Below are positions 1-64,000 of a DNA stretch of 64,000 bases, in pieces. Numbering within the stretch: the first letter of the stretch is position 1; the number at the start of each line of letters is the position of its first letter. The notes under the pieces were generated by a model that was not told the origin of the DNA, did not search any database, and saw only the letters and a list, made by a program, of their open reading frames with translations. The translations under genes were made by a program, and so were the position numbers. This DNA is from a bacterium (GTDB taxonomy: Bacteria > UBP14 > UBA6098), in assembly GCA_003645085.1 (NCBI GenBank), contig QNEE01000001.1:1282-65281 (forward strand), written 5' to 3'.

Positions 1-986
1 GGTCGGAGGAGAGAAATTTCCCGTCGGTGAACGACTATTTGAATTACCTGCATTACTTTCAGGACCATCCCGATGTCGGACTGAACGATGACAGTCCAAC
101 CTATAGAATATACGGCGCGTGCCTTTTTCCGATTTACCTTTCGGAAAACTACGGTGACACGGCAATAATAGACATCTGGGAGAGAGTGCCCGTTTTCACG
201 GAATACGGTGCCATCTATCGATGGGCGGATTCTGTCGGTGTCGCTCTCGACGACCTCTATGGCGATTTCGCCCGCTGGAATCTATTCGTGGGAGATTATC
301 ACCGCGATTTCGGTTATCCTGACGCCGACTCGATGCCCGAACCGGCGTTCATAATGCCTTCGGAATTCCCCGAAATTCTCGACGGCGGTGGTGCCGCGGT
401 CTATATCGACCTGGCCGATTCATACACCGGCGGCGCATGGGCGACCGTCGAGGGGGGCGACAGTGTTTCGGCGGTTCTATATGGAATTGTGCCTCACGGT
501 CGAACCGATACGCCGGATACATCCGTCGATATCTTCAATATAAACGACACTATCCCCGGCGTGTGGCGATACGACAAACTCATTGCCGTTGTCGCGAACC
601 TCAGCTCCTACTACGGCTGGGATGCCGACCTTGGAGATTTCCTCTATGGTCCGGCGCCATCGGCGACCGTCGAGCTACTAGGCGATGTCCTCGACGAACC
701 GCCCTATCCTAATCCTTATGTTCGCGGCGAATCTGGCTCTATCCGGTTTCCTTATGCCGTAAAGGAAGACACGCGGATGTTATTTGCCGTCTGGACATCT
801 GCCGGAGAGTTAGTCTATCAGGAAGAATTCGAGACCGTTAAAGGTTTCCATTATTCCCCTTCGGGTTCTTTTTCCTGGGAACCTCTAAACGAAGCCGGTG
901 AGCAACTTGCAGCAGGAATTTATATTTATCGCCTCGCCACCGAGAATAACAGCCATAAAGGGAAATTCGCTATAATTAACAAATGA
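1..986 (+). CDS. Secreted protein with T9SS C-terminal sorting domain, 5'-truncated at the window edge. The reading frame is open back to position 3; the ORF track begins at an internal GTG.
   Basis: C-terminus ...FSWEPLNEAGEQLAAGIYIYRLATENNSHKGKFAIINK is a typical Por_Secre_tail/T9SS CTD. There is no in-frame stop upstream of nt 27. The N-terminal part faintly resembles the C-terminal region of M6-like metalloproteases (uncertain). Confidence 0.6.
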   Translation, partial: SEERNFPSVNDYLNYLHYFQDHPDVGLNDDSPTYRIYGACLFPIYLSENYGDTAIIDIWERVPVFTEYGAIYRWADSVGVALDDLYGDFARWNLFVGDYHRDFGYPDADSMPEPAFIMPSEFPEILDGGGAAVYIDLADSYTGGAWATVEGGDSVSAVLYGIVPHGRTDTPDTSVDIFNINDTIPGVWRYDKLIAVVANLSSYYGWDADLGDFLYGPAPSATVELLGDVLDEPPYPNPYVRGESGSIRFPYAVKEDTRMLFAVWTSAGELVYQEEFETVKGFHYSPSGSFSWEPLNEAGEQLAAGIYIYRLATENNSHKGKFAIINK

Positions 987-1112
987 ACTCTGTAAAACGT
1001 TTAAAATTAGTGTTCTCGAGTTGGATTTGTTATGCGCACGACTTTAGTAGTGGTGCGCTAATGGTTTGTTGGATAAAGAGCTAGCCCACTTCGGTGGGTT
1101 CACCGATTGTGA

Positions 1113-1132
1113 GCGATTTCAATCGCTTTTTT
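1113..1132 (+). terminator. Rho-independent terminator candidate downstream of the first CDS. Two further hairpins lie upstream at 1034-1062 and 1085-1098.
   Basis: Hairpin gcgatttcaatcgc followed by a tttttt run. Confidence 0.5.
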
Positions 1133-1199
1133 CAATCGCCTTTACAGACAATTCCAATTTTGCAGGATTCTCAATAATTAAAAATATAGGAGCAGAAGA

Positions 1200-2234
1200 A
1201 TGAACTGGAAACTATTAGAGGAACTCAGCAACACTCCCGGCGCGCCGGGGCACGAAGAAGCTATCGCGAACATATTCAAGCGCGAGCTTGAAAATATAGC
1301 GACCGAAATCGAGACCGACCCGATGGGCAACGTTATCGCGCACATACCCGGCGACGGACCGCAAGTAGAACTCGACGCTCACACCGACGAGGTTGCGTTT
1401 ATTGTATCGAATATAGACGACGATGGTTTTGTTCGCGTGCAACCGTTGGGTGGTATCGACCCGCGGGTCTTTTATGCACAGCGTTTAGTAATCCACGGCA
1501 AGAAAGACCTGATTGGTATCGTCGGGGCGGTCCCGCCACACCTCACTCGAGGGAAAGAAACCGACCGCGACAAATCCGTTCCTATCGAGGATGCATTTAT
1601 CGACCTCGGCCTATCGGCGGAAAAAGTCCGGGAATCGGTTAGTGTCGGCGACATCGTTACGTTCCACAGCGTTTTTCACGACACCGGCGAAGCGGTTATC
1701 GGCAAAGCTTTCGACGACCGCGTCGGGGTTTTCGCTATGATAGAAGCGGCAAAAAACGTAAAAAAACCAGCTTGCGATTTATTCCTCGTTGCTGCTGTTC
1801 AGGAGGAGAGAGGTTTACGCGGCGCGCCGGTCGCAGCTTATAAAATTAACCCGGATATAGCGATTGCAATCGAGGGCACACTCGCCAACGACCTTCCCGA
1901 TGCACCGGCACACAAACGGCTCGCTTGCCAGGGATATGGTCCTGAGATTAGAATAACCGATAGATTGGCTATTATGGACAGGTCGCTCGTTAGGTTTCTG
2001 GGGGAACTCGCAGAGAGAAAGAATATCCCGCACCAGTTTATGGTCAAATCGGTAGGAACGACCAATGTCTCGTCGATTCAGACGACGGCGGGCGGCGTCC
2101 GCGTTGCGGCTATATCCGTAGCCGTGCGATACATCCATGGCCCCAACGGTCTCGTCAACAAGCGAGACATAGAAAACCAAATCGCCCTTATAAAAGCTTT
2201 TCTGGAAAACGCCGATAAAACGCCGCCGAGATAA
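1200..2234 (+). CDS. M42 family aminopeptidase (FrvX/YpdE-like).
   Basis: N-terminus MNWKLLEELSNTPGAPGHEEAIANIFKRELE..., metal-binding peptidase M42 architecture, AGGAG RBS 8 nt upstream, ATG start. Confidence 0.85.
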   Translation: MNWKLLEELSNTPGAPGHEEAIANIFKRELENIATEIETDPMGNVIAHIPGDGPQVELDAHTDEVAFIVSNIDDDGFVRVQPLGGIDPRVFYAQRLVIHGKKDLIGIVGAVPPHLTRGKETDRDKSVPIEDAFIDLGLSAEKVRESVSVGDIVTFHSVFHDTGEAVIGKAFDDRVGVFAMIEAAKNVKKPACDLFLVAAVQEERGLRGAPVAAYKINPDIAIAIEGTLANDLPDAPAHKRLACQGYGPEIRITDRLAIMDRSLVRFLGELAERKNIPHQFMVKSVGTTNVSSIQTTAGGVRVAAISVAVRYIHGPNGLVNKRDIENQIALIKAFLENADKTPPR

Positions 2235-2244
2235 TTGGGGGATT

Positions 2245-2841
2245 TTATTCCCGCCTCGGCCCGACAGGCATAAGGTAGAGCGGCACGCCCTCGACGCCGA
2301 AAAGCGCCGAGACCCTATCGTCGTGAAACGCGCCTATTGCGACGGTCGATAATCCCAATGCCTCGGCAACCAGATATATATTCTGTCCGATGTGCCCTAT
2401 CTCGATATGCACGTATCGTTTTCCGCGTTCGCCGTAACGCCGGGTAGTCCGTTCGTAAATACCGAAAAGACATATCACAGCCGAGGCGTCTTTTAATGCA
2501 GATTGGCGCAGGGCGGCATTTGCGAGGTCTTCAATAAAAAGACCTTCTTTGATAGGTTCCAAAGCGTGCGATTCCTCGATATACCGGTATATTGCCGGTT
2601 CGAGACCTTCGACATTCTCCGCGAGAAGGTAAATATCTATTGGATATGTCGCCCCTGCGCTCGGCGCGGCGCGAAATCCGCGAGAGCTCGTAATGCCGGC
2701 GGAGGCCCATAGAAGTTCGCTAACCTGTTCGAGGTTTATTCCGCCGGAGCCGTAAGACCGCCTGCTTCGTCTTTCCTCGATAGTCCGATGCAACGGCATA
2801 TCGGCACCCGGCGGCGGAGGCAATTTGATAATCTCACCCAT
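2245..2841 (-). CDS. Nitroreductase-family / SagB-type dehydrogenase-fold protein. Start assigned to the internal ATG at 2841; the ORF extends to 3108 but that extension would overlap the upstream cyclophilin gene by >100 nt.
   Basis: Motifs RRSRRSYGSG, ...LLWASAGIT..., and C-terminal nitroreductase-like segments (HIEIGHIGQNIYLVAEALGLSTVAIGAF). Typical ~200 aa size when started at 2841. Confidence 0.65.
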   Translation of the reverse strand: MGEIIKLPPPPGADMPLHRTIEERRSRRSYGSGGINLEQVSELLWASAGITSSRGFRAAPSAGATYPIDIYLLAENVEGLEPAIYRYIEESHALEPIKEGLFIEDLANAALRQSALKDASAVICLFGIYERTTRRYGERGKRYVHIEIGHIGQNIYLVAEALGLSTVAIGAFHDDRVSALFGVEGVPLYLMPVGPRRE

Positions 2842-2893
2842 AGCCGATATTATTATTAAGCCGATTAACAGGATTAAACAAACAAGTCTCTTC

Positions 2894-3490
2894 TTAGTCC
2901 TCGTCACCGCTAATGACCTCTGCCTTGCGGATATATACCGGTTCCACAGGCTTGCTCCCCGCCAGCGGGACCTTTTCGAGTTGATAGACAACATCCATTC
3001 CCGCAATGACCTTACCGAAAATCGTATATTGACCGTCGAGGTGCGGAGCAGCCTTGAACATAATATAGAACTGACTTCCGCTAGAGGCTTTATCGGGGTT
3101 AACGGCATCGCCGCGACGAGCCGCAGCGACCATACCGGCAGTATGCTTTAAATCCGAGAACTCCGCCGGGATAGTATAACCCGGGCCTCCGGTGCCGTCC
3201 CCTTTAGGGTCGCCGCCCTGTGCCATAAACCCTGGGATTATCCGGTGAAATGTTAAACCGTCGTAAAACCCCTCTTTTGCAAGTTTCACGAAATTCTCAG
3301 CGTGTTTCGGTGCGACATCCGCCAGAAGTTCGATATCGATATTGCCGAAATCGGTCGTCAACCTTACTACAGGGTTTTCGCTTTTGGCGGGCGCCGGTTG
3401 TGGTCGGTCGTCGTTGCCGTTCGCCGCACAACCAAAGCCGAAAACCAGAACTGCCGCGATTAACGTAAGAACTAAAACCATCTTTTCCAT
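2894..3490 (-). CDS. Cyclophilin-type peptidyl-prolyl cis-trans isomerase, predicted lipoprotein.
   Basis: FHRIIPGFMAQGGDP...GMVAAARRGD...SQFYIMFKAAPHLDGQYTIFGKV cyclophilin signature. Signal peptide with lipobox (LVFGFGC). Strong RBS GGAGGAAGG before ATG. Confidence 0.9.
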   Translation of the reverse strand: MEKMVLVLTLIAAVLVFGFGCAANGNDDRPQPAPAKSENPVVRLTTDFGNIDIELLADVAPKHAENFVKLAKEGFYDGLTFHRIIPGFMAQGGDPKGDGTGGPGYTIPAEFSDLKHTAGMVAAARRGDAVNPDKASSGSQFYIMFKAAPHLDGQYTIFGKVIAGMDVVYQLEKVPLAGSKPVEPVYIRKAEVISGDED

Positions 3491-3509
3491 CCTTCCTCCT
3501 CGGGATTAT

Positions 3510-6101
3510 TTATGGCGCCTCGTTTTCATTATTTTCGAGAGGTCCGCCATATTCTTTAAGTTTTTCTCTTGCCAGAGCGACTATGGAATCGTCTGTCGAT
3601 GTCTCAACCATCCTTAACCAGACCTGCTTGGCATCTTCTATTTTATCTCTGAACTCGAGAGCCAGCGATAGGTCGTAGAGAACGGTTTGGTCGTCGCTTC
3701 CCGAACAGAAACAGCTATCTAATCGATGCGGCATCAGGACATCGAAGGCTCGGTCGATTTCTCCGAGACGCACCGCGAACATTCCCATTTTTTCACCAAT
3801 CATGCAACGAATGCTGTCATTAGACAACGTATCGTAGACTATTTTCGCCAGCTCGAATCCACGTTCGTATTCTGCCATTTTGTAATTCACCCGCAGCAAA
3901 CCGATAAAGGCCTCGAACCAGACATAGGGATTAGCCCCCGTTTCACCGGTAAGACTCGTGTAAAGTATGCGCGCTTCGGTAAACCGCTCGAGACCCTCGT
4001 AGCTTCTCGCCAATCTTAATTCTGCCAGTTCAAGCTGCGTCGAATCTTTAGCGTTTTCCAGAACATTATTATACGTTGCAACAGCCCTTTCGAGCAGATT
4101 CTCTGCCGCATAGTAGTCCCCCAGAGCGATTACTCCTCTGGCTGCAAGCGGCGATTCCGGGAACTCCCCGAGAAGCTGCCCGAATATCTCGGATGCGGCT
4201 ACGGTATCGCCCATACCGAGATAACAATGGCCCATTCGGTAGCTGGCCTCGACCCAAAGAGAGTCCGGGATATTGCGCTTTCTCAATCTGTCGAACGCTA
4301 TCGCACCCTTTTCGTAATCACCAATCTCACAAAGATAGCCCCCGATATCTATTAGCAACTCTCCCACTAACGGCGAATCGGGATATTTTTCGAGAAACTT
4401 ATCCGTAATCTCGAGCGGGTCGGTGTAGATACCGAGGTGATAACGTGCGTGTTCCGCAAGAACCCGCGTTCTGTCGGCAGTCTCCCGTGAAACCGCGTAA
4501 GCCTCGACCTTATCGGCAAGCCGGATAAGCTCGGTATACCCTTTTCTTTTGTAGAGGATATCGGCGAGTTTGGGGACGACCTTTTCGGCGAGAGGGCTAC
4601 GACGATAGCTGGTTAAAAATTGCCACGCGGATTCCTCGACCTTTTCGGTATTGCCGAGAGCCTCGTAAGCCAGTATCAGGTTATATAACGCGTCGTCGCA
4701 AACATCGCCGCGGCAGGTGTTTAGAAAATCCCTTAGCTCCGAAGCTGCTCGACCGGGACGACCCTCCAAAAGAAAGGTTTCCGCATAGGTCGAACGCGCA
4801 CGCTCGGCGAAATCGTCGTCGAAACCCGAAAAAACCGTCGCAAAAAACATCCGCGCCTCTTCGTATTGCTTCGTTCGCAGGTAACACCAACCCAACCCCC
4901 AGCTTGTTTCACGGCGACGGTTCTCGCAGCAATCGAAAGCGAGCTGGTAATATCCTATCGCTTCCCGGTATCTACGCCTACGGTAAGCACACTCGCCAGC
5001 GAACAAGTTGCATTCTCCAACCAGAGCCATATCTTCGGCTATATCGGCGGAACGTAGAAATTGCGCCTGTGCCGCGGCAAGTTCGCCGTCCTGCATAAAA
5101 AGATATCCTATTCTAAGTAGGACATCGGCGTATAAATCTGGAGACAATTGAGCCAGAAGGGCGCTGTCCTGCGAGGCCTGAGTAGCGCGAGTTTCTATTT
5201 CACCTAAAAGGGAAAGATAAGGCAAGCGTCCGATATAAGGTGAATCGGGGAACCGGTGTCGTAACCGGTCGAAACCGCGCATAGCTGCAAGATGCCGTCC
5301 CTCCATAAAATCCACCGCACCCAGAAGAAAAAGCGCCTCGTCAGCCCACCAATGAGCGCTTTTACGAGAAGAAAAATCATAAAAACTTATCGCGGTTTCG
5401 AGGTGTTCCCTACAAGTTTCCCATTCGCCTCTGGCAAAAGAACCGGCCCCGATACGGTAGTTTATTTCCCCTTCTAGAAGACTCCTCGGGTACTTTTGAA
5501 GAAGGTTAATAAATACGACCCTCGACGAATCGGTCGCACCCAATCTTCCGAGAGACACACCCTGAAGGTAACCTGCCATAAGGCGCATTATCGCCTGTCC
5601 GCTTTTACCTGAAGAAAGTGATGCAAACAAAGTAGCTGCCGAATCGTATTCGCTATTTGAAAAATGCCATACAGCTAACCAGAAATTCCCCCATGGCGGG
5701 CTTCGTGTGCTAAAAACCTCACGCAACCGCCCCGGTCTGCCGCTACTCTGGATACAGTCCCCGAGCCAGAAAGCCGCCCAATCCATAGCAGGAGGCGAAC
5801 TCGGCTCGGAAATCGCTTGTGCATAACTTTTTAGGGCGCGCGTGTTCCAATCGGCAGATTGATAGCTGTAAGCCATTATTAGAGCACGTTGGACGCTATA
5901 ATCACCAGCGCGGTCTCGTGGAATAAAATAATGCGCGGATTGAGGGGAAACCTCGATTAACCGTTTCGACCAGTAATCTGAAAACCGGCTTTCGTCGGAT
6001 GGTTGCGCCAGCGAGACCGCCGTAAAAACGAATATAAGCAGCAAGCTATTCGGGTTTCTCGATAGCCTGCTCCAACTCGTCTTCATCTCTTGGCGGTGCA
6101 T
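3510..6101 (-). CDS. Large periplasmic tetratricopeptide-repeat (TPR) protein with signal peptide. Alternative start at 6086.
   Basis: 863 aa. Signal peptide LLLIFVFTAVSLAQP. Repeated TPR-like helical pairs (many A/Y/L/G periodicities, e.g. ...YRMGHCYLGMGD..., ...ARSYEGLERFTEA...). Confidence 0.7.
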   Translation of the reverse strand: MHRQEMKTSWSRLSRNPNSLLLIFVFTAVSLAQPSDESRFSDYWSKRLIEVSPQSAHYFIPRDRAGDYSVQRALIMAYSYQSADWNTRALKSYAQAISEPSSPPAMDWAAFWLGDCIQSSGRPGRLREVFSTRSPPWGNFWLAVWHFSNSEYDSAATLFASLSSGKSGQAIMRLMAGYLQGVSLGRLGATDSSRVVFINLLQKYPRSLLEGEINYRIGAGSFARGEWETCREHLETAISFYDFSSRKSAHWWADEALFLLGAVDFMEGRHLAAMRGFDRLRHRFPDSPYIGRLPYLSLLGEIETRATQASQDSALLAQLSPDLYADVLLRIGYLFMQDGELAAAQAQFLRSADIAEDMALVGECNLFAGECAYRRRRYREAIGYYQLAFDCCENRRRETSWGLGWCYLRTKQYEEARMFFATVFSGFDDDFAERARSTYAETFLLEGRPGRAASELRDFLNTCRGDVCDDALYNLILAYEALGNTEKVEESAWQFLTSYRRSPLAEKVVPKLADILYKRKGYTELIRLADKVEAYAVSRETADRTRVLAEHARYHLGIYTDPLEITDKFLEKYPDSPLVGELLIDIGGYLCEIGDYEKGAIAFDRLRKRNIPDSLWVEASYRMGHCYLGMGDTVAASEIFGQLLGEFPESPLAARGVIALGDYYAAENLLERAVATYNNVLENAKDSTQLELAELRLARSYEGLERFTEARILYTSLTGETGANPYVWFEAFIGLLRVNYKMAEYERGFELAKIVYDTLSNDSIRCMIGEKMGMFAVRLGEIDRAFDVLMPHRLDSCFCSGSDDQTVLYDLSLALEFRDKIEDAKQVWLRMVETSTDDSIVALAREKLKEYGGPLENNENEAP

Positions 6102-6876
6102 ATAATTGGGAAAGTCCTATACCTATTGAAGTTTCGCTTTTGCCCCAGTAGCTCGTTTCTAATCCTAAAACATAACCTTTACCGATGTCTATGTCAAGCC
6201 CGATAACAGGTTTCGGATATTGACCCGGGTCGTTGAAAAAACCCGATAGCCTGGCATACGGTTCACCCGAATCCTCGGAATATGATTTCCTGTATTTCCG
6301 ACCCGTAATATAGGTCCAATGAACCCCTATATAAGGCTTAGTCCGTCCGAATCGCCAACTACCGTAAAACCCGATGTCGAAATTCTGGTATCTATATGAA
6401 TCCACGAAATGCAAAAGACCACCACCGAATTGGACTTCGTCCGAACTTCGCGTGGTTAGCCACGAGGCGGTTACATACCAGCGAAGCGGGTATCGCGCGG
6501 TCCATCTGCACCCGATACTCGGATAGAAGACGGCGTAATGCATCCTGACGCCCAATCCGAACGCGAGCTCTTGCTTACCGTTGAAATCCTCTTGAGCAGT
6601 GCTGTGGCTCGGCATATCGATATCGGCCATACCGAAATAACCGTAAATATCCGTAAAACGGAATATCCCCAGTGACGGTTTTATAAGCACCCTGCGGCTA
6701 TTTAATTTATAGTCCGGACCCTCGTAACGGATTTTCCACTTTTCATAATCGAATTCTACCCCCGTGCCGAATTTATTATATGGCGTCTCCGATGTGGGAT
6801 TACCGACCATTATACCAAAAACAGGCAGAATGAAAGTGGTAACGGCAAACGCGATTATGGCCGCATTTTTCGGCAT
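6046..6876 (-). CDS. Predicted outer-membrane beta-barrel protein (hypothetical).
   Basis: Signal peptide (AIIAFAVTTFILPVFG). Aromatic-rich alternating hydrophobic pattern (YGYFGM, FGLGVRMHY, GFYGSWRFG, GLDIDIGKGYVLGLETSYW) typical of OM beta-strands. AAGGAG RBS. 48-nt gap after the giant gene. Confidence 0.5.
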   Translation of the reverse strand: MPKNAAIIAFAVTTFILPVFGIMVGNPTSETPYNKFGTGVEFDYEKWKIRYEGPDYKLNSRRVLIKPSLGIFRFTDIYGYFGMADIDMPSHSTAQEDFNGKQELAFGLGVRMHYAVFYPSIGCRWTARYPLRWYVTASWLTTRSSDEVQFGGGLLHFVDSYRYQNFDIGFYGSWRFGRTKPYIGVHWTYITGRKYRKSYSEDSGEPYARLSGFFNDPGQYPKPVIGLDIDIGKGYVLGLETSYWGKSETSIGIGLSQLYAPPRDEDELEQAIEKPE

Positions 6877-6924
6877 ACCAATCTCCTTTTTAGGGGACGG
6901 GTTCTATTATACCGCCCCCGGTTT

Positions 6925-9900
6925 TTACTGCTCTTCTTTAATATAAAACTCGGTTCTCGGCGCTTCTATGACCGTCTCCGGTATTCCCTCGATATCCTCT
7001 TCCGGGGGTCTACCCGGGCGCCTACGAGCATAACCTACCTGAGTAGTCAACATTCCCCCTGTGCTATTTATAGTCGCCATTAACACTCCGATACTCGCCC
7101 CTCCGGTATCTGCAGCGGTGCAGGTCCAGCTTGCTTCTCCGGTGTTTCCCGTTGTTTGCGGATTAGCCGTAACGATAGTTACATTCGCGCCGGAAAGCGT
7201 AATATCCTCACCGCATATCGGATTATCCCACTGGTCGACTATACGGACTGAAGTAATAAAATCGCAGGTGTATGGAACCGAACTGGGAGCATTGATAGTC
7301 GAATTACTCGAGCTGGGCAGGTCGTGTTTAAGATATACAGTTCCACTTGTTACGACTCCGCCGATATTCGCGGTTACATTCACCGCTTTCGCGGTATCCT
7401 GCCCGCAATAATCGTCGCGGAATACGTTTGCGCCGGTATAGGTGCTTACCGCGTAACTACTGTAACATTCGTTAACGGAAGTTACCGGCGAGGTTACCGA
7501 ACCCCAGTCGGTTATCAGGTTTACACTCGTTCCGTCCGTAACCGGATTCCTGTTGACGTCCCATATAGAGACTTGAATCTCCGCTGTTCCGGTGGCGTCG
7601 GCATAGACAACCGCGGGCGAAATCGAAATAGCCATGCTGTCCGCCGGACCGCTATTATAGAAATATACGGTATCCGCACGCACGCCGCTCGTATCTCTCG
7701 TTTCCGCGATTATCGTAACGATACCGGTAGTGCCTCTGGGGTCGGCCGAATACCAGGTCGCAAAGGCGAACCCCGAATCGTCGGTTACGGAGGAGGTCGT
7801 TATCGCGCCCTGTAAAGCGGTGAACCATACGGCAGTTCCCGGCGCTACAGGATTATCGAACGTATCGGTAACGATAGCCATAATCGAGTTACTAACACCA
7901 TCGATATCCCAACCGCGCACATTACAATCCTCTCTCGATACCGAAACATTGAACGGCAGACCGCTGCCGATGGTTATCCTCGGCGCACGGGAGTCGATAG
8001 ACCCGCCGCCGGGGATATAAGCGACGGCTTCGACGACCATAGAGCCTGACCTATCGCCGCTTCGTGCGGCGACACTCGCGCGACCGGCCATCGTATAGAC
8101 TGTATCGCTGACCAACGCGCCGCCGGGTATCAACTCGGGATTTATCGAGCCGCCGGTCGGATAATCGACAATTCGGAACACGACCGCGCAGCTATCGCGG
8201 ACTGGATTGTCATACTCGTCGTATATTACAGCTTCGATTACCGCTTGGTCAATCTCGCCCACTCCGCGGATATAGATAAAATCACGGCTTACCGCGATAT
8301 CCATAGTATGCGGCGGGCCGGCGTATAGTAGTATGTTCGCGTGTTCTGACAAACCATCGACGGTAGCTGTAATCCCTGTCAGGCCGGCATTCAGTCCCGG
8401 GGTATAAAGCGTGGCGTAGAAACCGCTATCATCGGTGGCTACAATCGGGTCGGCGACGCTGCCTGTTCCGACGCTATCGACACTCAAATATACGTATGTC
8501 CCCGGCGCAACCGGATTATCCGCGGCATCGGTTACGTAACCGGAAACGATGCTCGTTATGCTGCTTCCGACTGTAGCTGTATCGGGCACGACGGTCAGCG
8601 TGATTTCATCCGGAGAACCGGCTTCGTAGGTAATTGTTACGAAAGCGGTTTCGCTCTGACAGATAGCGCGAATAGTATCGACACCGCTCGTATCCGCGGC
8701 GACGAGAATAGCCTCGGCGACACCGCTCAATAACGAATCTACGGGCGTAATCAAACCCATCTGTGCCGTGAAACGCACCGTTACGCCGTCAGATACCGGG
8801 TTGCCGAGACTATCTAAAACCGTAACGTGAACGTCCGCAGTCGAAATTCCGTCGGCGGGCAACCCGCGCGGTGAAATCGATATTATTATCGTATCGACCG
8901 TCGTAGCCAGATAATCTATCGGTAGATACCCGTTAACACCGCCGCTGGTCGCCTGCAGGTAAGATGAACCTATTCTGGTTGGTGAGGTAACCTTGAACGG
9001 AACTCCGCCTAAAGGTCCCGTTACCGCCATAGGGGGCGTTACAGACCCGAGGTCGAGCGTAAACGTAATAGCCTCGCCCGGAATACCGTTCCCGAAAGCG
9101 TCCTCGACCCAAACCGAATCGGCGAGTGTATCCACGCCGTCGGCGTAGAGTTGAACGAAATTCGTATCGAATCGGACAACCGCTATATCTCCCGGCAGGA
9201 AATAGACCGAGATAGTATCCGAATATATCGTATCGACGTAAGCGTAGACAAAGGTGCTTCCGATTACGGTCGGAGTGAACAGATGGACAGTAGCCCCGCC
9301 GTCGGTTGTAGTTTCGCGGTTCGGATTAAGAAGACCCTCGACACTACCGAGCGTCGTATCCTGCCCGAATCTCACGATAGTGCCGTCGGCAATAGGCATA
9401 CCCAAAGTATCGGCGACGAATGCTGTTATGTCGGCGAAAGTAACACCGTCTGCAGGCATATATCTCGGTGTAATTGAAAGTATAACCTCTCCGACATCTG
9501 TCGGGTCGAGCTGGATTTGCGTTACGCCCTCCGCGCCCTCGCAGTTCGCGCGGACAATAGCGACACCCGCGTAGCGTCCGGCTCTGAATGGAACATCGAC
9601 CCAACCGGAGTCGTCGGTCGCCGCGACACTCCATATCGTTCCGTAATCGGGCGGGTCGATAGAGAAATTAACGGCGTGTCCTGCGCCCACTTTATTGCCA
9701 AATGCATCGGTAATTTCTCCGTGAATCATCGTCGTATCCGTCTCATCGGCCATAAGAGTGGTTCTTCCCGGGGTAAGCCAGACATACGCAGGCGGGCCGG
9801 ACTCGAAAAGGATTGCCACGGTATCGGTCGAGTCGCCGCAGGTAGCGACGAGGCTGTCCCAACCTACGCTCGTATAGGCTGTTATCGTTGCGTTGGCCTC

Positions 9901-12900
9901 GCCGTCGGTAGTCGTAGTGAAGACTGGTGAAACATTCCCAAGTGAAAGGTCGGAGAACCGGACCGTAGTTCCGTCCGATACCGGATTGTCTGTCGTATCC
10001 AGAACGTAGACGATAACATCAGCGGTGCTTGCGCCGTCTGCTGTGAGGATTGTCGGGACGACCGTCAGGTTAACCTCCTTGACCTCCGTTGAAGTGAATT
10101 CGATAAGTATGTTCGCGTGAGCATCCCCGGATGTGGCGGTAACGTTAGAGAAACCGCTGACCGAGCCGGAAACCAAGCGAACACTCGCACGCCCAGAACT
10201 ATCCGTATATGCCGTAGTAACAATATCACCCAACGTTGCCGAGAAAGTTACCTCTTCACCGGGGCTAACCGGATTGCCATATTCGTCATAAACCTCTACG
10301 AATATTGTGCATATATCCGCGGAATTTGCGCTAATAACCGTATCCGAAGCCGAGATATACATAACTGACGGCGGTCCCGGCACGAACCGGGCATAAGCGG
10401 TATCGATTGCGGTTCCGCCGGCGCTTGCTGTTACATATACGGTATCTGCCGGTGTGGTTCCCGCAATAAGACTGCTCGTCGCAACTCCACCCAGTGTATA
10501 AGCTACCGCCGGACTGATAATCCCGTCGCTTGTTCCGAAACGAACCATCGTGCCGTCGGAGACCGGAAGACCAGTGGAATCCCATACTACCGCTGTAAGA
10601 TTAGCGGTTTCGACACCGTTTGCCGTTAGCTGCGGCGGATTAACCACGAGAAGTAACGATTCCGCAAGAAGCGGAAGGAAATTCAACGTCGCATATCCCG
10701 TAACTCCGCTGCATCTCGCAGACAAACTCGCCGTGCCGAAATCTGTTTCTGCAATAACCACCGTATAGGAAAACCCGGAATCGTTTGTTGCGCTTGCAGG
10801 TGTAACATAGCCTATAGTGATATCGTAACTAATCGGCAGACCCGGCGTAACGGGGTTCCCGAAAGCATCTGTAACCTCGACCCATACCGTCTGTGTGTCC
10901 GCCCCGTCCGCATACATATCCCTTATCGGCAGGACGAATGCGACAATAGCAGGCGGACCGGGTATGAAATCGACCACAGCGGTATCCGCGACAGTCGGGC
11001 TTACCGAAGCTATAATTGTGTCGGGACCCGTAGTAATCCCCGCGATAAGCTGCGCTGTAACCTGACCGTCCACAGTATAAGCCGTCCGCGGGGTTACGAT
11101 ACCACCACCTCGACTTTCGAAAAATACGGGGGTATTATCCGAAACCGGACGAATCCCACCCGTCGTATCCAATACCGAAGCGAGAAGGTTGCTGGTAGAA
11201 CTGCCGTCGGCGAGAATACGTATCGGGTTCGCGACGAGGTCTATTACGTCGGCAGTAAGCGCATAGAAATAGTATGGTCTGCTGCCGACAGCGACACCGC
11301 TTCGAGCGGTTACAAAAGCCGGACCGGTTTCCATACTCGAAAGAAGCGTTCGAGCCGTCCCCGAATCCGAATCGACAACGCTCGGCGAGATAATCTCGCC
11401 ACGGCTGGTCTCGAATGTAACCTCGGTTCCGATATTAACAGGATTATGGTAAGCGTCGTAGACCCTGACAACGACATCGTAACCTGCGCCGTCGGCCGGA
11501 AGCGTATCGGCATAAGTCGTATCGAACTCGATAGTCGCGGGTTCTCCAGGAATATAGGTAACCATAGCCGAATCGACTACTGTGGCGCCGACTGTGCCGA
11601 TAATCAACCCCTGACCGACATCGACGGGTGCGGTAAGAATCGCGGTAGCCTGCCCACCGGAAGTAAACGCGATACGCGGAGTGATAATACCTGTAGGCCG
11701 GCCTCCCGTCGTATCCTGTGTGAACGTAACGCGCGTATTATCGCTAACTGGTAATCCGCCGGCATCGTAGACATAGGCCGTAATATCCGCGGTGCTCGTC
11801 CCGTCTCCCGGAAGTATAGTCGGTATGACATTTACGATAATTTCGGCAGCAGTGAGCGAGTCGAAGAACACATCCACAAACTCGATAGCCTCTCCGCAAC
11901 GAATAGTTACCAGCGCGTGTCCCGACTCGGTAGAAGCGGTCAATCGGGTAAAGGCATAACCGGAAGTATTTGTATAGCCTGTTGGAATAATAGAACCGAG
12001 TGTCGTCTCGAACGATACGGGCGTAGCGGGAGCAACCGGGTTCGGATAGCGGTCGTAAACGGTGCATGCAATGGCAGCCACAGATGCGCCGTCGGCATAT
12101 AAAGTCCCGGGGATGGCATACGCGACTATCCGCGAAGCCGGTCCGGGATTCAGGCGAATGGTAGTTCTACCGGTATCGGACCCTGCGATAGCCCATATTT
12201 CGATACCGGGTGTAGCGACTGTATCCGCTTTGAGTACCGTAGTCGCTACTCCGCTGTCGGTATAGGCATCTGCGGGTAGCGGCAGCGCAAGACCGCTGGG
12301 AACCTCGAAACGAACCTGAGTATTGTTCGATACGAGATGACCGCCGGCGGAATAGACATAAGCATAGAGCTTGGTTGTGCTCGTGCCGTTGGCTACAAGT
12401 TCGGCAGAATCTGCAACGAGCAGGACATTATCGACAGTAGTAGCTTGTAGATTTATTTCTCCGTAACCCATAGCCTCGCCGCAATAGGCAAGAATAACGG
12501 CGTTGCCGGGTTCGAGTCCGGCGACCAACAGGGATTTGGCGATACCGGAAGTATCGGTTATCGCCGTAGGCGTTATCGTCCCGAGGCTGGTTTCGAATCT
12601 CACATTTTCCCCGGCTTCGAGATGGTTCCCATACTGGTCGAGGACTTCTGCGTAGATGAATATATCGTCGGCACCATCGGCCCAGATAGTATCGGTTGGA
12701 GTATGAGCCGTATCCGACCAGACGTTGATTGTCGTGGCCGGTCCGGGCTTTACAAAGATACGCACGCTATCTATAAGAGTATCCGGAGGCACCGCCATAG
12801 TGTCGAACACCTCTCCGATAATCCAGGCTTCACCAGTGCCGACCTGTGTGCTGGCAGTAAATATTGTTACACAACTACCGCCGAAAGTCAGCTTGGGTGA

Positions 12901-15900
12901 AACAACTGTCCCGGCCGTATCCGCAGGCCGGACGCGGAAATTGACCCGCGTGCCGTCCGTTATCGGGCTGCCTTCCCAGTCGAAAACCTGACAGGTTATA
13001 ATAGATTGAGACATACCGTCGGCGACAAGCTCGACAGGGTCGGCAGTCAACAGCAATGCACCGACATCGCTCTTGCGGAACGTAACTTGCGTAAGCTCGA
13101 ATTTCCCGCTGCTTTGCGCCCAGACCCGTGCGATTCCCGGTTCGGTCCCGGCGGTTAACATAGAGAAAGCGTCCCCAGCCGAATTCGTCATCGTATTCGA
13201 CGGCGCAATAGTTCCGAGGTCCGTTCCGAACGAAACGGATTCACCTGAAAGCAGTCGATTGCCGAAATCGTCGTAAAGAGTGGCGGTTATTTGCGATTCG
13301 TCGCGTCCGTTGGCCGCTATCGTATCCGGATTGGATTGTATATCGATAAACGAGAGAACTCCCGGTAATATCTGGATAAATACGGCGTCGCTTATCGTAT
13401 CGACCGAAGCTTGTATCCATACGCGACCACGTTTTGTTGTAACACGAAATTGAGTCTCCGCGATACCTGTCGTTGTGTAGGCTATCGTCGGTATTAATGA
13501 ACCGAGCGTATCCGACGGCGTAAGCAGTGTATCCCATATCGTATCCGGCCACATCGAGAATATTACCGGCGTGCCGTCGGATACGGGATTTCCAAGGCTA
13601 TCCAGGACGCTGGCCCGGCACGTTGTTTCGGAATACCCGTCTGCCTGCATAACGACATCATCGACCATAAGCGCGACCGTGAAGACGTTAGTCGGTGTAA
13701 ATACAACGTCGACTTCCCCGCGAGCGATTCCTGAACGACCGACCACTCTCGCAACACCTTGGTCGAAAGAACTGCGAAGGTAGACCTCGACTACACCCGC
13801 GCTGTTCGTTTCATCCGACACCGGGAACACTTCCCCACGACTTGTAGAGAACGTTACCTCGATACCGCCTCTAACGGGATTGCCGAACCGGTCGAACACA
13901 TAGGCGCGGATTGTATCCACACTGAAACTGTCTGCCGGTAAGGTTCCGATGGAAGCCGCCATATAGATGCTGTCCGGTTCCCCGGGAACGAGGTCGCACG
14001 AGACCGAATCGGAGATATAGAAACCGAGCGTATCGCCGACATAACCGACGATATGGCAGGTTTGCGCTTTCGTCCCCGCTGTAAATGTCGAAACAAAGGA
14101 ACCACTATCGGTATAAGCTGTTCCCGGCGAAATATATCCGAGGTCGATGCCACTCGTGTCGGGTATTACATATATATGAACGGGTGTCCCGTCCGTAATC
14201 GGATTCCCTAGGCTATTACGAACCATTCCTGAAACCTCCGCCGAGGACCGACCGTCTGCAACAAGCAAACTCGGGTCTATCGTAATAAACATCTCATCGA
14301 CGTTAGCCGGTATAAAATCGACACGACCGACATCTACCGCTTCGCCCGAAGTCGCGGTAATTAAGGCTGTTCCCGGGACTATCCCGCTTTGCAAACTCGT
14401 AATAGCGACTCCTGTCGTGCCGGCTATTATTTCCGTAACGGCGATAGTATCTATATTACCGAGAGTCGTCGAAAAATAGACGAGGTGCCCCGGCGCAACG
14501 CGGTTACCCATCGGGTCGAAGACATAAGCATTGATATCGGTGCGCGATGCCCCATCCGCGATAAGACTCGCCGAATCGGGGATTATTTCTATTAGATATG
14601 GTTCGCCTGCCCTGAAAGAAACATAGACCGTGTCCGAGACATAATACGTATCAGTCGGGTCGCCCACATAGCCGATAACCATAGCGGTATCGACATCGGA
14701 ACTGGCGCGGAGAGTTACCTCGGCAGCACCGCTCGTAGTATATGCCACACCGGGGAATATATTCCCCGCACTTGTCGTGAAGAAAATCGGCGTGGAGTCC
14801 GAAACACCGACCCCGGAAGTATCGAGAACGAGTGCATGCACTATCGTTTGGCTTACACCGTCGGCGATAAGAGACATACTATCCGTGAACAGGTCGATAG
14901 CGCCGACTGTAAGTGGAATAAGGTCTATCATAGTATAGCCGGCCGGGCCGCTCTCGCATGTTCCCGTGATTACCGCTCTGCCGACGCCGACACCCGCCTG
15001 GAAAGTTACATCGCTCGGGCCTGTAATATCTGTAAACGTATAAGTCGGGAACATCGTTCCCAGTTCCGATTCGGGGCCGACGACGAAATTAATTCGCTCA
15101 CCAGATTCCACAAGATTGCTATACTCGTCGTAGACCCATGTTCGCACTGTGCATATACTCGAGCCGTTGGCATAAAGGACGTTCGGGATAGCCTGCATAG
15201 TTACGCTAAACGGCGGTCCGGGCGTGAATATAACCTGAACGGTATCCGATAGCGAATCGGCCACTCGCGCCGAGACATAAGCCGTTCCTGTATTCGGCTC
15301 GGAATAGAGCCTGACGACCGCCTCGCCGTCCGTGGTCGTGGCGAGTGTGTCTATGCTGCCGAAATCGGCTCCGCCGCCGTCGACAGAATGGAAAATTACC
15401 AGAGTTCCGTCGTTGATAGGTTGCCCGAGTTCGTTGAGGACCTTGGCTGTTACCGTAGAATAGCTTTCGCCGTCGGCTGGTATCCGTCTCGGCTCTGCGC
15501 GAAGGCTTAAATACGCTGGCGGTGCGATATCCAGATTAACCTGAACTACCGCATGGCGGCCCTCCGCCTCGATATCTATACGTGCGATTGTGGGCACAAC
15601 TCCGGCAGTTAGCACTGCGTCGGCCTGCCCGGAAGAATTAGTATAGGTAACGTTTGGTGTTATCGAACCCGCGGTAGTCTCGAAACGAACCTCGATGCCC
15701 GCGCCGACCGAGTTGCCGTAGCGGTCGTATAACCTCGCGTGGACAATCGTGAACGCCTCGCCGTTGGCGGGTATCGCTGCGTCGTCGGCCCAGGCCTCGA
15801 TGCTGTCCACCGGGCCGGCAATCAGGTCGAGGAAAGTGTTCGCGCAATTAGTGCTGTCTGTGCAAGCCTGAACCCAGATTCTCCCGGTTTCCGTCGCGCT

Positions 15901-18900
15901 GCGAATTTGCACTACGGCTTCGCCGTCTGTGGTAAAGCCGACAGTCGGCGATATAAACGCTTTCGCCGTATCATCCGGCAATCCGGAAACCGTGTCTATG
16001 CTGAAATAGACCGGCGTCCCGTCGCTTATAGGCATACCGAGGCTATCCGTAACATAAGCCCTTACGAATGTGCTGGAAAGCGCATCGGCGACTATCGCAC
16101 TCGTGTCTGTGGTTACGCTTATATATCGAACGTCCGAATTAGTAAGTATCAAATAAATCTCGTTATGCGCCTCTTCTGCAGATACTCTTACTCTGGCCTC
16201 TCCCGGAACGCGTCCGGAAGTGAACAGTGCGTTCGCGTGACCGAAGGAGTTTGTCGTCTCGGTCGTCGGGTCTATAGTCCCTTTGTTTGCATCGAAACCG
16301 ACTGTAACCCCGGCGTCTACAGGGTTGTCGTAACGGTCGAATATCTCGACGTGGATATCGCTGGTAGAGAAACTATCCGCCGGTATAATAGTATCGGATG
16401 CCTCTATATAAATACTATCCGGAGGTCCCGGGATAAGCTCTATCATCACGCTTTCTATCACGGTCGGGCTGGCTTCTGCAATAATATAAGCTGTCCCGGC
16501 GTTGCGGTCTGCGGTAAGCGTAGCGTAGAACCATCCACTATCCGTATGCGCTGTTCTGGGCATCATATTGCCATAAGGGCCGAGACTATCTGTCGTTACG
16601 GACAATACTACGGGACTGCCGTCAGAAATAGGTCCCCCGAGGTCGTTAACCACGCGCCCGGAAACATCGGCGGTGCTATAGCCGTCCGCGACAATCTCGA
16701 CCGGGTCGACATATAAGAACATATCATCTGCCTGTGTATTGGTTAAATCTACCGTAGTTTGTCCTATGGCGGTGCCAGAAACTCCCCAAACAACAGCCGT
16801 TCCGGGTGTAATACCGGAATACAAACGCACAGTAGCTTCACCAAGCGAATTCGTATAAGCCGCCGAATCTATTGTCCCAAGTGTAGTGGAGAAATTGATT
16901 TTTTCGCCCGCTCCAACTAGATTGTCGTTGAGGTCGTAGACAACCGCCTGTATAGTGGTATAAGTATCGCCGTCGGCGGGGATACTCGATGGAATTGCGG
17001 TTAGAGTGATTGTTGCCGGAGGTCCGGGAACGAAATCGACAGTGCAGGTGCCGGTTACGCTATCGCCGGCGTCGCCGGTTATCGTCGCTGTGCCTACCGT
17101 CGTGGCGCTACGCAACGTCGTGGTCGCCTCGCCGTCCACAGTATAACCGATACCGGGGAAAACGAACCCAAGGTCTGTCGAAAACCTGATAGGAGTATTA
17201 TCTGGAACGGAAAAGCCCGAACTATCGCTCACAAAAGCCCTGATAGTAGTAGTGCTAATACCATCCGCCACAAGAGAAGCTGTATCCGAGGAAAGATATA
17301 TTTCGGCCGCCACAATGGTTGTGAAACAAACGTCGTCGTAATCGGTATAAACCGTTCCACCTTCGTCTTCCGCGCTCGCAGATACCCAGGTAACACCTAT
17401 TACGTCGGAATATATCTCTGTCGTAACCTGACCGAGACTATCGGTGTTACCGACGGTAACGGCAAAACTACCGAACGGCGCCGCCGAGAACGTAACCTCG
17501 ACGCCCGATACGGGATTATCGTAAGCGTCATAGACCGTCGCGATAACGTCTGCGGTCGATATCCCATCTGCGGGGACGCTATCCGGAGTAACCTGAACCG
17601 TAACTCTGGCAACATCTCCGGCGATAAATTCTACTATCGAACTATCCGAAAGACCGTAGACATCCCCATAAACGACCGCCTTCGTAACAATCTCTGGCGC
17701 GCGCCAAGTAATACTAGCGTCTCCGCCGGCGGTTACCGCGAATGTATCCATATCTCCTACGGGGAATCCGGTATAAATATCTCGGTTCCAGAAACGCACG
17801 ACGGTTCCATCGGCTACCGGTTCCGCGTATTCGTTAAGAACCCGCGCCTTCACAACGGTAGAATCTGTTCCGTTTGCGACAACCCTGTTCGGGTTCGCGG
17901 TAACCGTTATATATGCCGCTATCGGCTCTATTTGCTCGACATCGAAAAGGGCTTGAGCGGTTATTTCATCTGCCGGATAATTACCGTAAGGTCCATTTAC
18001 ATATTTCGCAATCATCGCCGCAGTTCCAACAACGTTGGATGCGCGGTAAATTGTATGAGCCTCCCCTTGACTATCGACAATAGCAGGGGTCGAGATTAAC
18101 CCCGGGACAATGGTAATACCGGGGTCGAAATCGAATAATATCGGTGTTCCGGGTCTAGCATAGTTTAAATATACGTCTCGGACGGTGGCTGTAATCGTGC
18201 TGCGTGCCCGTCCGTCTGCAAAAATGGAATCCGGGTCAACGTCCACCTCGATATACACCGGGCAATCAGCAACATAGTGGACGAACGCTGTATCGGCTAT
18301 CATCCCGGAATCGGCCGAAGCGATAATAGTATCTACCAATGCGGCCGTTGTCGCGTGAAGTTCCGCCGAAGCTTCACCTCCCACTGTAAACCCGAATCCG
18401 GGGACAAGGGTGCCTCGCGATGCCGTAAAATCTACTTGTGTATCGTCGGATACTGGCCGACCGCCTGCGTCGAAGACGCTCGCATGAACTACGGTATTTC
18501 CGCCGACAGTAATCTCGATATCGTCGGTATATATAATTATATATGCAGGGCCAGTAGAAATTATTTCTATTGGCACGGTCTCGACAGCACCGTCGATAGA
18601 AGCGCGGATAACGACCCTGCCGACTATAGTCCCGCCGGTATAAGTAGTTCTGGCGACGCCGAGGCTGTCCGTGGCCATCGGTGAGATAACATTCCCCATC
18701 GTATCCGGAATCGCCTCGAAAGTAACGTCCCTGCCGGATTCGGCGTGGTTCCCGAAAGCGTCGTAACATTCTGCGACAATCTCGGAACGTTCGCCGCCGG
18801 CGGAAAGCAGTGTATCGGGCGTAGCAGTCAATATTATAGTAGCCACCGGGCCGGGGCCGACAGTTATCGTCTTCGTATCGGCGACAGCATCGCAGGTCGC

Positions 18901-21900
18901 GATAATAACCCCCCTGCCGGCGATAGTATCCGGGTGGAACGTGGCCAAAGCCTGACCATCCGTAGTAGTCGGGCTTGCCGGGTCGACAAATCCTATCTCC
19001 GGCAAATCGACAGTAAAATGAACCCGGGCGCCATCGCGAATCGGGTCGCCAAGACTGTCATAGACCTGAGCCTTAACACCCATCGTTTTGCCGATATGCA
19101 CGTGCAGGCTATCGGTAGTTAATACGATTTCTCCGGCGGCACCGGGGCCGATATACACCGTTTTTGTGTCGGCTACCGAGCCGACAGTCGCTATAATATC
19201 GCAGTCCCCGGCGAACGTATCCGCGCGGAATTCAGCCGTGGCCACGCCACCGGACGTTATGGGGTGCGCCGGAACGACCTCGCCGTAACCGACCGGCTCG
19301 ACGGTGAAATTGACTATCGTTCCGTCGGTTATCGGCGCTCCGATACTATCGAAAACCTCGGCGGTAACACCCATCCGGCTTTCGAAATCGAGAGTCGTGC
19401 TATCTATCGATAGGACAATATCGCCAGCTAAAGCTCCTGTGAGCCAGACGCTCACGTTTTGTGTTACATCCGGGTCGGAGATAAGTTTGGCGTTAATTAC
19501 AGCTTCTCCGGTTGTATAATGGCTCTTGAATTTGGTGCTACATATACTCGCCGCATTCGTTATCTGGGTTTCGAGTGTTAAATGGCCGAAATCCTCGCTA
19601 CCCGTAACCATAGAGAACTCTACAAGATGGCCCTCGCCGACCGGATTGAAATGAGCGTCAGTTAAATAGGCCTCGATAATGCTCGAGCTCGCGCTGTCTG
19701 CGGGTATCGTATCAGGGGTTGCCGTCAACTCTATCCTCATAGGAACATCGGGCATAAACGCAACCTGCATACTATCCACCGCGCTATCCGCGACCCCTGT
19801 AACAACGGAAACATAGACCCACGTTGTGCCTATCGTGGTCGGCGCGATTAGTAATACCCCTGCATAACCCGGAAGCAACGAACCTTCCCCCGTATATGTT
19901 GTGAATTCATCATAGAAAGGAGCCATATCGTAAGCTGGCGAGCCACCCCCCATCAGGCTTCTCGGGTCGACACGCGCCCTTGGGGCGCTTTCCGCTATAT
20001 CTTTCTCTTCGCTTATTCGTTCGATTACTCCTATATCGCCACCGTCGCCTGTAAATAGCGCCGTTCGCCTCGCGAGCGGCATAAACGTTCCCATATCCGT
20101 GCGGAATGTAACCGGTGTGCCGTCGGAGCAGGGCCTGTCGTAGTCGTCGGTAATATAAACAAGGATAGTGCATTGGTCGGCGCCGTCAGCCGTAGCCGAA
20201 TCGAAATCCGCGAGAACGCGCAACTCCTTCGGCAGAATCGGATAGAAATATATTTGTCCGTGACCCGGCGTAGCTCCGGAGGCGGTCGCCGTAATCGTAT
20301 GCCACCCGGTGTTTCGCGAACTCGTCAGTTCGGTTTGCGCGCGCCCGGTGGCGTCGGTATTGTCCGAAACGGGATTAACCGAACCGCCGTCCTCGTCGGT
20401 AGAAAAAGTAACCTGAATTCCAGCCCCGACGGGATTGTCGTAAGCATCGAAAACATCCGCCCAGACCGTGCAAGTATCCTGATTATCGGCGAGAATGCTG
20501 TCGCGGCTGAAACTAACGTCGATTCGGCTCGGCTCTCCGGGAAGGAACGGAATATAAATCGTATCCGTAGCCGTAATCACAGTATCGGCAAGCAGTGTAT
20601 CGAACATTTGATACCACGCAGCGACCATACATGAATCGGCAAGGTAACCGCTTGTTAGAATAACACTGCAAAAACCGCCCGAAGTCGTCGCCTCGCGACT
20701 ATCCGCCGTAAAATTCCCTTTTCCTTTATCGAGCAACGACCTTTGCCGAACTCGCGAACTCGATAATGTCCCGAGGTCCGTAAAGAACTTTATCCGGACT
20801 CCATCTGTAACCGGGTTATACAACGAATCGAGAACCTCGGCCGTTATAATAGATTGGCTTAAACCGTCGGCGGGAAGCTGGTTCGGCAGTGCATTCAACT
20901 GGATATATTTTGGAATTGTGCTTGTCAAAAGCACTTCGGTGTAACCCGATGCTCCTTCGCAGGTCGCGGTAACGCGCGCGTAACCCGTCGTTACTCCGCT
21001 GGTTAATACTGTAGTTGCGCGTCCGGCGGTATCGGTCAGCGCGGAGGCCGGGAACACAGTTCCTTTATCGGTTGCGAAATCGACCGTCCAGCCGGTATTG
21101 CAGGTATTGCCGTATTCGTCGTAGACCGTCGCCGTTATTAACGTAGTATCGTGCCCATCGGCGTTGATTACGGTTCTCGCGGCGTCCACAACCACACTTA
21201 TCGGGTCGCCGGCTGTGAACGTTACATAAGCCGTATCGGCGATAGTTCCCGTAGTTCCGACCGCTGCGCTGGCGGTGAGTTCGACCTTGTGAGCCGTCGT
21301 GGAACTTCGTAAGCGGAGACGTGCGTATCCGTCCACTGTATATGCGACCATCGAAACGGCCGGACGCCTTTTAAAAGTCAGTGCCGCCGGGTGGCGAAGA
21401 GCCGCCATAGCCGGACTCGTTTTCTTCGAGTTTGGCGCAATCCTGCCCCTTCCGACCTCTTCTGCAGGGGCGGATTTATAGGCCTCGATGGGCAATAGTG
21501 TGCCGTCCTCGGCAGTAAATAGGATTTCCGTGCCGTCGGGCGCCGGAGTTCCAGTCGCACCGACCGTTACGTAAGCCGAAAGTTCTGTCTCGCTGTTGCC
21601 GTCCGCGGGAATACTCGTCGGGTCGGCCCGAAGGTCGATAAAATCTACATCCGGAATTTCGAGTATCCAGATGCTGTCCACAGCGGACACCGAATCGTAA
21701 ATCCCCTGCACCGTAGCGGACATAACCACCAGCCTGCCAGTATTGGGCGCGATAAAGTGTCCGGTAACTATACCATCCGCGTCCGTAATAGCATAATTAT
21801 CTACCGTAAGGATAATATCACCGAGATTGCCCTCGATAAAATTGAAAAGAACCTTATGGTTCTGGAGACCGCTATAACTGGCATCGAGAACGGTCGCGGT

Positions 21901-22401
21901 AAGGTCTATCTGGCTGGTGCCGTCGGCATAGACCGTGTCGGGTTCGGCGACGAAATAGATATAAGCCGGGTCGGTATAATTGGTAGGAAGAACGGTTATA
22001 TACAACCGTTTCGTTCGGATTTGCTCGGCGGTAACCTTGACGATAATCGTCGCCGTGTAGTTCGCCGTGCTGTCCTGTTCTGTCTGGAAAACGGTCGTAG
22101 CTATACCGCTGCTGTTTGTCAGAACCTTCTGGTTTTCGATAGTCCCATAATTCGTTGTGAACTCGACGGGAGCATCCGGAACCGGGTTCCCCGTTTCCGT
22201 TCCGACTACCAAAGCATAAACATTCGTCTCATCCCCCGCGATTAACGTCGAATAATCTGCCCATACGCTGTCGATTAGATAATCCGTGTCCGGGAATCCA
22301 ACCGTCCCACTTTTGCCGCAACCGCCGGCGAAAATAAGGGCAGAAATCGCAAGCGAAATTCCCGCCCAAATGATTAAACGAAATATATCTTTTTTATTCA
22401 T
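6925..22401 (-). CDS. Giant (5158 aa) cell-surface lipoprotein made of tandem bacterial Ig-like (Big_1 / invasin-intimin type) domains; putative adhesin.
   Basis: N-terminal lipoprotein signal MNKKDIFRLIIWAGISLAISALIFAGGC. Dozens of ~95-100-aa repeats sharing the motif ...TAxVxDxxGNPVxDGTxVxFxTxLGT...YTxSxGxAxxxLxSGxxxGTAxVxA... AAGGAG RBS 7 nt before ATG. Single uninterrupted ORF of 15.5 kb. Confidence 0.85.
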   Translation of the reverse strand: MNKKDIFRLIIWAGISLAISALIFAGGCGKSGTVGFPDTDYLIDSVWADYSTLIAGDETNVYALVVGTETGNPVPDAPVEFTTNYGTIENQKVLTNSSGIATTVFQTEQDSTANYTATIIVKVTAEQIRTKRLYITVLPTNYTDPAYIYFVAEPDTVYADGTSQIDLTATVLDASYSGLQNHKVLFNFIEGNLGDIILTVDNYAITDADGIVTGHFIAPNTGRLVVMSATVQGIYDSVSAVDSIWILEIPDVDFIDLRADPTSIPADGNSETELSAYVTVGATGTPAPDGTEILFTAEDGTLLPIEAYKSAPAEEVGRGRIAPNSKKTSPAMAALRHPAALTFKRRPAVSMVAYTVDGYARLRLRSSTTAHKVELTASAAVGTTGTIADTAYVTFTAGDPISVVVDAARTVINADGHDTTLITATVYDEYGNTCNTGWTVDFATDKGTVFPASALTDTAGRATTVLTSGVTTGYARVTATCEGASGYTEVLLTSTIPKYIQLNALPNQLPADGLSQSIITAEVLDSLYNPVTDGVRIKFFTDLGTLSSSRVRQRSLLDKGKGNFTADSREATTSGGFCSVILTSGYLADSCMVAAWYQMFDTLLADTVITATDTIYIPFLPGEPSRIDVSFSRDSILADNQDTCTVWADVFDAYDNPVGAGIQVTFSTDEDGGSVNPVSDNTDATGRAQTELTSSRNTGWHTITATASGATPGHGQIYFYPILPKELRVLADFDSATADGADQCTILVYITDDYDRPCSDGTPVTFRTDMGTFMPLARRTALFTGDGGDIGVIERISEEKDIAESAPRARVDPRSLMGGGSPAYDMAPFYDEFTTYTGEGSLLPGYAGVLLIAPTTIGTTWVYVSVVTGVADSAVDSMQVAFMPDVPMRIELTATPDTIPADSASSSIIEAYLTDAHFNPVGEGHLVEFSMVTGSEDFGHLTLETQITNAASICSTKFKSHYTTGEAVINAKLISDPDVTQNVSVWLTGALAGDIVLSIDSTTLDFESRMGVTAEVFDSIGAPITDGTIVNFTVEPVGYGEVVPAHPITSGGVATAEFRADTFAGDCDIIATVGSVADTKTVYIGPGAAGEIVLTTDSLHVHIGKTMGVKAQVYDSLGDPIRDGARVHFTVDLPEIGFVDPASPTTTDGQALATFHPDTIAGRGVIIATCDAVADTKTITVGPGPVATIILTATPDTLLSAGGERSEIVAECYDAFGNHAESGRDVTFEAIPDTMGNVISPMATDSLGVARTTYTGGTIVGRVVIRASIDGAVETVPIEIISTGPAYIIIYTDDIEITVGGNTVVHASVFDAGGRPVSDDTQVDFTASRGTLVPGFGFTVGGEASAELHATTAALVDTIIASADSGMIADTAFVHYVADCPVYIEVDVDPDSIFADGRARSTITATVRDVYLNYARPGTPILFDFDPGITIVPGLISTPAIVDSQGEAHTIYRASNVVGTAAMIAKYVNGPYGNYPADEITAQALFDVEQIEPIAAYITVTANPNRVVANGTDSTVVKARVLNEYAEPVADGTVVRFWNRDIYTGFPVGDMDTFAVTAGGDASITWRAPEIVTKAVVYGDVYGLSDSSIVEFIAGDVARVTVQVTPDSVPADGISTADVIATVYDAYDNPVSGVEVTFSAAPFGSFAVTVGNTDSLGQVTTEIYSDVIGVTWVSASAEDEGGTVYTDYDDVCFTTIVAAEIYLSSDTASLVADGISTTTIRAFVSDSSGFSVPDNTPIRFSTDLGFVFPGIGYTVDGEATTTLRSATTVGTATITGDAGDSVTGTCTVDFVPGPPATITLTAIPSSIPADGDTYTTIQAVVYDLNDNLVGAGEKINFSTTLGTIDSAAYTNSLGEATVRLYSGITPGTAVVWGVSGTAIGQTTVDLTNTQADDMFLYVDPVEIVADGYSTADVSGRVVNDLGGPISDGSPVVLSVTTDSLGPYGNMMPRTAHTDSGWFYATLTADRNAGTAYIIAEASPTVIESVMIELIPGPPDSIYIEASDTIIPADSFSTSDIHVEIFDRYDNPVDAGVTVGFDANKGTIDPTTETTNSFGHANALFTSGRVPGEARVRVSAEEAHNEIYLILTNSDVRYISVTTDTSAIVADALSSTFVRAYVTDSLGMPISDGTPVYFSIDTVSGLPDDTAKAFISPTVGFTTDGEAVVQIRSATETGRIWVQACTDSTNCANTFLDLIAGPVDSIEAWADDAAIPANGEAFTIVHARLYDRYGNSVGAGIEVRFETTAGSITPNVTYTNSSGQADAVLTAGVVPTIARIDIEAEGRHAVVQVNLDIAPPAYLSLRAEPRRIPADGESYSTVTAKVLNELGQPINDGTLVIFHSVDGGGADFGSIDTLATTTDGEAVVRLYSEPNTGTAYVSARVADSLSDTVQVIFTPGPPFSVTMQAIPNVLYANGSSICTVRTWVYDEYSNLVESGERINFVVGPESELGTMFPTYTFTDITGPSDVTFQAGVGVGRAVITGTCESGPAGYTMIDLIPLTVGAIDLFTDSMSLIADGVSQTIVHALVLDTSGVGVSDSTPIFFTTSAGNIFPGVAYTTSGAAEVTLRASSDVDTAMVIGYVGDPTDTYYVSDTVYVSFRAGEPYLIEIIPDSASLIADGASRTDINAYVFDPMGNRVAPGHLVYFSTTLGNIDTIAVTEIIAGTTGVAITSLQSGIVPGTALITATSGEAVDVGRVDFIPANVDEMFITIDPSLLVADGRSSAEVSGMVRNSLGNPITDGTPVHIYVIPDTSGIDLGYISPGTAYTDSGSFVSTFTAGTKAQTCHIVGYVGDTLGFYISDSVSCDLVPGEPDSIYMAASIGTLPADSFSVDTIRAYVFDRFGNPVRGGIEVTFSTSRGEVFPVSDETNSAGVVEVYLRSSFDQGVARVVGRSGIARGEVDVVFTPTNVFTVALMVDDVVMQADGYSETTCRASVLDSLGNPVSDGTPVIFSMWPDTIWDTLLTPSDTLGSLIPTIAYTTTGIAETQFRVTTKRGRVWIQASVDTISDAVFIQILPGVLSFIDIQSNPDTIAANGRDESQITATLYDDFGNRLLSGESVSFGTDLGTIAPSNTMTNSAGDAFSMLTAGTEPGIARVWAQSSGKFELTQVTFRKSDVGALLLTADPVELVADGMSQSIITCQVFDWEGSPITDGTRVNFRVRPADTAGTVVSPKLTFGGSCVTIFTASTQVGTGEAWIIGEVFDTMAVPPDTLIDSVRIFVKPGPATTINVWSDTAHTPTDTIWADGADDIFIYAEVLDQYGNHLEAGENVRFETSLGTITPTAITDTSGIAKSLLVAGLEPGNAVILAYCGEAMGYGEINLQATTVDNVLLVADSAELVANGTSTTKLYAYVYSAGGHLVSNNTQVRFEVPSGLALPLPADAYTDSGVATTVLKADTVATPGIEIWAIAGSDTGRTTIRLNPGPASRIVAYAIPGTLYADGASVAAIACTVYDRYPNPVAPATPVSFETTLGSIIPTGYTNTSGYAFTRLTASTESGHALVTIRCGEAIEFVDVFFDSLTAAEIIVNVIPTILPGDGTSTADITAYVYDAGGLPVSDNTRVTFTQDTTGGRPTGIITPRIAFTSGGQATAILTAPVDVGQGLIIGTVGATVVDSAMVTYIPGEPATIEFDTTYADTLPADGAGYDVVVRVYDAYHNPVNIGTEVTFETSRGEIISPSVVDSDSGTARTLLSSMETGPAFVTARSGVAVGSRPYYFYALTADVIDLVANPIRILADGSSTSNLLASVLDTTGGIRPVSDNTPVFFESRGGGIVTPRTAYTVDGQVTAQLIAGITTGPDTIIASVSPTVADTAVVDFIPGPPAIVAFVLPIRDMYADGADTQTVWVEVTDAFGNPVTPGLPISYDITIGYVTPASATNDSGFSYTVVIAETDFGTASLSARCSGVTGYATLNFLPLLAESLLLVVNPPQLTANGVETANLTAVVWDSTGLPVSDGTMVRFGTSDGIISPAVAYTLGGVATSSLIAGTTPADTVYVTASAGGTAIDTAYARFVPGPPSVMYISASDTVISANSADICTIFVEVYDEYGNPVSPGEEVTFSATLGDIVTTAYTDSSGRASVRLVSGSVSGFSNVTATSGDAHANILIEFTSTEVKEVNLTVVPTILTADGASTADVIVYVLDTTDNPVSDGTTVRFSDLSLGNVSPVFTTTTDGEANATITAYTSVGWDSLVATCGDSTDTVAILFESGPPAYVWLTPGRTTLMADETDTTMIHGEITDAFGNKVGAGHAVNFSIDPPDYGTIWSVAATDDSGWVDVPFRAGRYAGVAIVRANCEGAEGVTQIQLDPTDVGEVILSITPRYMPADGVTFADITAFVADTLGMPIADGTIVRFGQDTTLGSVEGLLNPNRETTTDGGATVHLFTPTVIGSTFVYAYVDTIYSDTISVYFLPGDIAVVRFDTNFVQLYADGVDTLADSVWVEDAFGNGIPGEAITFTLDLGSVTPPMAVTGPLGGVPFKVTSPTRIGSSYLQATSGGVNGYLPIDYLATTVDTIIISISPRGLPADGISTADVHVTVLDSLGNPVSDGVTVRFTAQMGLITPVDSLLSGVAEAILVAADTSGVDTIRAICQSETAFVTITYEAGSPDEITLTVVPDTATVGSSITSIVSGYVTDAADNPVAPGTYVYLSVDSVGTGSVADPIVATDDSGFYATLYTPGLNAGLTGITATVDGLSEHANILLYAGPPHTMDIAVSRDFIYIRGVGEIDQAVIEAVIYDEYDNPVRDSCAVVFRIVDYPTGGSINPELIPGGALVSDTVYTMAGRASVAARSGDRSGSMVVEAVAYIPGGGSIDSRAPRITIGSGLPFNVSVSREDCNVRGWDIDGVSNSIMAIVTDTFDNPVAPGTAVWFTALQGAITTSSVTDDSGFAFATWYSADPRGTTGIVTIIAETRDTSGVRADTVYFYNSGPADSMAISISPAVVYADATGTAEIQVSIWDVNRNPVTDGTSVNLITDWGSVTSPVTSVNECYSSYAVSTYTGANVFRDDYCGQDTAKAVNVTANIGGVVTSGTVYLKHDLPSSSNSTINAPSSVPYTCDFITSVRIVDQWDNPICGEDITLSGANVTIVTANPQTTGNTGEASWTCTAADTGGASIGVLMATINSTGGMLTTQVGYARRRPGRPPEEDIEGIPETVIEAPRTEFYIKEEQ

Positions 22402-22475
22402 AGAGACGCTCCTTTATTCTTAAATTGGCAAACTCTCTATTACACTTACTATTATACTAATTCTCTTTAAGTGGA
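22402..22475 (-). promoter_or_regulatory. Candidate promoter/5' leader of the giant adhesin gene, inside a 346-bp AT-rich intergenic region (22402-22747).
   Basis: On the minus strand the sequence reads ...TTAAAGAGAATTAGTATAATAGTAAG... (TATAAT-like -10) about 50 nt upstream of the RBS/ATG. The region is markedly AT-rich compared with its flanks. Confidence 0.3.
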
Positions 22476-22747
22476 TTGTCAAGGGAAATTTCGTTTTTTA
22501 TGCACAGAAAACCTTTAGGTGAAAATGGTTATCCCTAAAATCCACCTAATATTTTTTGTTTTTACTATATATAATAAAAAAGATGCAAATTTTATGCCGT
22601 AGAAGAAACCCACTTAAATAAAGGCTTTGCGGATTATGTTGCAGGTGAGTTTATTGCATTTTGCACGAAAAAACTTTATAATGCAATTCTCTATAGAAAT
22701 ACGTTCCGGGAGGTTCATCCGAACCGGAAAGAACGGTATATTCCGTA

Positions 22748-23713
22748 TTAAAAAACCAATCTTAGGGTATCTCTTGAAATACCTTTTGCTCCAAACCCCT
22801 CTTTGAAACGGGCAAGACCGAAATTCGGCTCCATATCGAGCGTATAGGTCCCGAAATCCAGCCATGAAAATCCTCGCTCTATCGCCCACTGGAAAATATG
22901 CCGGAAAACGAGATTCAGCGGACGGAATTCCTGCGCGTCTTCACGGTGGCTTATGTAAAAAGCAATAACGGCCTGTTCGTCGACCTCCCAGATATTGACT
23001 CCCGCGACCGGTTCACCGTCGAGTATGGCATTAAATTGATGTATCTTGTCGGGAAAACGTTTTTTCAGGTCGAGAAGTTCTTCGAGCGTATGTGTTGGTT
23101 TGGTGTTATGCCGGGCGTATAGATTGGCCTTTAAGATATCGTAGAACGCCGGAATATCGCCTTGCTCTGTTACTTTAACACCGGCTTTTTCCGCTTTTCG
23201 CGCGGCTGTGCGCGCTTCCGGACGGAATAACGCAAAGGCTTCCTCTCCCGTTTTCCCGAGCCTGAGCACAGCCGTTAATTCGCGTTTAACAATTACTCCG
23301 CCGTGCCGCATAAGCGCAAAATCTACGTGCTCATCCGGAAAGCGATGATATACCAGCGGAACTCGCGTGAACTCGATTCCTTCAAAATCGTTTCTTATTG
23401 CCCACTCAATCCAGACATCGACCATACGATGCGCCGGTCTTATTCCTACCTTTGTCGAACAGGCTATGCCGCCGAAACTCGCTCCGGGATGGCTTGCGTA
23501 TATCCGTTTTCCGTCTCTGAAAGCGACTGCCCCGGGAAGAACTCCGGCCCATTTACCCCTGTCGTCGAAAATAAGATGGTGATGTTCGAATCTATCATCG
23601 GGATGGTAACTTAAAAACCGTTGGGTATGGAATATCGTGCCGTTGTTCGCTTTTGAAACGAAATCGTCCCAGCGAGCGGCAAGTTCGGGTGTATATTCGA
23701 TAGCTTTCATCAA
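22748..23713 (-). CDS. FemAB-like / GNAT-fold acyltransferase (VimA/EpsI-like family).
   Basis: 321 aa. No signal peptide. Acetyltransferase-like C-terminal half (…NIWEVDEQAVIAFYISHREDAQEFRPLNLVFRHIFQWAIERGFSWLDFG…) resembling BioF2-like/FemAB-family (Acetyltransf_6) proteins. Start ATG overlaps the stop of the upstream gene (ATGA). Confidence 0.55.
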   Translation of the reverse strand: MMKAIEYTPELAARWDDFVSKANNGTIFHTQRFLSYHPDDRFEHHHLIFDDRGKWAGVLPGAVAFRDGKRIYASHPGASFGGIACSTKVGIRPAHRMVDVWIEWAIRNDFEGIEFTRVPLVYHRFPDEHVDFALMRHGGVIVKRELTAVLRLGKTGEEAFALFRPEARTAARKAEKAGVKVTEQGDIPAFYDILKANLYARHNTKPTHTLEELLDLKKRFPDKIHQFNAILDGEPVAGVNIWEVDEQAVIAFYISHREDAQEFRPLNLVFRHIFQWAIERGFSWLDFGTYTLDMEPNFGLARFKEGFGAKGISRDTLRLVF

Positions 23714-25980
23714 TCTCCCCTGATTAATGCCACTTTGCCGCGGAGAGTTCCGCTACTCGACGGTGCCGACAGCAGATAAATTCCACTTGCAACCGGTTCT
23801 CCAGCGTTGTTTCGACCGTCCCATAAAGCCGTCGATATGGATGACCTATCTGAAACAGATATTGTCCGGATAGGTTGGCCATCGGGCGTATAAATATACA
23901 GATGGGCATCGGACGGTATTCCGGAAATACTCACCATATCCGTAGCTTTCCTATACCAGATGAAAGGATTGGGATAAACGACGAGTTCACCGTCGGACTC
24001 GGAACCCTCACCCAGTCCAGTATGAAGAACACTTATCGCGCCCTCGCCACAGAACCAGACATCGCCGGTTGTAGGATTAAAAGCTACCGCGTAAAGAACC
24101 TCGGTAGCGAGGTCGGTTCGTTCTTCTGGGAGTATATCGGGGGTATAGCTGGTTCTTATGGCGTGCCATGAGCTATCGGAGCTGCGATACATCGCCGCAC
24201 CGCTCTGGTCGGTAGTAATCCACACGTTGTTCCATTTATCGACAACTATATCGTTTACGCCGCTGCCGGCGTTTTCTGGAAGAGCCTGAATCGTAACCAG
24301 GCCGAATGCCGGGTCGATACTCGCGACGCCCCCCGCTACCGCAACCCAGGCTTTCCCTGTCGTATCCACATCGACTCTCTTCGCCGACGCACTCGGCAAT
24401 TCGTCGTTATAATTAACCACGAAGTCGTCCGAAAAACTTTCGAGGTCCGGCCCCACATCGACCATCGTAACCCCCTCGTCTTTGAGGACCAGCCAGATAC
24501 GACCCGAGCCGGCGGCTATATCGTAGACCAGATTATTCGGGAATCCCGACACTCCACTATAATAGCTCACAATCGGGTTTTCGAGGTCGCCATGTCTTTC
24601 GAATGCTGCCGCGACGAGATTCGATATAGCGAAATAGTTCGTTATCCACATCACATCCCGTTCGTCGTCGTAGGCTAACGCCCAGCAAAGCTCGTCATTT
24701 TCGCAACCGGGGTAACCCGTTAAAATGCTATTCGTTCGGTCGAATATCTCCCAGTCTCCGTTCGTAAAACGTTTATAGACACCGTATCCACTCGTTCCCG
24801 CCCACAATGTTCCGTCGCAATCGAGTTCTACCGCCTCGATTTTATATATGGTATTATATACTGCCATACTTATCGAGTCCGAAGAATCGGGTTCCATCGA
24901 CCTCGTATCGAAAACAGTCCATACGCCGTCGCGAAAACGGTTTATTCCATATCCGTGTGCTACTACCCAGACGTCGCCATTGGGAGCTATAGCTATATCG
25001 GTGAATCCTCCTCCGCGAGGGCAATTTATTGCATACGGCCATACAGTATCGTTTATCATCACACCGAAACCGACTTCGAGGCCGACATAAAGGGAATCGT
25101 TTAGCACTGTTCCTCGGTGTGCGGGGAAATAACCCTCGACTTGAATACGGTCGAAATCGCCGGGGTGGTCGTAGATAAAAAGCCCCGAATGACCTGCGGC
25201 GTAAAATTCCCCTTTATAATAGAAAAAACCGTCGATATCGCGGTCGTTCATCCAGGAATCGCTAACGGTGTCTATAATTATCCCGTCTGTCCAGAAAATC
25301 GTCGGCATATCCGTCGCTTGCTCCAGAGCGAACCACACACCGCCGGAATCGGCCATTAATGCCGTTATCGGTCTGTCCGTGCCTATAGTCTGCCATGCCT
25401 CGGGAACAAAAAGGTTGCTTCCAAGCCTACCGAAGGCAAGCCCCTCGTCGGTTCCAACCCAGAGAACCGTATCGTCCGCGGCGACACGGTTTACGGCTAT
25501 ATTGCTTTCGTAATCTCCGAATTTCATATAATTTTCGGCGACCTCTACAGCCTCGTAGCCCGGTAGAACGTTGAGTTTGCTGATACCCTGTCCCGTAGCC
25601 GCGTATAGATTTTCTCCCGCGGGAATAAGGTCGTTAACGGGAATATTAGCTCGTAAAAGGTCGGAATAGGTTGTCCAGACCTCGCCGTCCAAACGGCCGA
25701 GAGCGCCATTCGAGCAACCGTAATAGAGCTTGCCGTTATGAACAACCAAAGCCACAATCTCCAATCCACCCAACCCGTCTATATTCGTCATAATCTCGAT
25801 ATTCCCGCTACCCGGCTTATAAACCAATATCCCGCCCTTCGTTCCGGTATAAATCTTGCCTTCGAAAGACGCGATACTCATCGCATAGTTCATATCGGCA
25901 AACGTCTCCCAGGTTCCGGGAACCTGCGTTAAAGCAGTAACGACAAGCGATAAAGTAATTATTAAGTATAGGATTTTCAT
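23710..25980 (-). CDS. Secreted beta-propeller repeat protein (two-component-regulator-propeller-like repeats) with T9SS C-terminal domain.
   Basis: Signal peptide MKILYLIITLSLVVTALTQV. Repeated ...G-L--Y... propeller-like blades. C-terminus VVYPNPFIWYRKATDMVSISGIPSDAHLYIYTPDGQPIRTISVS...GIYLLSAPSSSGTLRGKVALIR is a T9SS CTD. Confidence 0.7.
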   Translation of the reverse strand: MKILYLIITLSLVVTALTQVPGTWETFADMNYAMSIASFEGKIYTGTKGGILVYKPGSGNIEIMTNIDGLGGLEIVALVVHNGKLYYGCSNGALGRLDGEVWTTYSDLLRANIPVNDLIPAGENLYAATGQGISKLNVLPGYEAVEVAENYMKFGDYESNIAVNRVAADDTVLWVGTDEGLAFGRLGSNLFVPEAWQTIGTDRPITALMADSGGVWFALEQATDMPTIFWTDGIIIDTVSDSWMNDRDIDGFFYYKGEFYAAGHSGLFIYDHPGDFDRIQVEGYFPAHRGTVLNDSLYVGLEVGFGVMINDTVWPYAINCPRGGGFTDIAIAPNGDVWVVAHGYGINRFRDGVWTVFDTRSMEPDSSDSISMAVYNTIYKIEAVELDCDGTLWAGTSGYGVYKRFTNGDWEIFDRTNSILTGYPGCENDELCWALAYDDERDVMWITNYFAISNLVAAAFERHGDLENPIVSYYSGVSGFPNNLVYDIAAGSGRIWLVLKDEGVTMVDVGPDLESFSDDFVVNYNDELPSASAKRVDVDTTGKAWVAVAGGVASIDPAFGLVTIQALPENAGSGVNDIVVDKWNNVWITTDQSGAAMYRSSDSSWHAIRTSYTPDILPEERTDLATEVLYAVAFNPTTGDVWFCGEGAISVLHTGLGEGSESDGELVVYPNPFIWYRKATDMVSISGIPSDAHLYIYTPDGQPIRTISVSDRSSISTALWDGRNNAGEPVASGIYLLSAPSSSGTLRGKVALIRGD

Positions 25981-27437
25981 ATTTTTTTAAAAAGGCTCGC
26001 TAAAAGCAGTAAAATCGGTGAAGCAAAAACGCTGCCGGTGCCCACCCAATCGCCGATTCTGGTGAAAAAGGTAGTTCGTTCATTCAACGGTATATCGCCT
26101 ACCAGAATGCCTTTTGTATTAAGCGGTATTTTTCCGACCATTCGACCTCTCTCATCGACAATAAGCGAGATACCCGTCTGTGCCGACCGGCCGATACCGA
26201 ATCTGTTCTCGACTGCGCGGAACCTGCAGAAATTAGCGTGTTGAAATGGTCCCGGGGTTGTGCCGAACCAGCCGTCGTTGGTTATATTCGCCAGGAATCG
26301 CGCCCCGTTCAAAGCGAATCGCCGCGCCGACCGTCCGAAAAGAACCTCGTAACAAATAGGACTCGAGAACTTCATCCCGTCTACATCGAAGACCACCGCT
26401 TTTTTCCCGCGCGCGAAATGGCTACCTCCGAGGTCGATTTTCTTTAGAAAAGGGAAAATGTCCTGAAAAGGTATCTGCTCGCTCATCGGAACGAGGTTCA
26501 TTTTATGATATACTCCTGCGACTTTCGTAGATGTTATCACCATAGCAGCATTATAATAGAAATTCTTCCTATCGGCCGGGTCGAAATCGAGTGTTCCGGT
26601 AAGTATTGGTGCCCCGGCCCGTTCGGAAGCGGCGGCCAGGTCGGCCACAATCTCCGGGTGGTTCCTGTGATAATATGCCGTTGCGGTCTCGGGAAGGACT
26701 ATAAGGTCGACCTTCTCTCCGATAGAATCTATCATCGCCGCATAGTAATCGATGTTTTTACGTCGGAATCTCCCGGACCATTTAAGGTCGGCGGAAATGT
26801 TCCCCTGCATCAGGGCTATACGGATATTCTCGCCGGCGGGAGGCTGTTTAAGCCGCCAGATACCATAACCGATGGGTATCGCAAAAACAACCAGAAGAGC
26901 CAGGCCGAATGTCCATTTCCTTTTCTCCGATATGGCTATACTCGCGATAAGAATGTTTATCACTATAACCCAAAAACTAATTCCCCTATGCCCGATTATA
27001 TCGGCCATCTGTATTATGACGATATAAGGGCCTTGTGTATAGCCAATATCCATCCACGGAAAACCTATCCTTCCAAAACCGCGCAGAAATTCCATACCGG
27101 TCCAGAGTATCGGCGCCGCCGCGAGCGCGAGAGGCAGGTTCCGCCTCTCGATAAACGAAAATACGACTCCAAACAGACCGTTATAAAGCGAGAGAATCAA
27201 GACCGCGCCTATCATACCGGCTACGGTCGGCAGAGCTATCCAATAGAGCGAAAGAAGGTTCGACGTAAAACCCCATATATAGGTCAACATAAAAGCGCTT
27301 CTATAATTTTTATCACGGAGGACAAATAGCAGTGGCACGACACAAAAATATGCCAGAAACGTGGTAAAAAAAGGAGGCTGTGACGAAGAAAAAAGCACTC
27401 CTCCGGCAACCGCGAAAACGACATCACGGAAATACAT
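25977..27437 (-). CDS. lnt: Apolipoprotein N-acyltransferase. Start assigned to the internal ATG at 27437; the ORF extends to 27512, which would overlap purM.
   Basis: N-terminal multi-TM region followed by a CN-hydrolase domain (…KVDLIVLPETATAYY…, …LANITNDGWFG…). Confidence 0.85.
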   Translation of the reverse strand: MYFRDVVFAVAGGVLFSSSQPPFFTTFLAYFCVVPLLFVLRDKNYRSAFMLTYIWGFTSNLLSLYWIALPTVAGMIGAVLILSLYNGLFGVVFSFIERRNLPLALAAAPILWTGMEFLRGFGRIGFPWMDIGYTQGPYIVIIQMADIIGHRGISFWVIVINILIASIAISEKRKWTFGLALLVVFAIPIGYGIWRLKQPPAGENIRIALMQGNISADLKWSGRFRRKNIDYYAAMIDSIGEKVDLIVLPETATAYYHRNHPEIVADLAAASERAGAPILTGTLDFDPADRKNFYYNAAMVITSTKVAGVYHKMNLVPMSEQIPFQDIFPFLKKIDLGGSHFARGKKAVVFDVDGMKFSSPICYEVLFGRSARRFALNGARFLANITNDGWFGTTPGPFQHANFCRFRAVENRFGIGRSAQTGISLIVDERGRMVGKIPLNTKGILVGDIPLNERTTFFTRIGDWVGTGSVFASPILLLLASLFKKI

Positions 27438-27457
27438 ACCTTCTCGAATATCCCTTT

Positions 27458-28501
27458 TCAAACTGTTCTCCGGAGGGTAACTGATTTTTCTCCTTCTACT
27501 ATTTCCCCACACCGAACAGCCGCTGCGCCAGCGCCGTTCAATAAAACGAGAGCCTCTGATATCCGTTTATCGGGAACCACGAGGAGATACCCCACCCCCA
27601 TATTAAATACCCTATACATCTCGTCCGGGGGGATATTACCCTCGCGGCGGATAAGCTCGAATATCGAAGGAATTTTAACATCCGAAAGGTCGACTCGAGC
27701 GGCGCAACCGTCCGGGAGAACACGAATCAAGTTTCCTTGTATTCCACCGCCCGTAATATGCGCCATTCCGTGAACCTCTACTTCTGTTGAAAGCAGAGAA
27801 CCGACCTGAGCGCGATAACTCGGGTGTATAGCCAGAAGGGCTTCGCCGACCGTTACCCCGTTCAGTATTTTCGGTGTGTCGTCGAGTTTAAACTTCCCGG
27901 AATCGAGAAGAACCATTCGTGCGAGAGAATAGCCGTTGGTCTGAAGTCCGTTGCTCGAAAGGGCTATCAATTTATCTCCGGGGCGAATCTTGCTACCATC
28001 GATAAGGGCATTTTCGGTCGTTTTGCCGATAATAAAACCGACGAGGTCGAAATCGCCCGATGAATAAACTCCGGGCATCTGAGCGGTTTCGCCGCCGATA
28101 AGCGCAAGACCGTTTCTCCGGCACGCTATAGATAGGCCCTCGACAATCTCCGCGACTCGCTCCGGCTCGAGATTGGCATAACCGATATAGTCGAGAAAAA
28201 AAAGCGGTTCGGCGCCGTGAACCAGAAGGTCGTTAACACAGTGGTTCACGAGGTCTCGACCGACCGTATTGTAAATTCCCGCGGCTGATGCTACCTTTGT
28301 TTTTGTGCCGACGCCGTCGGCGGACGCCAGTAGTAGATTATCCGACCCCGACGGAAATCGGAATACGCCTCCGAAAGCGCCGATTTCGCTCATAACATCA
28401 GGGGTAAACGTCTCTTTCGCGAGCCGGGCGATTCTATTCTTCGCCTTCTCCGCCGCAAGAATGTCGACACCCGCCTTTTTATAGGTCTCGCCGACGGTCA
28501 T
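27458..28501 (-). CDS. purM: Phosphoribosylformylglycinamidine cyclo-ligase (AIR synthetase).
   Basis: MTVGETYKKAGVDILAAEKA... and AIR synthase-related N/C domains. ATGA overlap with the upstream HD gene. Confidence 0.9.
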   Translation of the reverse strand: MTVGETYKKAGVDILAAEKAKNRIARLAKETFTPDVMSEIGAFGGVFRFPSGSDNLLLASADGVGTKTKVASAAGIYNTVGRDLVNHCVNDLLVHGAEPLFFLDYIGYANLEPERVAEIVEGLSIACRRNGLALIGGETAQMPGVYSSGDFDLVGFIIGKTTENALIDGSKIRPGDKLIALSSNGLQTNGYSLARMVLLDSGKFKLDDTPKILNGVTVGEALLAIHPSYRAQVGSLLSTEVEVHGMAHITGGGIQGNLIRVLPDGCAARVDLSDVKIPSIFELIRREGNIPPDEMYRVFNMGVGYLLVVPDKRISEALVLLNGAGAAAVRCGEIVEGEKSVTLRRTV

Positions 28502-29160
28502 GCCAGTTTCACTCCGTTCACTATAAGCTCGAATTTTGCGCCGAGATATTCTGCCGCCGACTTGCAGGCGTTCATCCGGTCGAGAAATATCTCGAAATAC
28601 TCCATCACCGAAGAAACCTTCGGGTCGATAAGTAGTTCTACCCCGATTATTTCCCCCTCGTTTTTAACATAGAGGTCGCTGTTCGTAACCGCGTAGTTCA
28701 CCCTGTCGTGAATATCCGAGATAATATCTCCCGTAGCTCGAACACGGCTTTTATGGACATCCGACTTATCGGCAAGAACGAGCGCGGCGGCAATATCCGA
28801 AACCGGGTCACCCTCGCCCTCGTGATGGTTGCCGATTGCCCCGATTATTTTATGAACCTCCGCGAACGGCATTCCAAGGCGAACTAATATGGACTTCGCG
28901 AGAATAGCTCCGGTAATCGCATGGTGTATCCGGTTTACCGAATTACCTATGTCGTGCAGGTGCGCCGCAATAGCGGCCAATTCGGCGGTCCGGTCGTCCC
29001 GCCCGATTTCCAGAAGCAATTTCTTTGCCCTTTCCGCGACAACATCGAGGTGTCGGTCGCCATGCTCTGTGTAGCCTATTTCCCCGAGATTATCGTTGGA
29101 TACTCTGATTAAATCTACGACCTCCGGGTCGCTTCGGACTATATCGTAAGTAATTTCCAT
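28498..29160 (-). CDS. HD-domain (HDIG-type) phosphohydrolase.
   Basis: H...HD motif (AAHLHDIGNSV...), 220 aa. Confidence 0.7.
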   Translation of the reverse strand: MEITYDIVRSDPEVVDLIRVSNDNLGEIGYTEHGDRHLDVVAERAKKLLLEIGRDDRTAELAAIAAHLHDIGNSVNRIHHAITGAILAKSILVRLGMPFAEVHKIIGAIGNHHEGEGDPVSDIAAALVLADKSDVHKSRVRATGDIISDIHDRVNYAVTNSDLYVKNEGEIIGVELLIDPKVSSVMEYFEIFLDRMNACKSAAEYLGAKFELIVNGVKLA

Positions 29161-29470
29161 TATTTTTACCTCGTTTTCAAAGGAGGCTGTTAAAATAGGC
29201 CTTTATTTGTAGTGTGTCAAGTCGTAACCGGACTAAGCGGTTTCCCAAAAATTTAATCCGAGCGGATTTTAGGTAAAAATTAATCGCCTGTTGTATAAAC
29301 AAAACTAAAGCAAATGTTATACCCATTTACCCGACAAATATCCTAATTTATTTCTTGCTTTCCACGAAAAGAAACTTATATTGATTTGATTTTCTCCGTA
29401 AATACGACCGAGGAAAGGCCTATTTTTTAGCTATTACGGCAGTTGTCGAAACTGATAATTAGGAATATAA

Positions 29471-30796
29471 ATGTTCGACCAGCTTACAGAAAAAATCGAA
29501 TCGGTTTTCAGAGGACTTACCTCGCGCGGACGTCTTTCCGAAAATAATATCCGCGACTCGTTAAAGGAAGTCCGAAGGGCGCTTCTCGCCGCGGACACGA
29601 ATTTCAGAGTCGCGAAGGAATTTATAGAGCGCGTTCAAGAAAAGGCTATCGGCAAAGAGGTCCTCGAGTCCATTACACCCGGACAACAGGTTATAAAGAT
29701 AGTCCACGACGAGTTGGTCGAACTTCTCGGAGGACAGGCCGTAAATGTCGAGTTGCCGCGCAAAACCCCGACTAACATTATACTAGTGGGGCTTCAGGGC
29801 TCGGGTAAAACTACTACCGCCGGTAAACTCGCTAAATTTTTCGCGAGGCGTCAGTTCAAACCGATGTTGGTCGCATGCGATATCCATCGTCCAGCGGCGG
29901 CGAAGCAACTCGAAATCGTCGGGAAACAAACCGGATTTCCAACATCGACCTTCATCGAAGGCGAATCGCCGCTGGACACCGCAAATCGGGCTCAGTTCGA
30001 GGCACGACAATCGGCGCGCGATTTATTAATTCTCGATACCGCCGGAAGGTTACATATCGACGAAGCTATGATGGCCGAAGCGTGCGAACTTGCCGAAGGA
30101 GTAAAACCCGACCTCGTTCTTCTCGTACTCGACGCTATGACCGGACAGGAAGCGGTTTCGGTAGGTGAGGCATTTACTAAAACTCTCGGCGTGGACGGTT
30201 TTATTCTTACAAAGCTCGATGGTGATGCACGCGGCGGGGCCGCTCTCAGTATTCGGGAAGTTACCGGAAAACCGATTTTCTTTACAGGAACCGGCGAAAG
30301 ATTCGACGCTCTCGAGCTTTTCCACCCCGACCGGATGGCAAACAGAATTCTTGGGATGGGAGACGTCGTTTCGTTGGTCGAGAAAGCCGAAAAGACGTTC
30401 GACGAAAAGAAAGCTCGGGAACTGGAACGTAAACTCCGCAAACAGCGTTTCGATTTAAACGATTTTCGAGAGCAACTTCGGCAACTTAAAAAGATGGGCC
30501 CGCTGGACGACCTTCTCGCGATGATTCCGGGCATTAAAAAATCTATGCTGAAAGGGATGAACACCGACGAAAGCGCAATCAAACGTATCGAGGCGATTAT
30601 CGATAGTATGACGGATAAGGAGCGAACCGAACCGGCGATAATAGACGGAAGCAGACGAAAACGTATCGCCGCCGGTAGCGGAACGTCGGTTCAGGAAGTC
30701 AATCGTCTTTTGAGACAATTTTTCGAGATGAAAAAAATGTTCAAAAAAATGAACCGCGGAGGGAAAATACTTATGCCCTCGGGGCTCAGATTCTAA
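29471..30796 (+). CDS. ffh: Signal recognition particle protein Ffh.
   Basis: MFDQLTEKIESVFRGLTSRGRLSE..., GTPase motifs GLQGSGKTTT, DTAGR, TKLDG. M-domain with Met-rich C-terminus. Confidence 0.95.
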   Translation: MFDQLTEKIESVFRGLTSRGRLSENNIRDSLKEVRRALLAADTNFRVAKEFIERVQEKAIGKEVLESITPGQQVIKIVHDELVELLGGQAVNVELPRKTPTNIILVGLQGSGKTTTAGKLAKFFARRQFKPMLVACDIHRPAAAKQLEIVGKQTGFPTSTFIEGESPLDTANRAQFEARQSARDLLILDTAGRLHIDEAMMAEACELAEGVKPDLVLLVLDAMTGQEAVSVGEAFTKTLGVDGFILTKLDGDARGGAALSIREVTGKPIFFTGTGERFDALELFHPDRMANRILGMGDVVSLVEKAEKTFDEKKARELERKLRKQRFDLNDFREQLRQLKKMGPLDDLLAMIPGIKKSMLKGMNTDESAIKRIEAIIDSMTDKERTEPAIIDGSRRKRIAAGSGTSVQEVNRLLRQFFEMKKMFKKMNRGGKILMPSGLRF

Positions 30797-30832
30797 TCGA
30801 TAATACAACGTCGAACAAAACGGAGGTAAAAC

Positions 30833-31183
30833 TTGGCAGTTCGTATCAGACTCAGAAGACAGGGAAAGAAAAAACAACCGTTCTACAGAATTGTCGCGGC
30901 GGATTCCCGCTCTCCGCGCGATGGCCGTTTCCTGGAAATTATAGGGCACTATAATCCTCTTCCGGAAACCGAAGTAATAGAAGTAAAAAGAGACCGCCTG
31001 ATATACTGGTTGAAGGAAGGCGCTCAACCGACAGAAACTATAAAGAACTTACTTAAGCGAAAAGGTATCTGGGAAGATATTATAGCGGAGGTCAAACCAC
31101 CCAAAATTCGCAAAAAAACAGAAACCGAACCTCAAGAGGCCACCGGTGAGGATGTGACTGAAGCACCTGAACAGGAGGCCTGA
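30833..31183 (+). CDS. rpsP: 30S ribosomal protein S16, TTG start, with a ~35-aa charged C-terminal extension.
   Basis: (M)[49 protein letters not shown] 6 nt upstream of TTG. Confidence 0.9.
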
Positions 31184-31208
31184 ACTTACAGAAGGAGAAG
31201 TGGGTAAA

Positions 31209-31439
31209 ATGAAGGAATTCATCGAGACTATCGCGAGAGCTCTGGTCGATAACCCGGATGAGGTCGATGTCCGCGAGGTCTCCGGGGAGAAGACTATCGT
31301 CTACGAACTCCGCGTTAACGAGAGCGACCTCGGCAAGGTTATAGGACGCGGTGGCCAGACTGCTCGTTCTATTCGCACCCTGCTGAGCGCCGTATCAGCA
31401 AAAATGGGTAAACGCGCGGTTCTGGAGATAATCGAATAG
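31209..31439 (+). CDS. KH-domain RNA-binding protein (YlqC/UPF0109 family). The ORF track starts at GTG 31200; the ATG at 31209 is preferred because of RBS spacing.
   Basis: …[16 protein letters not shown]… KH motif. Conserved position between rpsP and trmD. Confidence 0.8.
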
Positions 31440-31441
31440 AA

Positions 31442-32176
31442 TTGCGAATAGCGGCGCTAACCCTTTTCCCGGGTCTTTTCGAGACCTACAAGAGTGAAGG
31501 GCTTTTCGATAGGGCGGTAAATGCCGGCCTCGTGGACCTGACCGCGGTAGATATACGGGATTTCACTCTCGATAAACACCGGACGGCCGACGATATACCC
31601 TACGGCGGCGGACCGGGGATGGTAATGAAACCCGAGCCTGTAGTCCGCGCTGTGGAATCTCTCGGCGAGGACTTCGCCGGTGCCCGGACAATTATAATGA
31701 GCCCGCGAGGGTCTTTATTCACTCAGTCCGATGCGGAGGAGTTAAGCTTATGTTCCTCTATGGTGCTTATCTGTGGCCGATACAAGGGTATCGACGAGAG
31801 GGTTGCCGAGATTATCGGAGCTACCGAAATATCTGTTGGAGATTATATACTCGGTGCTGGTGAAATCGCTGCGCTGGCTGTTATAGATTCTGTCGTCAGG
31901 TTGATTCCGGGTTACCTCGGGGATATAGAATCCGCAGAGTCGGATTCGCTCGGTGCCCCTAACAGGCTGCTTTCGGCGCCCGAATATACTCGACCGCGAG
32001 AGTTCAGGGGACTGGGAGTCCCCGAAGTATTATTATCCGGCAACCACGCAGCTATCGAGAAATGGAAAAGACGGGAATCGTTGAGGATAACGTTAGAACG
32101 ACGACCGGAAATTCTCGAAAAAGCCGACCTTAGCGATGAAGAACGTCGCTATTTAGAAGGTTTGAAAAAACAATAA
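31442..32176 (+). CDS. trmD: tRNA (guanine37-N1)-methyltransferase, TTG start.
   Basis: (M)RIAALTLFPGLFE..., SPOUT/TrmD signature. Starts immediately after the KH gene. rimM is absent between the KH gene and trmD. Confidence 0.9.
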   Translation: MRIAALTLFPGLFETYKSEGLFDRAVNAGLVDLTAVDIRDFTLDKHRTADDIPYGGGPGMVMKPEPVVRAVESLGEDFAGARTIIMSPRGSLFTQSDAEELSLCSSMVLICGRYKGIDERVAEIIGATEISVGDYILGAGEIAALAVIDSVVRLIPGYLGDIESAESDSLGAPNRLLSAPEYTRPREFRGLGVPEVLLSGNHAAIEKWKRRESLRITLERRPEILEKADLSDEERRYLEGLKKQ

Positions 32177-32229
32177 ACAGTTATATATACCGAATTACTT
32201 GCTATCAACGAAATGAGGAGGAGATAACG

Positions 32230-35200
32230 ATGAAACCGAGGTGCATTTTTATTCTGTTTTTCTTATCGGCTTTGTCCATCGTCGGGTCGGTTACGTTTTC
32301 TAATCTCGGCGAGGAGTTTTTCCTTTGCTATCCTGGTAACGCCTGTCGCGAAACCGGAGGTAACCCGGTTCCGTTTTACAACGGTCAGATAATCCTGACA
32401 TCGACAGTCGCGACTATCGGGACTGTCCAGACGCGCACAGGGAGTTTTCTGGAGGAATTTACGATTCCGGCTTACGGAACCGCTACTGTCAGTATCGACT
32501 CTACGTTATGGCTCAGAAACTCCGAATATGTTTATGACCGTGGATTATCGATACGGGCGGCGGATACTATCGCGGCTTATTTTCTGTCATACGAGGAGCC
32601 GGGAGCTACAAACGATATGACTTTACTATTTCCGGTTCAGAGCCTTGGACAAGAGTATCTCGTTATGTGTTGGCGGGACAATATACCAACCTCCGGTTAT
32701 TTCCCGCACATTTTGAACCACGGCCCGAGTATGTTTGCTATTGTGGCGCCGTTCGATGGGACGCATATAACAATTACACCCTCGGTAACCACAGAGGGCG
32801 GTCATGCTGCCGGCGTTCCGTTCGATATTACTCTCGACGCCTACGAGGCATATCAGGTTCTGGCGAATTCGCCTTCGATTAGCGACCTTTACGACCTTAC
32901 GGGTTCGGAGATATTAGCCGACAAACCTGTAGCGGTATTTGCTGGTAGCCAACTCGCGTTTGTCCCGGATACGATTTTTGCGGCGGACTATCTTATCGAA
33001 CAAATCCCGCCTTTGACGGCGTGGGGTAAGAATTTCAACGCTTTCCCAATCGAGGGCAGGAATTGTTGGGAAAAGGATGTTCTAAAGATACTCGCTTCAG
33101 AAGATGCTACAACGGTTAATCTGGAAGATGCAAGCGGCGACACGATTATTCACCTCGACCGTGGAGAGTATTTCGAATGGAATGGTTATCCGTGCGACCC
33201 GGGGAATTACGTTCCTCTCGGCGGTTACGCCGCGGACTGCGAGGGTAAATTAATGGACAGCCCGACACGTATCGAATCCGATAAACCTATTCTTGTAGGG
33301 CAATTTATTACTGGCGGTGTCCTGACGAAATGCAATCCCGGTATATCCGGCTCGGGAAGCACGCCCTATGGCGACCCGGCATATATGATGATTCCTCCGG
33401 CGGAGCAATACGGCAAGCGATACGTATTCCTTATTCCCCCCGGCTACACTAACGACTATCTGAATGTCGCGATAGAGGGTGGTTACGAGGGGACGGTTAC
33501 GTTGGACGGCGGTCCGCCGACCTTCAGCACGAGCTGGTTCGATATCCCTTCGACTTCTATGCGCGGGGCACGTATCGAGGTCGACCCCGGAAACCACGTG
33601 CTTTTGGCCGATACGACTATGCTCCTGCAGATTTACGCATTCGACGACTACTGGGCGTCATACGCTGCTGTCGGCGGTCAGAAAATAGCGATAATCAACG
33701 CGGCATACGAGATAGTTAAATTCTGCGAATTAACACCTGCAATAAGCGGCTATAATACGCGGTGGCGCATAGTGTTAAGGCAGGTTATCGGGACAGGTTC
33801 GCATTCTATTACTATAGGCGATACTCTCCCGCCGGACTTTACTTTAAGTTCGACGCCCGTCGATATACAGCTTTTCGGTTCCGCGACACGCGATTCCGTT
33901 CTCGAACCGGTTCCGGGGGATAGTATCCTCGTATGGGGCTGGTTCAGTATGGAGGCTGAAGACTCGATAGTCATTACGTTCGACGCCGACATTCTCATCG
34001 GTGTCGAGGGCAGATTCGACAACGGCGTCTGGATAGCGAACGAATATGGCCTAAAAGCGGATAACGCTTACGGCTTGATGGACAGTCTCGACGATGTAGT
34101 CGTAATTATGCCTCCGATGCCTATCGCTGACGCTGGACCGGACACCTTTACAATGGCCGGAACGAGTATAAATATCGGCGGAAGCCCGACCGCGAGCAGC
34201 GGCACACCGCCATATATAATCGAGTGGACGAGCGACCCTGTCGGTTTCACCAGCAGCGACGCCAACCCGCTGGTTTCGCCCGCGGGATTAACCGAATATA
34301 TCGTTTGTGTAACGGATTCATTCGGGTTCTTCGATTACGACTCCTGCATTGTCGATATCACTATGGAAGAGAGGCATATCGAGTTCGGGATTGCCGACGG
34401 TTATCCGTGCGACATTGTGTATATCCCGCTCTATATCGATAGTATTCACTACTGTAGTATCGATAGTGCATGGATGCGTTTCGCGGTGGACCCGGATATT
34501 CTTACTCCTACGAATATTATTGTCTCGGGAACGATGACGGACGCGTGGGCAGTCTCCGGATTGAATATCGACGCGACATCGGGAACTATCGAGGCCTGGA
34601 TTCACGGCCCGAGGCTCGCCGATTTACCGGGAGGGATTCTGCTTATGCTGGAGGCGAGTATCGATTGTGAGGCTATCGGCGGAACGAGCAGCCCGGTCGT
34701 GGTGGACAGTTTCTTTTTCAACGACGGCCAACCGGCGGTAACCTGGTCACCCGGAATGTGTTTCGTGCAGCTTACGCCGGCACGTTTTTCCTGTGATATC
34801 AGACTCAATCGAACATCGGGGGTTCCGACGGAAGACAATGTGTTCACTATCGGTGCTACACACGCCGCTACCGACGGTTACGACGCCGGTCTCGACTGGA
34901 TTCTCGTGCCCGCACCTGCAACGTTCGTTCAGGGATTGCTGGATATCGACGACACGTTAAATCCGCATATCGAGGCGCTTCGGAAAGATATGCGTGATGT
35001 TTCTCCGCCCAAAACATGGCTTCTTATAACCGAGGGCGAGTCGAACGGCGTTGCACGGTGGTCGCCGGCGAGCTTGCCTGAAGGAGTTTTCCGTATCGAC
35101 GGCCTTGTCGATATGAAACGTGATACGATGATTTATTTCGGCCTCGACGATACGCTCGTCATAGAGTGGCTTGTGCCGGAATTGGAATCGGCAGGATTGA

Positions 35201-36282
35201 CGCTCTATTCCGGCTGGAATATGGTCAGCAGCCCGGTTCATCCGGCCGAGATACCGGCTAACGAGATATTCCACACAGAGTTTGGTGTGTTCCGCTATCT
35301 CAGTTTGGCGTGTTGTTATGATTTCGCCGACCTTATTCAGCGGGGAGAGGGCTATTGGGTCTGGTGTCCGGCGGAAACGACTATCTATATAGCGGGTAGC
35401 GAGATAACCGGTTATCGCTGGTCGGTCTATCGTGGGTGGAACCTTATCGGCGCGCCAAAAGAATGCGTATCGACTGCGGATATCGATATTACGCCGTCCG
35501 GCGGGATTCTCGGCGATATATATCATTGGGACGGCTCGACCTACATCGCTGTCGATTCGCTTTGCCCGGGCAAAGGTTACTGGCTGTTGAGCAACAACGA
35601 GGGAATATTACACGTTCCGACGGGGTATCGCCGGAGACCGTCTCCCGTTCCGGAAACTGTCTGGGAAACGGCGTTGACGCTTAAATTCGGCGATTCGATA
35701 GAACGGCTTTCGATTGGTTACGCGCCGGACGCTGCTTCGGGTCTCGGTTACGGCGATATCGCGCTGCCACCGGTTCCGCCGAATTCGGATGGTTACCTAT
35801 GTGCGCTTGTCGCCGACGGCATCCAGCTTGAGAGAGACTTATCGCCGGACAATCGTTGGGAATTGAATAACACGGAACAATGTGATATGAGTTTGGATAT
35901 CCCGGACGATATGAATATTCTTGTCGACGGTATCGAGATTACAGATGGTGTTCCTGTTCCACTTTCTGTCGGACGGCATATAATAGTCGCGTTAGCGGAG
36001 CGTCCGGAGAAATTCGCGGTTCTCGGTTGCGTTCCTAATCCGTTTAACGCGCAGACGGATATTGTAGTTGCGATTCCCCATAATGGGGCTGTTTTCGTGG
36101 AGATGTTCGACCTTTCGGGGCGCTCGGTATGGAGTGCCGAAAGCGATTATCCCGCCGGTATTGTCCGAATACCCTGGAAGGGTGAAGACCACACCGGTGC
36201 CGGAGTTTCGACCGGCCTTTATCTTGCCCGCGTTACATTCGCGGACGAGTCGATTGTCGTGAAGGCGATGTTTATAAAATAA
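32230..36282 (+). CDS. Large (1350 aa) secreted cell-surface protein with PKD/Ig-like region and T9SS C-terminal domain.
   Basis: Signal peptide MKPRCIFILFFLSALSIVGS. Internal PKD-like segment (…PIADAGPDTFTMAGTSINIGGSPTASSGTPPYIIEWTSDP…). C-terminus …VPNPFNAQTDIVVAIPHNGAVFVEMFDLSGRSVW…GLYLARVTF…KAMFIK is a T9SS CTD. AGGAGG RBS. Confidence 0.75.
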   Translation: MKPRCIFILFFLSALSIVGSVTFSNLGEEFFLCYPGNACRETGGNPVPFYNGQIILTSTVATIGTVQTRTGSFLEEFTIPAYGTATVSIDSTLWLRNSEYVYDRGLSIRAADTIAAYFLSYEEPGATNDMTLLFPVQSLGQEYLVMCWRDNIPTSGYFPHILNHGPSMFAIVAPFDGTHITITPSVTTEGGHAAGVPFDITLDAYEAYQVLANSPSISDLYDLTGSEILADKPVAVFAGSQLAFVPDTIFAADYLIEQIPPLTAWGKNFNAFPIEGRNCWEKDVLKILASEDATTVNLEDASGDTIIHLDRGEYFEWNGYPCDPGNYVPLGGYAADCEGKLMDSPTRIESDKPILVGQFITGGVLTKCNPGISGSGSTPYGDPAYMMIPPAEQYGKRYVFLIPPGYTNDYLNVAIEGGYEGTVTLDGGPPTFSTSWFDIPSTSMRGARIEVDPGNHVLLADTTMLLQIYAFDDYWASYAAVGGQKIAIINAAYEIVKFCELTPAISGYNTRWRIVLRQVIGTGSHSITIGDTLPPDFTLSSTPVDIQLFGSATRDSVLEPVPGDSILVWGWFSMEAEDSIVITFDADILIGVEGRFDNGVWIANEYGLKADNAYGLMDSLDDVVVIMPPMPIADAGPDTFTMAGTSINIGGSPTASSGTPPYIIEWTSDPVGFTSSDANPLVSPAGLTEYIVCVTDSFGFFDYDSCIVDITMEERHIEFGIADGYPCDIVYIPLYIDSIHYCSIDSAWMRFAVDPDILTPTNIIVSGTMTDAWAVSGLNIDATSGTIEAWIHGPRLADLPGGILLMLEASIDCEAIGGTSSPVVVDSFFFNDGQPAVTWSPGMCFVQLTPARFSCDIRLNRTSGVPTEDNVFTIGATHAATDGYDAGLDWILVPAPATFVQGLLDIDDTLNPHIEALRKDMRDVSPPKTWLLITEGESNGVARWSPASLPEGVFRIDGLVDMKRDTMIYFGLDDTLVIEWLVPELESAGLTLYSGWNMVSSPVHPAEIPANEIFHTEFGVFRYLSLACCYDFADLIQRGEGYWVWCPAETTIYIAGSEITGYRWSVYRGWNLIGAPKECVSTADIDITPSGGILGDIYHWDGSTYIAVDSLCPGKGYWLLSNNEGILHVPTGYRRRPSPVPETVWETALTLKFGDSIERLSIGYAPDAASGLGYGDIALPPVPPNSDGYLCALVADGIQLERDLSPDNRWELNNTEQCDMSLDIPDDMNILVDGIEITDGVPVPLSVGRHIIVALAERPEKFAVLGCVPNPFNAQTDIVVAIPHNGAVFVEMFDLSGRSVWSAESDYPAGIVRIPWKGEDHTGAGVSTGLYLARVTFADESIVVKAMFIK

Positions 36283-36439
36283 GGGGATGCACCCGAAACT
36301 GCCCGGGGTGTGGGAGAAAAAAGGCGACCACACAGGGCCGTCTATTTTTCAATTAGTCGCGCGGCTCCGGCTACGCAACGCAATTGCGCGATAATCTAGT
36401 AGGTCGAGCGTATCGCTCGACTGCGCGTGATGCAGCCAC

Positions 36440-37788
36440 ACATAGTAAGACCCAATATTTACTAGGGCAATTAGAAATGGATGGGTCGATTACTTCCACA
36501 ACCATATCCTTGTCAAACTGTTTTCTTATGCATTGGTGTCTTCGCGAGGAGGTCATACAAGCGCTATCGAGAGAATCCGAGAAGACATAGAGCGATTAAA
36601 ACGAGAGCTCCAAAAATGATAACAAAACCAATTCAACGCAATCTTTTTGGTGAAGAACTCGTAATCGTTCCGGAAACGGAAGGCATTAAGTATGCAGGCT
36701 CGAAGCTCAAACTGATTCCTCATATCATTGAACTCGTCCGTGAGACGAATGCCAAAACCATCTTGGATGGATTTTCTGGAACTACTAGGGTGTCGCAAGC
36801 ACTGTCCCAGTTGGGTTATAGAATTATCGCGAATGATGTAGCAATATGGTCGAGGATTTTTAGTATTTGCTATTTGCTGAATAAACGCCCTAGAAGTTAC
36901 TACGAAAGCATTATTGCTCATTTAAATTCTTTATCTCCCAAGTATGGATGGTTCACGGAAAATTATGGAGGAGAACCAAACAACGGTTCTGCCTTACAGA
37001 AAGACGGTTTCAAAAAGCCCTGGCAAATACATAACACAATGAAATTAGATGCAATTCGTGAAGAAATTGAACGGATGGAATTAGACGAAATTACGAAAGC
37101 GGTCTTGTTAACGAGTCTTATCCTTGCTCTCGACTCCGTGGACAGCACAATTGGCCATTACTCCTCTTATTTAAGCAAATGGTCGCCGAGGTCTTACAAT
37201 CGAATGGTGTTGAGGGTGCCTAAAGTAATCGAGCAAAAGGAAGAGCATGTCGTCTTTCAGAATGATATATTTGAACTTCTTGATAAGATAGAAGCTGATA
37301 TAGCCTATTTTGACCCGCCCTATGGGTCAAATAATGAAAAAATGCCGCCATCGAGAGTAAGATACTCTTCGTATTATCATATTTGGACGACAATTATCCT
37401 GAATGACAGGCCGAAACTCTTTGGGAGGGCTAGGAGGAGGTGTGATACGTCCGACACTGTGGCAGCCTCTGTGTTTGAAGAGTTTAGGAGAAATCCTGCA
37501 ACTGGCAGATTTATTGCGGTAGAGGCGATAGAACGTATGATTACGCAAATTAAGGCAAAATACGTTATTTTATCTTATAGTTCGGGTGGACGAGCAACTG
37601 CAGAAGACCTACAAGATTCTATAAAAAAGGTCGGGAAATTACAGAAGGTTGTTGAAGTGAATTATCAGAAAAATGTGATGGCTTGTATGAAATGGACAAA
37701 TGAGTGGATACGGGAAGCAGAAAAACCTCATCGGGAGTTCTTATTTCTTATAGAAAAGTAATGTCTAACAAAGCCTTACGCCTAACTT
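36440..37788 (+). mobile_element. Low-GC genomic islet carrying an orphan Dam-like DNA methyltransferase (horizontally acquired; no integrase or transposase seen).
   Basis: Visibly AT-richer (~40% GC by eye) than the flanking ~58% GC genes. Bounded on the right by the 44-bp repeat copy A. Confidence 0.4.
36616..37761 (+). CDS. DNA adenine methyltransferase, alpha-class (Dam/D12-like), apparently orphan. Start assigned to ATG 36616; the ORF track starts at 36481.
   Basis: N-terminal Dam-like SAM-binding region (IKYAGSKLKLIP…ILDGFSGTTRVSQAL, compare Dam KWAGGK…FVGAGSV) and downstream catalytic motif FDPPYGS (DPPY). Confidence 0.75.
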   Translation: MITKPIQRNLFGEELVIVPETEGIKYAGSKLKLIPHIIELVRETNAKTILDGFSGTTRVSQALSQLGYRIIANDVAIWSRIFSICYLLNKRPRSYYESIIAHLNSLSPKYGWFTENYGGEPNNGSALQKDGFKKPWQIHNTMKLDAIREEIERMELDEITKAVLLTSLILALDSVDSTIGHYSSYLSKWSPRSYNRMVLRVPKVIEQKEEHVVFQNDIFELLDKIEADIAYFDPPYGSNNEKMPPSRVRYSSYYHIWTTIILNDRPKLFGRARRRCDTSDTVAASVFEEFRRNPATGRFIAVEAIERMITQIKAKYVILSYSSGGRATAEDLQDSIKKVGKLQKVVEVNYQKNVMACMKWTNEWIREAEKPHREFLFLIEK

Positions 37789-37832
37789 CTATTCCGCCGG
37801 CGCTTTATAGCGGCAGGTGAGCTTAGTCGTTG
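37789..37832 (+). repeat. 44-bp repeat copy A (ctattccgccggcgctttatagcggcaggtgagcttagtcgttg), 27 bp downstream of the Dam-like MTase stop.
   Basis: 40/44 identical to the reverse complement of 47068-47111. Confidence 0.8.
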
Positions 37833-37866
37833 TGTAACGAGAATAAGGCAAAAAACCGAGATAACT

Positions 37867-38628
37867 ATGAAATGTAAAATGCTGGTATTACCACTAATCA
37901 TTACCCTTGTATCGGCCTATAATGCGATGGTTTTCGCCGAGTCGCTCGATGCCGAGAGCATAGTCCGCAAGGTAGACAAGCTATACCGCCATGAATCGAG
38001 CTACGCTAAGATGGAAATGCAGATAACGACACCGCACTGGGAACGGACGCTCGAGATGGAGGCCTGGAGCGAAGGTTTGGACAAAACCTTCATCGTAATA
38101 AACTCCCCTGCGAAGGAAAAAGGCACCGCGACGCTCCGTATCGGCAACGAGATGTGGAATTACCTGCCGAAAACAGACAAGACTATGAAAATCCCGCCTT
38201 CGATGATGATGAGTTCGTGGATGGGCTCTGATTTTAATAACGACGACCTCGTTAAAGAATCCTCGATGTTCGAGGACTACACATACGAGTTTTTCACGCC
38301 GGATGTGGTCGAGGATAGCATCATCTACCTCGTGCTAATCCCGAAAGAGAACACACCGATTGTATGGGGCAAAATCGAGCTGGCCGTCCGCGAAAGCGAT
38401 TATCTCCCTGTCTGGCAGAAATTCTACGACGAGAAGGGCGACCTGATGCGCGTTATGAATTTTAAAGAGATAAAACAACTAGGCGGCAAAACAATCCCGA
38501 CCGTAATGGAGCTTATTCCTAAAAATAAGGAAGGCCACATAACGGTGATAAGATACCTCGATGCGAAATTCGATATAAAACTCGACGACGATACATTTAC
38601 CCTTAGAAACCTACAGAAAAAGAGGTGA
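37867..38628 (+). CDS. LolA-like outer-membrane lipoprotein-sorting protein family member (partner of the FtsX-type permease).
   Basis: Signal peptide. ~250 aa. Conserved adjacency to a MacB/FtsX-like permease gene. Sequence features of the LolA_like/DUF4292-type beta-half-barrel family (inferred, not a strong motif match). Confidence 0.55.
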   Translation: MKCKMLVLPLIITLVSAYNAMVFAESLDAESIVRKVDKLYRHESSYAKMEMQITTPHWERTLEMEAWSEGLDKTFIVINSPAKEKGTATLRIGNEMWNYLPKTDKTMKIPPSMMMSSWMGSDFNNDDLVKESSMFEDYTYEFFTPDVVEDSIIYLVLIPKENTPIVWGKIELAVRESDYLPVWQKFYDEKGDLMRVMNFKEIKQLGGKTIPTVMELIPKNKEGHITVIRYLDAKFDIKLDDDTFTLRNLQKKR

Positions 38629-38742
38629 TAAATTAATCGCCCCCACATCCTGCTGGGAATTGCATGGAAAAGGGCTGGCACGTGGGTCGGCACGCGCCGA
38701 CGGGCGGATGGTTTTTGCGCCCGGAATATAATGTTCCTAAAT

Positions 38743-38780
38743 CCTACCGGGCATAGCAAAAACCGTGACAGCCCGGTAGG
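38743..38780. repeat. Perfect 10-bp-stem inverted repeat (cctaccgggc…gcccggtagg, 18-nt loop) in the 203-bp spacer between the LolA-like and permease genes.
   Basis: Seen directly in the sequence. No T-run follows on the + strand, so it is not a canonical terminator. It could be an attenuator or a REP-like element. Confidence 0.5.
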
Positions 38781-38831
38781 AAACGCGCAAATAAAACTTA
38801 TACTTAATTTATACTTGTAACCATCAGAAAG

Positions 38832-40046
38832 ATGCTACTAAAAATAGCGTTCAGAAATATCCTCCGCCAGAAGCGCAGAAGCTTCTTCACAATCCTTTCG
38901 ATTGCCGTCGGGTTCGCGTTCGCCTCGATAATGATAGCCTGGCGAATGGGCTCGTTCAATCTGGTTATCGACAAATTCACCCGCGCGTATCTCGGGCATA
39001 TCCAGATACACGCCGACGATTACCTCGATAAACCCTCGCTCTATAAAAATATCTCGGACTATAAATCTCTCGGCGAAAAAATAATGTCCGTCGAAGGCGT
39101 CGAATCGTTGGCACCGAGGATGCTCGCCGCCGGTCTCGGCACTGTTGGCGAAAAAAGCACCGCAATCCAGATTACTGGCATCGACCCCGCGCTCGAAAAC
39201 AACGCCACAGGTTTCCAGAATAAAATCGAAAGCGGCGAAAACCTACCCGAAAAACCGTCGCATAAGGTAATTCTCGGCAAGGGCCTGATGCAAAACCTCG
39301 ACGCTGAAATCGGCGACGAGTTCGTTGTTGTGTCGCAGGCAGCCGATGGCTCGATAGCGAACGACATGTATGAAATCATCGGCGTCGTGGTAACTGGCAA
39401 CGAATACTCCGACCAAATCGGTGTATATATGCATCTTGCCGACGCGCAGGAGCTTATGGTTCTCGAAAACCGAATCCACGAAATCGTAGTCATCACAAAT
39501 GATATCCGCAAGGTCGATAAATACGCCGCGCGAATCGAAGAAAAACTCGCCAATCCCGCGCTCGAAATCCTCCCGTGGAAAAAGGTCAACGAGTCGTTCT
39601 ATAAGATGATAAAGGCCAAAGAGCAGGCACAGTCCATTATGCACATTGTCATTATGATAATCGTCGCAATCGGCGTGCTGAACACGGTGCTGATGTCCGT
39701 GTTGGAGCGAATCCGCGAATTCGGCGTGCTGAAAGCGGTCGGCACACGGGCCTCGCAGATTTTCAGGATGATTATCACCGAGGCCTTTATCCTTTGCCTC
39801 GTCGGAATCTTAATCGGTATCGCAATCGGCCTAGCGGTGAACTATCCGATGTCGCTGCACGGGATTAAAGTTTTCGATTCGATGGACATCGGCGGAGTTC
39901 AATTCGACACGCTGAAAAGCGAGGTCAACGCGAGAAGCATATACGAGCCCGCGATAATCGTGTTCTTGACCTCACTTATAGTCAGCATATACCCAGCACT
40001 CAAAGCGGCAAGAACCCGCCCGGCAAAAGCGATGCGTTTCCATTAG
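38832..40046 (+). CDS. ABC transporter permease, MacB/LolCE FtsX-domain type.
   Basis: MLLKIAFRNILRQKRRSFFTILSIAVGFAF N-terminal TM, large periplasmic domain, and three C-terminal TM helices with the FtsX signature (…LERIREFGVLKAVG…). No ATPase gene is adjacent. Confidence 0.85.
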   Translation: MLLKIAFRNILRQKRRSFFTILSIAVGFAFASIMIAWRMGSFNLVIDKFTRAYLGHIQIHADDYLDKPSLYKNISDYKSLGEKIMSVEGVESLAPRMLAAGLGTVGEKSTAIQITGIDPALENNATGFQNKIESGENLPEKPSHKVILGKGLMQNLDAEIGDEFVVVSQAADGSIANDMYEIIGVVVTGNEYSDQIGVYMHLADAQELMVLENRIHEIVVITNDIRKVDKYAARIEEKLANPALEILPWKKVNESFYKMIKAKEQAQSIMHIVIMIIVAIGVLNTVLMSVLERIREFGVLKAVGTRASQIFRMIITEAFILCLVGILIGIAIGLAVNYPMSLHGIKVFDSMDIGGVQFDTLKSEVNARSIYEPAIIVFLTSLIVSIYPALKAARTRPAKAMRFH

Positions 40047-40320
40047 GTAAAATGGTTTCACACTGGGAAAGGCGGACTACAGACCCACCGCTAAGCGATA
40101 TCAATCGACATCGGCTTGTCCTCATCGCTCTCCGCGCCATCGAATTAGCCCGGCATATTCGTAAGTTATTAAATAACAATGAAATATCCATTTCCACCCC
40201 GTAGCGGTTCGACGATAGCAAACCCGTCACGATGCCTCGGTCGCGGAAACTACGCCCTTACGGTTCGTTTCGCATTTGCATTTGTAGGGGTCGTTCGTGA
40301 GCGCCTCGGACGACTCTCTG

Positions 40321-40848
40321 CTACTTCAATCTTTCCAGCGGAACTGCGCATACCGATTTCCGGGCGCAACCTGCGCACATATCGCCGCACCAGATAAGCT
40401 CGAACAGCGAATCGACGCGGTCGATTATTATGTGGTTGTCGGTGATAATCCCGGCCTCGAAATTGCGCCGATTTTTCGATTTAGCGCCTATACCCGCACC
40501 GGTCAGGTTCGCCGAGCCGAGATAAAGCAGTCTGCCATCGGCGAGAATCGTTTTTTGGTGAACTCGCGGGCAGCGGCGCATCGAGAAATTGTTAATCGAC
40601 GCGAGTTTCGCGGTTTTTGCCTTTTTAAGGAACCATTCTGAGGGCACTCCCGAATGCAGGATTCGGACCGCGAGGCCGTTTTTCGCACGCCTTGCGAGGT
40701 AATCGACTATCGATTCGCCGCGTTTGCCGTGCAGGATTGTCAACGCTTTAACGGTTGCGGTGGCGATATCGAGGCGGCTTTTCGCGCCGGCGATTAAACG
40801 TTCGACAACTTCCGTATAGTGGCCGGCGTTTTCGACGAACTCGAGCAT
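40321..40848 (-). CDS. Phospholipase D superfamily single-HKD protein (Nuc-like endonuclease family candidate).
   Basis: HxKx4Dx6GSxN motif: HQKTILADGRLLYLGSANLT. 175 aa. No signal peptide. C-terminal Cys cluster CGDMCAGCARKSVC. Confidence 0.65.
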   Translation of the reverse strand: MLEFVENAGHYTEVVERLIAGAKSRLDIATATVKALTILHGKRGESIVDYLARRAKNGLAVRILHSGVPSEWFLKKAKTAKLASINNFSMRRCPRVHQKTILADGRLLYLGSANLTGAGIGAKSKNRRNFEAGIITDNHIIIDRVDSLFELIWCGDMCAGCARKSVCAVPLERLK

Positions 40849-41325
40849 TCAGTCGACTAAATAGAAGGTCGCGTTTTCGGTCTCGACCGGCGGCGACGAC
40901 AGAAGGAAGGCTTTAGCCTCGTATTTACCGAGAAAAATCCCTTTTTCAGAAATGCTCGTGCAATCCCAGACTGCGCGGAAACGTGCGGTATCGCCGGGTG
41001 CCAGCGTCGTGTGGGAAATAGTCTGTGCGCAGGCGATACCCTCGAGAGAATTCCAGATAGGATGGTCGTCCCGACTAACAACGAATCTCGATTTACAGGC
41101 GGTTGGAAATGTCAGTTCGATTGTTTTTTCAGAAAGGGAGGTGACGGTCATCAAAAACTCGATTTCGGAGCCGAGGACGTAAGCGGAATCGGATAGTATC
41201 AGGCTCGCGGCGATTTTGCGGTTTTCCGATTGCGCATTGTTGGCGGTTTTCGGTTTTTTCGAGGCGCAGGACATAAACAGCGCCGCTATTACTATGGTGG
41301 TCGAGATATTTTTCGCTATCTGCAT
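40849..41325 (-). CDS. Lipoprotein with BsuPI-like (intracellular proteinase inhibitor fold) beta-sandwich domain; hypothetical.
   Basis: Signal peptide plus lipobox (ALFMSC). Segment SEKTIELTFPTACKSRFVVSRDDHPIWNS…TLAPGDTARF resembles the BsuPI family pattern. Abuts the PLD gene with no gap. Confidence 0.45.
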   Translation of the reverse strand: MQIAKNISTTIVIAALFMSCASKKPKTANNAQSENRKIAASLILSDSAYVLGSEIEFLMTVTSLSEKTIELTFPTACKSRFVVSRDDHPIWNSLEGIACAQTISHTTLAPGDTARFRAVWDCTSISEKGIFLGKYEAKAFLLSSPPVETENATFYLVD

Positions 41326-41354
41326 TTTACGAGAATCACCTGTATAGATGGGAC

Positions 41355-41807
41355 TTACGACTCGTTTTTCTTGAGAGTATCGATAAAATCGCCGGCGTTT
41401 TTCGATTTGAGAATCTCCTCGCGCGTGACAGGATTGTTCAGGATTCTCGAAAGTTCTGATAGGATATGAACGTGGTCGCCCGAGCCGTTTTTGGGAGATA
41501 TCAGCAAGAAGAAAATCCGCGCCGGTTTGCCATCGACAGAATCGAACTCGATACCATCAGGAGAGAGCCCCGCGACCATTTTCGGCGAACTGATATCGTC
41601 CATCTTGGCATGCGGGATAGCGATACCGTAACCGACGCCTGTGCTCAGTATCTCCTCGCGTTCGAGAACGGCCGCGAGGATTTCATTTTTGATACGAAGG
41701 TTGTAGACCTCGCAGAGCAAATCCACAAGTTCGGTAATAACCGATGGTTTGTTTTCGGATTCGAGCGGTATTTTAACGCCCCTTCGGGGCAAGTAATTGG
41801 TAAACAT
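41355..41807 (-). CDS. ptsN: PTS EIIA-Ntr (nitrogen regulatory IIA).
   Basis: …ILSTGVGYGIAIPHAKMD… PTS_EIIA_2 active-site His region. 150 aa. Confidence 0.85.
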   Translation of the reverse strand: MFTNYLPRRGVKIPLESENKPSVITELVDLLCEVYNLRIKNEILAAVLEREEILSTGVGYGIAIPHAKMDDISSPKMVAGLSPDGIEFDSVDGKPARIFFLLISPKNGSGDHVHILSELSRILNNPVTREEILKSKNAGDFIDTLKKNES

Positions 41808-41979
41808 CCTTTTCCTTCGCTATAGAAATTTCAGGCAGCTAAATTACCTACGGAGTCTAGGAATGTCAAGATTTTCTTTCCTCTTTATGTAATATTAATA
41901 AAACCGATTTCGGGGAATTATTTAGATTTTCCAGATATACCGTTGACTTTGAGTTATAATTTCCGTATTTTTCCAAGAA

Positions 41980-42420
41980 ATGGAAGACAGAATGCTCGAC
42001 ATTGTGGTAATTCTCGCCGAGAGGTTCCGTCGGGACCGGAAGCTTTTCTCGAATCCGAAAAGTATCCGGGACGAGCTTATAGAAAGAGGATATATGCCGG
42101 AGGATATCGACCGAGCGATTCAATGGGCATCGAATAGCCTCGAATACCCGGTCGGCAATTCTACCAGGATTCTATCCGCTTACGAACGCTCGCAGTTTAC
42201 TTCCGACGGTTGCGGATTGCTCCTTAAGCTCAGAAATCTGGGGCTTTTGAACGACGAGCACCTGGAGCTTATTATCGCCAGGTCCATATTGATGGACGAA
42301 GGCCCGATTGACGCCGAGGGTATTCGCTCGATGGCTATGATTTTCCTTTTCGATTTGAAGAATCACGAGAGCGGATTTCCTATCTATCTTGATTCCGGCG
42401 GCGGCGACATCGAGAACTGA
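41980..42420 (+). CDS. smg: Smg family protein (DUF494).
   Basis: LDIVVILAERF…DELIERGYMPEDIDRAIQW matches the Smg N-terminal pattern (VLMYLFE…AGFEREDIYNALLWL). Confidence 0.7.
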   Translation: MEDRMLDIVVILAERFRRDRKLFSNPKSIRDELIERGYMPEDIDRAIQWASNSLEYPVGNSTRILSAYERSQFTSDGCGLLLKLRNLGLLNDEHLELIIARSILMDEGPIDAEGIRSMAMIFLFDLKNHESGFPIYLDSGGGDIEN

Positions 42421-42444
42421 CCGGTCAATAACCAGTGGGATAAT

Positions 42445-43224
42445 ATGTATAGAAGGTATAGATGGAGTATGGACGGATACGGCAGGACTCCTGTCGGCAA
42501 GGGCGTAATCGGTCTAATTGTCGCATCCGGGATTTGTTTTTTGATGCAAATGGCTTCTCGGCACCTTATCGACGTTTTCGTCCTCGACCCGTCGAGAGCG
42601 CTGCCGGAACTCAAGCTTTACCAATTGGTTACCTATATGTTCCTTCACGGCGGCTTCTTTCACCTTTTTATTAATCTATTCGTCCTGTATATGTTTGGTC
42701 GGGAACTCGAAGGTTTATGGGGAACCAGCAGGTTCTTATTCTACTATTTTGTCAGCGGCATCGGCGCGGGTCTTGTTACCGCACTACTTTCGCGCTATCC
42801 GGTTGTCGGTGCAAGCGGAGCCATTTATGGATTACTTTTGGCTTACGGCGTCCTGTTCCCGAACCGGACAATTTTACTCTGGTTTTTCATCCCGATGAAA
42901 GCGAAATATCTGGTAATTCTATTCGCGGTTCTGGAGTTTTTCGCGAGTATGGGTGGTGGGGGCGACGGTATCTCGCATATTACTCACCTTGGCGGTATGG
43001 TTTTCGGCGGAGCATTGCTCGCTATCTGGCATCTCGGGGGGACACTCAAGAGAAAACGCAGGATGTCCGTTATTCACGACCTAACCGGCGGACCCGCAAG
43101 CCCCGCGAATGTCGACCGTATTCTGGACAAGGTTTTGCGCGAGGGCGTCGAATCGCTGACCGAGGACGAAAAACGAATACTTATCCGAGCGGGAAAATTC
43201 TACCAGCGGGATACGCGCAACTAA
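42445..43224 (+). CDS. Rhomboid-family intramembrane serine protease.
   Basis: GASGAIYGLL (catalytic Ser), HLGGMVFG (catalytic His), multiple TM helices. Confidence 0.85.
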   Translation: MYRRYRWSMDGYGRTPVGKGVIGLIVASGICFLMQMASRHLIDVFVLDPSRALPELKLYQLVTYMFLHGGFFHLFINLFVLYMFGRELEGLWGTSRFLFYYFVSGIGAGLVTALLSRYPVVGASGAIYGLLLAYGVLFPNRTILLWFFIPMKAKYLVILFAVLEFFASMGGGGDGISHITHLGGMVFGGALLAIWHLGGTLKRKRRMSVIHDLTGGPASPANVDRILDKVLREGVESLTEDEKRILIRAGKFYQRDTRN

Positions 43225-43228
43225 CCAG

Positions 43229-44341
43229 ATGAAAAGCGACGTCCTCTATCTCCCACAACGTGGCCAACATAGCGAAATGGCGGCCTCTCTCGGCGAATTA
43301 CTTAAAAATATCGAACTACCCTGGGCGAAAAAGAAATCCCGCATCGGAATAAAACTACATTGGGGCGAACCCGGCAATAAGACCTTCCTCCCGCCGGATT
43401 ACGCACGCGCAGTCGCCGGGGATATACTACGCCGTGGCGCGAAACCTTTTATTTTCGATACTACAACCCTATATCGCGGCGAACGAAAAAACGCGATAGA
43501 TTCGCTTTGGGTCGCGCATAAGCACGGTTTCGATTACGGCACCACCGGCGCGCCGGTTCTTGTCGCGGACGGCGTCTCTAAGAGGGATACGATAGTAATC
43601 CCTGTTCCCGGAAATCCAATCCACCAGAAAACGGTGAAGGTTGCTTCACTTGTGGATTATATCGACGGGATAATCACGCTATCGCATTTTAAGGGGCATA
43701 TAGCTTCGGGTTTCGGCGGCGTAATCAAAAACATCTCGATGGGTTTCGCATCGAGCGCGACCAAACAGGTGATGCACGGCGATGTGAAGCCGGAACTCGA
43801 GCCGGAGAAATGCGATTTATGCGGGACCTGCGCTGAATTCTGTCCGGAAGGCGCGATAACTTTAAGCGATAAACTCCCGATAATAGACCTCGATGCCTGT
43901 ATCGGTTGCGGCGAATGTATCGCTATGTGTCCGACCTGTGCGTTGCGAATTCAGTGGAATGCGAGACCGCAGGCGTTTGTCGAAAAACTCGCCGAGACCG
44001 CCGCCGCAGTCTGCGAACGTACGAGTGGGCGAATGTTGCATATAATAGTGCTGGCGAATATAACCCGCGAATGCGACTGTATGCCCAAAAAGATGGAGCC
44101 GTTAGTTCCCAACCTCGGGGTATTGGTTGGTGCCGACCCGATAGCGCTCGACAGCGCGGCCTGCGACCTTTTTAACGGCGCGAAACCGTTTCCCGGCTCG
44201 GGTATTATGTTGGGCGCGGAAGATAAGCTCGAAGTCCTTTTCCCGGAAATCCCCTATCGCCGCCAGCTCGAATACGGTGTGGAATTGGGGATGGGTTCGG
44301 TGGAATATAATTTAATAAGAATTGGGAATAGGCGTGAATAG
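43229..44341 (+). CDS. DUF362 domain protein with two 4Fe-4S ferredoxin motifs.
   Basis: Two cysteine clusters: CDLCGTCAEFCP and CIGCGECIAMCP. DUF362-type N-terminal region. Confidence 0.75.
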   Translation: MKSDVLYLPQRGQHSEMAASLGELLKNIELPWAKKKSRIGIKLHWGEPGNKTFLPPDYARAVAGDILRRGAKPFIFDTTTLYRGERKNAIDSLWVAHKHGFDYGTTGAPVLVADGVSKRDTIVIPVPGNPIHQKTVKVASLVDYIDGIITLSHFKGHIASGFGGVIKNISMGFASSATKQVMHGDVKPELEPEKCDLCGTCAEFCPEGAITLSDKLPIIDLDACIGCGECIAMCPTCALRIQWNARPQAFVEKLAETAAAVCERTSGRMLHIIVLANITRECDCMPKKMEPLVPNLGVLVGADPIALDSAACDLFNGAKPFPGSGIMLGAEDKLEVLFPEIPYRRQLEYGVELGMGSVEYNLIRIGNRRE

Positions 44342-44365
44342 CGGGGTTTTCCCCGTGCTTTTCTC
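44342..44365 (+). terminator. Rho-independent terminator after the DUF362 gene.
   Basis: cggggttttccccg hairpin followed by tgcttttctcc. Confidence 0.6.
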
Positions 44366-44634
44366 CTCGTAAAAAGGGCTTCCTAAAGCGGAAGATGTTG
44401 CTTCTAAAATACTTTTCCGAGATTTCAAATTTCACCCCCTAAAAACTATATTGGACATACTAAAACCCGCCGGCCGTGGCGTTTTATGCTGTGAGTAGTG
44501 CGCCGGGAGTTGTGAGTCCCGCGCCACACTCTCCGCTCTTTGCTATTTTATATAGAGACATTCGTGCTTTTTTACCGTCTTTGTATCCTTCGCGTTAGAG
44601 AGCTATCTCGCTGCATAGGATACAGAATATCGTC

Positions 44635-45996
44635 TCAATCGAGTTTTTCCCTACGAAAAATCCGCGCCACTTTCCGCCACATACGTGCAACCGCACCGAC
44701 GGTTTTGAAATGGCTCGACCAGATTGTGCGATAAAGCGTCCCGCCGCCGATAGCGACCATCACGAAATTCGGTAACCACATAGCCAGCCAGGGTGCGATA
44801 AAACCGCGGTCGGCGAGTTCCTCACCTCCTATTAAAAACGCCCAGTAGATTACGATAAAACCGAGACCGAGGCCGATGCCGACGCCGAGACCACCTTTGC
44901 GCGCCCAAACCCCCACCGGTGCGCCTACCAACAAGAAGAAAACGCATGCGAAAGGTAATGTTATCTTTTTATGGATTTCGACGCTATATTTGCGAATATA
45001 ACGACGGTGTGCTTTGACTGTATTCATCTGGCTTTTTATTGCGTGGAGTGTCGATTCGACACGTTTTCGAATCGAGCGGTATATCATAGACGGGTCGGAC
45101 GGAGTGTTTTTTCCGGACGGGATAAACGCGGCGCGAAAGGCTTTGTCCGAAAACTCCACGATATTATCCATCGAGCGCGCGATTGCTGAATCTTTCGCGG
45201 CGATTCTCTCTTTCATATCCTCGATTGTGAGTTCGCGGTCGCCGCGATGGCCGCTGTCGCGTCTCTGGAGCTTAAAGCCCAGGTCGCTGAACCGGATGGT
45301 CTGCCTGTCGAAATTTACCCGTGTGTGTTTGCTGGGGTCCTGCTCGTCGATTTCGTGGATAACGCCGTCGTAAAGCTCGAGAATCAGCACATCGCTATTT
45401 TCGGAATAACTCATCTTGCCATATTCGGCCTGCACGATTCTCGGGATACGGCGGTCCTGCTGGTCGTAAATAGTTATTCCCCGGAGTTCGTTCGTTTTCT
45501 CTTCGACTTCTTCGATATAGAGGCCGACGCCCGGGAAATCGTCGATAAAAACCCTTTCTTTAATCGCGAGCGCCGGTTTTTTTCGTTTAATATCCCCCAT
45601 CAGCATCTTTGCCTCGTAGTTGGCTTCAGGGAGAACGGAATTAGAAAAGAAAATCATAAAAACGGATAGGATAAGCGCGACCCCGAGCGGAAGAAACATC
45701 AGGCGAACGAGCGGTATTCCCGAGCTGACCGCGGCGATAATCTCGCGGTCTTCGGCGAGCCTCCCAAAGGCCATCAATCCGGCGATTAGGCAGGTCATCG
45801 GCACCGCGAGAGCGAGCATCCACGCGAGGTTTAACGAAAATAATTTCAAAACGATAAGCGGTTCTACACCTTTGGCGATAATCAGGTTCAGAATATCGAG
45901 GATAAAGTCCATAACCAGAACGAACATAATTATCGCCAACCCGCCGATAAACGGCATCAGGTGCTCGCGAAGGATGTATTTAGAGAGTATTTTCAC
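44635..45996 (-). CDS. LPS export ABC transporter permease LptF/LptG (YjgP/YjgQ family).
   Basis: MKILSKYILREHLMPFIGGLAIIMFVLV…; six-TM topology with a periplasmic insert. Confidence 0.85.
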   Translation of the reverse strand: MKILSKYILREHLMPFIGGLAIIMFVLVMDFILDILNLIIAKGVEPLIVLKLFSLNLAWMLALAVPMTCLIAGLMAFGRLAEDREIIAAVSSGIPLVRLMFLPLGVALILSVFMIFFSNSVLPEANYEAKMLMGDIKRKKPALAIKERVFIDDFPGVGLYIEEVEEKTNELRGITIYDQQDRRIPRIVQAEYGKMSYSENSDVLILELYDGVIHEIDEQDPSKHTRVNFDRQTIRFSDLGFKLQRRDSGHRGDRELTIEDMKERIAAKDSAIARSMDNIVEFSDKAFRAAFIPSGKNTPSDPSMIYRSIRKRVESTLHAIKSQMNTVKAHRRYIRKYSVEIHKKITLPFACVFFLLVGAPVGVWARKGGLGVGIGLGLGFIVIYWAFLIGGEELADRGFIAPWLAMWLPNFVMVAIGGGTLYRTIWSSHFKTVGAVARMWRKVARIFRREKLD

Positions 45997-46023
45997 CAGA
46001 ATGAGGGCAGTTACGTTCGGTTC

Positions 46024-46656
46024 CTAAGTGCATAATTCTTTGACGCCGCTAAACGTTTTGCGATGTATCGGGCAGGGGCCGAGGGTTCTGATAGCTTCTT
46101 TATGCTTCCGGGTCGGATAGCCGGAATTTTGAGAAAAGCCGTAACCCGGGTAGTGAGTATCGAAATATGTCATCAGGTTATCTCGCGAAACCTTCGCCAC
46201 AATACTAGCCGCCGATATCGCAAGGTGCTTGCCATCCCCGCCGATTATGGTTTTTTGAGGGATTTTCGTAAATGGAATCCGCCGATTGCCGTCGATTAAA
46301 AGCATCTGCGGTTTCGTTTCGAGCGAGGATGCCGCTCGCGCCATAGCGAGAAGCGAGGCGTTCAAGATGTTGATTCTGTCGATTTCGGACGGTGTTACCC
46401 ACCCTACAGAAACGGCCACGGCTTTCGTTAGTATATAATCGAAAAGCTCCCGCCTTAATTTATTATGCAGGAGCTTCGAGTCGTTTATATATTCGGGGAC
46501 TTCCTTATAATCCCATATAACCGCGGCGGCCACTACGGGGCCCGCGAGCGGTCCGCGTCCCGCTTCATCCACCCCGGCGAATCTATAACCTTTGCGAAGA
46601 AGCTCTTTTTCCAGGTTAGAAAAGCCAACGCCGATTAGCCTCCGTGGTGAAGCCAT
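46024..46656 (-). CDS. rnhB: Ribonuclease HII.
   Basis: GVDEAGRGPLAGPVVAAAV motif. Directly downstream of rplS. Confidence 0.9.
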   Translation of the reverse strand: MASPRRLIGVGFSNLEKELLRKGYRFAGVDEAGRGPLAGPVVAAAVIWDYKEVPEYINDSKLLHNKLRRELFDYILTKAVAVSVGWVTPSEIDRINILNASLLAMARAASSLETKPQMLLIDGNRRIPFTKIPQKTIIGGDGKHLAISAASIVAKVSRDNLMTYFDTHYPGYGFSQNSGYPTRKHKEAIRTLGPCPIHRKTFSGVKELCT

Positions 46657-46657
46657 C

Positions 46658-47011
46658 TCACTTTTTTGCTCTCTTTTCTTTAACTTTAGCGGCCTTGCCC
46701 TTTTTCTTGCGGAGATAATATAGTTTAGCTCTACGGACCTTACCGTGCTTAATAATCTCTATTTTCGTAACGTTAGGCGAATGGATAGGAAAAACTCTTT
46801 CGACACCGACTCCGCCGGAGACCTTGCGAACGGTCATCGTCTCGGTCGAGCCGCTGCCTTTCCGGCTGAGGACTATCCCCTGAAAAGCTTGGACACGTTC
46901 CTTGTCCCCTTCTTTAATGCGAACATGGACCTTAACCGTGTCGCCCGGACCAAACTCGGGCAATTCCTTAATTTGCGATGCGGTTACGTTTCTGATTATT
47001 GCGTCGGACAT
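46658..47011 (-). CDS. rplS: 50S ribosomal protein L19.
   Basis: [52 protein letters not shown]…. Confidence 0.95.
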
Positions 47012-47067
47012 TTTAATCTCCTCCTCCTATGATAAAAGCCTACTTTTCTTTATTCTAGATTTTATTC

Positions 47068-47111
47068 CAACGTCTAAGCTCACCTGCCGTTATAGAGCGC
47101 CAGCGGAATAG
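47068..47111 (-). repeat. 44-bp repeat copy B (caacgtctaagctcacctgccgttatagagcgccagcggaatag), the inverted copy of A. It lies 20 bp downstream of the beta-class MTase stop codon on the minus strand.
   Basis: 40/44 identical to the reverse complement of 37789-37832. Same position and orientation relative to its MTase as copy A. Confidence 0.8.
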
Positions 47112-47130
47112 CAGTCAGGTGGGGCGTTTA

Positions 47131-48174
47131 TTATGTGTTTATGTCACTTATATCTATTAATTCGTATTCAGGCTTAGGAGTAAAAAGGTCTCCTTTTAAT
47201 GTCTCTATTTTCTTGATAGTTGCTTTTATTGCATGTTCTGATTTATCTATACCAATCCACTTTCTACCAAGTAAATGAGCAGATTTTAATGTAGTTCCTG
47301 ATCCACAGAAGCAATCTAATACAATACTTTTACGATTGGACGATGTTTTGATAATTAAATCTAACATATCAGAATTCTTTTCTGTTGGATACGTTGGATA
47401 TTGTGGGTCTTTAAACTCCCAAATATCCTGAACTCTTTTACCTTCTCTTTCATCGGCAAAAATAATCTTTCTTGGGTTACCCGTCTTTGACCATTCAATA
47501 AGCCCTTCTTTATCCCATTGTTCAAGTGTTTCTACATCTGTTCTCCAATGTCTTCCTTTAGGAGGTAGCATTCCTTTAAACGGTTGGTTAGATTTACCGT
47601 TTTCCGTTTCACCTGGAGCATGTATGGGAACCGTTGTATATCTTCTTCCCTTTTCTATTTTTGGAAATAGTTTTTTTAAGTCATCTTCAGAGTATTTTTC
47701 TCTAGGTTCATTCCAAATCGGTTCCTGTGATTTTGTATAAAATAGAATAAGGTCTTTAATATTGCCATATCCTATTCTATTAAAGTTTTTAGGGTTACAT
47801 TTTATTCTTGTTATATCATTACGGAAATTTTCTATCCCAAATACTTCATCCATCATTACTTTTACATAATGTCCAATCTTATAATCAATATGAAGATAAA
47901 TTGACCCTTTATCTGTTAGCAACTCTTTTATTAACAGCAATCTTTGTCTTAAAAATTCGATAAAATCTTCTCCTATTAATTTATCAGAGTAAGCAATATC
48001 TCCATTTCGTGAATTACTTATTGTTGACGCTCTGCCATCAGTAATTGTAAAATTTCCATTTGTTGCAAATGGAGGGTCAATATACACTAAATCTATCTTT
48101 CCTTTTAAGTTTCTGGTGCTTAAAAGATATTTAAGACCTTCAATATTATCGCCTTTTATTATTATATTTTTCAT
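47131..48174 (-). CDS. Site-specific DNA methyltransferase, beta-class amino-MTase (N6-adenine or N4-cytosine).
   Basis: Motif IV LVYIDPPFATNG near the N-terminus. Motif I VLDCFCGSGTT near the C-terminus (beta-class circular permutation). Confidence 0.85.
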   Translation of the reverse strand: MKNIIIKGDNIEGLKYLLSTRNLKGKIDLVYIDPPFATNGNFTITDGRASTISNSRNGDIAYSDKLIGEDFIEFLRQRLLLIKELLTDKGSIYLHIDYKIGHYVKVMMDEVFGIENFRNDITRIKCNPKNFNRIGYGNIKDLILFYTKSQEPIWNEPREKYSEDDLKKLFPKIEKGRRYTTVPIHAPGETENGKSNQPFKGMLPPKGRHWRTDVETLEQWDKEGLIEWSKTGNPRKIIFADEREGKRVQDIWEFKDPQYPTYPTEKNSDMLDLIIKTSSNRKSIVLDCFCGSGTTLKSAHLLGRKWIGIDKSEHAIKATIKKIETLKGDLFTPKPEYELIDISDINT

Positions 48175-48185
48175 TATTTAAGAAC

Positions 48186-48977
48186 CTATAATTGGTAAAG
48201 GAATTCACGCAGAACTAAAGCACTCATGATATTATAATCTTGTAATTCTTCAGTTATTCTGCGATACATTTTATTTCTACCCTCAATATAGAGTACACCA
48301 TCTAATATTGCAACTTTAATTGCGTCAACATCTGTTGTTACTGTACTGACAGCATCGTTAAATTGGGCATTTTGATGCCCGCCAAAATCTGTTAAGAACT
48401 TTGCCTCCCCAATAACATATTGATTGTTGAATCTTGCCACAAAATCCAACCCTTTTTTATGATTATAGCCAAGATGCTCTCTTGCAAACCGCATCATCTC
48501 TGCATCTCCAGCATCTAATATGGCATTCTCATCAGAATTTATAAATTGTTCAAAAGGAATAGGCCTCACTCCAAGTACACCTCTATTCAACCATCTTCTA
48601 AATAATGGACCAATTTGTCTATTTGTTTCTTTTGGTTCTGAACATCTCTCATAAATTTTTTCTAATCCCATTTCATAAAGGCGCCCGCATAATCTATTAA
48701 CAGTTTGTGGATTTCTTTCTATTGCCGATTTGTCTCGTTTTAAATATGCAACATAGGAATCCTTGATTGGAAATAAATCAAACCTTAACAGTGTTTTTAG
48801 AAGTTCGATATTATTTTGACTATTGAAGTATTCCTCAACAGATTCCCATAATTCGTCATCAATATCTCTTATTCCTTCTGGAATAGTAGGATACACACTA
48901 AATAATTCGTCTAAGTAGTTTCTTTGATTAGCAAACTCAATACTTAATTGTGTCCAATAGTTCATAAATTTCTCCAT
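48186..48977 (-). CDS. Putative Type II restriction endonuclease (PD-(D/E)xK candidate) partnered with the MTase.
   Basis: 263 aa, no known housekeeping similarity. Possible catalytic …D…VIGEAKF (ExK) segment. Located immediately upstream of the MTase. Confidence 0.55.
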   Translation of the reverse strand: MEKFMNYWTQLSIEFANQRNYLDELFSVYPTIPEGIRDIDDELWESVEEYFNSQNNIELLKTLLRFDLFPIKDSYVAYLKRDKSAIERNPQTVNRLCGRLYEMGLEKIYERCSEPKETNRQIGPLFRRWLNRGVLGVRPIPFEQFINSDENAILDAGDAEMMRFAREHLGYNHKKGLDFVARFNNQYVIGEAKFLTDFGGHQNAQFNDAVSTVTTDVDAIKVAILDGVLYIEGRNKMYRRITEELQDYNIMSALVLREFLYQL

Positions 48978-49114
48978 TTGTTTTTACACACAATTCTTTA
49001 TATTTAACATTATCGGTAAATTCCTGCTAAATGTCAAGTCCGAGTAGAGAATTTTAATAGTATATTTCTGACCGTTTTTAAAGGGGGTATTTTCGCTTTC
49101 ATTATTTGGACTTA

Positions 49115-52100
49115 CTACCGAATAAGAAGAACCTTCGCGCCGCGACTTTGCGCGACGGAAACAGGTCTTATATAATATACGCCCGAAGGAAGATTTTCGG
49201 CCTTAAATGTGAATTTATATGTTCCCGGTGATAACCGTCCGCCAAAGGGCGTAGAAACGATTCTACCGGTTATATCGAAAATATCTAACTCGATTTGCAT
49301 CTCGTTCTTCGCGGAGACGCGAATTTCTATCGAAACCGTTTCGTTAAAGGGATTCGGCCAGACACGGTCAACAGAGATTTCGTCTGGCACCGTTTTATAT
49401 TCTTCGATAGAACCTCCGGTTCCGAGCGGCATCCAGATTTTCAGAGTGGTAATATAGGAAGCGCTTTCCGATGTTAAACGAACCGGAACCTCGATAAGGC
49501 TGTCTGTGGGCGAATAGACGGCTGTGCTACACAAAATCACGCTAGAACCGTTATATAGTCTATCTCCAGCCGGTATATCTCCAAGTAGAATCGGTGTGGC
49601 GCCCGGATACGCGAAAGGTGTCGCTATTACTTCGGCCTCAACTCCTGGGGCATCAGCACCACCGCCGTTTTCTATGCGCATCCTTATTCCGACCAACTCC
49701 CCCGGCTCGATTATCCCGTTGTCGTTGCCGAACGAATCGTCGAAAGAAAGGCTGTCGAGTAGGTAAAGCCAAGGGGAAGTGGAAGACATAGCTCCCCCCA
49801 ACGGGATACTTATATCGAAAGTATCATAATATTCGTAGGTTATACACCCGCCAGCAAGAACGAGTGAGAAATCCAACAGGCTTCCGGGGACAAGCTCGGG
49901 TGAGACGCTTATATTAAAACCGGGAGAAAGCGACCGGGCGGAAACCGCCGGGAAAGCATATATATCGTTGTAGTCGAGGGTAATAATAACGCTGTCTTCG
50001 TCTGTAGATAGGATTCCGACGACGTATTCCGCTGCGGCAAACGTATTATTGTGCAAATCGATACATATATCCGCGACCTCGCCAACATCGAGAACCCCGT
50101 TGTCATTGCCATAGGGATAAAAATCGTGGATACAAACGGAATCTATACCTGCAGAAAACCGATGGATGCCGGCTACGGGCTGGAAGGCTTTTAGCCACGG
50201 ACCGTCCGGGTGACCGCTAATAAGAATTGAAAAAAAGACCGTATCGACCGAGGGAAAATCCTCCGGGACAACAAAACGCACCTCGTCACCCTCTATTGTA
50301 TCCCATGTCGCCGCCGCCGGGAAGTCCGAAAGCGAATCGAGCCAGATTACAGGCACACTACAACCGACTTTACCCGTCAGTGTCGTGGCCGTATCCATCC
50401 CGAGATTCACAATGCGCGGATAAAAGCTATAAGTTTCGCCGGGGTTTATCAGACTATCGCCGTTGCCGGCTATCTCATTATAGCATATAGGCGCGGAATA
50501 TATCACGACTCCGGAAACGATAACGTCGATGGTGTCAACAAATGGATGCAGATTCGGTCCGGTTACGACTAAGATTATTTTCCGCGACGGGTCTGGAAAG
50601 ACGTCTATATCGATAGAGGCATCGCCCGCCGGATTCGTAATCGCGAAAGACATCGTGCTGTCCTGTGTTATCGCGACTCTCGCGTTTTCGACCGGAACAC
50701 CACCGGCAAAAACGGTAACGGGCACGGTGCAAAATCCCGCCGGTAAAGCGGACGGATATGTAACTTCGGGATATTGTATCGGCGCCGTCCAGGCGAGCAT
50801 TTCCGGGCTACCTATCAGGTTCGCCGTTTTATATTCGTAAACGGCTCTCGAGGAGCCTCCGAATTCCGCCCACATCTCGTTCTTTCCGTATGTGTGCGCA
50901 GCGGCGAGTTCGTTCAGGCCGACCTCGAGAAGCCCCTCGGAAATATGTTTCGAGAGGGAGGACCGTTCTAGAGAATATACGCTTACAACGGACTGCCCGA
51001 ACCAAGCTACCGAACCGCGAGGATTGGCAACCGACCCGGCGCGTGTGCTTAGTTCGCATATATTGTCATCGCCGGCGTGGAACCTGCCGGTTACGCAGGT
51101 TATCGAGTTCGTTACGGGGCATTTGCGTCCGGTGTTAAGGTTATATAGGTTTGTAAACGGATAATACCAATCGGGAAAGGCCTGGCCACGATAGACGACA
51201 TAGCTGCAACCCGCCTGAATGTATGGCAAAACGTCGCTACTCGTATGCCCCAGGGAATCCCTGAAAACCGGCGCCGATATAAAACCGTTCGCAAGGGATT
51301 GTTCCATTGCATATATCACGGCCGCCGCGTAAGAGGAATCGACAGGCCCATACGGCGGGCCGTCCTCGTTGACCACCCCTACCGCACGCACCCACCAACT
51401 ATCGGCCATATCCGGTTGCATCTCGAAATTTAAGTGCTTTCTTACGAGAATATCGACGTGACTATCGGTATCGCACGACATTCTCCCCGGGAAAATATCC
51501 GGAAATTGGTCGACACCGTCAACACAACCGTAGTAGTTATCCCCCGTTCCGTAGTCGCCCCACTCGTAAGTCGGTATCTGGTCCGAATCACCTATAAACA
51601 GCAAATAAACCGGTGGAATCGCCCATGTGTCGTAAGCGGTCTGGATATACGATTTAATACTCGCCAGACTGGTCCCGGTAACGCTCGTTGGGACCACTAT
51701 CGTCGGGATACCTTTCAGAAGTTTCCACTCTATCCAGGGTTGGACCGCATAGACAAAACCATCGTAGGCGATAACCAGCAATTCCGCACCGTCATCCGGG
51801 TCCCATTCGGTCGCTGAATATGTCGCCCGGTTGGGAATAGCGGCGTCTGGGTTTACGAGCGTGGCGCGATACAACCGCTCGAAAGCGGGATGGTAAAGCC
51901 TTCTATCGCACGCTGTTCCCTCCCCACCCGTATGATTAACGACGATTTCCGCGTTTCGCATAAATCTGATGCCGCGGTTAGGGTCATATTCCACTGGTAT
52001 CAGGTCTATGGCCGCTATCTCTACCCCGCGAATTGTGAACGAACCAATAAATTCGGCACCGCCGCCGAAGGACCGAGAATACAATTGCTTATCGATATCA

Positions 52101-52450
52101 GGGGAATCGCCCGGATAGTTCGTTATCGAACCGACCGGTGCAGGTAGGATATCGACCCAATCCGACCAGTCGATATCGACAAGGTCGACCGAAATATCCG
52201 AACCGCGAGGTATCGCTACTCTATAAACTCGCCCACAAAGACACGGGGCTCCCGGTTTTCCACGGTAACCGAAACCGTCGAGACCGAGGCGAAAATAGCC
52301 TTTGCCCATCTCATCTATCGAAGGTTCCGACAATTCGACCGAGAATCGCGTGAATTCTGAATTGTCGGCGATAAGATGTGCGTTGTCGAGACCGACCGTC
52401 GCCCCGGCGAGGATAATCAGGATAATATAAAGTGATATTTTCATGGACAT
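49115..52450 (-). CDS. C25-family cysteine peptidase with T9SS C-terminal domain; PorU-like (T9SS sortase) candidate.
   Basis: Signal peptide. Segment …AELLVIAYDGFVYAVQPWIEWKLLKGIPTIVVPTSVTGTSLASIKSYIQTAYDTWAIPPVYLLFIGDSDQIPTY… matches the gingipain/PorU (C25) N-terminal catalytic region. C-terminus …VWPNPFNETVSIEIRV…GVYYIRPVSV…KVLLIR is a T9SS CTD. Size (1111 aa) is similar to PorU. Confidence 0.65.
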   Translation of the reverse strand: MSMKISLYIILIILAGATVGLDNAHLIADNSEFTRFSVELSEPSIDEMGKGYFRLGLDGFGYRGKPGAPCLCGRVYRVAIPRGSDISVDLVDIDWSDWVDILPAPVGSITNYPGDSPDIDKQLYSRSFGGGAEFIGSFTIRGVEIAAIDLIPVEYDPNRGIRFMRNAEIVVNHTGGEGTACDRRLYHPAFERLYRATLVNPDAAIPNRATYSATEWDPDDGAELLVIAYDGFVYAVQPWIEWKLLKGIPTIVVPTSVTGTSLASIKSYIQTAYDTWAIPPVYLLFIGDSDQIPTYEWGDYGTGDNYYGCVDGVDQFPDIFPGRMSCDTDSHVDILVRKHLNFEMQPDMADSWWVRAVGVVNEDGPPYGPVDSSYAAAVIYAMEQSLANGFISAPVFRDSLGHTSSDVLPYIQAGCSYVVYRGQAFPDWYYPFTNLYNLNTGRKCPVTNSITCVTGRFHAGDDNICELSTRAGSVANPRGSVAWFGQSVVSVYSLERSSLSKHISEGLLEVGLNELAAAHTYGKNEMWAEFGGSSRAVYEYKTANLIGSPEMLAWTAPIQYPEVTYPSALPAGFCTVPVTVFAGGVPVENARVAITQDSTMSFAITNPAGDASIDIDVFPDPSRKIILVVTGPNLHPFVDTIDVIVSGVVIYSAPICYNEIAGNGDSLINPGETYSFYPRIVNLGMDTATTLTGKVGCSVPVIWLDSLSDFPAAATWDTIEGDEVRFVVPEDFPSVDTVFFSILISGHPDGPWLKAFQPVAGIHRFSAGIDSVCIHDFYPYGNDNGVLDVGEVADICIDLHNNTFAAAEYVVGILSTDEDSVIITLDYNDIYAFPAVSARSLSPGFNISVSPELVPGSLLDFSLVLAGGCITYEYYDTFDISIPLGGAMSSTSPWLYLLDSLSFDDSFGNDNGIIEPGELVGIRMRIENGGGADAPGVEAEVIATPFAYPGATPILLGDIPAGDRLYNGSSVILCSTAVYSPTDSLIEVPVRLTSESASYITTLKIWMPLGTGGSIEEYKTVPDEISVDRVWPNPFNETVSIEIRVSAKNEMQIELDIFDITGRIVSTPFGGRLSPGTYKFTFKAENLPSGVYYIRPVSVAQSRGAKVLLIR

Positions 52451-52588
52451 TTAAAGAAATAAATACATCATACATAATACTACGTAATCTCAGGCATAAG
52501 GTCAAATCAATTCGTTCTCTTGCCCAGATTTTTTAGTCCGCCGTTTTATATGAAACAGACTTGAATATCTAGATTTAATTTGTATTTT

Positions 52589-54457
52589 ATGTCCGTGAAT
52601 AATGATTTCGATATTGTAGTCGTCGGTGGAGGTCACGCCGGCGTCGAGGCTGCAGTCGCTGGCGCGCGATTCGGTTTTAAGATTGCCCTCGTTACTTTCC
52701 GCCGAAGCGCTATCGGCCGGATGAGTTGTAATCCGGCTACCGGGGGGCTGGCAAAAAGCCAGGTAGTCCGCGAGGTCGATGCCCTCGGAGGAATAATGGG
52801 AATCTGCGCCGACGAAACGGCGATACAATACAGAACCCTAAACAAAAAGAAGGGTGCCGCCGTCAGAGCGACCCGATGCCAGAACGACAGAGCATCTTAC
52901 GAAAAGGCTGTTCAGAGTAGACTCGGGGAATTCCCCGATATCACGGTTGTTGAGGGTGAAGCCTCGTCGATTTTGACCCGCAAGGGAAAGGTCGAGGCCG
53001 TATTATTGACAGATAGCTCGCGGATAGATTGCTGCGCGGCGATAATCGCCACGGGGACGTTTCTCGGCGGGAAAATATTCACAGGCCGCGATGAAAGACT
53101 CTCCGGCAGGCGGGGCGAACCGCCGGCTATGGAACTTTCCAAGTGGCTCGAATCGGCGGGCATAAAACTGCTTCGTTTCAAAACCGGGACGCCGCCGAGA
53201 ATATCGACGAAAAACGTCGATTACGATTCCCTAGTCATTCAACCCGGCGAGGACGATTATCGGCCGTTCTCTATATTCACCGAAAACCGCCTATCTATCG
53301 AAAGACAATTTCCCTGCTGGATAACCTACACTACCGAAAAAAGTTGCGATATAATACGTAAGAATATCGAGCTTTGCCCGATGTTCGACGGCAGAATCGC
53401 CGGAACCGGCCCGCGATATTGCCCATCTCTCGAGGTCAAAGTAGTGCGCTTCACAGATAGAACGAACCATACTGTTTTCCTCGAACCCGAAGGAATAAAT
53501 GTGCCCGAACTTTATGTCAACGGGGTTTCTATGAGTGTGCCAGCAGACATCCAGGAAAAGGTTCTGCACACTATTCCGGGTCTCGAGAATTGCATTATGA
53601 CAAAGCCCGGTTACGCGGTAGAATACGACTGTATAGACCCGCGCCAGCTCGATAAGACACTCGAATACCGGGAAATAGAAAACCTGTATTTTGCCGGGCA
53701 GGTCAATGGAACCAGCGGCTATGAAGAAGCCGCCGGTCAGGGGGTTTACGCCGGAATAAACGCGGCACTTAAACTTAAAGGCGAAAAACCGTTTACACTC
53801 GAACGAAAAGAAGCTTATATAGCAGTAATGATAGACGACTTTCTTACCCGGGGGGTCGACGAACCATATAGACTGTTCACATCCCGCGCGGAAAACCGTC
53901 TTAGGCTTCGCGAGGACAACGCAATCCGAAGAATGCTTCCATATTCAGAAAGATACAGGCTGTTACCGGAAGATAAAATCGAGAAATACAATCGGTATAT
54001 CGATATTTACTGGGAAGAGATGAGGCGTCTTTCGAAAATAAACGTATCGAAGCGGTTTGCGCGACATTTATCCGGGCCGGGTAGACCGACCGGAGAAAGA
54101 TATCTGAAAATACCGGGCGCGAAATACGAGGATTTGGTAAATGACGGAGTCGGGAACATATCTTTACCCGAGGAGGTTATCGAATGGCTCGAGGTCGATA
54201 TAGCATACGATGGTTTTATTCGTCGCGAGGACGCACGCGCGGAAAGGACCGAAAATATATTGAGGATTCGGATACCGGAGAGGTTCGATTTTAATAAAGT
54301 TCATTCTCTTTCTACGGAAGCGCTGGAAAAGTTGAATGCACGAAGACCCGTGACCCTTGCGGAGGCTTCTGAGATACCCGGAATAACGCCGGCGGATATA
54401 TTTACTCTTTTTGCGGCGATACGAAAGTCTAATGTTTCACGTGAAACAATTATATAG
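52589..54457 (+). CDS. mnmG: tRNA uridine-5-carboxymethylaminomethyl modification enzyme MnmG (GidA). The ORF track starts at TTG 52580.
   Basis: [26 protein letters not shown]-binding motif; 620-aa class. Confidence 0.95.
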
Positions 54458-55111
54458 ATGATTGAGAAACAGGTAGAATTTCTTTTCGAGACTGCACAAA
54501 AACACGTTTTTGAATTCCCAAAAGAAGCGCGGGGCAGATTTTTGCTTTACGGTTCTCTTATCCGAAAAACCACAAGCAGCTTTAATTTAGTATCGAAAAA
54601 CGAAATCGAACGGCTTGGTCGCCGTCATTTTCTCGACTCTCTATCCCCGCTATTATTCGGTATAATTAAGCCTCCTGCGAAACTGCTGGACATAGGCTCC
54701 GGCGCCGGATTGCCCGGTATCCCTCTCGCTATAGCTGAACCGGGTTTAGAGATTAGTATGCTCGAATCCGTCTCAAAAAAAGCCCGTTTTATCGACAGGG
54801 CAATAAAAGAAATCGGCCTGCGAAACGCCGAGATTCTCGCTATCAGACTGGAAAAGCTCCCTCAAAATCCGATATTCGAATACTGCACCGCCCGCGCTGT
54901 CTCATCGATTGAAAAACTTCTTCCCAGTATATATCCGCATTTGAAAACGCGCGGGAAAGCTATATTTTTCAAGGGGCAAAATCCTGAACGGGAAATAGAA
55001 AAAGCTCGAATAATATCGGAAGAAATAGGCTTTCAAAACCCAACAGTATTCAAACTCCCCGACGATTTATCGCCCTGTAATCGCACCCTCGTAGTCTATG
55101 AAAAGACTTAA
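54458..55111 (+). CDS. rsmG: 16S rRNA (guanine527-N7)-methyltransferase RsmG (GidB).
   Basis: LLDIGSGAGLPGIPLAI SAM motif. Follows mnmG with TAGATG overlap. Confidence 0.9.
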   Translation: MIEKQVEFLFETAQKHVFEFPKEARGRFLLYGSLIRKTTSSFNLVSKNEIERLGRRHFLDSLSPLLFGIIKPPAKLLDIGSGAGLPGIPLAIAEPGLEISMLESVSKKARFIDRAIKEIGLRNAEILAIRLEKLPQNPIFEYCTARAVSSIEKLLPSIYPHLKTRGKAIFFKGQNPEREIEKARIISEEIGFQNPTVFKLPDDLSPCNRTLVVYEKT

Positions 55112-55686
55112 AGCTGTCTATCGGGACGGTCGTCTATTTGCTGAGATTTAGCACCCGAAAGCAACTCCCGGTTTTTCCAGAAATAGTCTATTCCGGTAAT
55201 CCAGGCCAGAGCGAAAACGACAATAAGCGACGCAGTTCCCAACCAGAAACCCTCTACGCGACCCCCAAAAGCTATATAGGAAATTATGCCTATCAGACTA
55301 ACTAATTCAAAAATGGTTTTTGCTTTAGCCATTCTACTCGGAAGAATGCGGCGTCCGCGATTTAATCCCCAGAACCTGAAACTCGTTACCACAACATCGC
55401 GCACGATTATCCCGATAACCGGCCATATATCCGTAAAGCCGGTCGCTGCCACGGCCGCGAGCGCAAATCCCGAAAGCAATTTGTCCGCTACCGGGTCTGC
55501 GAACTGGCCGAAACCGGTAACAACCTTATGTCTTCGAGCAAAAAAACCGTCGAGCCAGTCTGTTAGCGCGCCGACCAGGAACAAACCAAGGCCTACTTTT
55601 AGCCAGATACCGCCGTTATTTAACGATAAAAAAACGAGCGGGGCTAAAATAATCCTTACAACGGTTAGCGCGTTGGGGAAGTTCAT
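55108..55686 (-). CDS. pgsA: CDP-diacylglycerol--glycerol-3-phosphate 3-phosphatidyltransferase (CDP-alcohol phosphatidyltransferase).
   Basis: …NALTVVRIILAPLVFL…DWLDGFFARR… CDP-OH-P-transferase motif. Confidence 0.85.
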   Translation of the reverse strand: MNFPNALTVVRIILAPLVFLSLNNGGIWLKVGLGLFLVGALTDWLDGFFARRHKVVTGFGQFADPVADKLLSGFALAAVAATGFTDIWPVIGIIVRDVVVTSFRFWGLNRGRRILPSRMAKAKTIFELVSLIGIISYIAFGGRVEGFWLGTASLIVVFALAWITGIDYFWKNRELLSGAKSQQIDDRPDRQL

Positions 55687-55952
55687 ATTTCTTCGCCGAA
55701 GCCCTCGGCAAAAAGCTTTTCGATAGCCTCTACGGCCTTTTTCTCATCGGGGCCATCGACCTCCAAAAGCAGAACCGTGCCTTTTGCCGCAGCTAATATC
55801 AAAACACCCATAATGCTCTTTGCATCCACCGTTAGTTCGTCTTTCTTAATCGTTATTCGGGAACGAAAACGGGCCGCTGTATGGACAAGCATAGTAGCCG
55901 GACGCGCGTGTAGGCCGAGCTTGTTGACTACACGTATCTCCTTCGTAATCAT
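55683..55952 (-). CDS. ptsH: Phosphocarrier protein HPr.
   Basis: …NKLGLHARPATMLV… active-site His15 region; 89 aa. Confidence 0.9.
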   Translation of the reverse strand: MITKEIRVVNKLGLHARPATMLVHTAARFRSRITIKKDELTVDAKSIMGVLILAAAKGTVLLLEVDGPDEKKAVEAIEKLFAEGFGEEI

Positions 55953-55964
55953 GCGGCTATCCCT

Positions 55965-57074
55965 TTAGACATTTCTGGCATAAAACATACCGGGTAATCT
56001 CTTTATCAGGTCGCGCATCTCCAGTTCCGTCAGCGTCGACATAACGTGCTGGGTGTCCATATTAGTTTCGCGGGCGATAACATCGATATGTTTCGGCTCG
56101 TAATCCAGAGCCTCGAAAAGGACTTTTAATACTCCGTCGAGACCCTTAGCGATATCTAACGCCTTTCTCCGAGCCTCTTTCGCAAGTTCGGGGACCCCGA
56201 GCGATTGGATAATTTGCGATGGTTCGGTTACTGGAATCGCGCCTTGTTGAATAAGCATATTAGTGCCGTCGGACGTCGGTCTGTCGACAGGCCCGGGTAA
56301 CGCAAAGACTTCTCTGCCCTGGTTCGCGGCGAATTCTGCCGTTATCAAAGCGCCGCTGCTCTTACCCCCCTCTATTACGAGCACACCGAGCGATATACCG
56401 CTGATAATCCTGTTTCGCCTCGGGAAATTATGCCCGATAGGTTGTGTTCCCATAGGCAATTCACTGATAACCGCGCCGGTCTCGATAATGCTCTCATATA
56501 GTTTTGTATGCATCATCGGGTAAACCACATCGACACCGCAGCCGAGCACCGCAATGGTTCTTCCGCCTGCTTTCACCGCCGCCTCCTGCGCTTCTGCGTC
56601 GATACCCATCGCCATACCGGAGACTACCGTAATATTCTGTTCGACAAGGTATTTTGCGAAACGCCTGGCCTGGTCTATCCCGTAGCGTGTCGCCCTCCGT
56701 GTTCCTACAATCCCTACGGCGACATCATCTAGAGGCTGCAGTTTGCCCTTAACGTATAGAACCGTCGGTGGGTCGAAAATAGAACGAAGTAATTTCGGGT
56801 ATTCTTTATCTAACGGTGTAACTATCGTTACATTTTCGCGCTCGATTAAATCTATTTCATTTTGTATGAATTCGTCTTTTTCGGGTTCATACGCAAGTAT
56901 CCCATTGACCGCGCTCGGCGGTATAAATTGCCCTAAAGAGGCTCTGTCTTGCCGAAAAACAGATTTCGCGTCGCCAAAACGCTCCAGAAGCGTTTTAGCG
57001 GTAACGGCGCCGATGTGCGGCGCTCGTGTCAGGGCGAGGTGCCAGAATATTCTCTGCTTTTCAGCAGGGTCCAT
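55965..57074 (-). CDS. dprA: DNA-processing protein DprA (Smf).
   Basis: Rossmann-like DprA domain (…VVSGMAMGIDAEAQEAAVKAGGRTIAVLGCGVDVVYP…) plus a C-terminal winged-helix region. Confidence 0.9.
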   Translation of the reverse strand: MDPAEKQRIFWHLALTRAPHIGAVTAKTLLERFGDAKSVFRQDRASLGQFIPPSAVNGILAYEPEKDEFIQNEIDLIERENVTIVTPLDKEYPKLLRSIFDPPTVLYVKGKLQPLDDVAVGIVGTRRATRYGIDQARRFAKYLVEQNITVVSGMAMGIDAEAQEAAVKAGGRTIAVLGCGVDVVYPMMHTKLYESIIETGAVISELPMGTQPIGHNFPRRNRIISGISLGVLVIEGGKSSGALITAEFAANQGREVFALPGPVDRPTSDGTNMLIQQGAIPVTEPSQIIQSLGVPELAKEARRKALDIAKGLDGVLKVLFEALDYEPKHIDVIARETNMDTQHVMSTLTELEMRDLIKRLPGMFYARNV

Positions 57075-58053
57075 TTCTCTCTATCATATTATTTTCGAGT
57101 AGTTTTCGATAAACAGAATCGAGGAGTTCTTGTAATCCCTCACCCGTAACGGCGCTTATTAAAAAGGCGTCTTTGCCGAGAATGTCAAGCCAATTTACGT
57201 TCTGGTCGACCGAGTCGAGCTTTGTCCCGACAACGAGTCGCTGCTTTTTCGAGAGAATTCCATCGGCATAGCTGTCGAGTTCACTTTCCAGCATCTTCAA
57301 TCCCTCCGCCGGATTATCATTAAGGTCCACCAATAGCAATATCAAGCGTGTTCTCTCGATATGTCTTAAGAATTCGAGACCGAGCCCCTTTCCCTCGTGC
57401 GCACCTTCGATAAGCCCCGGTATATCACAGACAACGAACCGCCTTTCAGGGTCGAGTTCCACAATGCCGAGGTTCGGTTCTTTCGTTGTGAACGGGAACG
57501 GCGCGATTTTCGGGCGCGCTTTACTAATCCGCGATAAAAGCGTCGATTTGCCGGCGTTTGGCGCTCCGGCGAATCCGACATCCGCTATAAGTTTCAATTC
57601 GAGGATAACCTCGCGTTCCTCTCCCGGTTCACCGGCCGTAGCCTTTCTCGGGGCCTGGTCTCGCGAAGTCGCAAAAGATGCGTTTCCTCTGCCTCCACGC
57701 CCTCCTCTGGCTATAACGAACCTTCCCTCGGTAAGGTCTGCGAGAATTTCTCCTGTTTCGGCTCTTTTAACTATAGTTCCGGGCGGAACATCGATTATTT
57801 TGTTTTTTCCGTCGGCGCCGGTTTTATTGCCTCCCTCTCCGGGTTTGCCATTTCCGGCTTTATATTTATGAACATAATAGAAATCGAGAAGGGTCGACAT
57901 ATTCCTATCGACCCTGAATACAACATCGCCTCCTTTACCGCCATTTCCCCCAGCTGGACCTCCCCGAGGCACATATTTTTCCCGCCTGAATGCAACGCAT
58001 CCGTCTCCGCCTTTGCCGGCGATAACCTTTATCTCGACCCTGTCGATAAACAC
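57061..58053 (-). CDS. obg: GTPase Obg/CgtA.
   Basis: MFIDRVEIKVIAGKGGDGCVAFRREKYVPRGGPAGGNGGKGGDV… Obg fold plus G-domain (GAPNAGKSTL). Confidence 0.95.
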   Translation of the reverse strand: MFIDRVEIKVIAGKGGDGCVAFRREKYVPRGGPAGGNGGKGGDVVFRVDRNMSTLLDFYYVHKYKAGNGKPGEGGNKTGADGKNKIIDVPPGTIVKRAETGEILADLTEGRFVIARGGRGGRGNASFATSRDQAPRKATAGEPGEEREVILELKLIADVGFAGAPNAGKSTLLSRISKARPKIAPFPFTTKEPNLGIVELDPERRFVVCDIPGLIEGAHEGKGLGLEFLRHIERTRLILLLVDLNDNPAEGLKMLESELDSYADGILSKKQRLVVGTKLDSVDQNVNWLDILGKDAFLISAVTGEGLQELLDSVYRKLLENNMIERNGPC

Positions 58054-58823
58054 TAAATCCTGCGACCTTTAAGCGAAACCTCGAGCAATCGGGCCAATCT
58101 GTCTGGAGACAGATTCCTACGTAGGTGCCCGCGAACGGCAAGGGAAATTGCGCCCGTCTCCTCGGAAACCAGAACAACCAACGCATCCGTTTCTTCCGAA
58201 AGCCCCACCCCCGCGCGGTGACGCATTCCGAGAATACGCTGGTAGCGGGGGTTGGACGTCAGCGGAAGCTCGCATCCCGCGGAGACAATCCTGTCGTTTT
58301 CTATTATAACAGCACCGTCGTGAAGAGGGGTATGTGGAGTAAAGAGCGTAACCAACAGTTCTGCGCTCAGTTCCGCGTTAACTTTCTTTCCTGTTTCCAT
58401 ATAACTTTTAAGACCGACCTCGCGTTTAATAACGATTATAGCCCCGACGCTCGCTTCGGACAATAATCCCACAGCTTCTACGACCTCGGCAACAGTTTCC
58501 GTTCCCTCTGCGGACAGAAATTTTCGAAACAAAGGAGTATTGCCGAGTCTCGTCAGAACGTTCCTTAATTCCGGTTGAAAAACCACGAGAAATGCGATAA
58601 GCCAGACCGTCCCGAGGCGCATTATAAGCCATTTCAATGAATTCATGCTGAGCCACGTCGAAAGAAAAACCAGAAAGAGTATCAACCCAAGGCCGACAAG
58701 CATTGTAACGGCACGCGTGCCGCGCATAAGCATTATAAATTGATAAACGATAAACGCTACTATCAATATATCGAGAACATCGACAATACCAAATTCCATA
58801 AACACTATCTTAAAAAGTGTCAT
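58053..58823 (-). CDS. cdaA: Diadenylate cyclase CdaA (DisA_N domain, membrane-anchored).
   Basis: N-terminal TM helices; DAC domain motifs …HDGAVII… and …RHRAGVGLSEETDALVVLVSEETG…. Confidence 0.85.
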   Translation of the reverse strand: MTLFKIVFMEFGIVDVLDILIVAFIVYQFIMLMRGTRAVTMLVGLGLILFLVFLSTWLSMNSLKWLIMRLGTVWLIAFLVVFQPELRNVLTRLGNTPLFRKFLSAEGTETVAEVVEAVGLLSEASVGAIIVIKREVGLKSYMETGKKVNAELSAELLVTLFTPHTPLHDGAVIIENDRIVSAGCELPLTSNPRYQRILGMRHRAGVGLSEETDALVVLVSEETGAISLAVRGHLRRNLSPDRLARLLEVSLKGRRI

Positions 58824-59677
58824 CCTACAACCGCCGGTTTATAATCATCTTTATAATTCACAATCTCGGCCAGAACATCGAGCATCTGACGGGTAGCCGC
58901 GACATCGTGAACACGCAATATATCTACACCGCAAATCGCGGCCCAGGCGAATGTCGCCAGACTGCCGAAAAGCCTTTTCTCGGGGGAAACGCCGCCGAGT
59001 ATCGCGCCGATAAAGGCTTTACGCGAAGTCCCCAAAACTACTTTATGTCCAGAATTGCAAAACCTTTCGAGATTATGAAGGATGTCGAGGTTGTCGTCGA
59101 TAGGCTTCCCACGCCTTTTGCCAAAACCTATTCCCGGGTCTATCCAGATATTCTCTTTGCGGATGCCGTTACTTATTGCATAATCGGCTCTCTCCTCGAG
59201 AAAACCTTTTATCTCGCCTATAGTGTCTTCGTAATATGGTTTATCCTGCATATTTCTGGGATTGCCTTTCATATGCATAATAACAACGGGACACCCTCGT
59301 TCGGCAATTAACGGAGCCATTTCGGCGTCGAAACGCAACGCCGATATATCGTTGACTACACTCGCACCGGCATCCAGTGCCGCGCGGGCGACTTCGGCCT
59401 TATAGGTGTCTATCGAAATCGGCACCTGCGGATTTTTAGCGAGACCTTCGATAACCGGTAATACACGCATCAGTTCAGCTTCTACGGAAAGCGGTTCTGC
59501 TCCGGGGCGCGTAGATTCGCCACCGACATCTATATAGTCCGCGCCATCTTCGACAAGCCTTAGTCCATGTTCTATTGCTGCGGAAGCGTCGAAAAATCTG
59601 CCGCCGTCCGAAAAACTATCGGGAGTAACATTAACAACCCCCATCAATTCTGTATTTGAAGGATTATGCATCTCCAT
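58820..59677 (-). CDS. folP: Dihydropteroate synthase.
   Basis: …MGVVNVTPDSFSDGG… pterin-binding signature. Confidence 0.9.
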   Translation of the reverse strand: MEMHNPSNTELMGVVNVTPDSFSDGGRFFDASAAIEHGLRLVEDGADYIDVGGESTRPGAEPLSVEAELMRVLPVIEGLAKNPQVPISIDTYKAEVARAALDAGASVVNDISALRFDAEMAPLIAERGCPVVIMHMKGNPRNMQDKPYYEDTIGEIKGFLEERADYAISNGIRKENIWIDPGIGFGKRRGKPIDDNLDILHNLERFCNSGHKVVLGTSRKAFIGAILGGVSPEKRLFGSLATFAWAAICGVDILRVHDVAATRQMLDVLAEIVNYKDDYKPAVVG

Positions 59678-59718
59678 CTGTTCTGGGCAATGGGTAAATA
59701 AACTAGAAGGATTCGCTT

Positions 59719-59745
59719 AACCAGAACCTATCCAATAGGTTCTGG
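59719..59745 (-). terminator. Strong 12-bp-stem hairpin (accagaacctat-cca-ataggttctggt) overlapping the ftsH stop codon; candidate terminator or attenuator between ftsH and folP.
   Basis: Perfect inverted repeat seen directly in the sequence, followed on the minus strand by a T-containing stretch (…agtttattt…). Confidence 0.45.
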
Positions 59746-61719
59746 TGTAGGTTTTGTGCCGATAGCCGGGCTTACGCTCTCCTCTTCGGCGTCCGTCCTG
59801 GTCTCGAGCGCTTCTTCCACTTTAACGTTTCGTTGTTCTATCGCCCGGGTGACAGGTTTGCCCTCGAGAACAAGGTCTATCTCTTCGCCGGACAGCGATT
59901 CGTATTCGAGCAATCCTTTAGCGAGCAGGTGTAATTTATCTATATTTTCAGAGAGTATTTTCTTTGCCTGCTCGAGCGCACCCTCAACAAGAGAAGCCAC
60001 TTCTTCGTCGATTAAACGTTTGACCTCGTCTGAATGACTCGAATGTCTCGTAATTAATTCTTTCCCGAGAAAAACCTCGTCCCCTTTGGTCGTGAAATCC
60101 AGCGGGCCCAGTTTTTCGCTCATTCCCCATTCACAAACCATTTTGCGCGCTATATTCGTCGCCGATTCTATATCCGAATTGGCATTTGTCGTCGGGTCGT
60201 CGAAGATGAGCATCTCGGCGGCTCTCCCACCAAGGTGATGCACAAGCACCGTTTTCAAATAGCTTTTCGTATATATATATCGGTCCTTTTTGGGAATAAA
60301 TGCGGTCAAACCTAGTGCCATCCCGCGCGGTATTATTGTTACTTTGTGAACAGGGTCACCACCCGGCAAGAGTTTAGCTATCAATGCGTGACCGGCTTCG
60401 TGGTAGGCCGAAACCTTCTTCTCCTCGGGTGAAATCACGAGGCTTCGCCTTTCGGCACCCATCATAACCTTATCGCCGGCGCGTTCGAAATCATTCATAT
60501 CGACTTCGTCTTTAGAATCGCGTGCGGCAAGTAAAGCAGCCTCGTTGACGATATTAGCCAGGTCTGCGCCGGAAAGGCCGGCAGTTCCTTGGGCTATCGT
60601 TGCCAAATTGACGTCCTTTGCAAGCGGGATACCGCGTGTGTGAACCCTGAGTATGCCCTCGCGTCCTTTCACATCCGGTAGATTGATAACCACCCGGCGG
60701 TCGAATCTACCGGCGCGCAATAGAGCCGGGTCGAGGACGTCCGGGCGGTTGGTCGCCGCGAGAACGATAACCCCCACGTTAGCGTCGAAACCATCCATCT
60801 CGACCAATATCTGGTTTAACGTCTGCTCTCTCTCGTCGTGCCCTCCGCCCAGACCTGTGCCGCGCTGACGTCCTACCGCGTCTATTTCGTCCACGAATAC
60901 GATACACGGTGCGTTAGCTTTCGCATTATCGAAAAGGTCGCGCACCCGGCTCGCGCCGACGCCGACGAACATCTCGACAAAATCGCTTCCCGACACACTA
61001 AAGAAAGGAACCCCGGCCTCGCCGGAAACCGCTTTTGCGAGAAGGGTCTTCCCCGTTCCGGGAGGGCCGAGAAGAAGTACTCCTTTGGGTATCTTACCGC
61101 CGAGCTTGGAAAAATGTTTCGGGTTCTTTAAAAACTCGATAACCTCACTCAATTCCTGTTTCGCTTCCTCGCAATCGGCGACATCCTCGAAAGTAACGCG
61201 GGCGCGGTCGGGGGTTATCCGTTTCGCTCTGGATTTTCCAAAGGAAAACAATCCTTTTTGATTCCCCTGGAATTTATAGATAAGAAGGAAATAGAAAAGC
61301 GGAATAAGCAGCCACGGTAGAATCGAGATAACTATAGAAAACCAACCTGAACTTTTCTCCTTAGCCAGAATCTTGACATCGTTCTCGCGGAGTAAGGTTA
61401 CCAGTTCGGGGTCCTCGAACGGAATAAAAAGCTCGAATTTAGGGTATCGGCCTTTTCCTCTACCCGTAGAAACCACCTTTGGAGCGACGAATTCCCCCTC
61501 GACTTTTTTTTCGATAAAGGTAACCTCGGAAATATTGCCTTTCTCTGCCTCGGATATGAATTCCGAGTAGCTCAGTTTAAGCACCGGGCTCCGTTCGCCG
61601 TAAAATAATTGCGAAAAAGTCAAAGCCGCAGCCAGAAGTAAAAGCCAGATAGCGATAGCCATACTTCTGGGTTTCCAGTTGCGTTTCGGCGTCGGTATTT
61701 TCTTACCCGTTTTATCCAT
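59728..61719 (-). CDS. ftsH: ATP-dependent zinc metalloprotease FtsH.
   Basis: Two N-terminal TM helices; AAA+ module ([13 protein letters not shown], …DEIDAVG…); HEAGH zinc-binding motif. Confidence 0.95.
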
Positions 61720-61761
61720 ATCCTGTTTTGATTTTATCGAAGAACTCGATATTAATAGTTA

Positions 61762-62145
61762 CTACATTACATATTCCTCATTTTCCATTTTTTCTTTGCA
61801 ATCCACGCAGTAAGGAGTATAGGGTATCGCGCGTAGCCGCTCGAACGGAATTTTCTCTCCGCATTCTACGCAAAGGCCGTAGGTTCCTTTATCGATACGA
61901 GCAAGCGCGTCATCGATAAGCGATAGAATCTCATTCTCGGTCGAGGCGAGAACATAAGCTTTCTCATATTCGGCGGTCTCGGCACCCATATCGGCGGGGT
62001 GTGTCGTAAAACTCGAAACCTCCCCTGTTGTTTCCTTGCGGTTCTTGTGTAGCATATTGCTCTCGAATCGACCGATTTCGCCTTCGATTTCCTCCCTTAA
62101 AACCATAAGCATTTTTTTGAATCTTTGCAGTTCCCTTGTTCTCAT
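61762..62145 (-). CDS. DksA/TraR-family C4-type zinc-finger transcription factor.
   Basis: C-terminal CVECGEKIPFERLRAIPYTPYCVDC four-Cys zinc finger with an N-terminal coiled-coil. Confidence 0.8.
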   Translation of the reverse strand: MRTRELQRFKKMLMVLREEIEGEIGRFESNMLHKNRKETTGEVSSFTTHPADMGAETAEYEKAYVLASTENEILSLIDDALARIDKGTYGLCVECGEKIPFERLRAIPYTPYCVDCKEKMENEEYVM

Positions 62146-62222
62146 ATCCTTCCCCGTTTTTATTGATTTATTTTTAAATTATAATCTTTTATTGGGCATT
62201 ATTCAAGCCCTATTTAGGCGCA

Positions 62223-64000
62223 TTATATTCTCCGAACCGATATAACAGTTTCGTTTTCGTCTATAACCCAGTTTTTAGTGAACTCTGCGTCCTTTAACTG
62301 TTCGAGTTTCAGCTCGACCGCAAGAACCTCGTTCCTTATCCATCCGGAATGCGTCTCTATCGCGGTGGCAATCTCTTCGGCGGTCTCGATACCGACCGCT
62401 ATCCGGTCGGTTACACCGAAACCGGCTTGCTTACGGGTGTTCTGAATCCTATTGACCAGCTCGCGGGCGAGGCCCTCGGCGATAAGTTCCTCTGTAAGAG
62501 CCGTATCCAGAGCCACCGCGAGGTCGTCGTCGAAAGCCACCGAAAGGCCTTTAATAGACGTTGTTTCAGTAATAAGGTCATTCTCTATATCGAGAAATGT
62601 CTTTTCGCCCGCTATCGTAATTTCGAGAGTCCCGGTTTTGACCGCTTTCTCTATAGTATCCGAGGGCAAACCCGCCAGCACTTCGCCTAATTCCTTTATA
62701 TATTTACCGAAGCGTGGTCCGAGCACTTTATAATCCGGTTTTACCGAGTAACTGAAAAGATTTCCCCGCTTCGCCGATTCGACCGCTTTCACATTAAGTT
62801 CTTTTTTGATAAGTTCGGTCGCCCAACCCGGAAGCTTCTCGCCGCTATCTTCAGATATAATAAGTCTGCTCAAAGGCTGACGGATTTTGAGGTTCGCTTC
62901 CTGCCTCGCGTTTCGCCCCATAGTAACCACTCGTTCGGCGAAAGCCATCTCCTTCTCGAGGTCGATATCGATATTCGATTCGTCCGCCGAGGGAAACTCG
63001 GTTAGATGAACGCTTTGAACAACGTTTTCGAGATTCTCGTTAAGCCCGCGCCAGATAATATCGGCGGTAATTGGCACAAACGGCGCAATAAGTCTAGAAA
63101 CCGTCGAAAGCGCATCGTAAAGAACCCTATAGCATGCGAGTTTGTCGTCGTCCAGTCCGCTGCCCCAGAAACGTTTCCGCGAAAGACGAATATACCAATT
63201 CGATAATTCATCGATTACAAAAGAGGATATCTTCCGCGTTGCACGAGTAACTTGATATTCATCGAGGTCCGTGCGAACCTCTTCTACAAGCGTATTAAAG
63301 CGGCTTCTCAACCAGAGGTCCATCATCGTAGGTTCACCTGCGGGCATATCTGGTGTCCAGCCGTCGATATTCGCATAAAGCGCGAAAAAGCCGAAGGCGT
63401 TACGTAGCGTATCGAAAAACGTTCTGCGGACTTCTCCTACACCGTCGGTATCGAATCTCGTTGGAAGCCATGGCGCGCTCGTGGTAACGAGATACCAACG
63501 CAATGGGTCTGCGCCGTAATCTGCGATAACCTGCACGGGGTCGACGGCATTACCCCGGCTTTTCGACATCTTTTGGCCGTCCTTATCCTGAACGAGGCCG
63601 TTGACCAGACACCTCTCATAGCTCGATTTGCCCTTAATAAAAGTGGCTATCGCGAGAAGTGTATAGAACCACCCTCTTGTCTGGTCCACACCTTCACATA
63701 TAAATGCCGCGGGGAAAAAATCCGGTTCGAAATCTTCCTTGTGCTCGAACGGGTAATGGCATTGCGCAAAAGGCATAGCGCCGCTGTCGAACCAGCAATC
63801 GATAACGTCCGGGACCCGGTGCATTATGCCGCCGCATTGCGGACATTTAAGGGTAACCTTGTCGATAAACGGCTTGTGGACATCCATTCCCTCAGAATAG
63901 CCCTCGATAGCCATCTCTGATAATTCAGCGAACCCGCCTATAGCGTGCTGATGCCCGCAATCGTCGCAGACCCAGATAGGCAAAGGTGTTCCCCAATAGC
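62223..64000 (-). CDS. ileS: Isoleucyl-tRNA synthetase (type 2), C-terminal ~590 aa. The gene continues beyond the window end.
   Basis: …EGVDQTRGWFYTLLAIATF… and KMSKS (QKMSKSRGNAVDP) motifs. The ORF is open to the window edge. Confidence 0.85.
   Translation of the reverse strand, partial: YWGTPLPIWVCDDCGHQHAIGGFAELSEMAIEGYSEGMDVHKPFIDKVTLKCPQCGGIMHRVPDVIDCWFDSGAMPFAQCHYPFEHKEDFEPDFFPAAFICEGVDQTRGWFYTLLAIATFIKGKSSYERCLVNGLVQDKDGQKMSKSRGNAVDPVQVIADYGADPLRWYLVTTSAPWLPTRFDTDGVGEVRRTFFDTLRNAFGFFALYANIDGWTPDMPAGEPTMMDLWLRSRFNTLVEEVRTDLDEYQVTRATRKISSFVIDELSNWYIRLSRKRFWGSGLDDDKLACYRVLYDALSTVSRLIAPFVPITADIIWRGLNENLENVVQSVHLTEFPSADESNIDIDLEKEMAFAERVVTMGRNARQEANLKIRQPLSRLIISEDSGEKLPGWATELIKKELNVKAVESAKRGNLFSYSVKPDYKVLGPRFGKYIKELGEVLAGLPSDTIEKAVKTGTLEITIAGEKTFLDIENDLITETTSIKGLSVAFDDDLAVALDTALTEELIAEGLARELVNRIQNTRKQAGFGVTDRIAVGIETAEEIATAIETHSGWIRNEVLAVELKLEQLKDAEFTKNWVIDENETVISVRRI

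Follow-up and report, generated by a model that had tools for sequence, protein, structure and literature searches.

An inverted repeat beside rplS and a LolA-like gene very likely consists of the decayed attC sites of two independent integron-type cassettes

Introduction

The window considered here, i.e., the whole stretch of bacterial DNA that was analyzed (64 kb), contains a 44-mer at positions 47068-47111 (copy B) and its inverted partner at 37789-37832 (copy A). Copy B separates rplS, the gene of ribosomal protein L19, from a low-GC island with restriction-modification (R-M) genes. This arrangement raises the question of whether the two copies are the ends of a single mobile or invertible unit, a regulatory element native to the neighboring operons, or the remains of separate insertions. 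A preliminary description, based on the letters of the DNA and a list of open reading frames, had treated copies A and B as inverted repeats bracketing a 9.2-kb segment and had compared copy B to an insertion boundary or att-like site. For L19 and for an IgGFc-binding protein, the nearest named homologues belong to Zixibacteria (71% and 51% identity, respectively). According to the analysis presented here, copy B is very likely the attC site of an integron-type cassette encoding a Tsp45I-family endonuclease and a methylase, and copy A the attC site of a second, independent cassette of the same attC family.

Results

The inverted repeat and its surroundings

The repeat pair was readily confirmed. 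A 38-nt core is present on opposite strands with three mismatches, and 100 dinucleotide-preserving shuffles of the sequence yielded no match. Ungapped extension led to arms of 52 nt (37781-37832 and 47068-47119, 88% complementary) spaced by 9235 nt, which is the top-ranked inverted pair of the 64-kb window. Only two copies of the 44-mer were found in the 64 kb, both by repeat search and with covariance models. Copy B lies between rplS (46658-47011, minus strand) and the gene of an N6_N4 methylase (47131-48174, minus strand), and gene positions and GC content bear out its location at the junction of rplS and the low-GC R-M island. Each copy is situated directly 3' of the methylase gene of one low-GC island and is oriented like the genes of this island. 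A native, co-directional start codon follows 35-57 nt past each copy, namely that of the LolA-like gene at 37867 (plus strand) and that of rplS at 47011 (minus strand).

The functional unit is longer than the 44-mer. Covariance models extend it back to the methylase stop codons, and positions 47068-47111 correspond to the 3' arm and the loop of attC site B. Only the 44-mer had been noticed before, because the 5' part has diverged in both copies. The two sites resemble an inverted repeat because the two cassettes lie on opposite strands.

An attC family in distant lineages

The 22-mer CGGCAGGTGAGCTTAGNCGTTG of the attC 3' arm was searched exactly in one genome per species. Seven matches were obtained, five of them in different phylum-level lineages (Gemmatimonadaceae, Sumerlaeota, Cyanobacteriota, Deltaproteobacteria, and Ardenticatenia) and the remaining two in Hippea and in one MAG labelled 'bacterium'. 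Judged by sequence, this is one attC family spread across very distant lineages. The family element has a length of approximately 72 nt, as exemplified by GCCTAAC-AAGGC-GCT(G)CACCTG(A)CCGCTAT-loop-ATAGCGGCAGGTGAGC-TTAGTC-GTTGGGC. Its consensus comprises an R'' box (RYYYAAC) paired with an R' box (GTTRRRY), an unpaired spacer of 5/6 nt, an L box as the second paired box, whose 5' arm includes two unpaired bases, and a variable loop. In published work (PMC11641012), attC sites are described as having an R box and an L box, a central spacer that stays unpaired, a terminal structure that varies, and two to three extrahelical bases; the bottom strand is cleaved at AAC. The family consensus agrees with this anatomy of an integron attC site. 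In an alignment of 22 family members, which was fitted to the model, 90.5% of the cells were paired and 18 out of 23 pairs showed changes on both sides; slid controls of the same alignment reached 28-38% paired cells. The AAC/GTT pairing was invariant in 21 of the 22 members. An early reading of R'' as 'CCTAAC' or 'CCTGAC' inside the 52-mer was discarded, since the cross-phylum alignment places R'' approximately 20 nt further 5', at the stop codons.

Elsewhere, family members occur in same-strand arrays with small co-directional ORFs in between, as detected with the covariance model (nine sites in locus L014, six each in L020 and L029, three in L031). A Pfam scan of the larger ORFs revealed no integrase in L014 and L020 (8 kb each). 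On the Citrobacter plasmid pLNU-11 (NZ_KX863568.1), a family site with a score of 68.5 bits is located within a cassette array. A truncated integron-integrase gene (TIGR02249, E 1e-60), broken up by IS4/IS5 elements, lies divergent from this array. About 500 nt upstream of the family attC, the same plasmid sequence (L116, 3156-4481) carries the gene of a group II intron reverse transcriptase/maturase, which runs in the opposite direction.

Two attC sites in the window and their decay

Model R2 was built only from 26 sites of other genomes, and the window sequences were left out. Within the window, it identified the following two sites and nothing else credible:

37761-37835, plus strand: attC site A, 75 nt (R2 45.3 bits, E 1.5e-10; R1 74.2 bits)
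47065-47138, minus strand: attC site B, 74 nt (R2 52.1 bits, E 1.5e-12; R1 74.4 bits)

A weak R2 match at 7805-7991 (17.7 bits) was rejected as spurious; it lies inside a 5158-aa ORF (6925-22401, minus strand) that contains many internal direct repeats and most of the direct-repeat families of the window (D1-D6).

On the minus strand, attC B consists of a degenerate R'' box (ACATAAT), an L'' arm with two unpaired bases, a loop, an L' arm, and R'. The R'' box overlaps the stop codon of the N6_N4 methylase, as is the case in L029 and L031. R' reads GTTGGAA, of which the G at 47071 is the cassette end and TTGGAA is contributed by the target; six target-derived bases at the end of R' are the expectation for an integrated cassette. 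The GTT is intact, and the AAC of R'' is mutated to AAT. In attC A, the R'' box GTCTAAC is found 0-3 nt past the stop codon of a D12 methylase, R' is GTTGTGT, and both AAC and GTT are intact. The crossover point of attC A falls between G 37829 and TT 37830.

Both copies have kept the family layout, with five to eight non-standard pairs each. The stable bottom-strand hairpin expected of attC was not found for either site: the bottom-strand ssDNA of A folds with -7.6 kcal/mol (z +0.4) and that of B with -7.5 kcal/mol (z about 0), which is no better than shuffled sequence. The bottom strands of array members in L018, L020, and L029 form the canonical hairpin with -16.2 to -18.0 kcal/mol (z -2.2 to -4.6). 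We read copies A and B as decayed members of the attC family rather than as non-members. Compared with the family consensus, attC A has decayed on one side only: its 5' arm has about eight substitutions, whereas the 28 nt of its 3' arm are free of them (37764-37800 vs 37811-37832). This one-sidedness is milder in attC B, where AAC changed to AAT and stem mismatches are present. The asymmetry could be due to chance, to gene conversion of one copy by the other, or to selection that acts against a hairpin ahead of native genes. An occupied strain (L013, around position 2141; JGI 3300013103) carries an A-to-T substitution in the 3' arm of attC A (GGTGA to GGTGT); attC A is therefore still accumulating substitutions within the population. 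Present-day activity of both sites is doubtful because their hairpins fold no better than shuffled sequence. They are probably fossils, weak or dead as recombination substrates.

A two-gene R-M cassette upstream of rplS

The DNA next to copy B is organized as follows, in the direction of transcription:

48994-49037, minus strand: promoter-like site (TTGACA-17-GATAAT, 49037-49009) and left junction (A at 48994)
47071-48993, minus strand: complete integron-type two-gene cassette of 1923 nt, consisting of leader, endonuclease gene, methyltransferase gene, and attC B; GC about 0.30
48186-48965, minus strand: Tsp45I-family type II endonuclease, 259 aa (Pfam PF06300, E 1.8e-125)
47131-48174, minus strand: N6/N4 DNA methyltransferase, 347 aa (Pfam PF01555, E 2.2e-42), with its stop inside the R'' box of attC
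46658-47070, minus strand: rplS (46658-47011, Pfam PF01245) and the remaining native leader (47012-47070)

The GC content of this island (island 2) is 0.27-0.36, compared to about 0.50 in the flanks. An alternative upstream ATG of the endonuclease gene at 48977 would extend the protein to 263 aa. The cassette leader comprises 28 nt, starts with TTGTGTG, and has no promoter-like site of its own. Homologues of the endonuclease with 75-90% identity are encoded in many phyla. The recognition sequence of Tsp45I-type enzymes is GTSAC. In L029/L030, L031, and L033/L034, an endonuclease of 83-89% identity is followed by a methylase and, at the stop codon of the latter, by a family attC, and all of these Tsp45I-type units are located inside arrays of further attC sites.

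The cassette starts with TT and ends with the G of R' (47071). The R-M cassette of L029 begins with TTATGTGTAAAAATAAACGGAG, right behind an attC that ends with ...ggtcG; in the window, the homologous TTGTGTGTAAAAACAAATGGAG directly follows ...aaagaA. Homology to the L029 cassette begins exactly at TT, so that the cassette in the window has its left end at 48993. As to the contents of these arrays, the R-M cassette lies beside ThsB-TIR cassettes in L033 (1048-2078) and beside DUF433/DUF5615 toxin-antitoxin-like cassettes in L029 (1-9318); both arrays are defense-rich.

Empty and occupied alleles of the rplS leader

An identical L19 protein is encoded in eight contigs. Six of them carry the R-M island together with the repeat, and two (L004 and L005) lack both. 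In their flanks, the latter two are 98.9-99.2% identical to the occupied sequence, with one 280-nt stretch of L005 at 100%. In these contigs, the gene of a C25 peptidase is directly followed by rplS without a cassette, and 1936 nt of the window stand where L004 has 20 nt. The preliminary description had proposed to compare the rplS 5' flank among relatives free of the island and had named persistence of the 44-mer there as the sign of a native regulatory element. The 44-mer is absent from these relatives. By this comparison, the repeat belongs to the imported DNA and not to the native rplS flank, and the earlier view of copy B as an insertion boundary or att-like site can be made precise: the boundary is the attC that closes an inserted R-M cassette on its 3' side.

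The empty allele reads ...AAATATAAAGAG/TTGGAATCTAG... in L004 and L005 (AAAGAG/TTGGAAT around the insertion point, which is marked by the slash), and the occupied allele ...AAATATAAAGAA/TTGTGTG...cassette...GCTTAGACG/TTGGAATAAAATCTAG... The right junction, GCTTAGACG/TTGGAAT (GACG/TTGGAAT), is as predicted for insertion at a GTT site. At the left junction, AAAGAA/TTGTGTG, all occupied strains have an A where a G was predicted and where the empty allele has the G. This A could be a later SNP between strains differing by about 1%. The alleles also differ by indels of 12 nt and 5 nt beside the junctions. Taken together, the junctions appear to fit an integrase-type insertion at a GTT site in the rplS leader.

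The 12 extra nucleotides of the empty allele consist of a duplicated AAATATAA plus CGGC. They create a 10-nt identity, TATAACGGCA, between L004 (2237-2246) and the interior of attC B (window 47085-47094), which takes in the two private substitutions of attC B. By estimate, the probability of such an identity by chance is roughly 0.003. It might have been left behind by an earlier event or by an excision that was imprecise.

The sequence TTGACA-17-GATAAT is the top match of the region, with 11 of 12 positions agreeing with the promoter consensus; it is a consensus match only. The insertion point is located 15 nt downstream of its -10 hexamer, inside the rplS leader, and the same promoter-like sequence is found approximately 85 nt upstream of rplS in the empty-site contigs L004 and L005. 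The native leader remaining in front of rplS starts with the TT of the target GTT and is common to the empty-site strains apart from the 5-nt indel. From this arrangement we infer that the endonuclease gene, the methylase gene, and then rplS are probably co-transcribed from the resident promoter-like site. The placement of attC A before the LolA-like and FtsX genes is alike, with 37 nt from the crossover to the start codon.

A second, truncated cassette

The other low-GC island (island 1) lies on the opposite strand upstream of the LolA-like gene:

36470-37761, plus strand: island 1, read as a 5'-truncated R-M cassette; GC about 0.40
36616-37761, plus strand: D12-class N6-adenine methylase, intact, 381 aa (Pfam PF02086)
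36470-36619, plus strand: remnant of a partner gene, last 50 aa only, with stop codons upstream

The closest relative of the methylase (77% identical) is found in L035, where an attC-like site is situated downstream of the methylase gene and a 288-aa ORF overlaps its start (ATGA). The remnant in the window is 62% identical to the C-terminus of this ORF. The gene ahead of the D12 methylase in L035 presumably encodes the restriction endonuclease, and island 1 can be regarded as an R-M cassette that was 5'-truncated into an orphan methylase. A 426-aa ORF starting at 36481 was dismissed as an artefact of the remnant region; the called gene has 381 aa. The left edge of island 1 was likewise rejected as a cassette boundary, as it falls inside the truncated partner gene. 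No empty site was found for island 1: all five contigs with an identical LolA-like protein carry the D12 methylase. Among 80 loci of D12-methylase homologues, attC was present at two, which indicates that this methylase family is mostly not cassette-borne.

Discussion

Origin of the two sites

Both copies are single attC sites without an integrase nearby (SALINs); in the window and in the short related contigs, the genes up to 10 kb to the left and right of each site include no integron integrase. For the R-M cassette upstream of rplS, we infer the following course from the alleles and junctions. A circular cassette would have been captured by an integron integrase. Recombination by this enzyme would have taken place between a GTT ('attG'-type) site of the rplS leader and attC, the latter in the form of its folded bottom strand. 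The product would be a cassette extending from TT through attC up to its G. Having no promoter of its own and being placed directly past the resident promoter-like site, it would be transcribed together with rplS. Copy A very likely derives from a second cassette with a D12 methylase, acquired independently, which later lost most of its restriction gene. Both sites have gathered mutations that break their hairpins.

The 9.2-kb segment between the sites

The segment between A and B has native GC and carries housekeeping genes. The preliminary description had taken A and B for the two ends of one unit bracketing these 9.2 kb; this was not supported, as each copy terminates a separate, independent cassette. 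It had also proposed a test for both orientations of the segment. In contigs from six metagenomes, the A-type site led into the LolA flank in six of six cases and the B-type site into the rplS flank in seven of seven, so that all 13 junctions show one arrangement and none is a hybrid. The second orientation was not found in these related contigs; since assemblies report only the majority orientation, rare flipping may still occur. A recombinase gene was not present among the genes in or beside the segment.

The gene order of the region points to an inversion. In three relatives (L19 74-82% identical), ffh-rpsP-khpA-trmD-rplS-rnhB-lptFG are colinear on one strand. In the window (31442-49114, trmD to C25 peptidase), the block rplS-rnhB-lptFG is reversed with respect to trmD, the place after trmD is taken by a 1350-aa IgGFc-binding/T9SS gene, and the two cassettes lie at the ends of the reversed block or close to them. 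An inversion did take place in this lineage. It is conceivable, though rather unlikely, that the two inverted attC sites themselves recombined, either by integrase or by homologous recombination over 52 nt, and thereby inverted the 9.2-kb core-gene block and split the ancestral trmD-rplS operon; in a stronger form of this proposal, the block still flips. The reversed block with cassettes at or near both ends, set against the colinear trmD-rplS-rnhB-lptFG of the relatives, speaks for it. However, a 14.8-kb inversion with breakpoints after trmD and after the C25 peptidase gene, extending over the IgGFc gene and island 1 as well, gives the same gene order without attC sites. This larger inversion agrees with the empty-site strains, whose C25 gene is already next to rplS with no cassette in between. 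The absence of hybrid junctions and the decayed hairpins of A and B further argue against recombination between the two sites. A comparison of the breakpoints was limited by the trmD-rplS spacers of the relatives and the flanks of a 62% identical IgGFc homologue, which are too divergent or non-coding. If the attC sites did recombine, essential rplS would have been left dependent on transcription through the R-M cassette, and stray cassettes would have restructured a chromosome outside any integron in a natural case.

Regulatory element or transposon

Two further explanations were considered, and both are highly improbable. Copies located 35-57 nt upstream of native start codons, in the direction of these genes, could be a native regulatory element common to rplS and the LolA-like operon (promoter, operator, terminator, or leader RNA), yet the element is absent from the rplS leader of the island-free strains and also follows unrelated genes in other phyla. 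No Rfam match was obtained in the window or the locus, even at E<=1, RNA folds of both strands of both intergenic regions were no better than those of shuffled sequences, and no promoter or terminator consensus is present within the copies. A search for tRNA and tmRNA in the window found none. For practical purposes, the empty-site allele can be considered to refute the regulatory reading. Terminal inverted repeats of a transposon, or dispersed repeats of the REP/MITE type, would agree with an inverted, partly palindromic, intergenic pair and have about the same negligible probability, given that the segment and its vicinity contain neither a transposase nor an integrase, that the segment has native GC and conserved housekeeping synteny, that family members elsewhere form same-strand, ORF-separated arrays and not inverted pairs, and that the strain-polymorphic insertion is the 1.9-kb cassette and not the 9.2-kb segment.

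Significance and comparison with known systems

With the two attC sites, a previously unexplained repeat can be annotated as two integron cassettes stranded outside an integron. The site upstream of rplS would illustrate, in a clean natural case, the attG route described recently, with both alleles coexisting in environmental populations. Placement of a cassette at a resident promoter-like site in the leader of an essential ribosomal gene suggests promoter capture. The aftermath is visible as well, in the decay of the attC hairpin in both sites and in the loss of the endonuclease in one cassette, which leaves an orphan methylase. The lineage is related to Zixibacteria, in which integron biology is barely described. 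The current understanding of integrons is unchanged by these results; attC sites and SALINs are an already known kind.

The integron integrase IntI inserts cassettes at genomic attG sites with the consensus 5'-GWT-3' (Loot et al., bioRxiv 10.1101/2022.09.11.507474). Cassettes inserted at attG are expressed when located near a resident promoter, and single-attC SALINs are abundant (bioRxiv 10.1101/2022.09.11.507474). The window shares with these insertions the isolated ORF(s) plus attC without an integrase or a second attC nearby, a target GTT that fits GWT, a resident promoter-like site just upstream, and the existence of empty and occupied alleles. In contrast to them, it is a natural case in an uncultured relative of Zixibacteria, with a two-gene R-M cassette in the leader of an essential ribosomal gene, its attC sites are decayed, and its left junction has an A instead of the expected G.

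With the attC sites of chromosomal integrons and CALINs, the window copies have the R box, the spacer, the L box with unpaired bases, and the variable loop in common, and members of the same family are located in arrays (L014, L020, and L029) and by an intI remnant (pLNU-11). The window copies differ in being solitary, on opposite strands, and 9.2 kb apart, and their bottom strands fold with about -7.5 kcal/mol, whereas the array members reach -16 to -18 kcal/mol.

Small type II/IV restriction systems have been reported to be prevalent in integrons (integron defence paper). A compact type II R-M system as a cassette is shared with the window, whereas the cassettes described here are located outside any integron and one of them has no endonuclease and is left with an orphan methylase. 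In work by Furuta, Abe & Kobayashi in NAR in 2010, R-M insertions were reportedly linked to inversions. The window resembles such cases in that R-M units border a block whose orientation differs from that in other genomes. The boundaries in the window differ from them in being attC sites, which points to an integrase-type insertion, and a causal role of the R-M units in the inversion is a candidate only.
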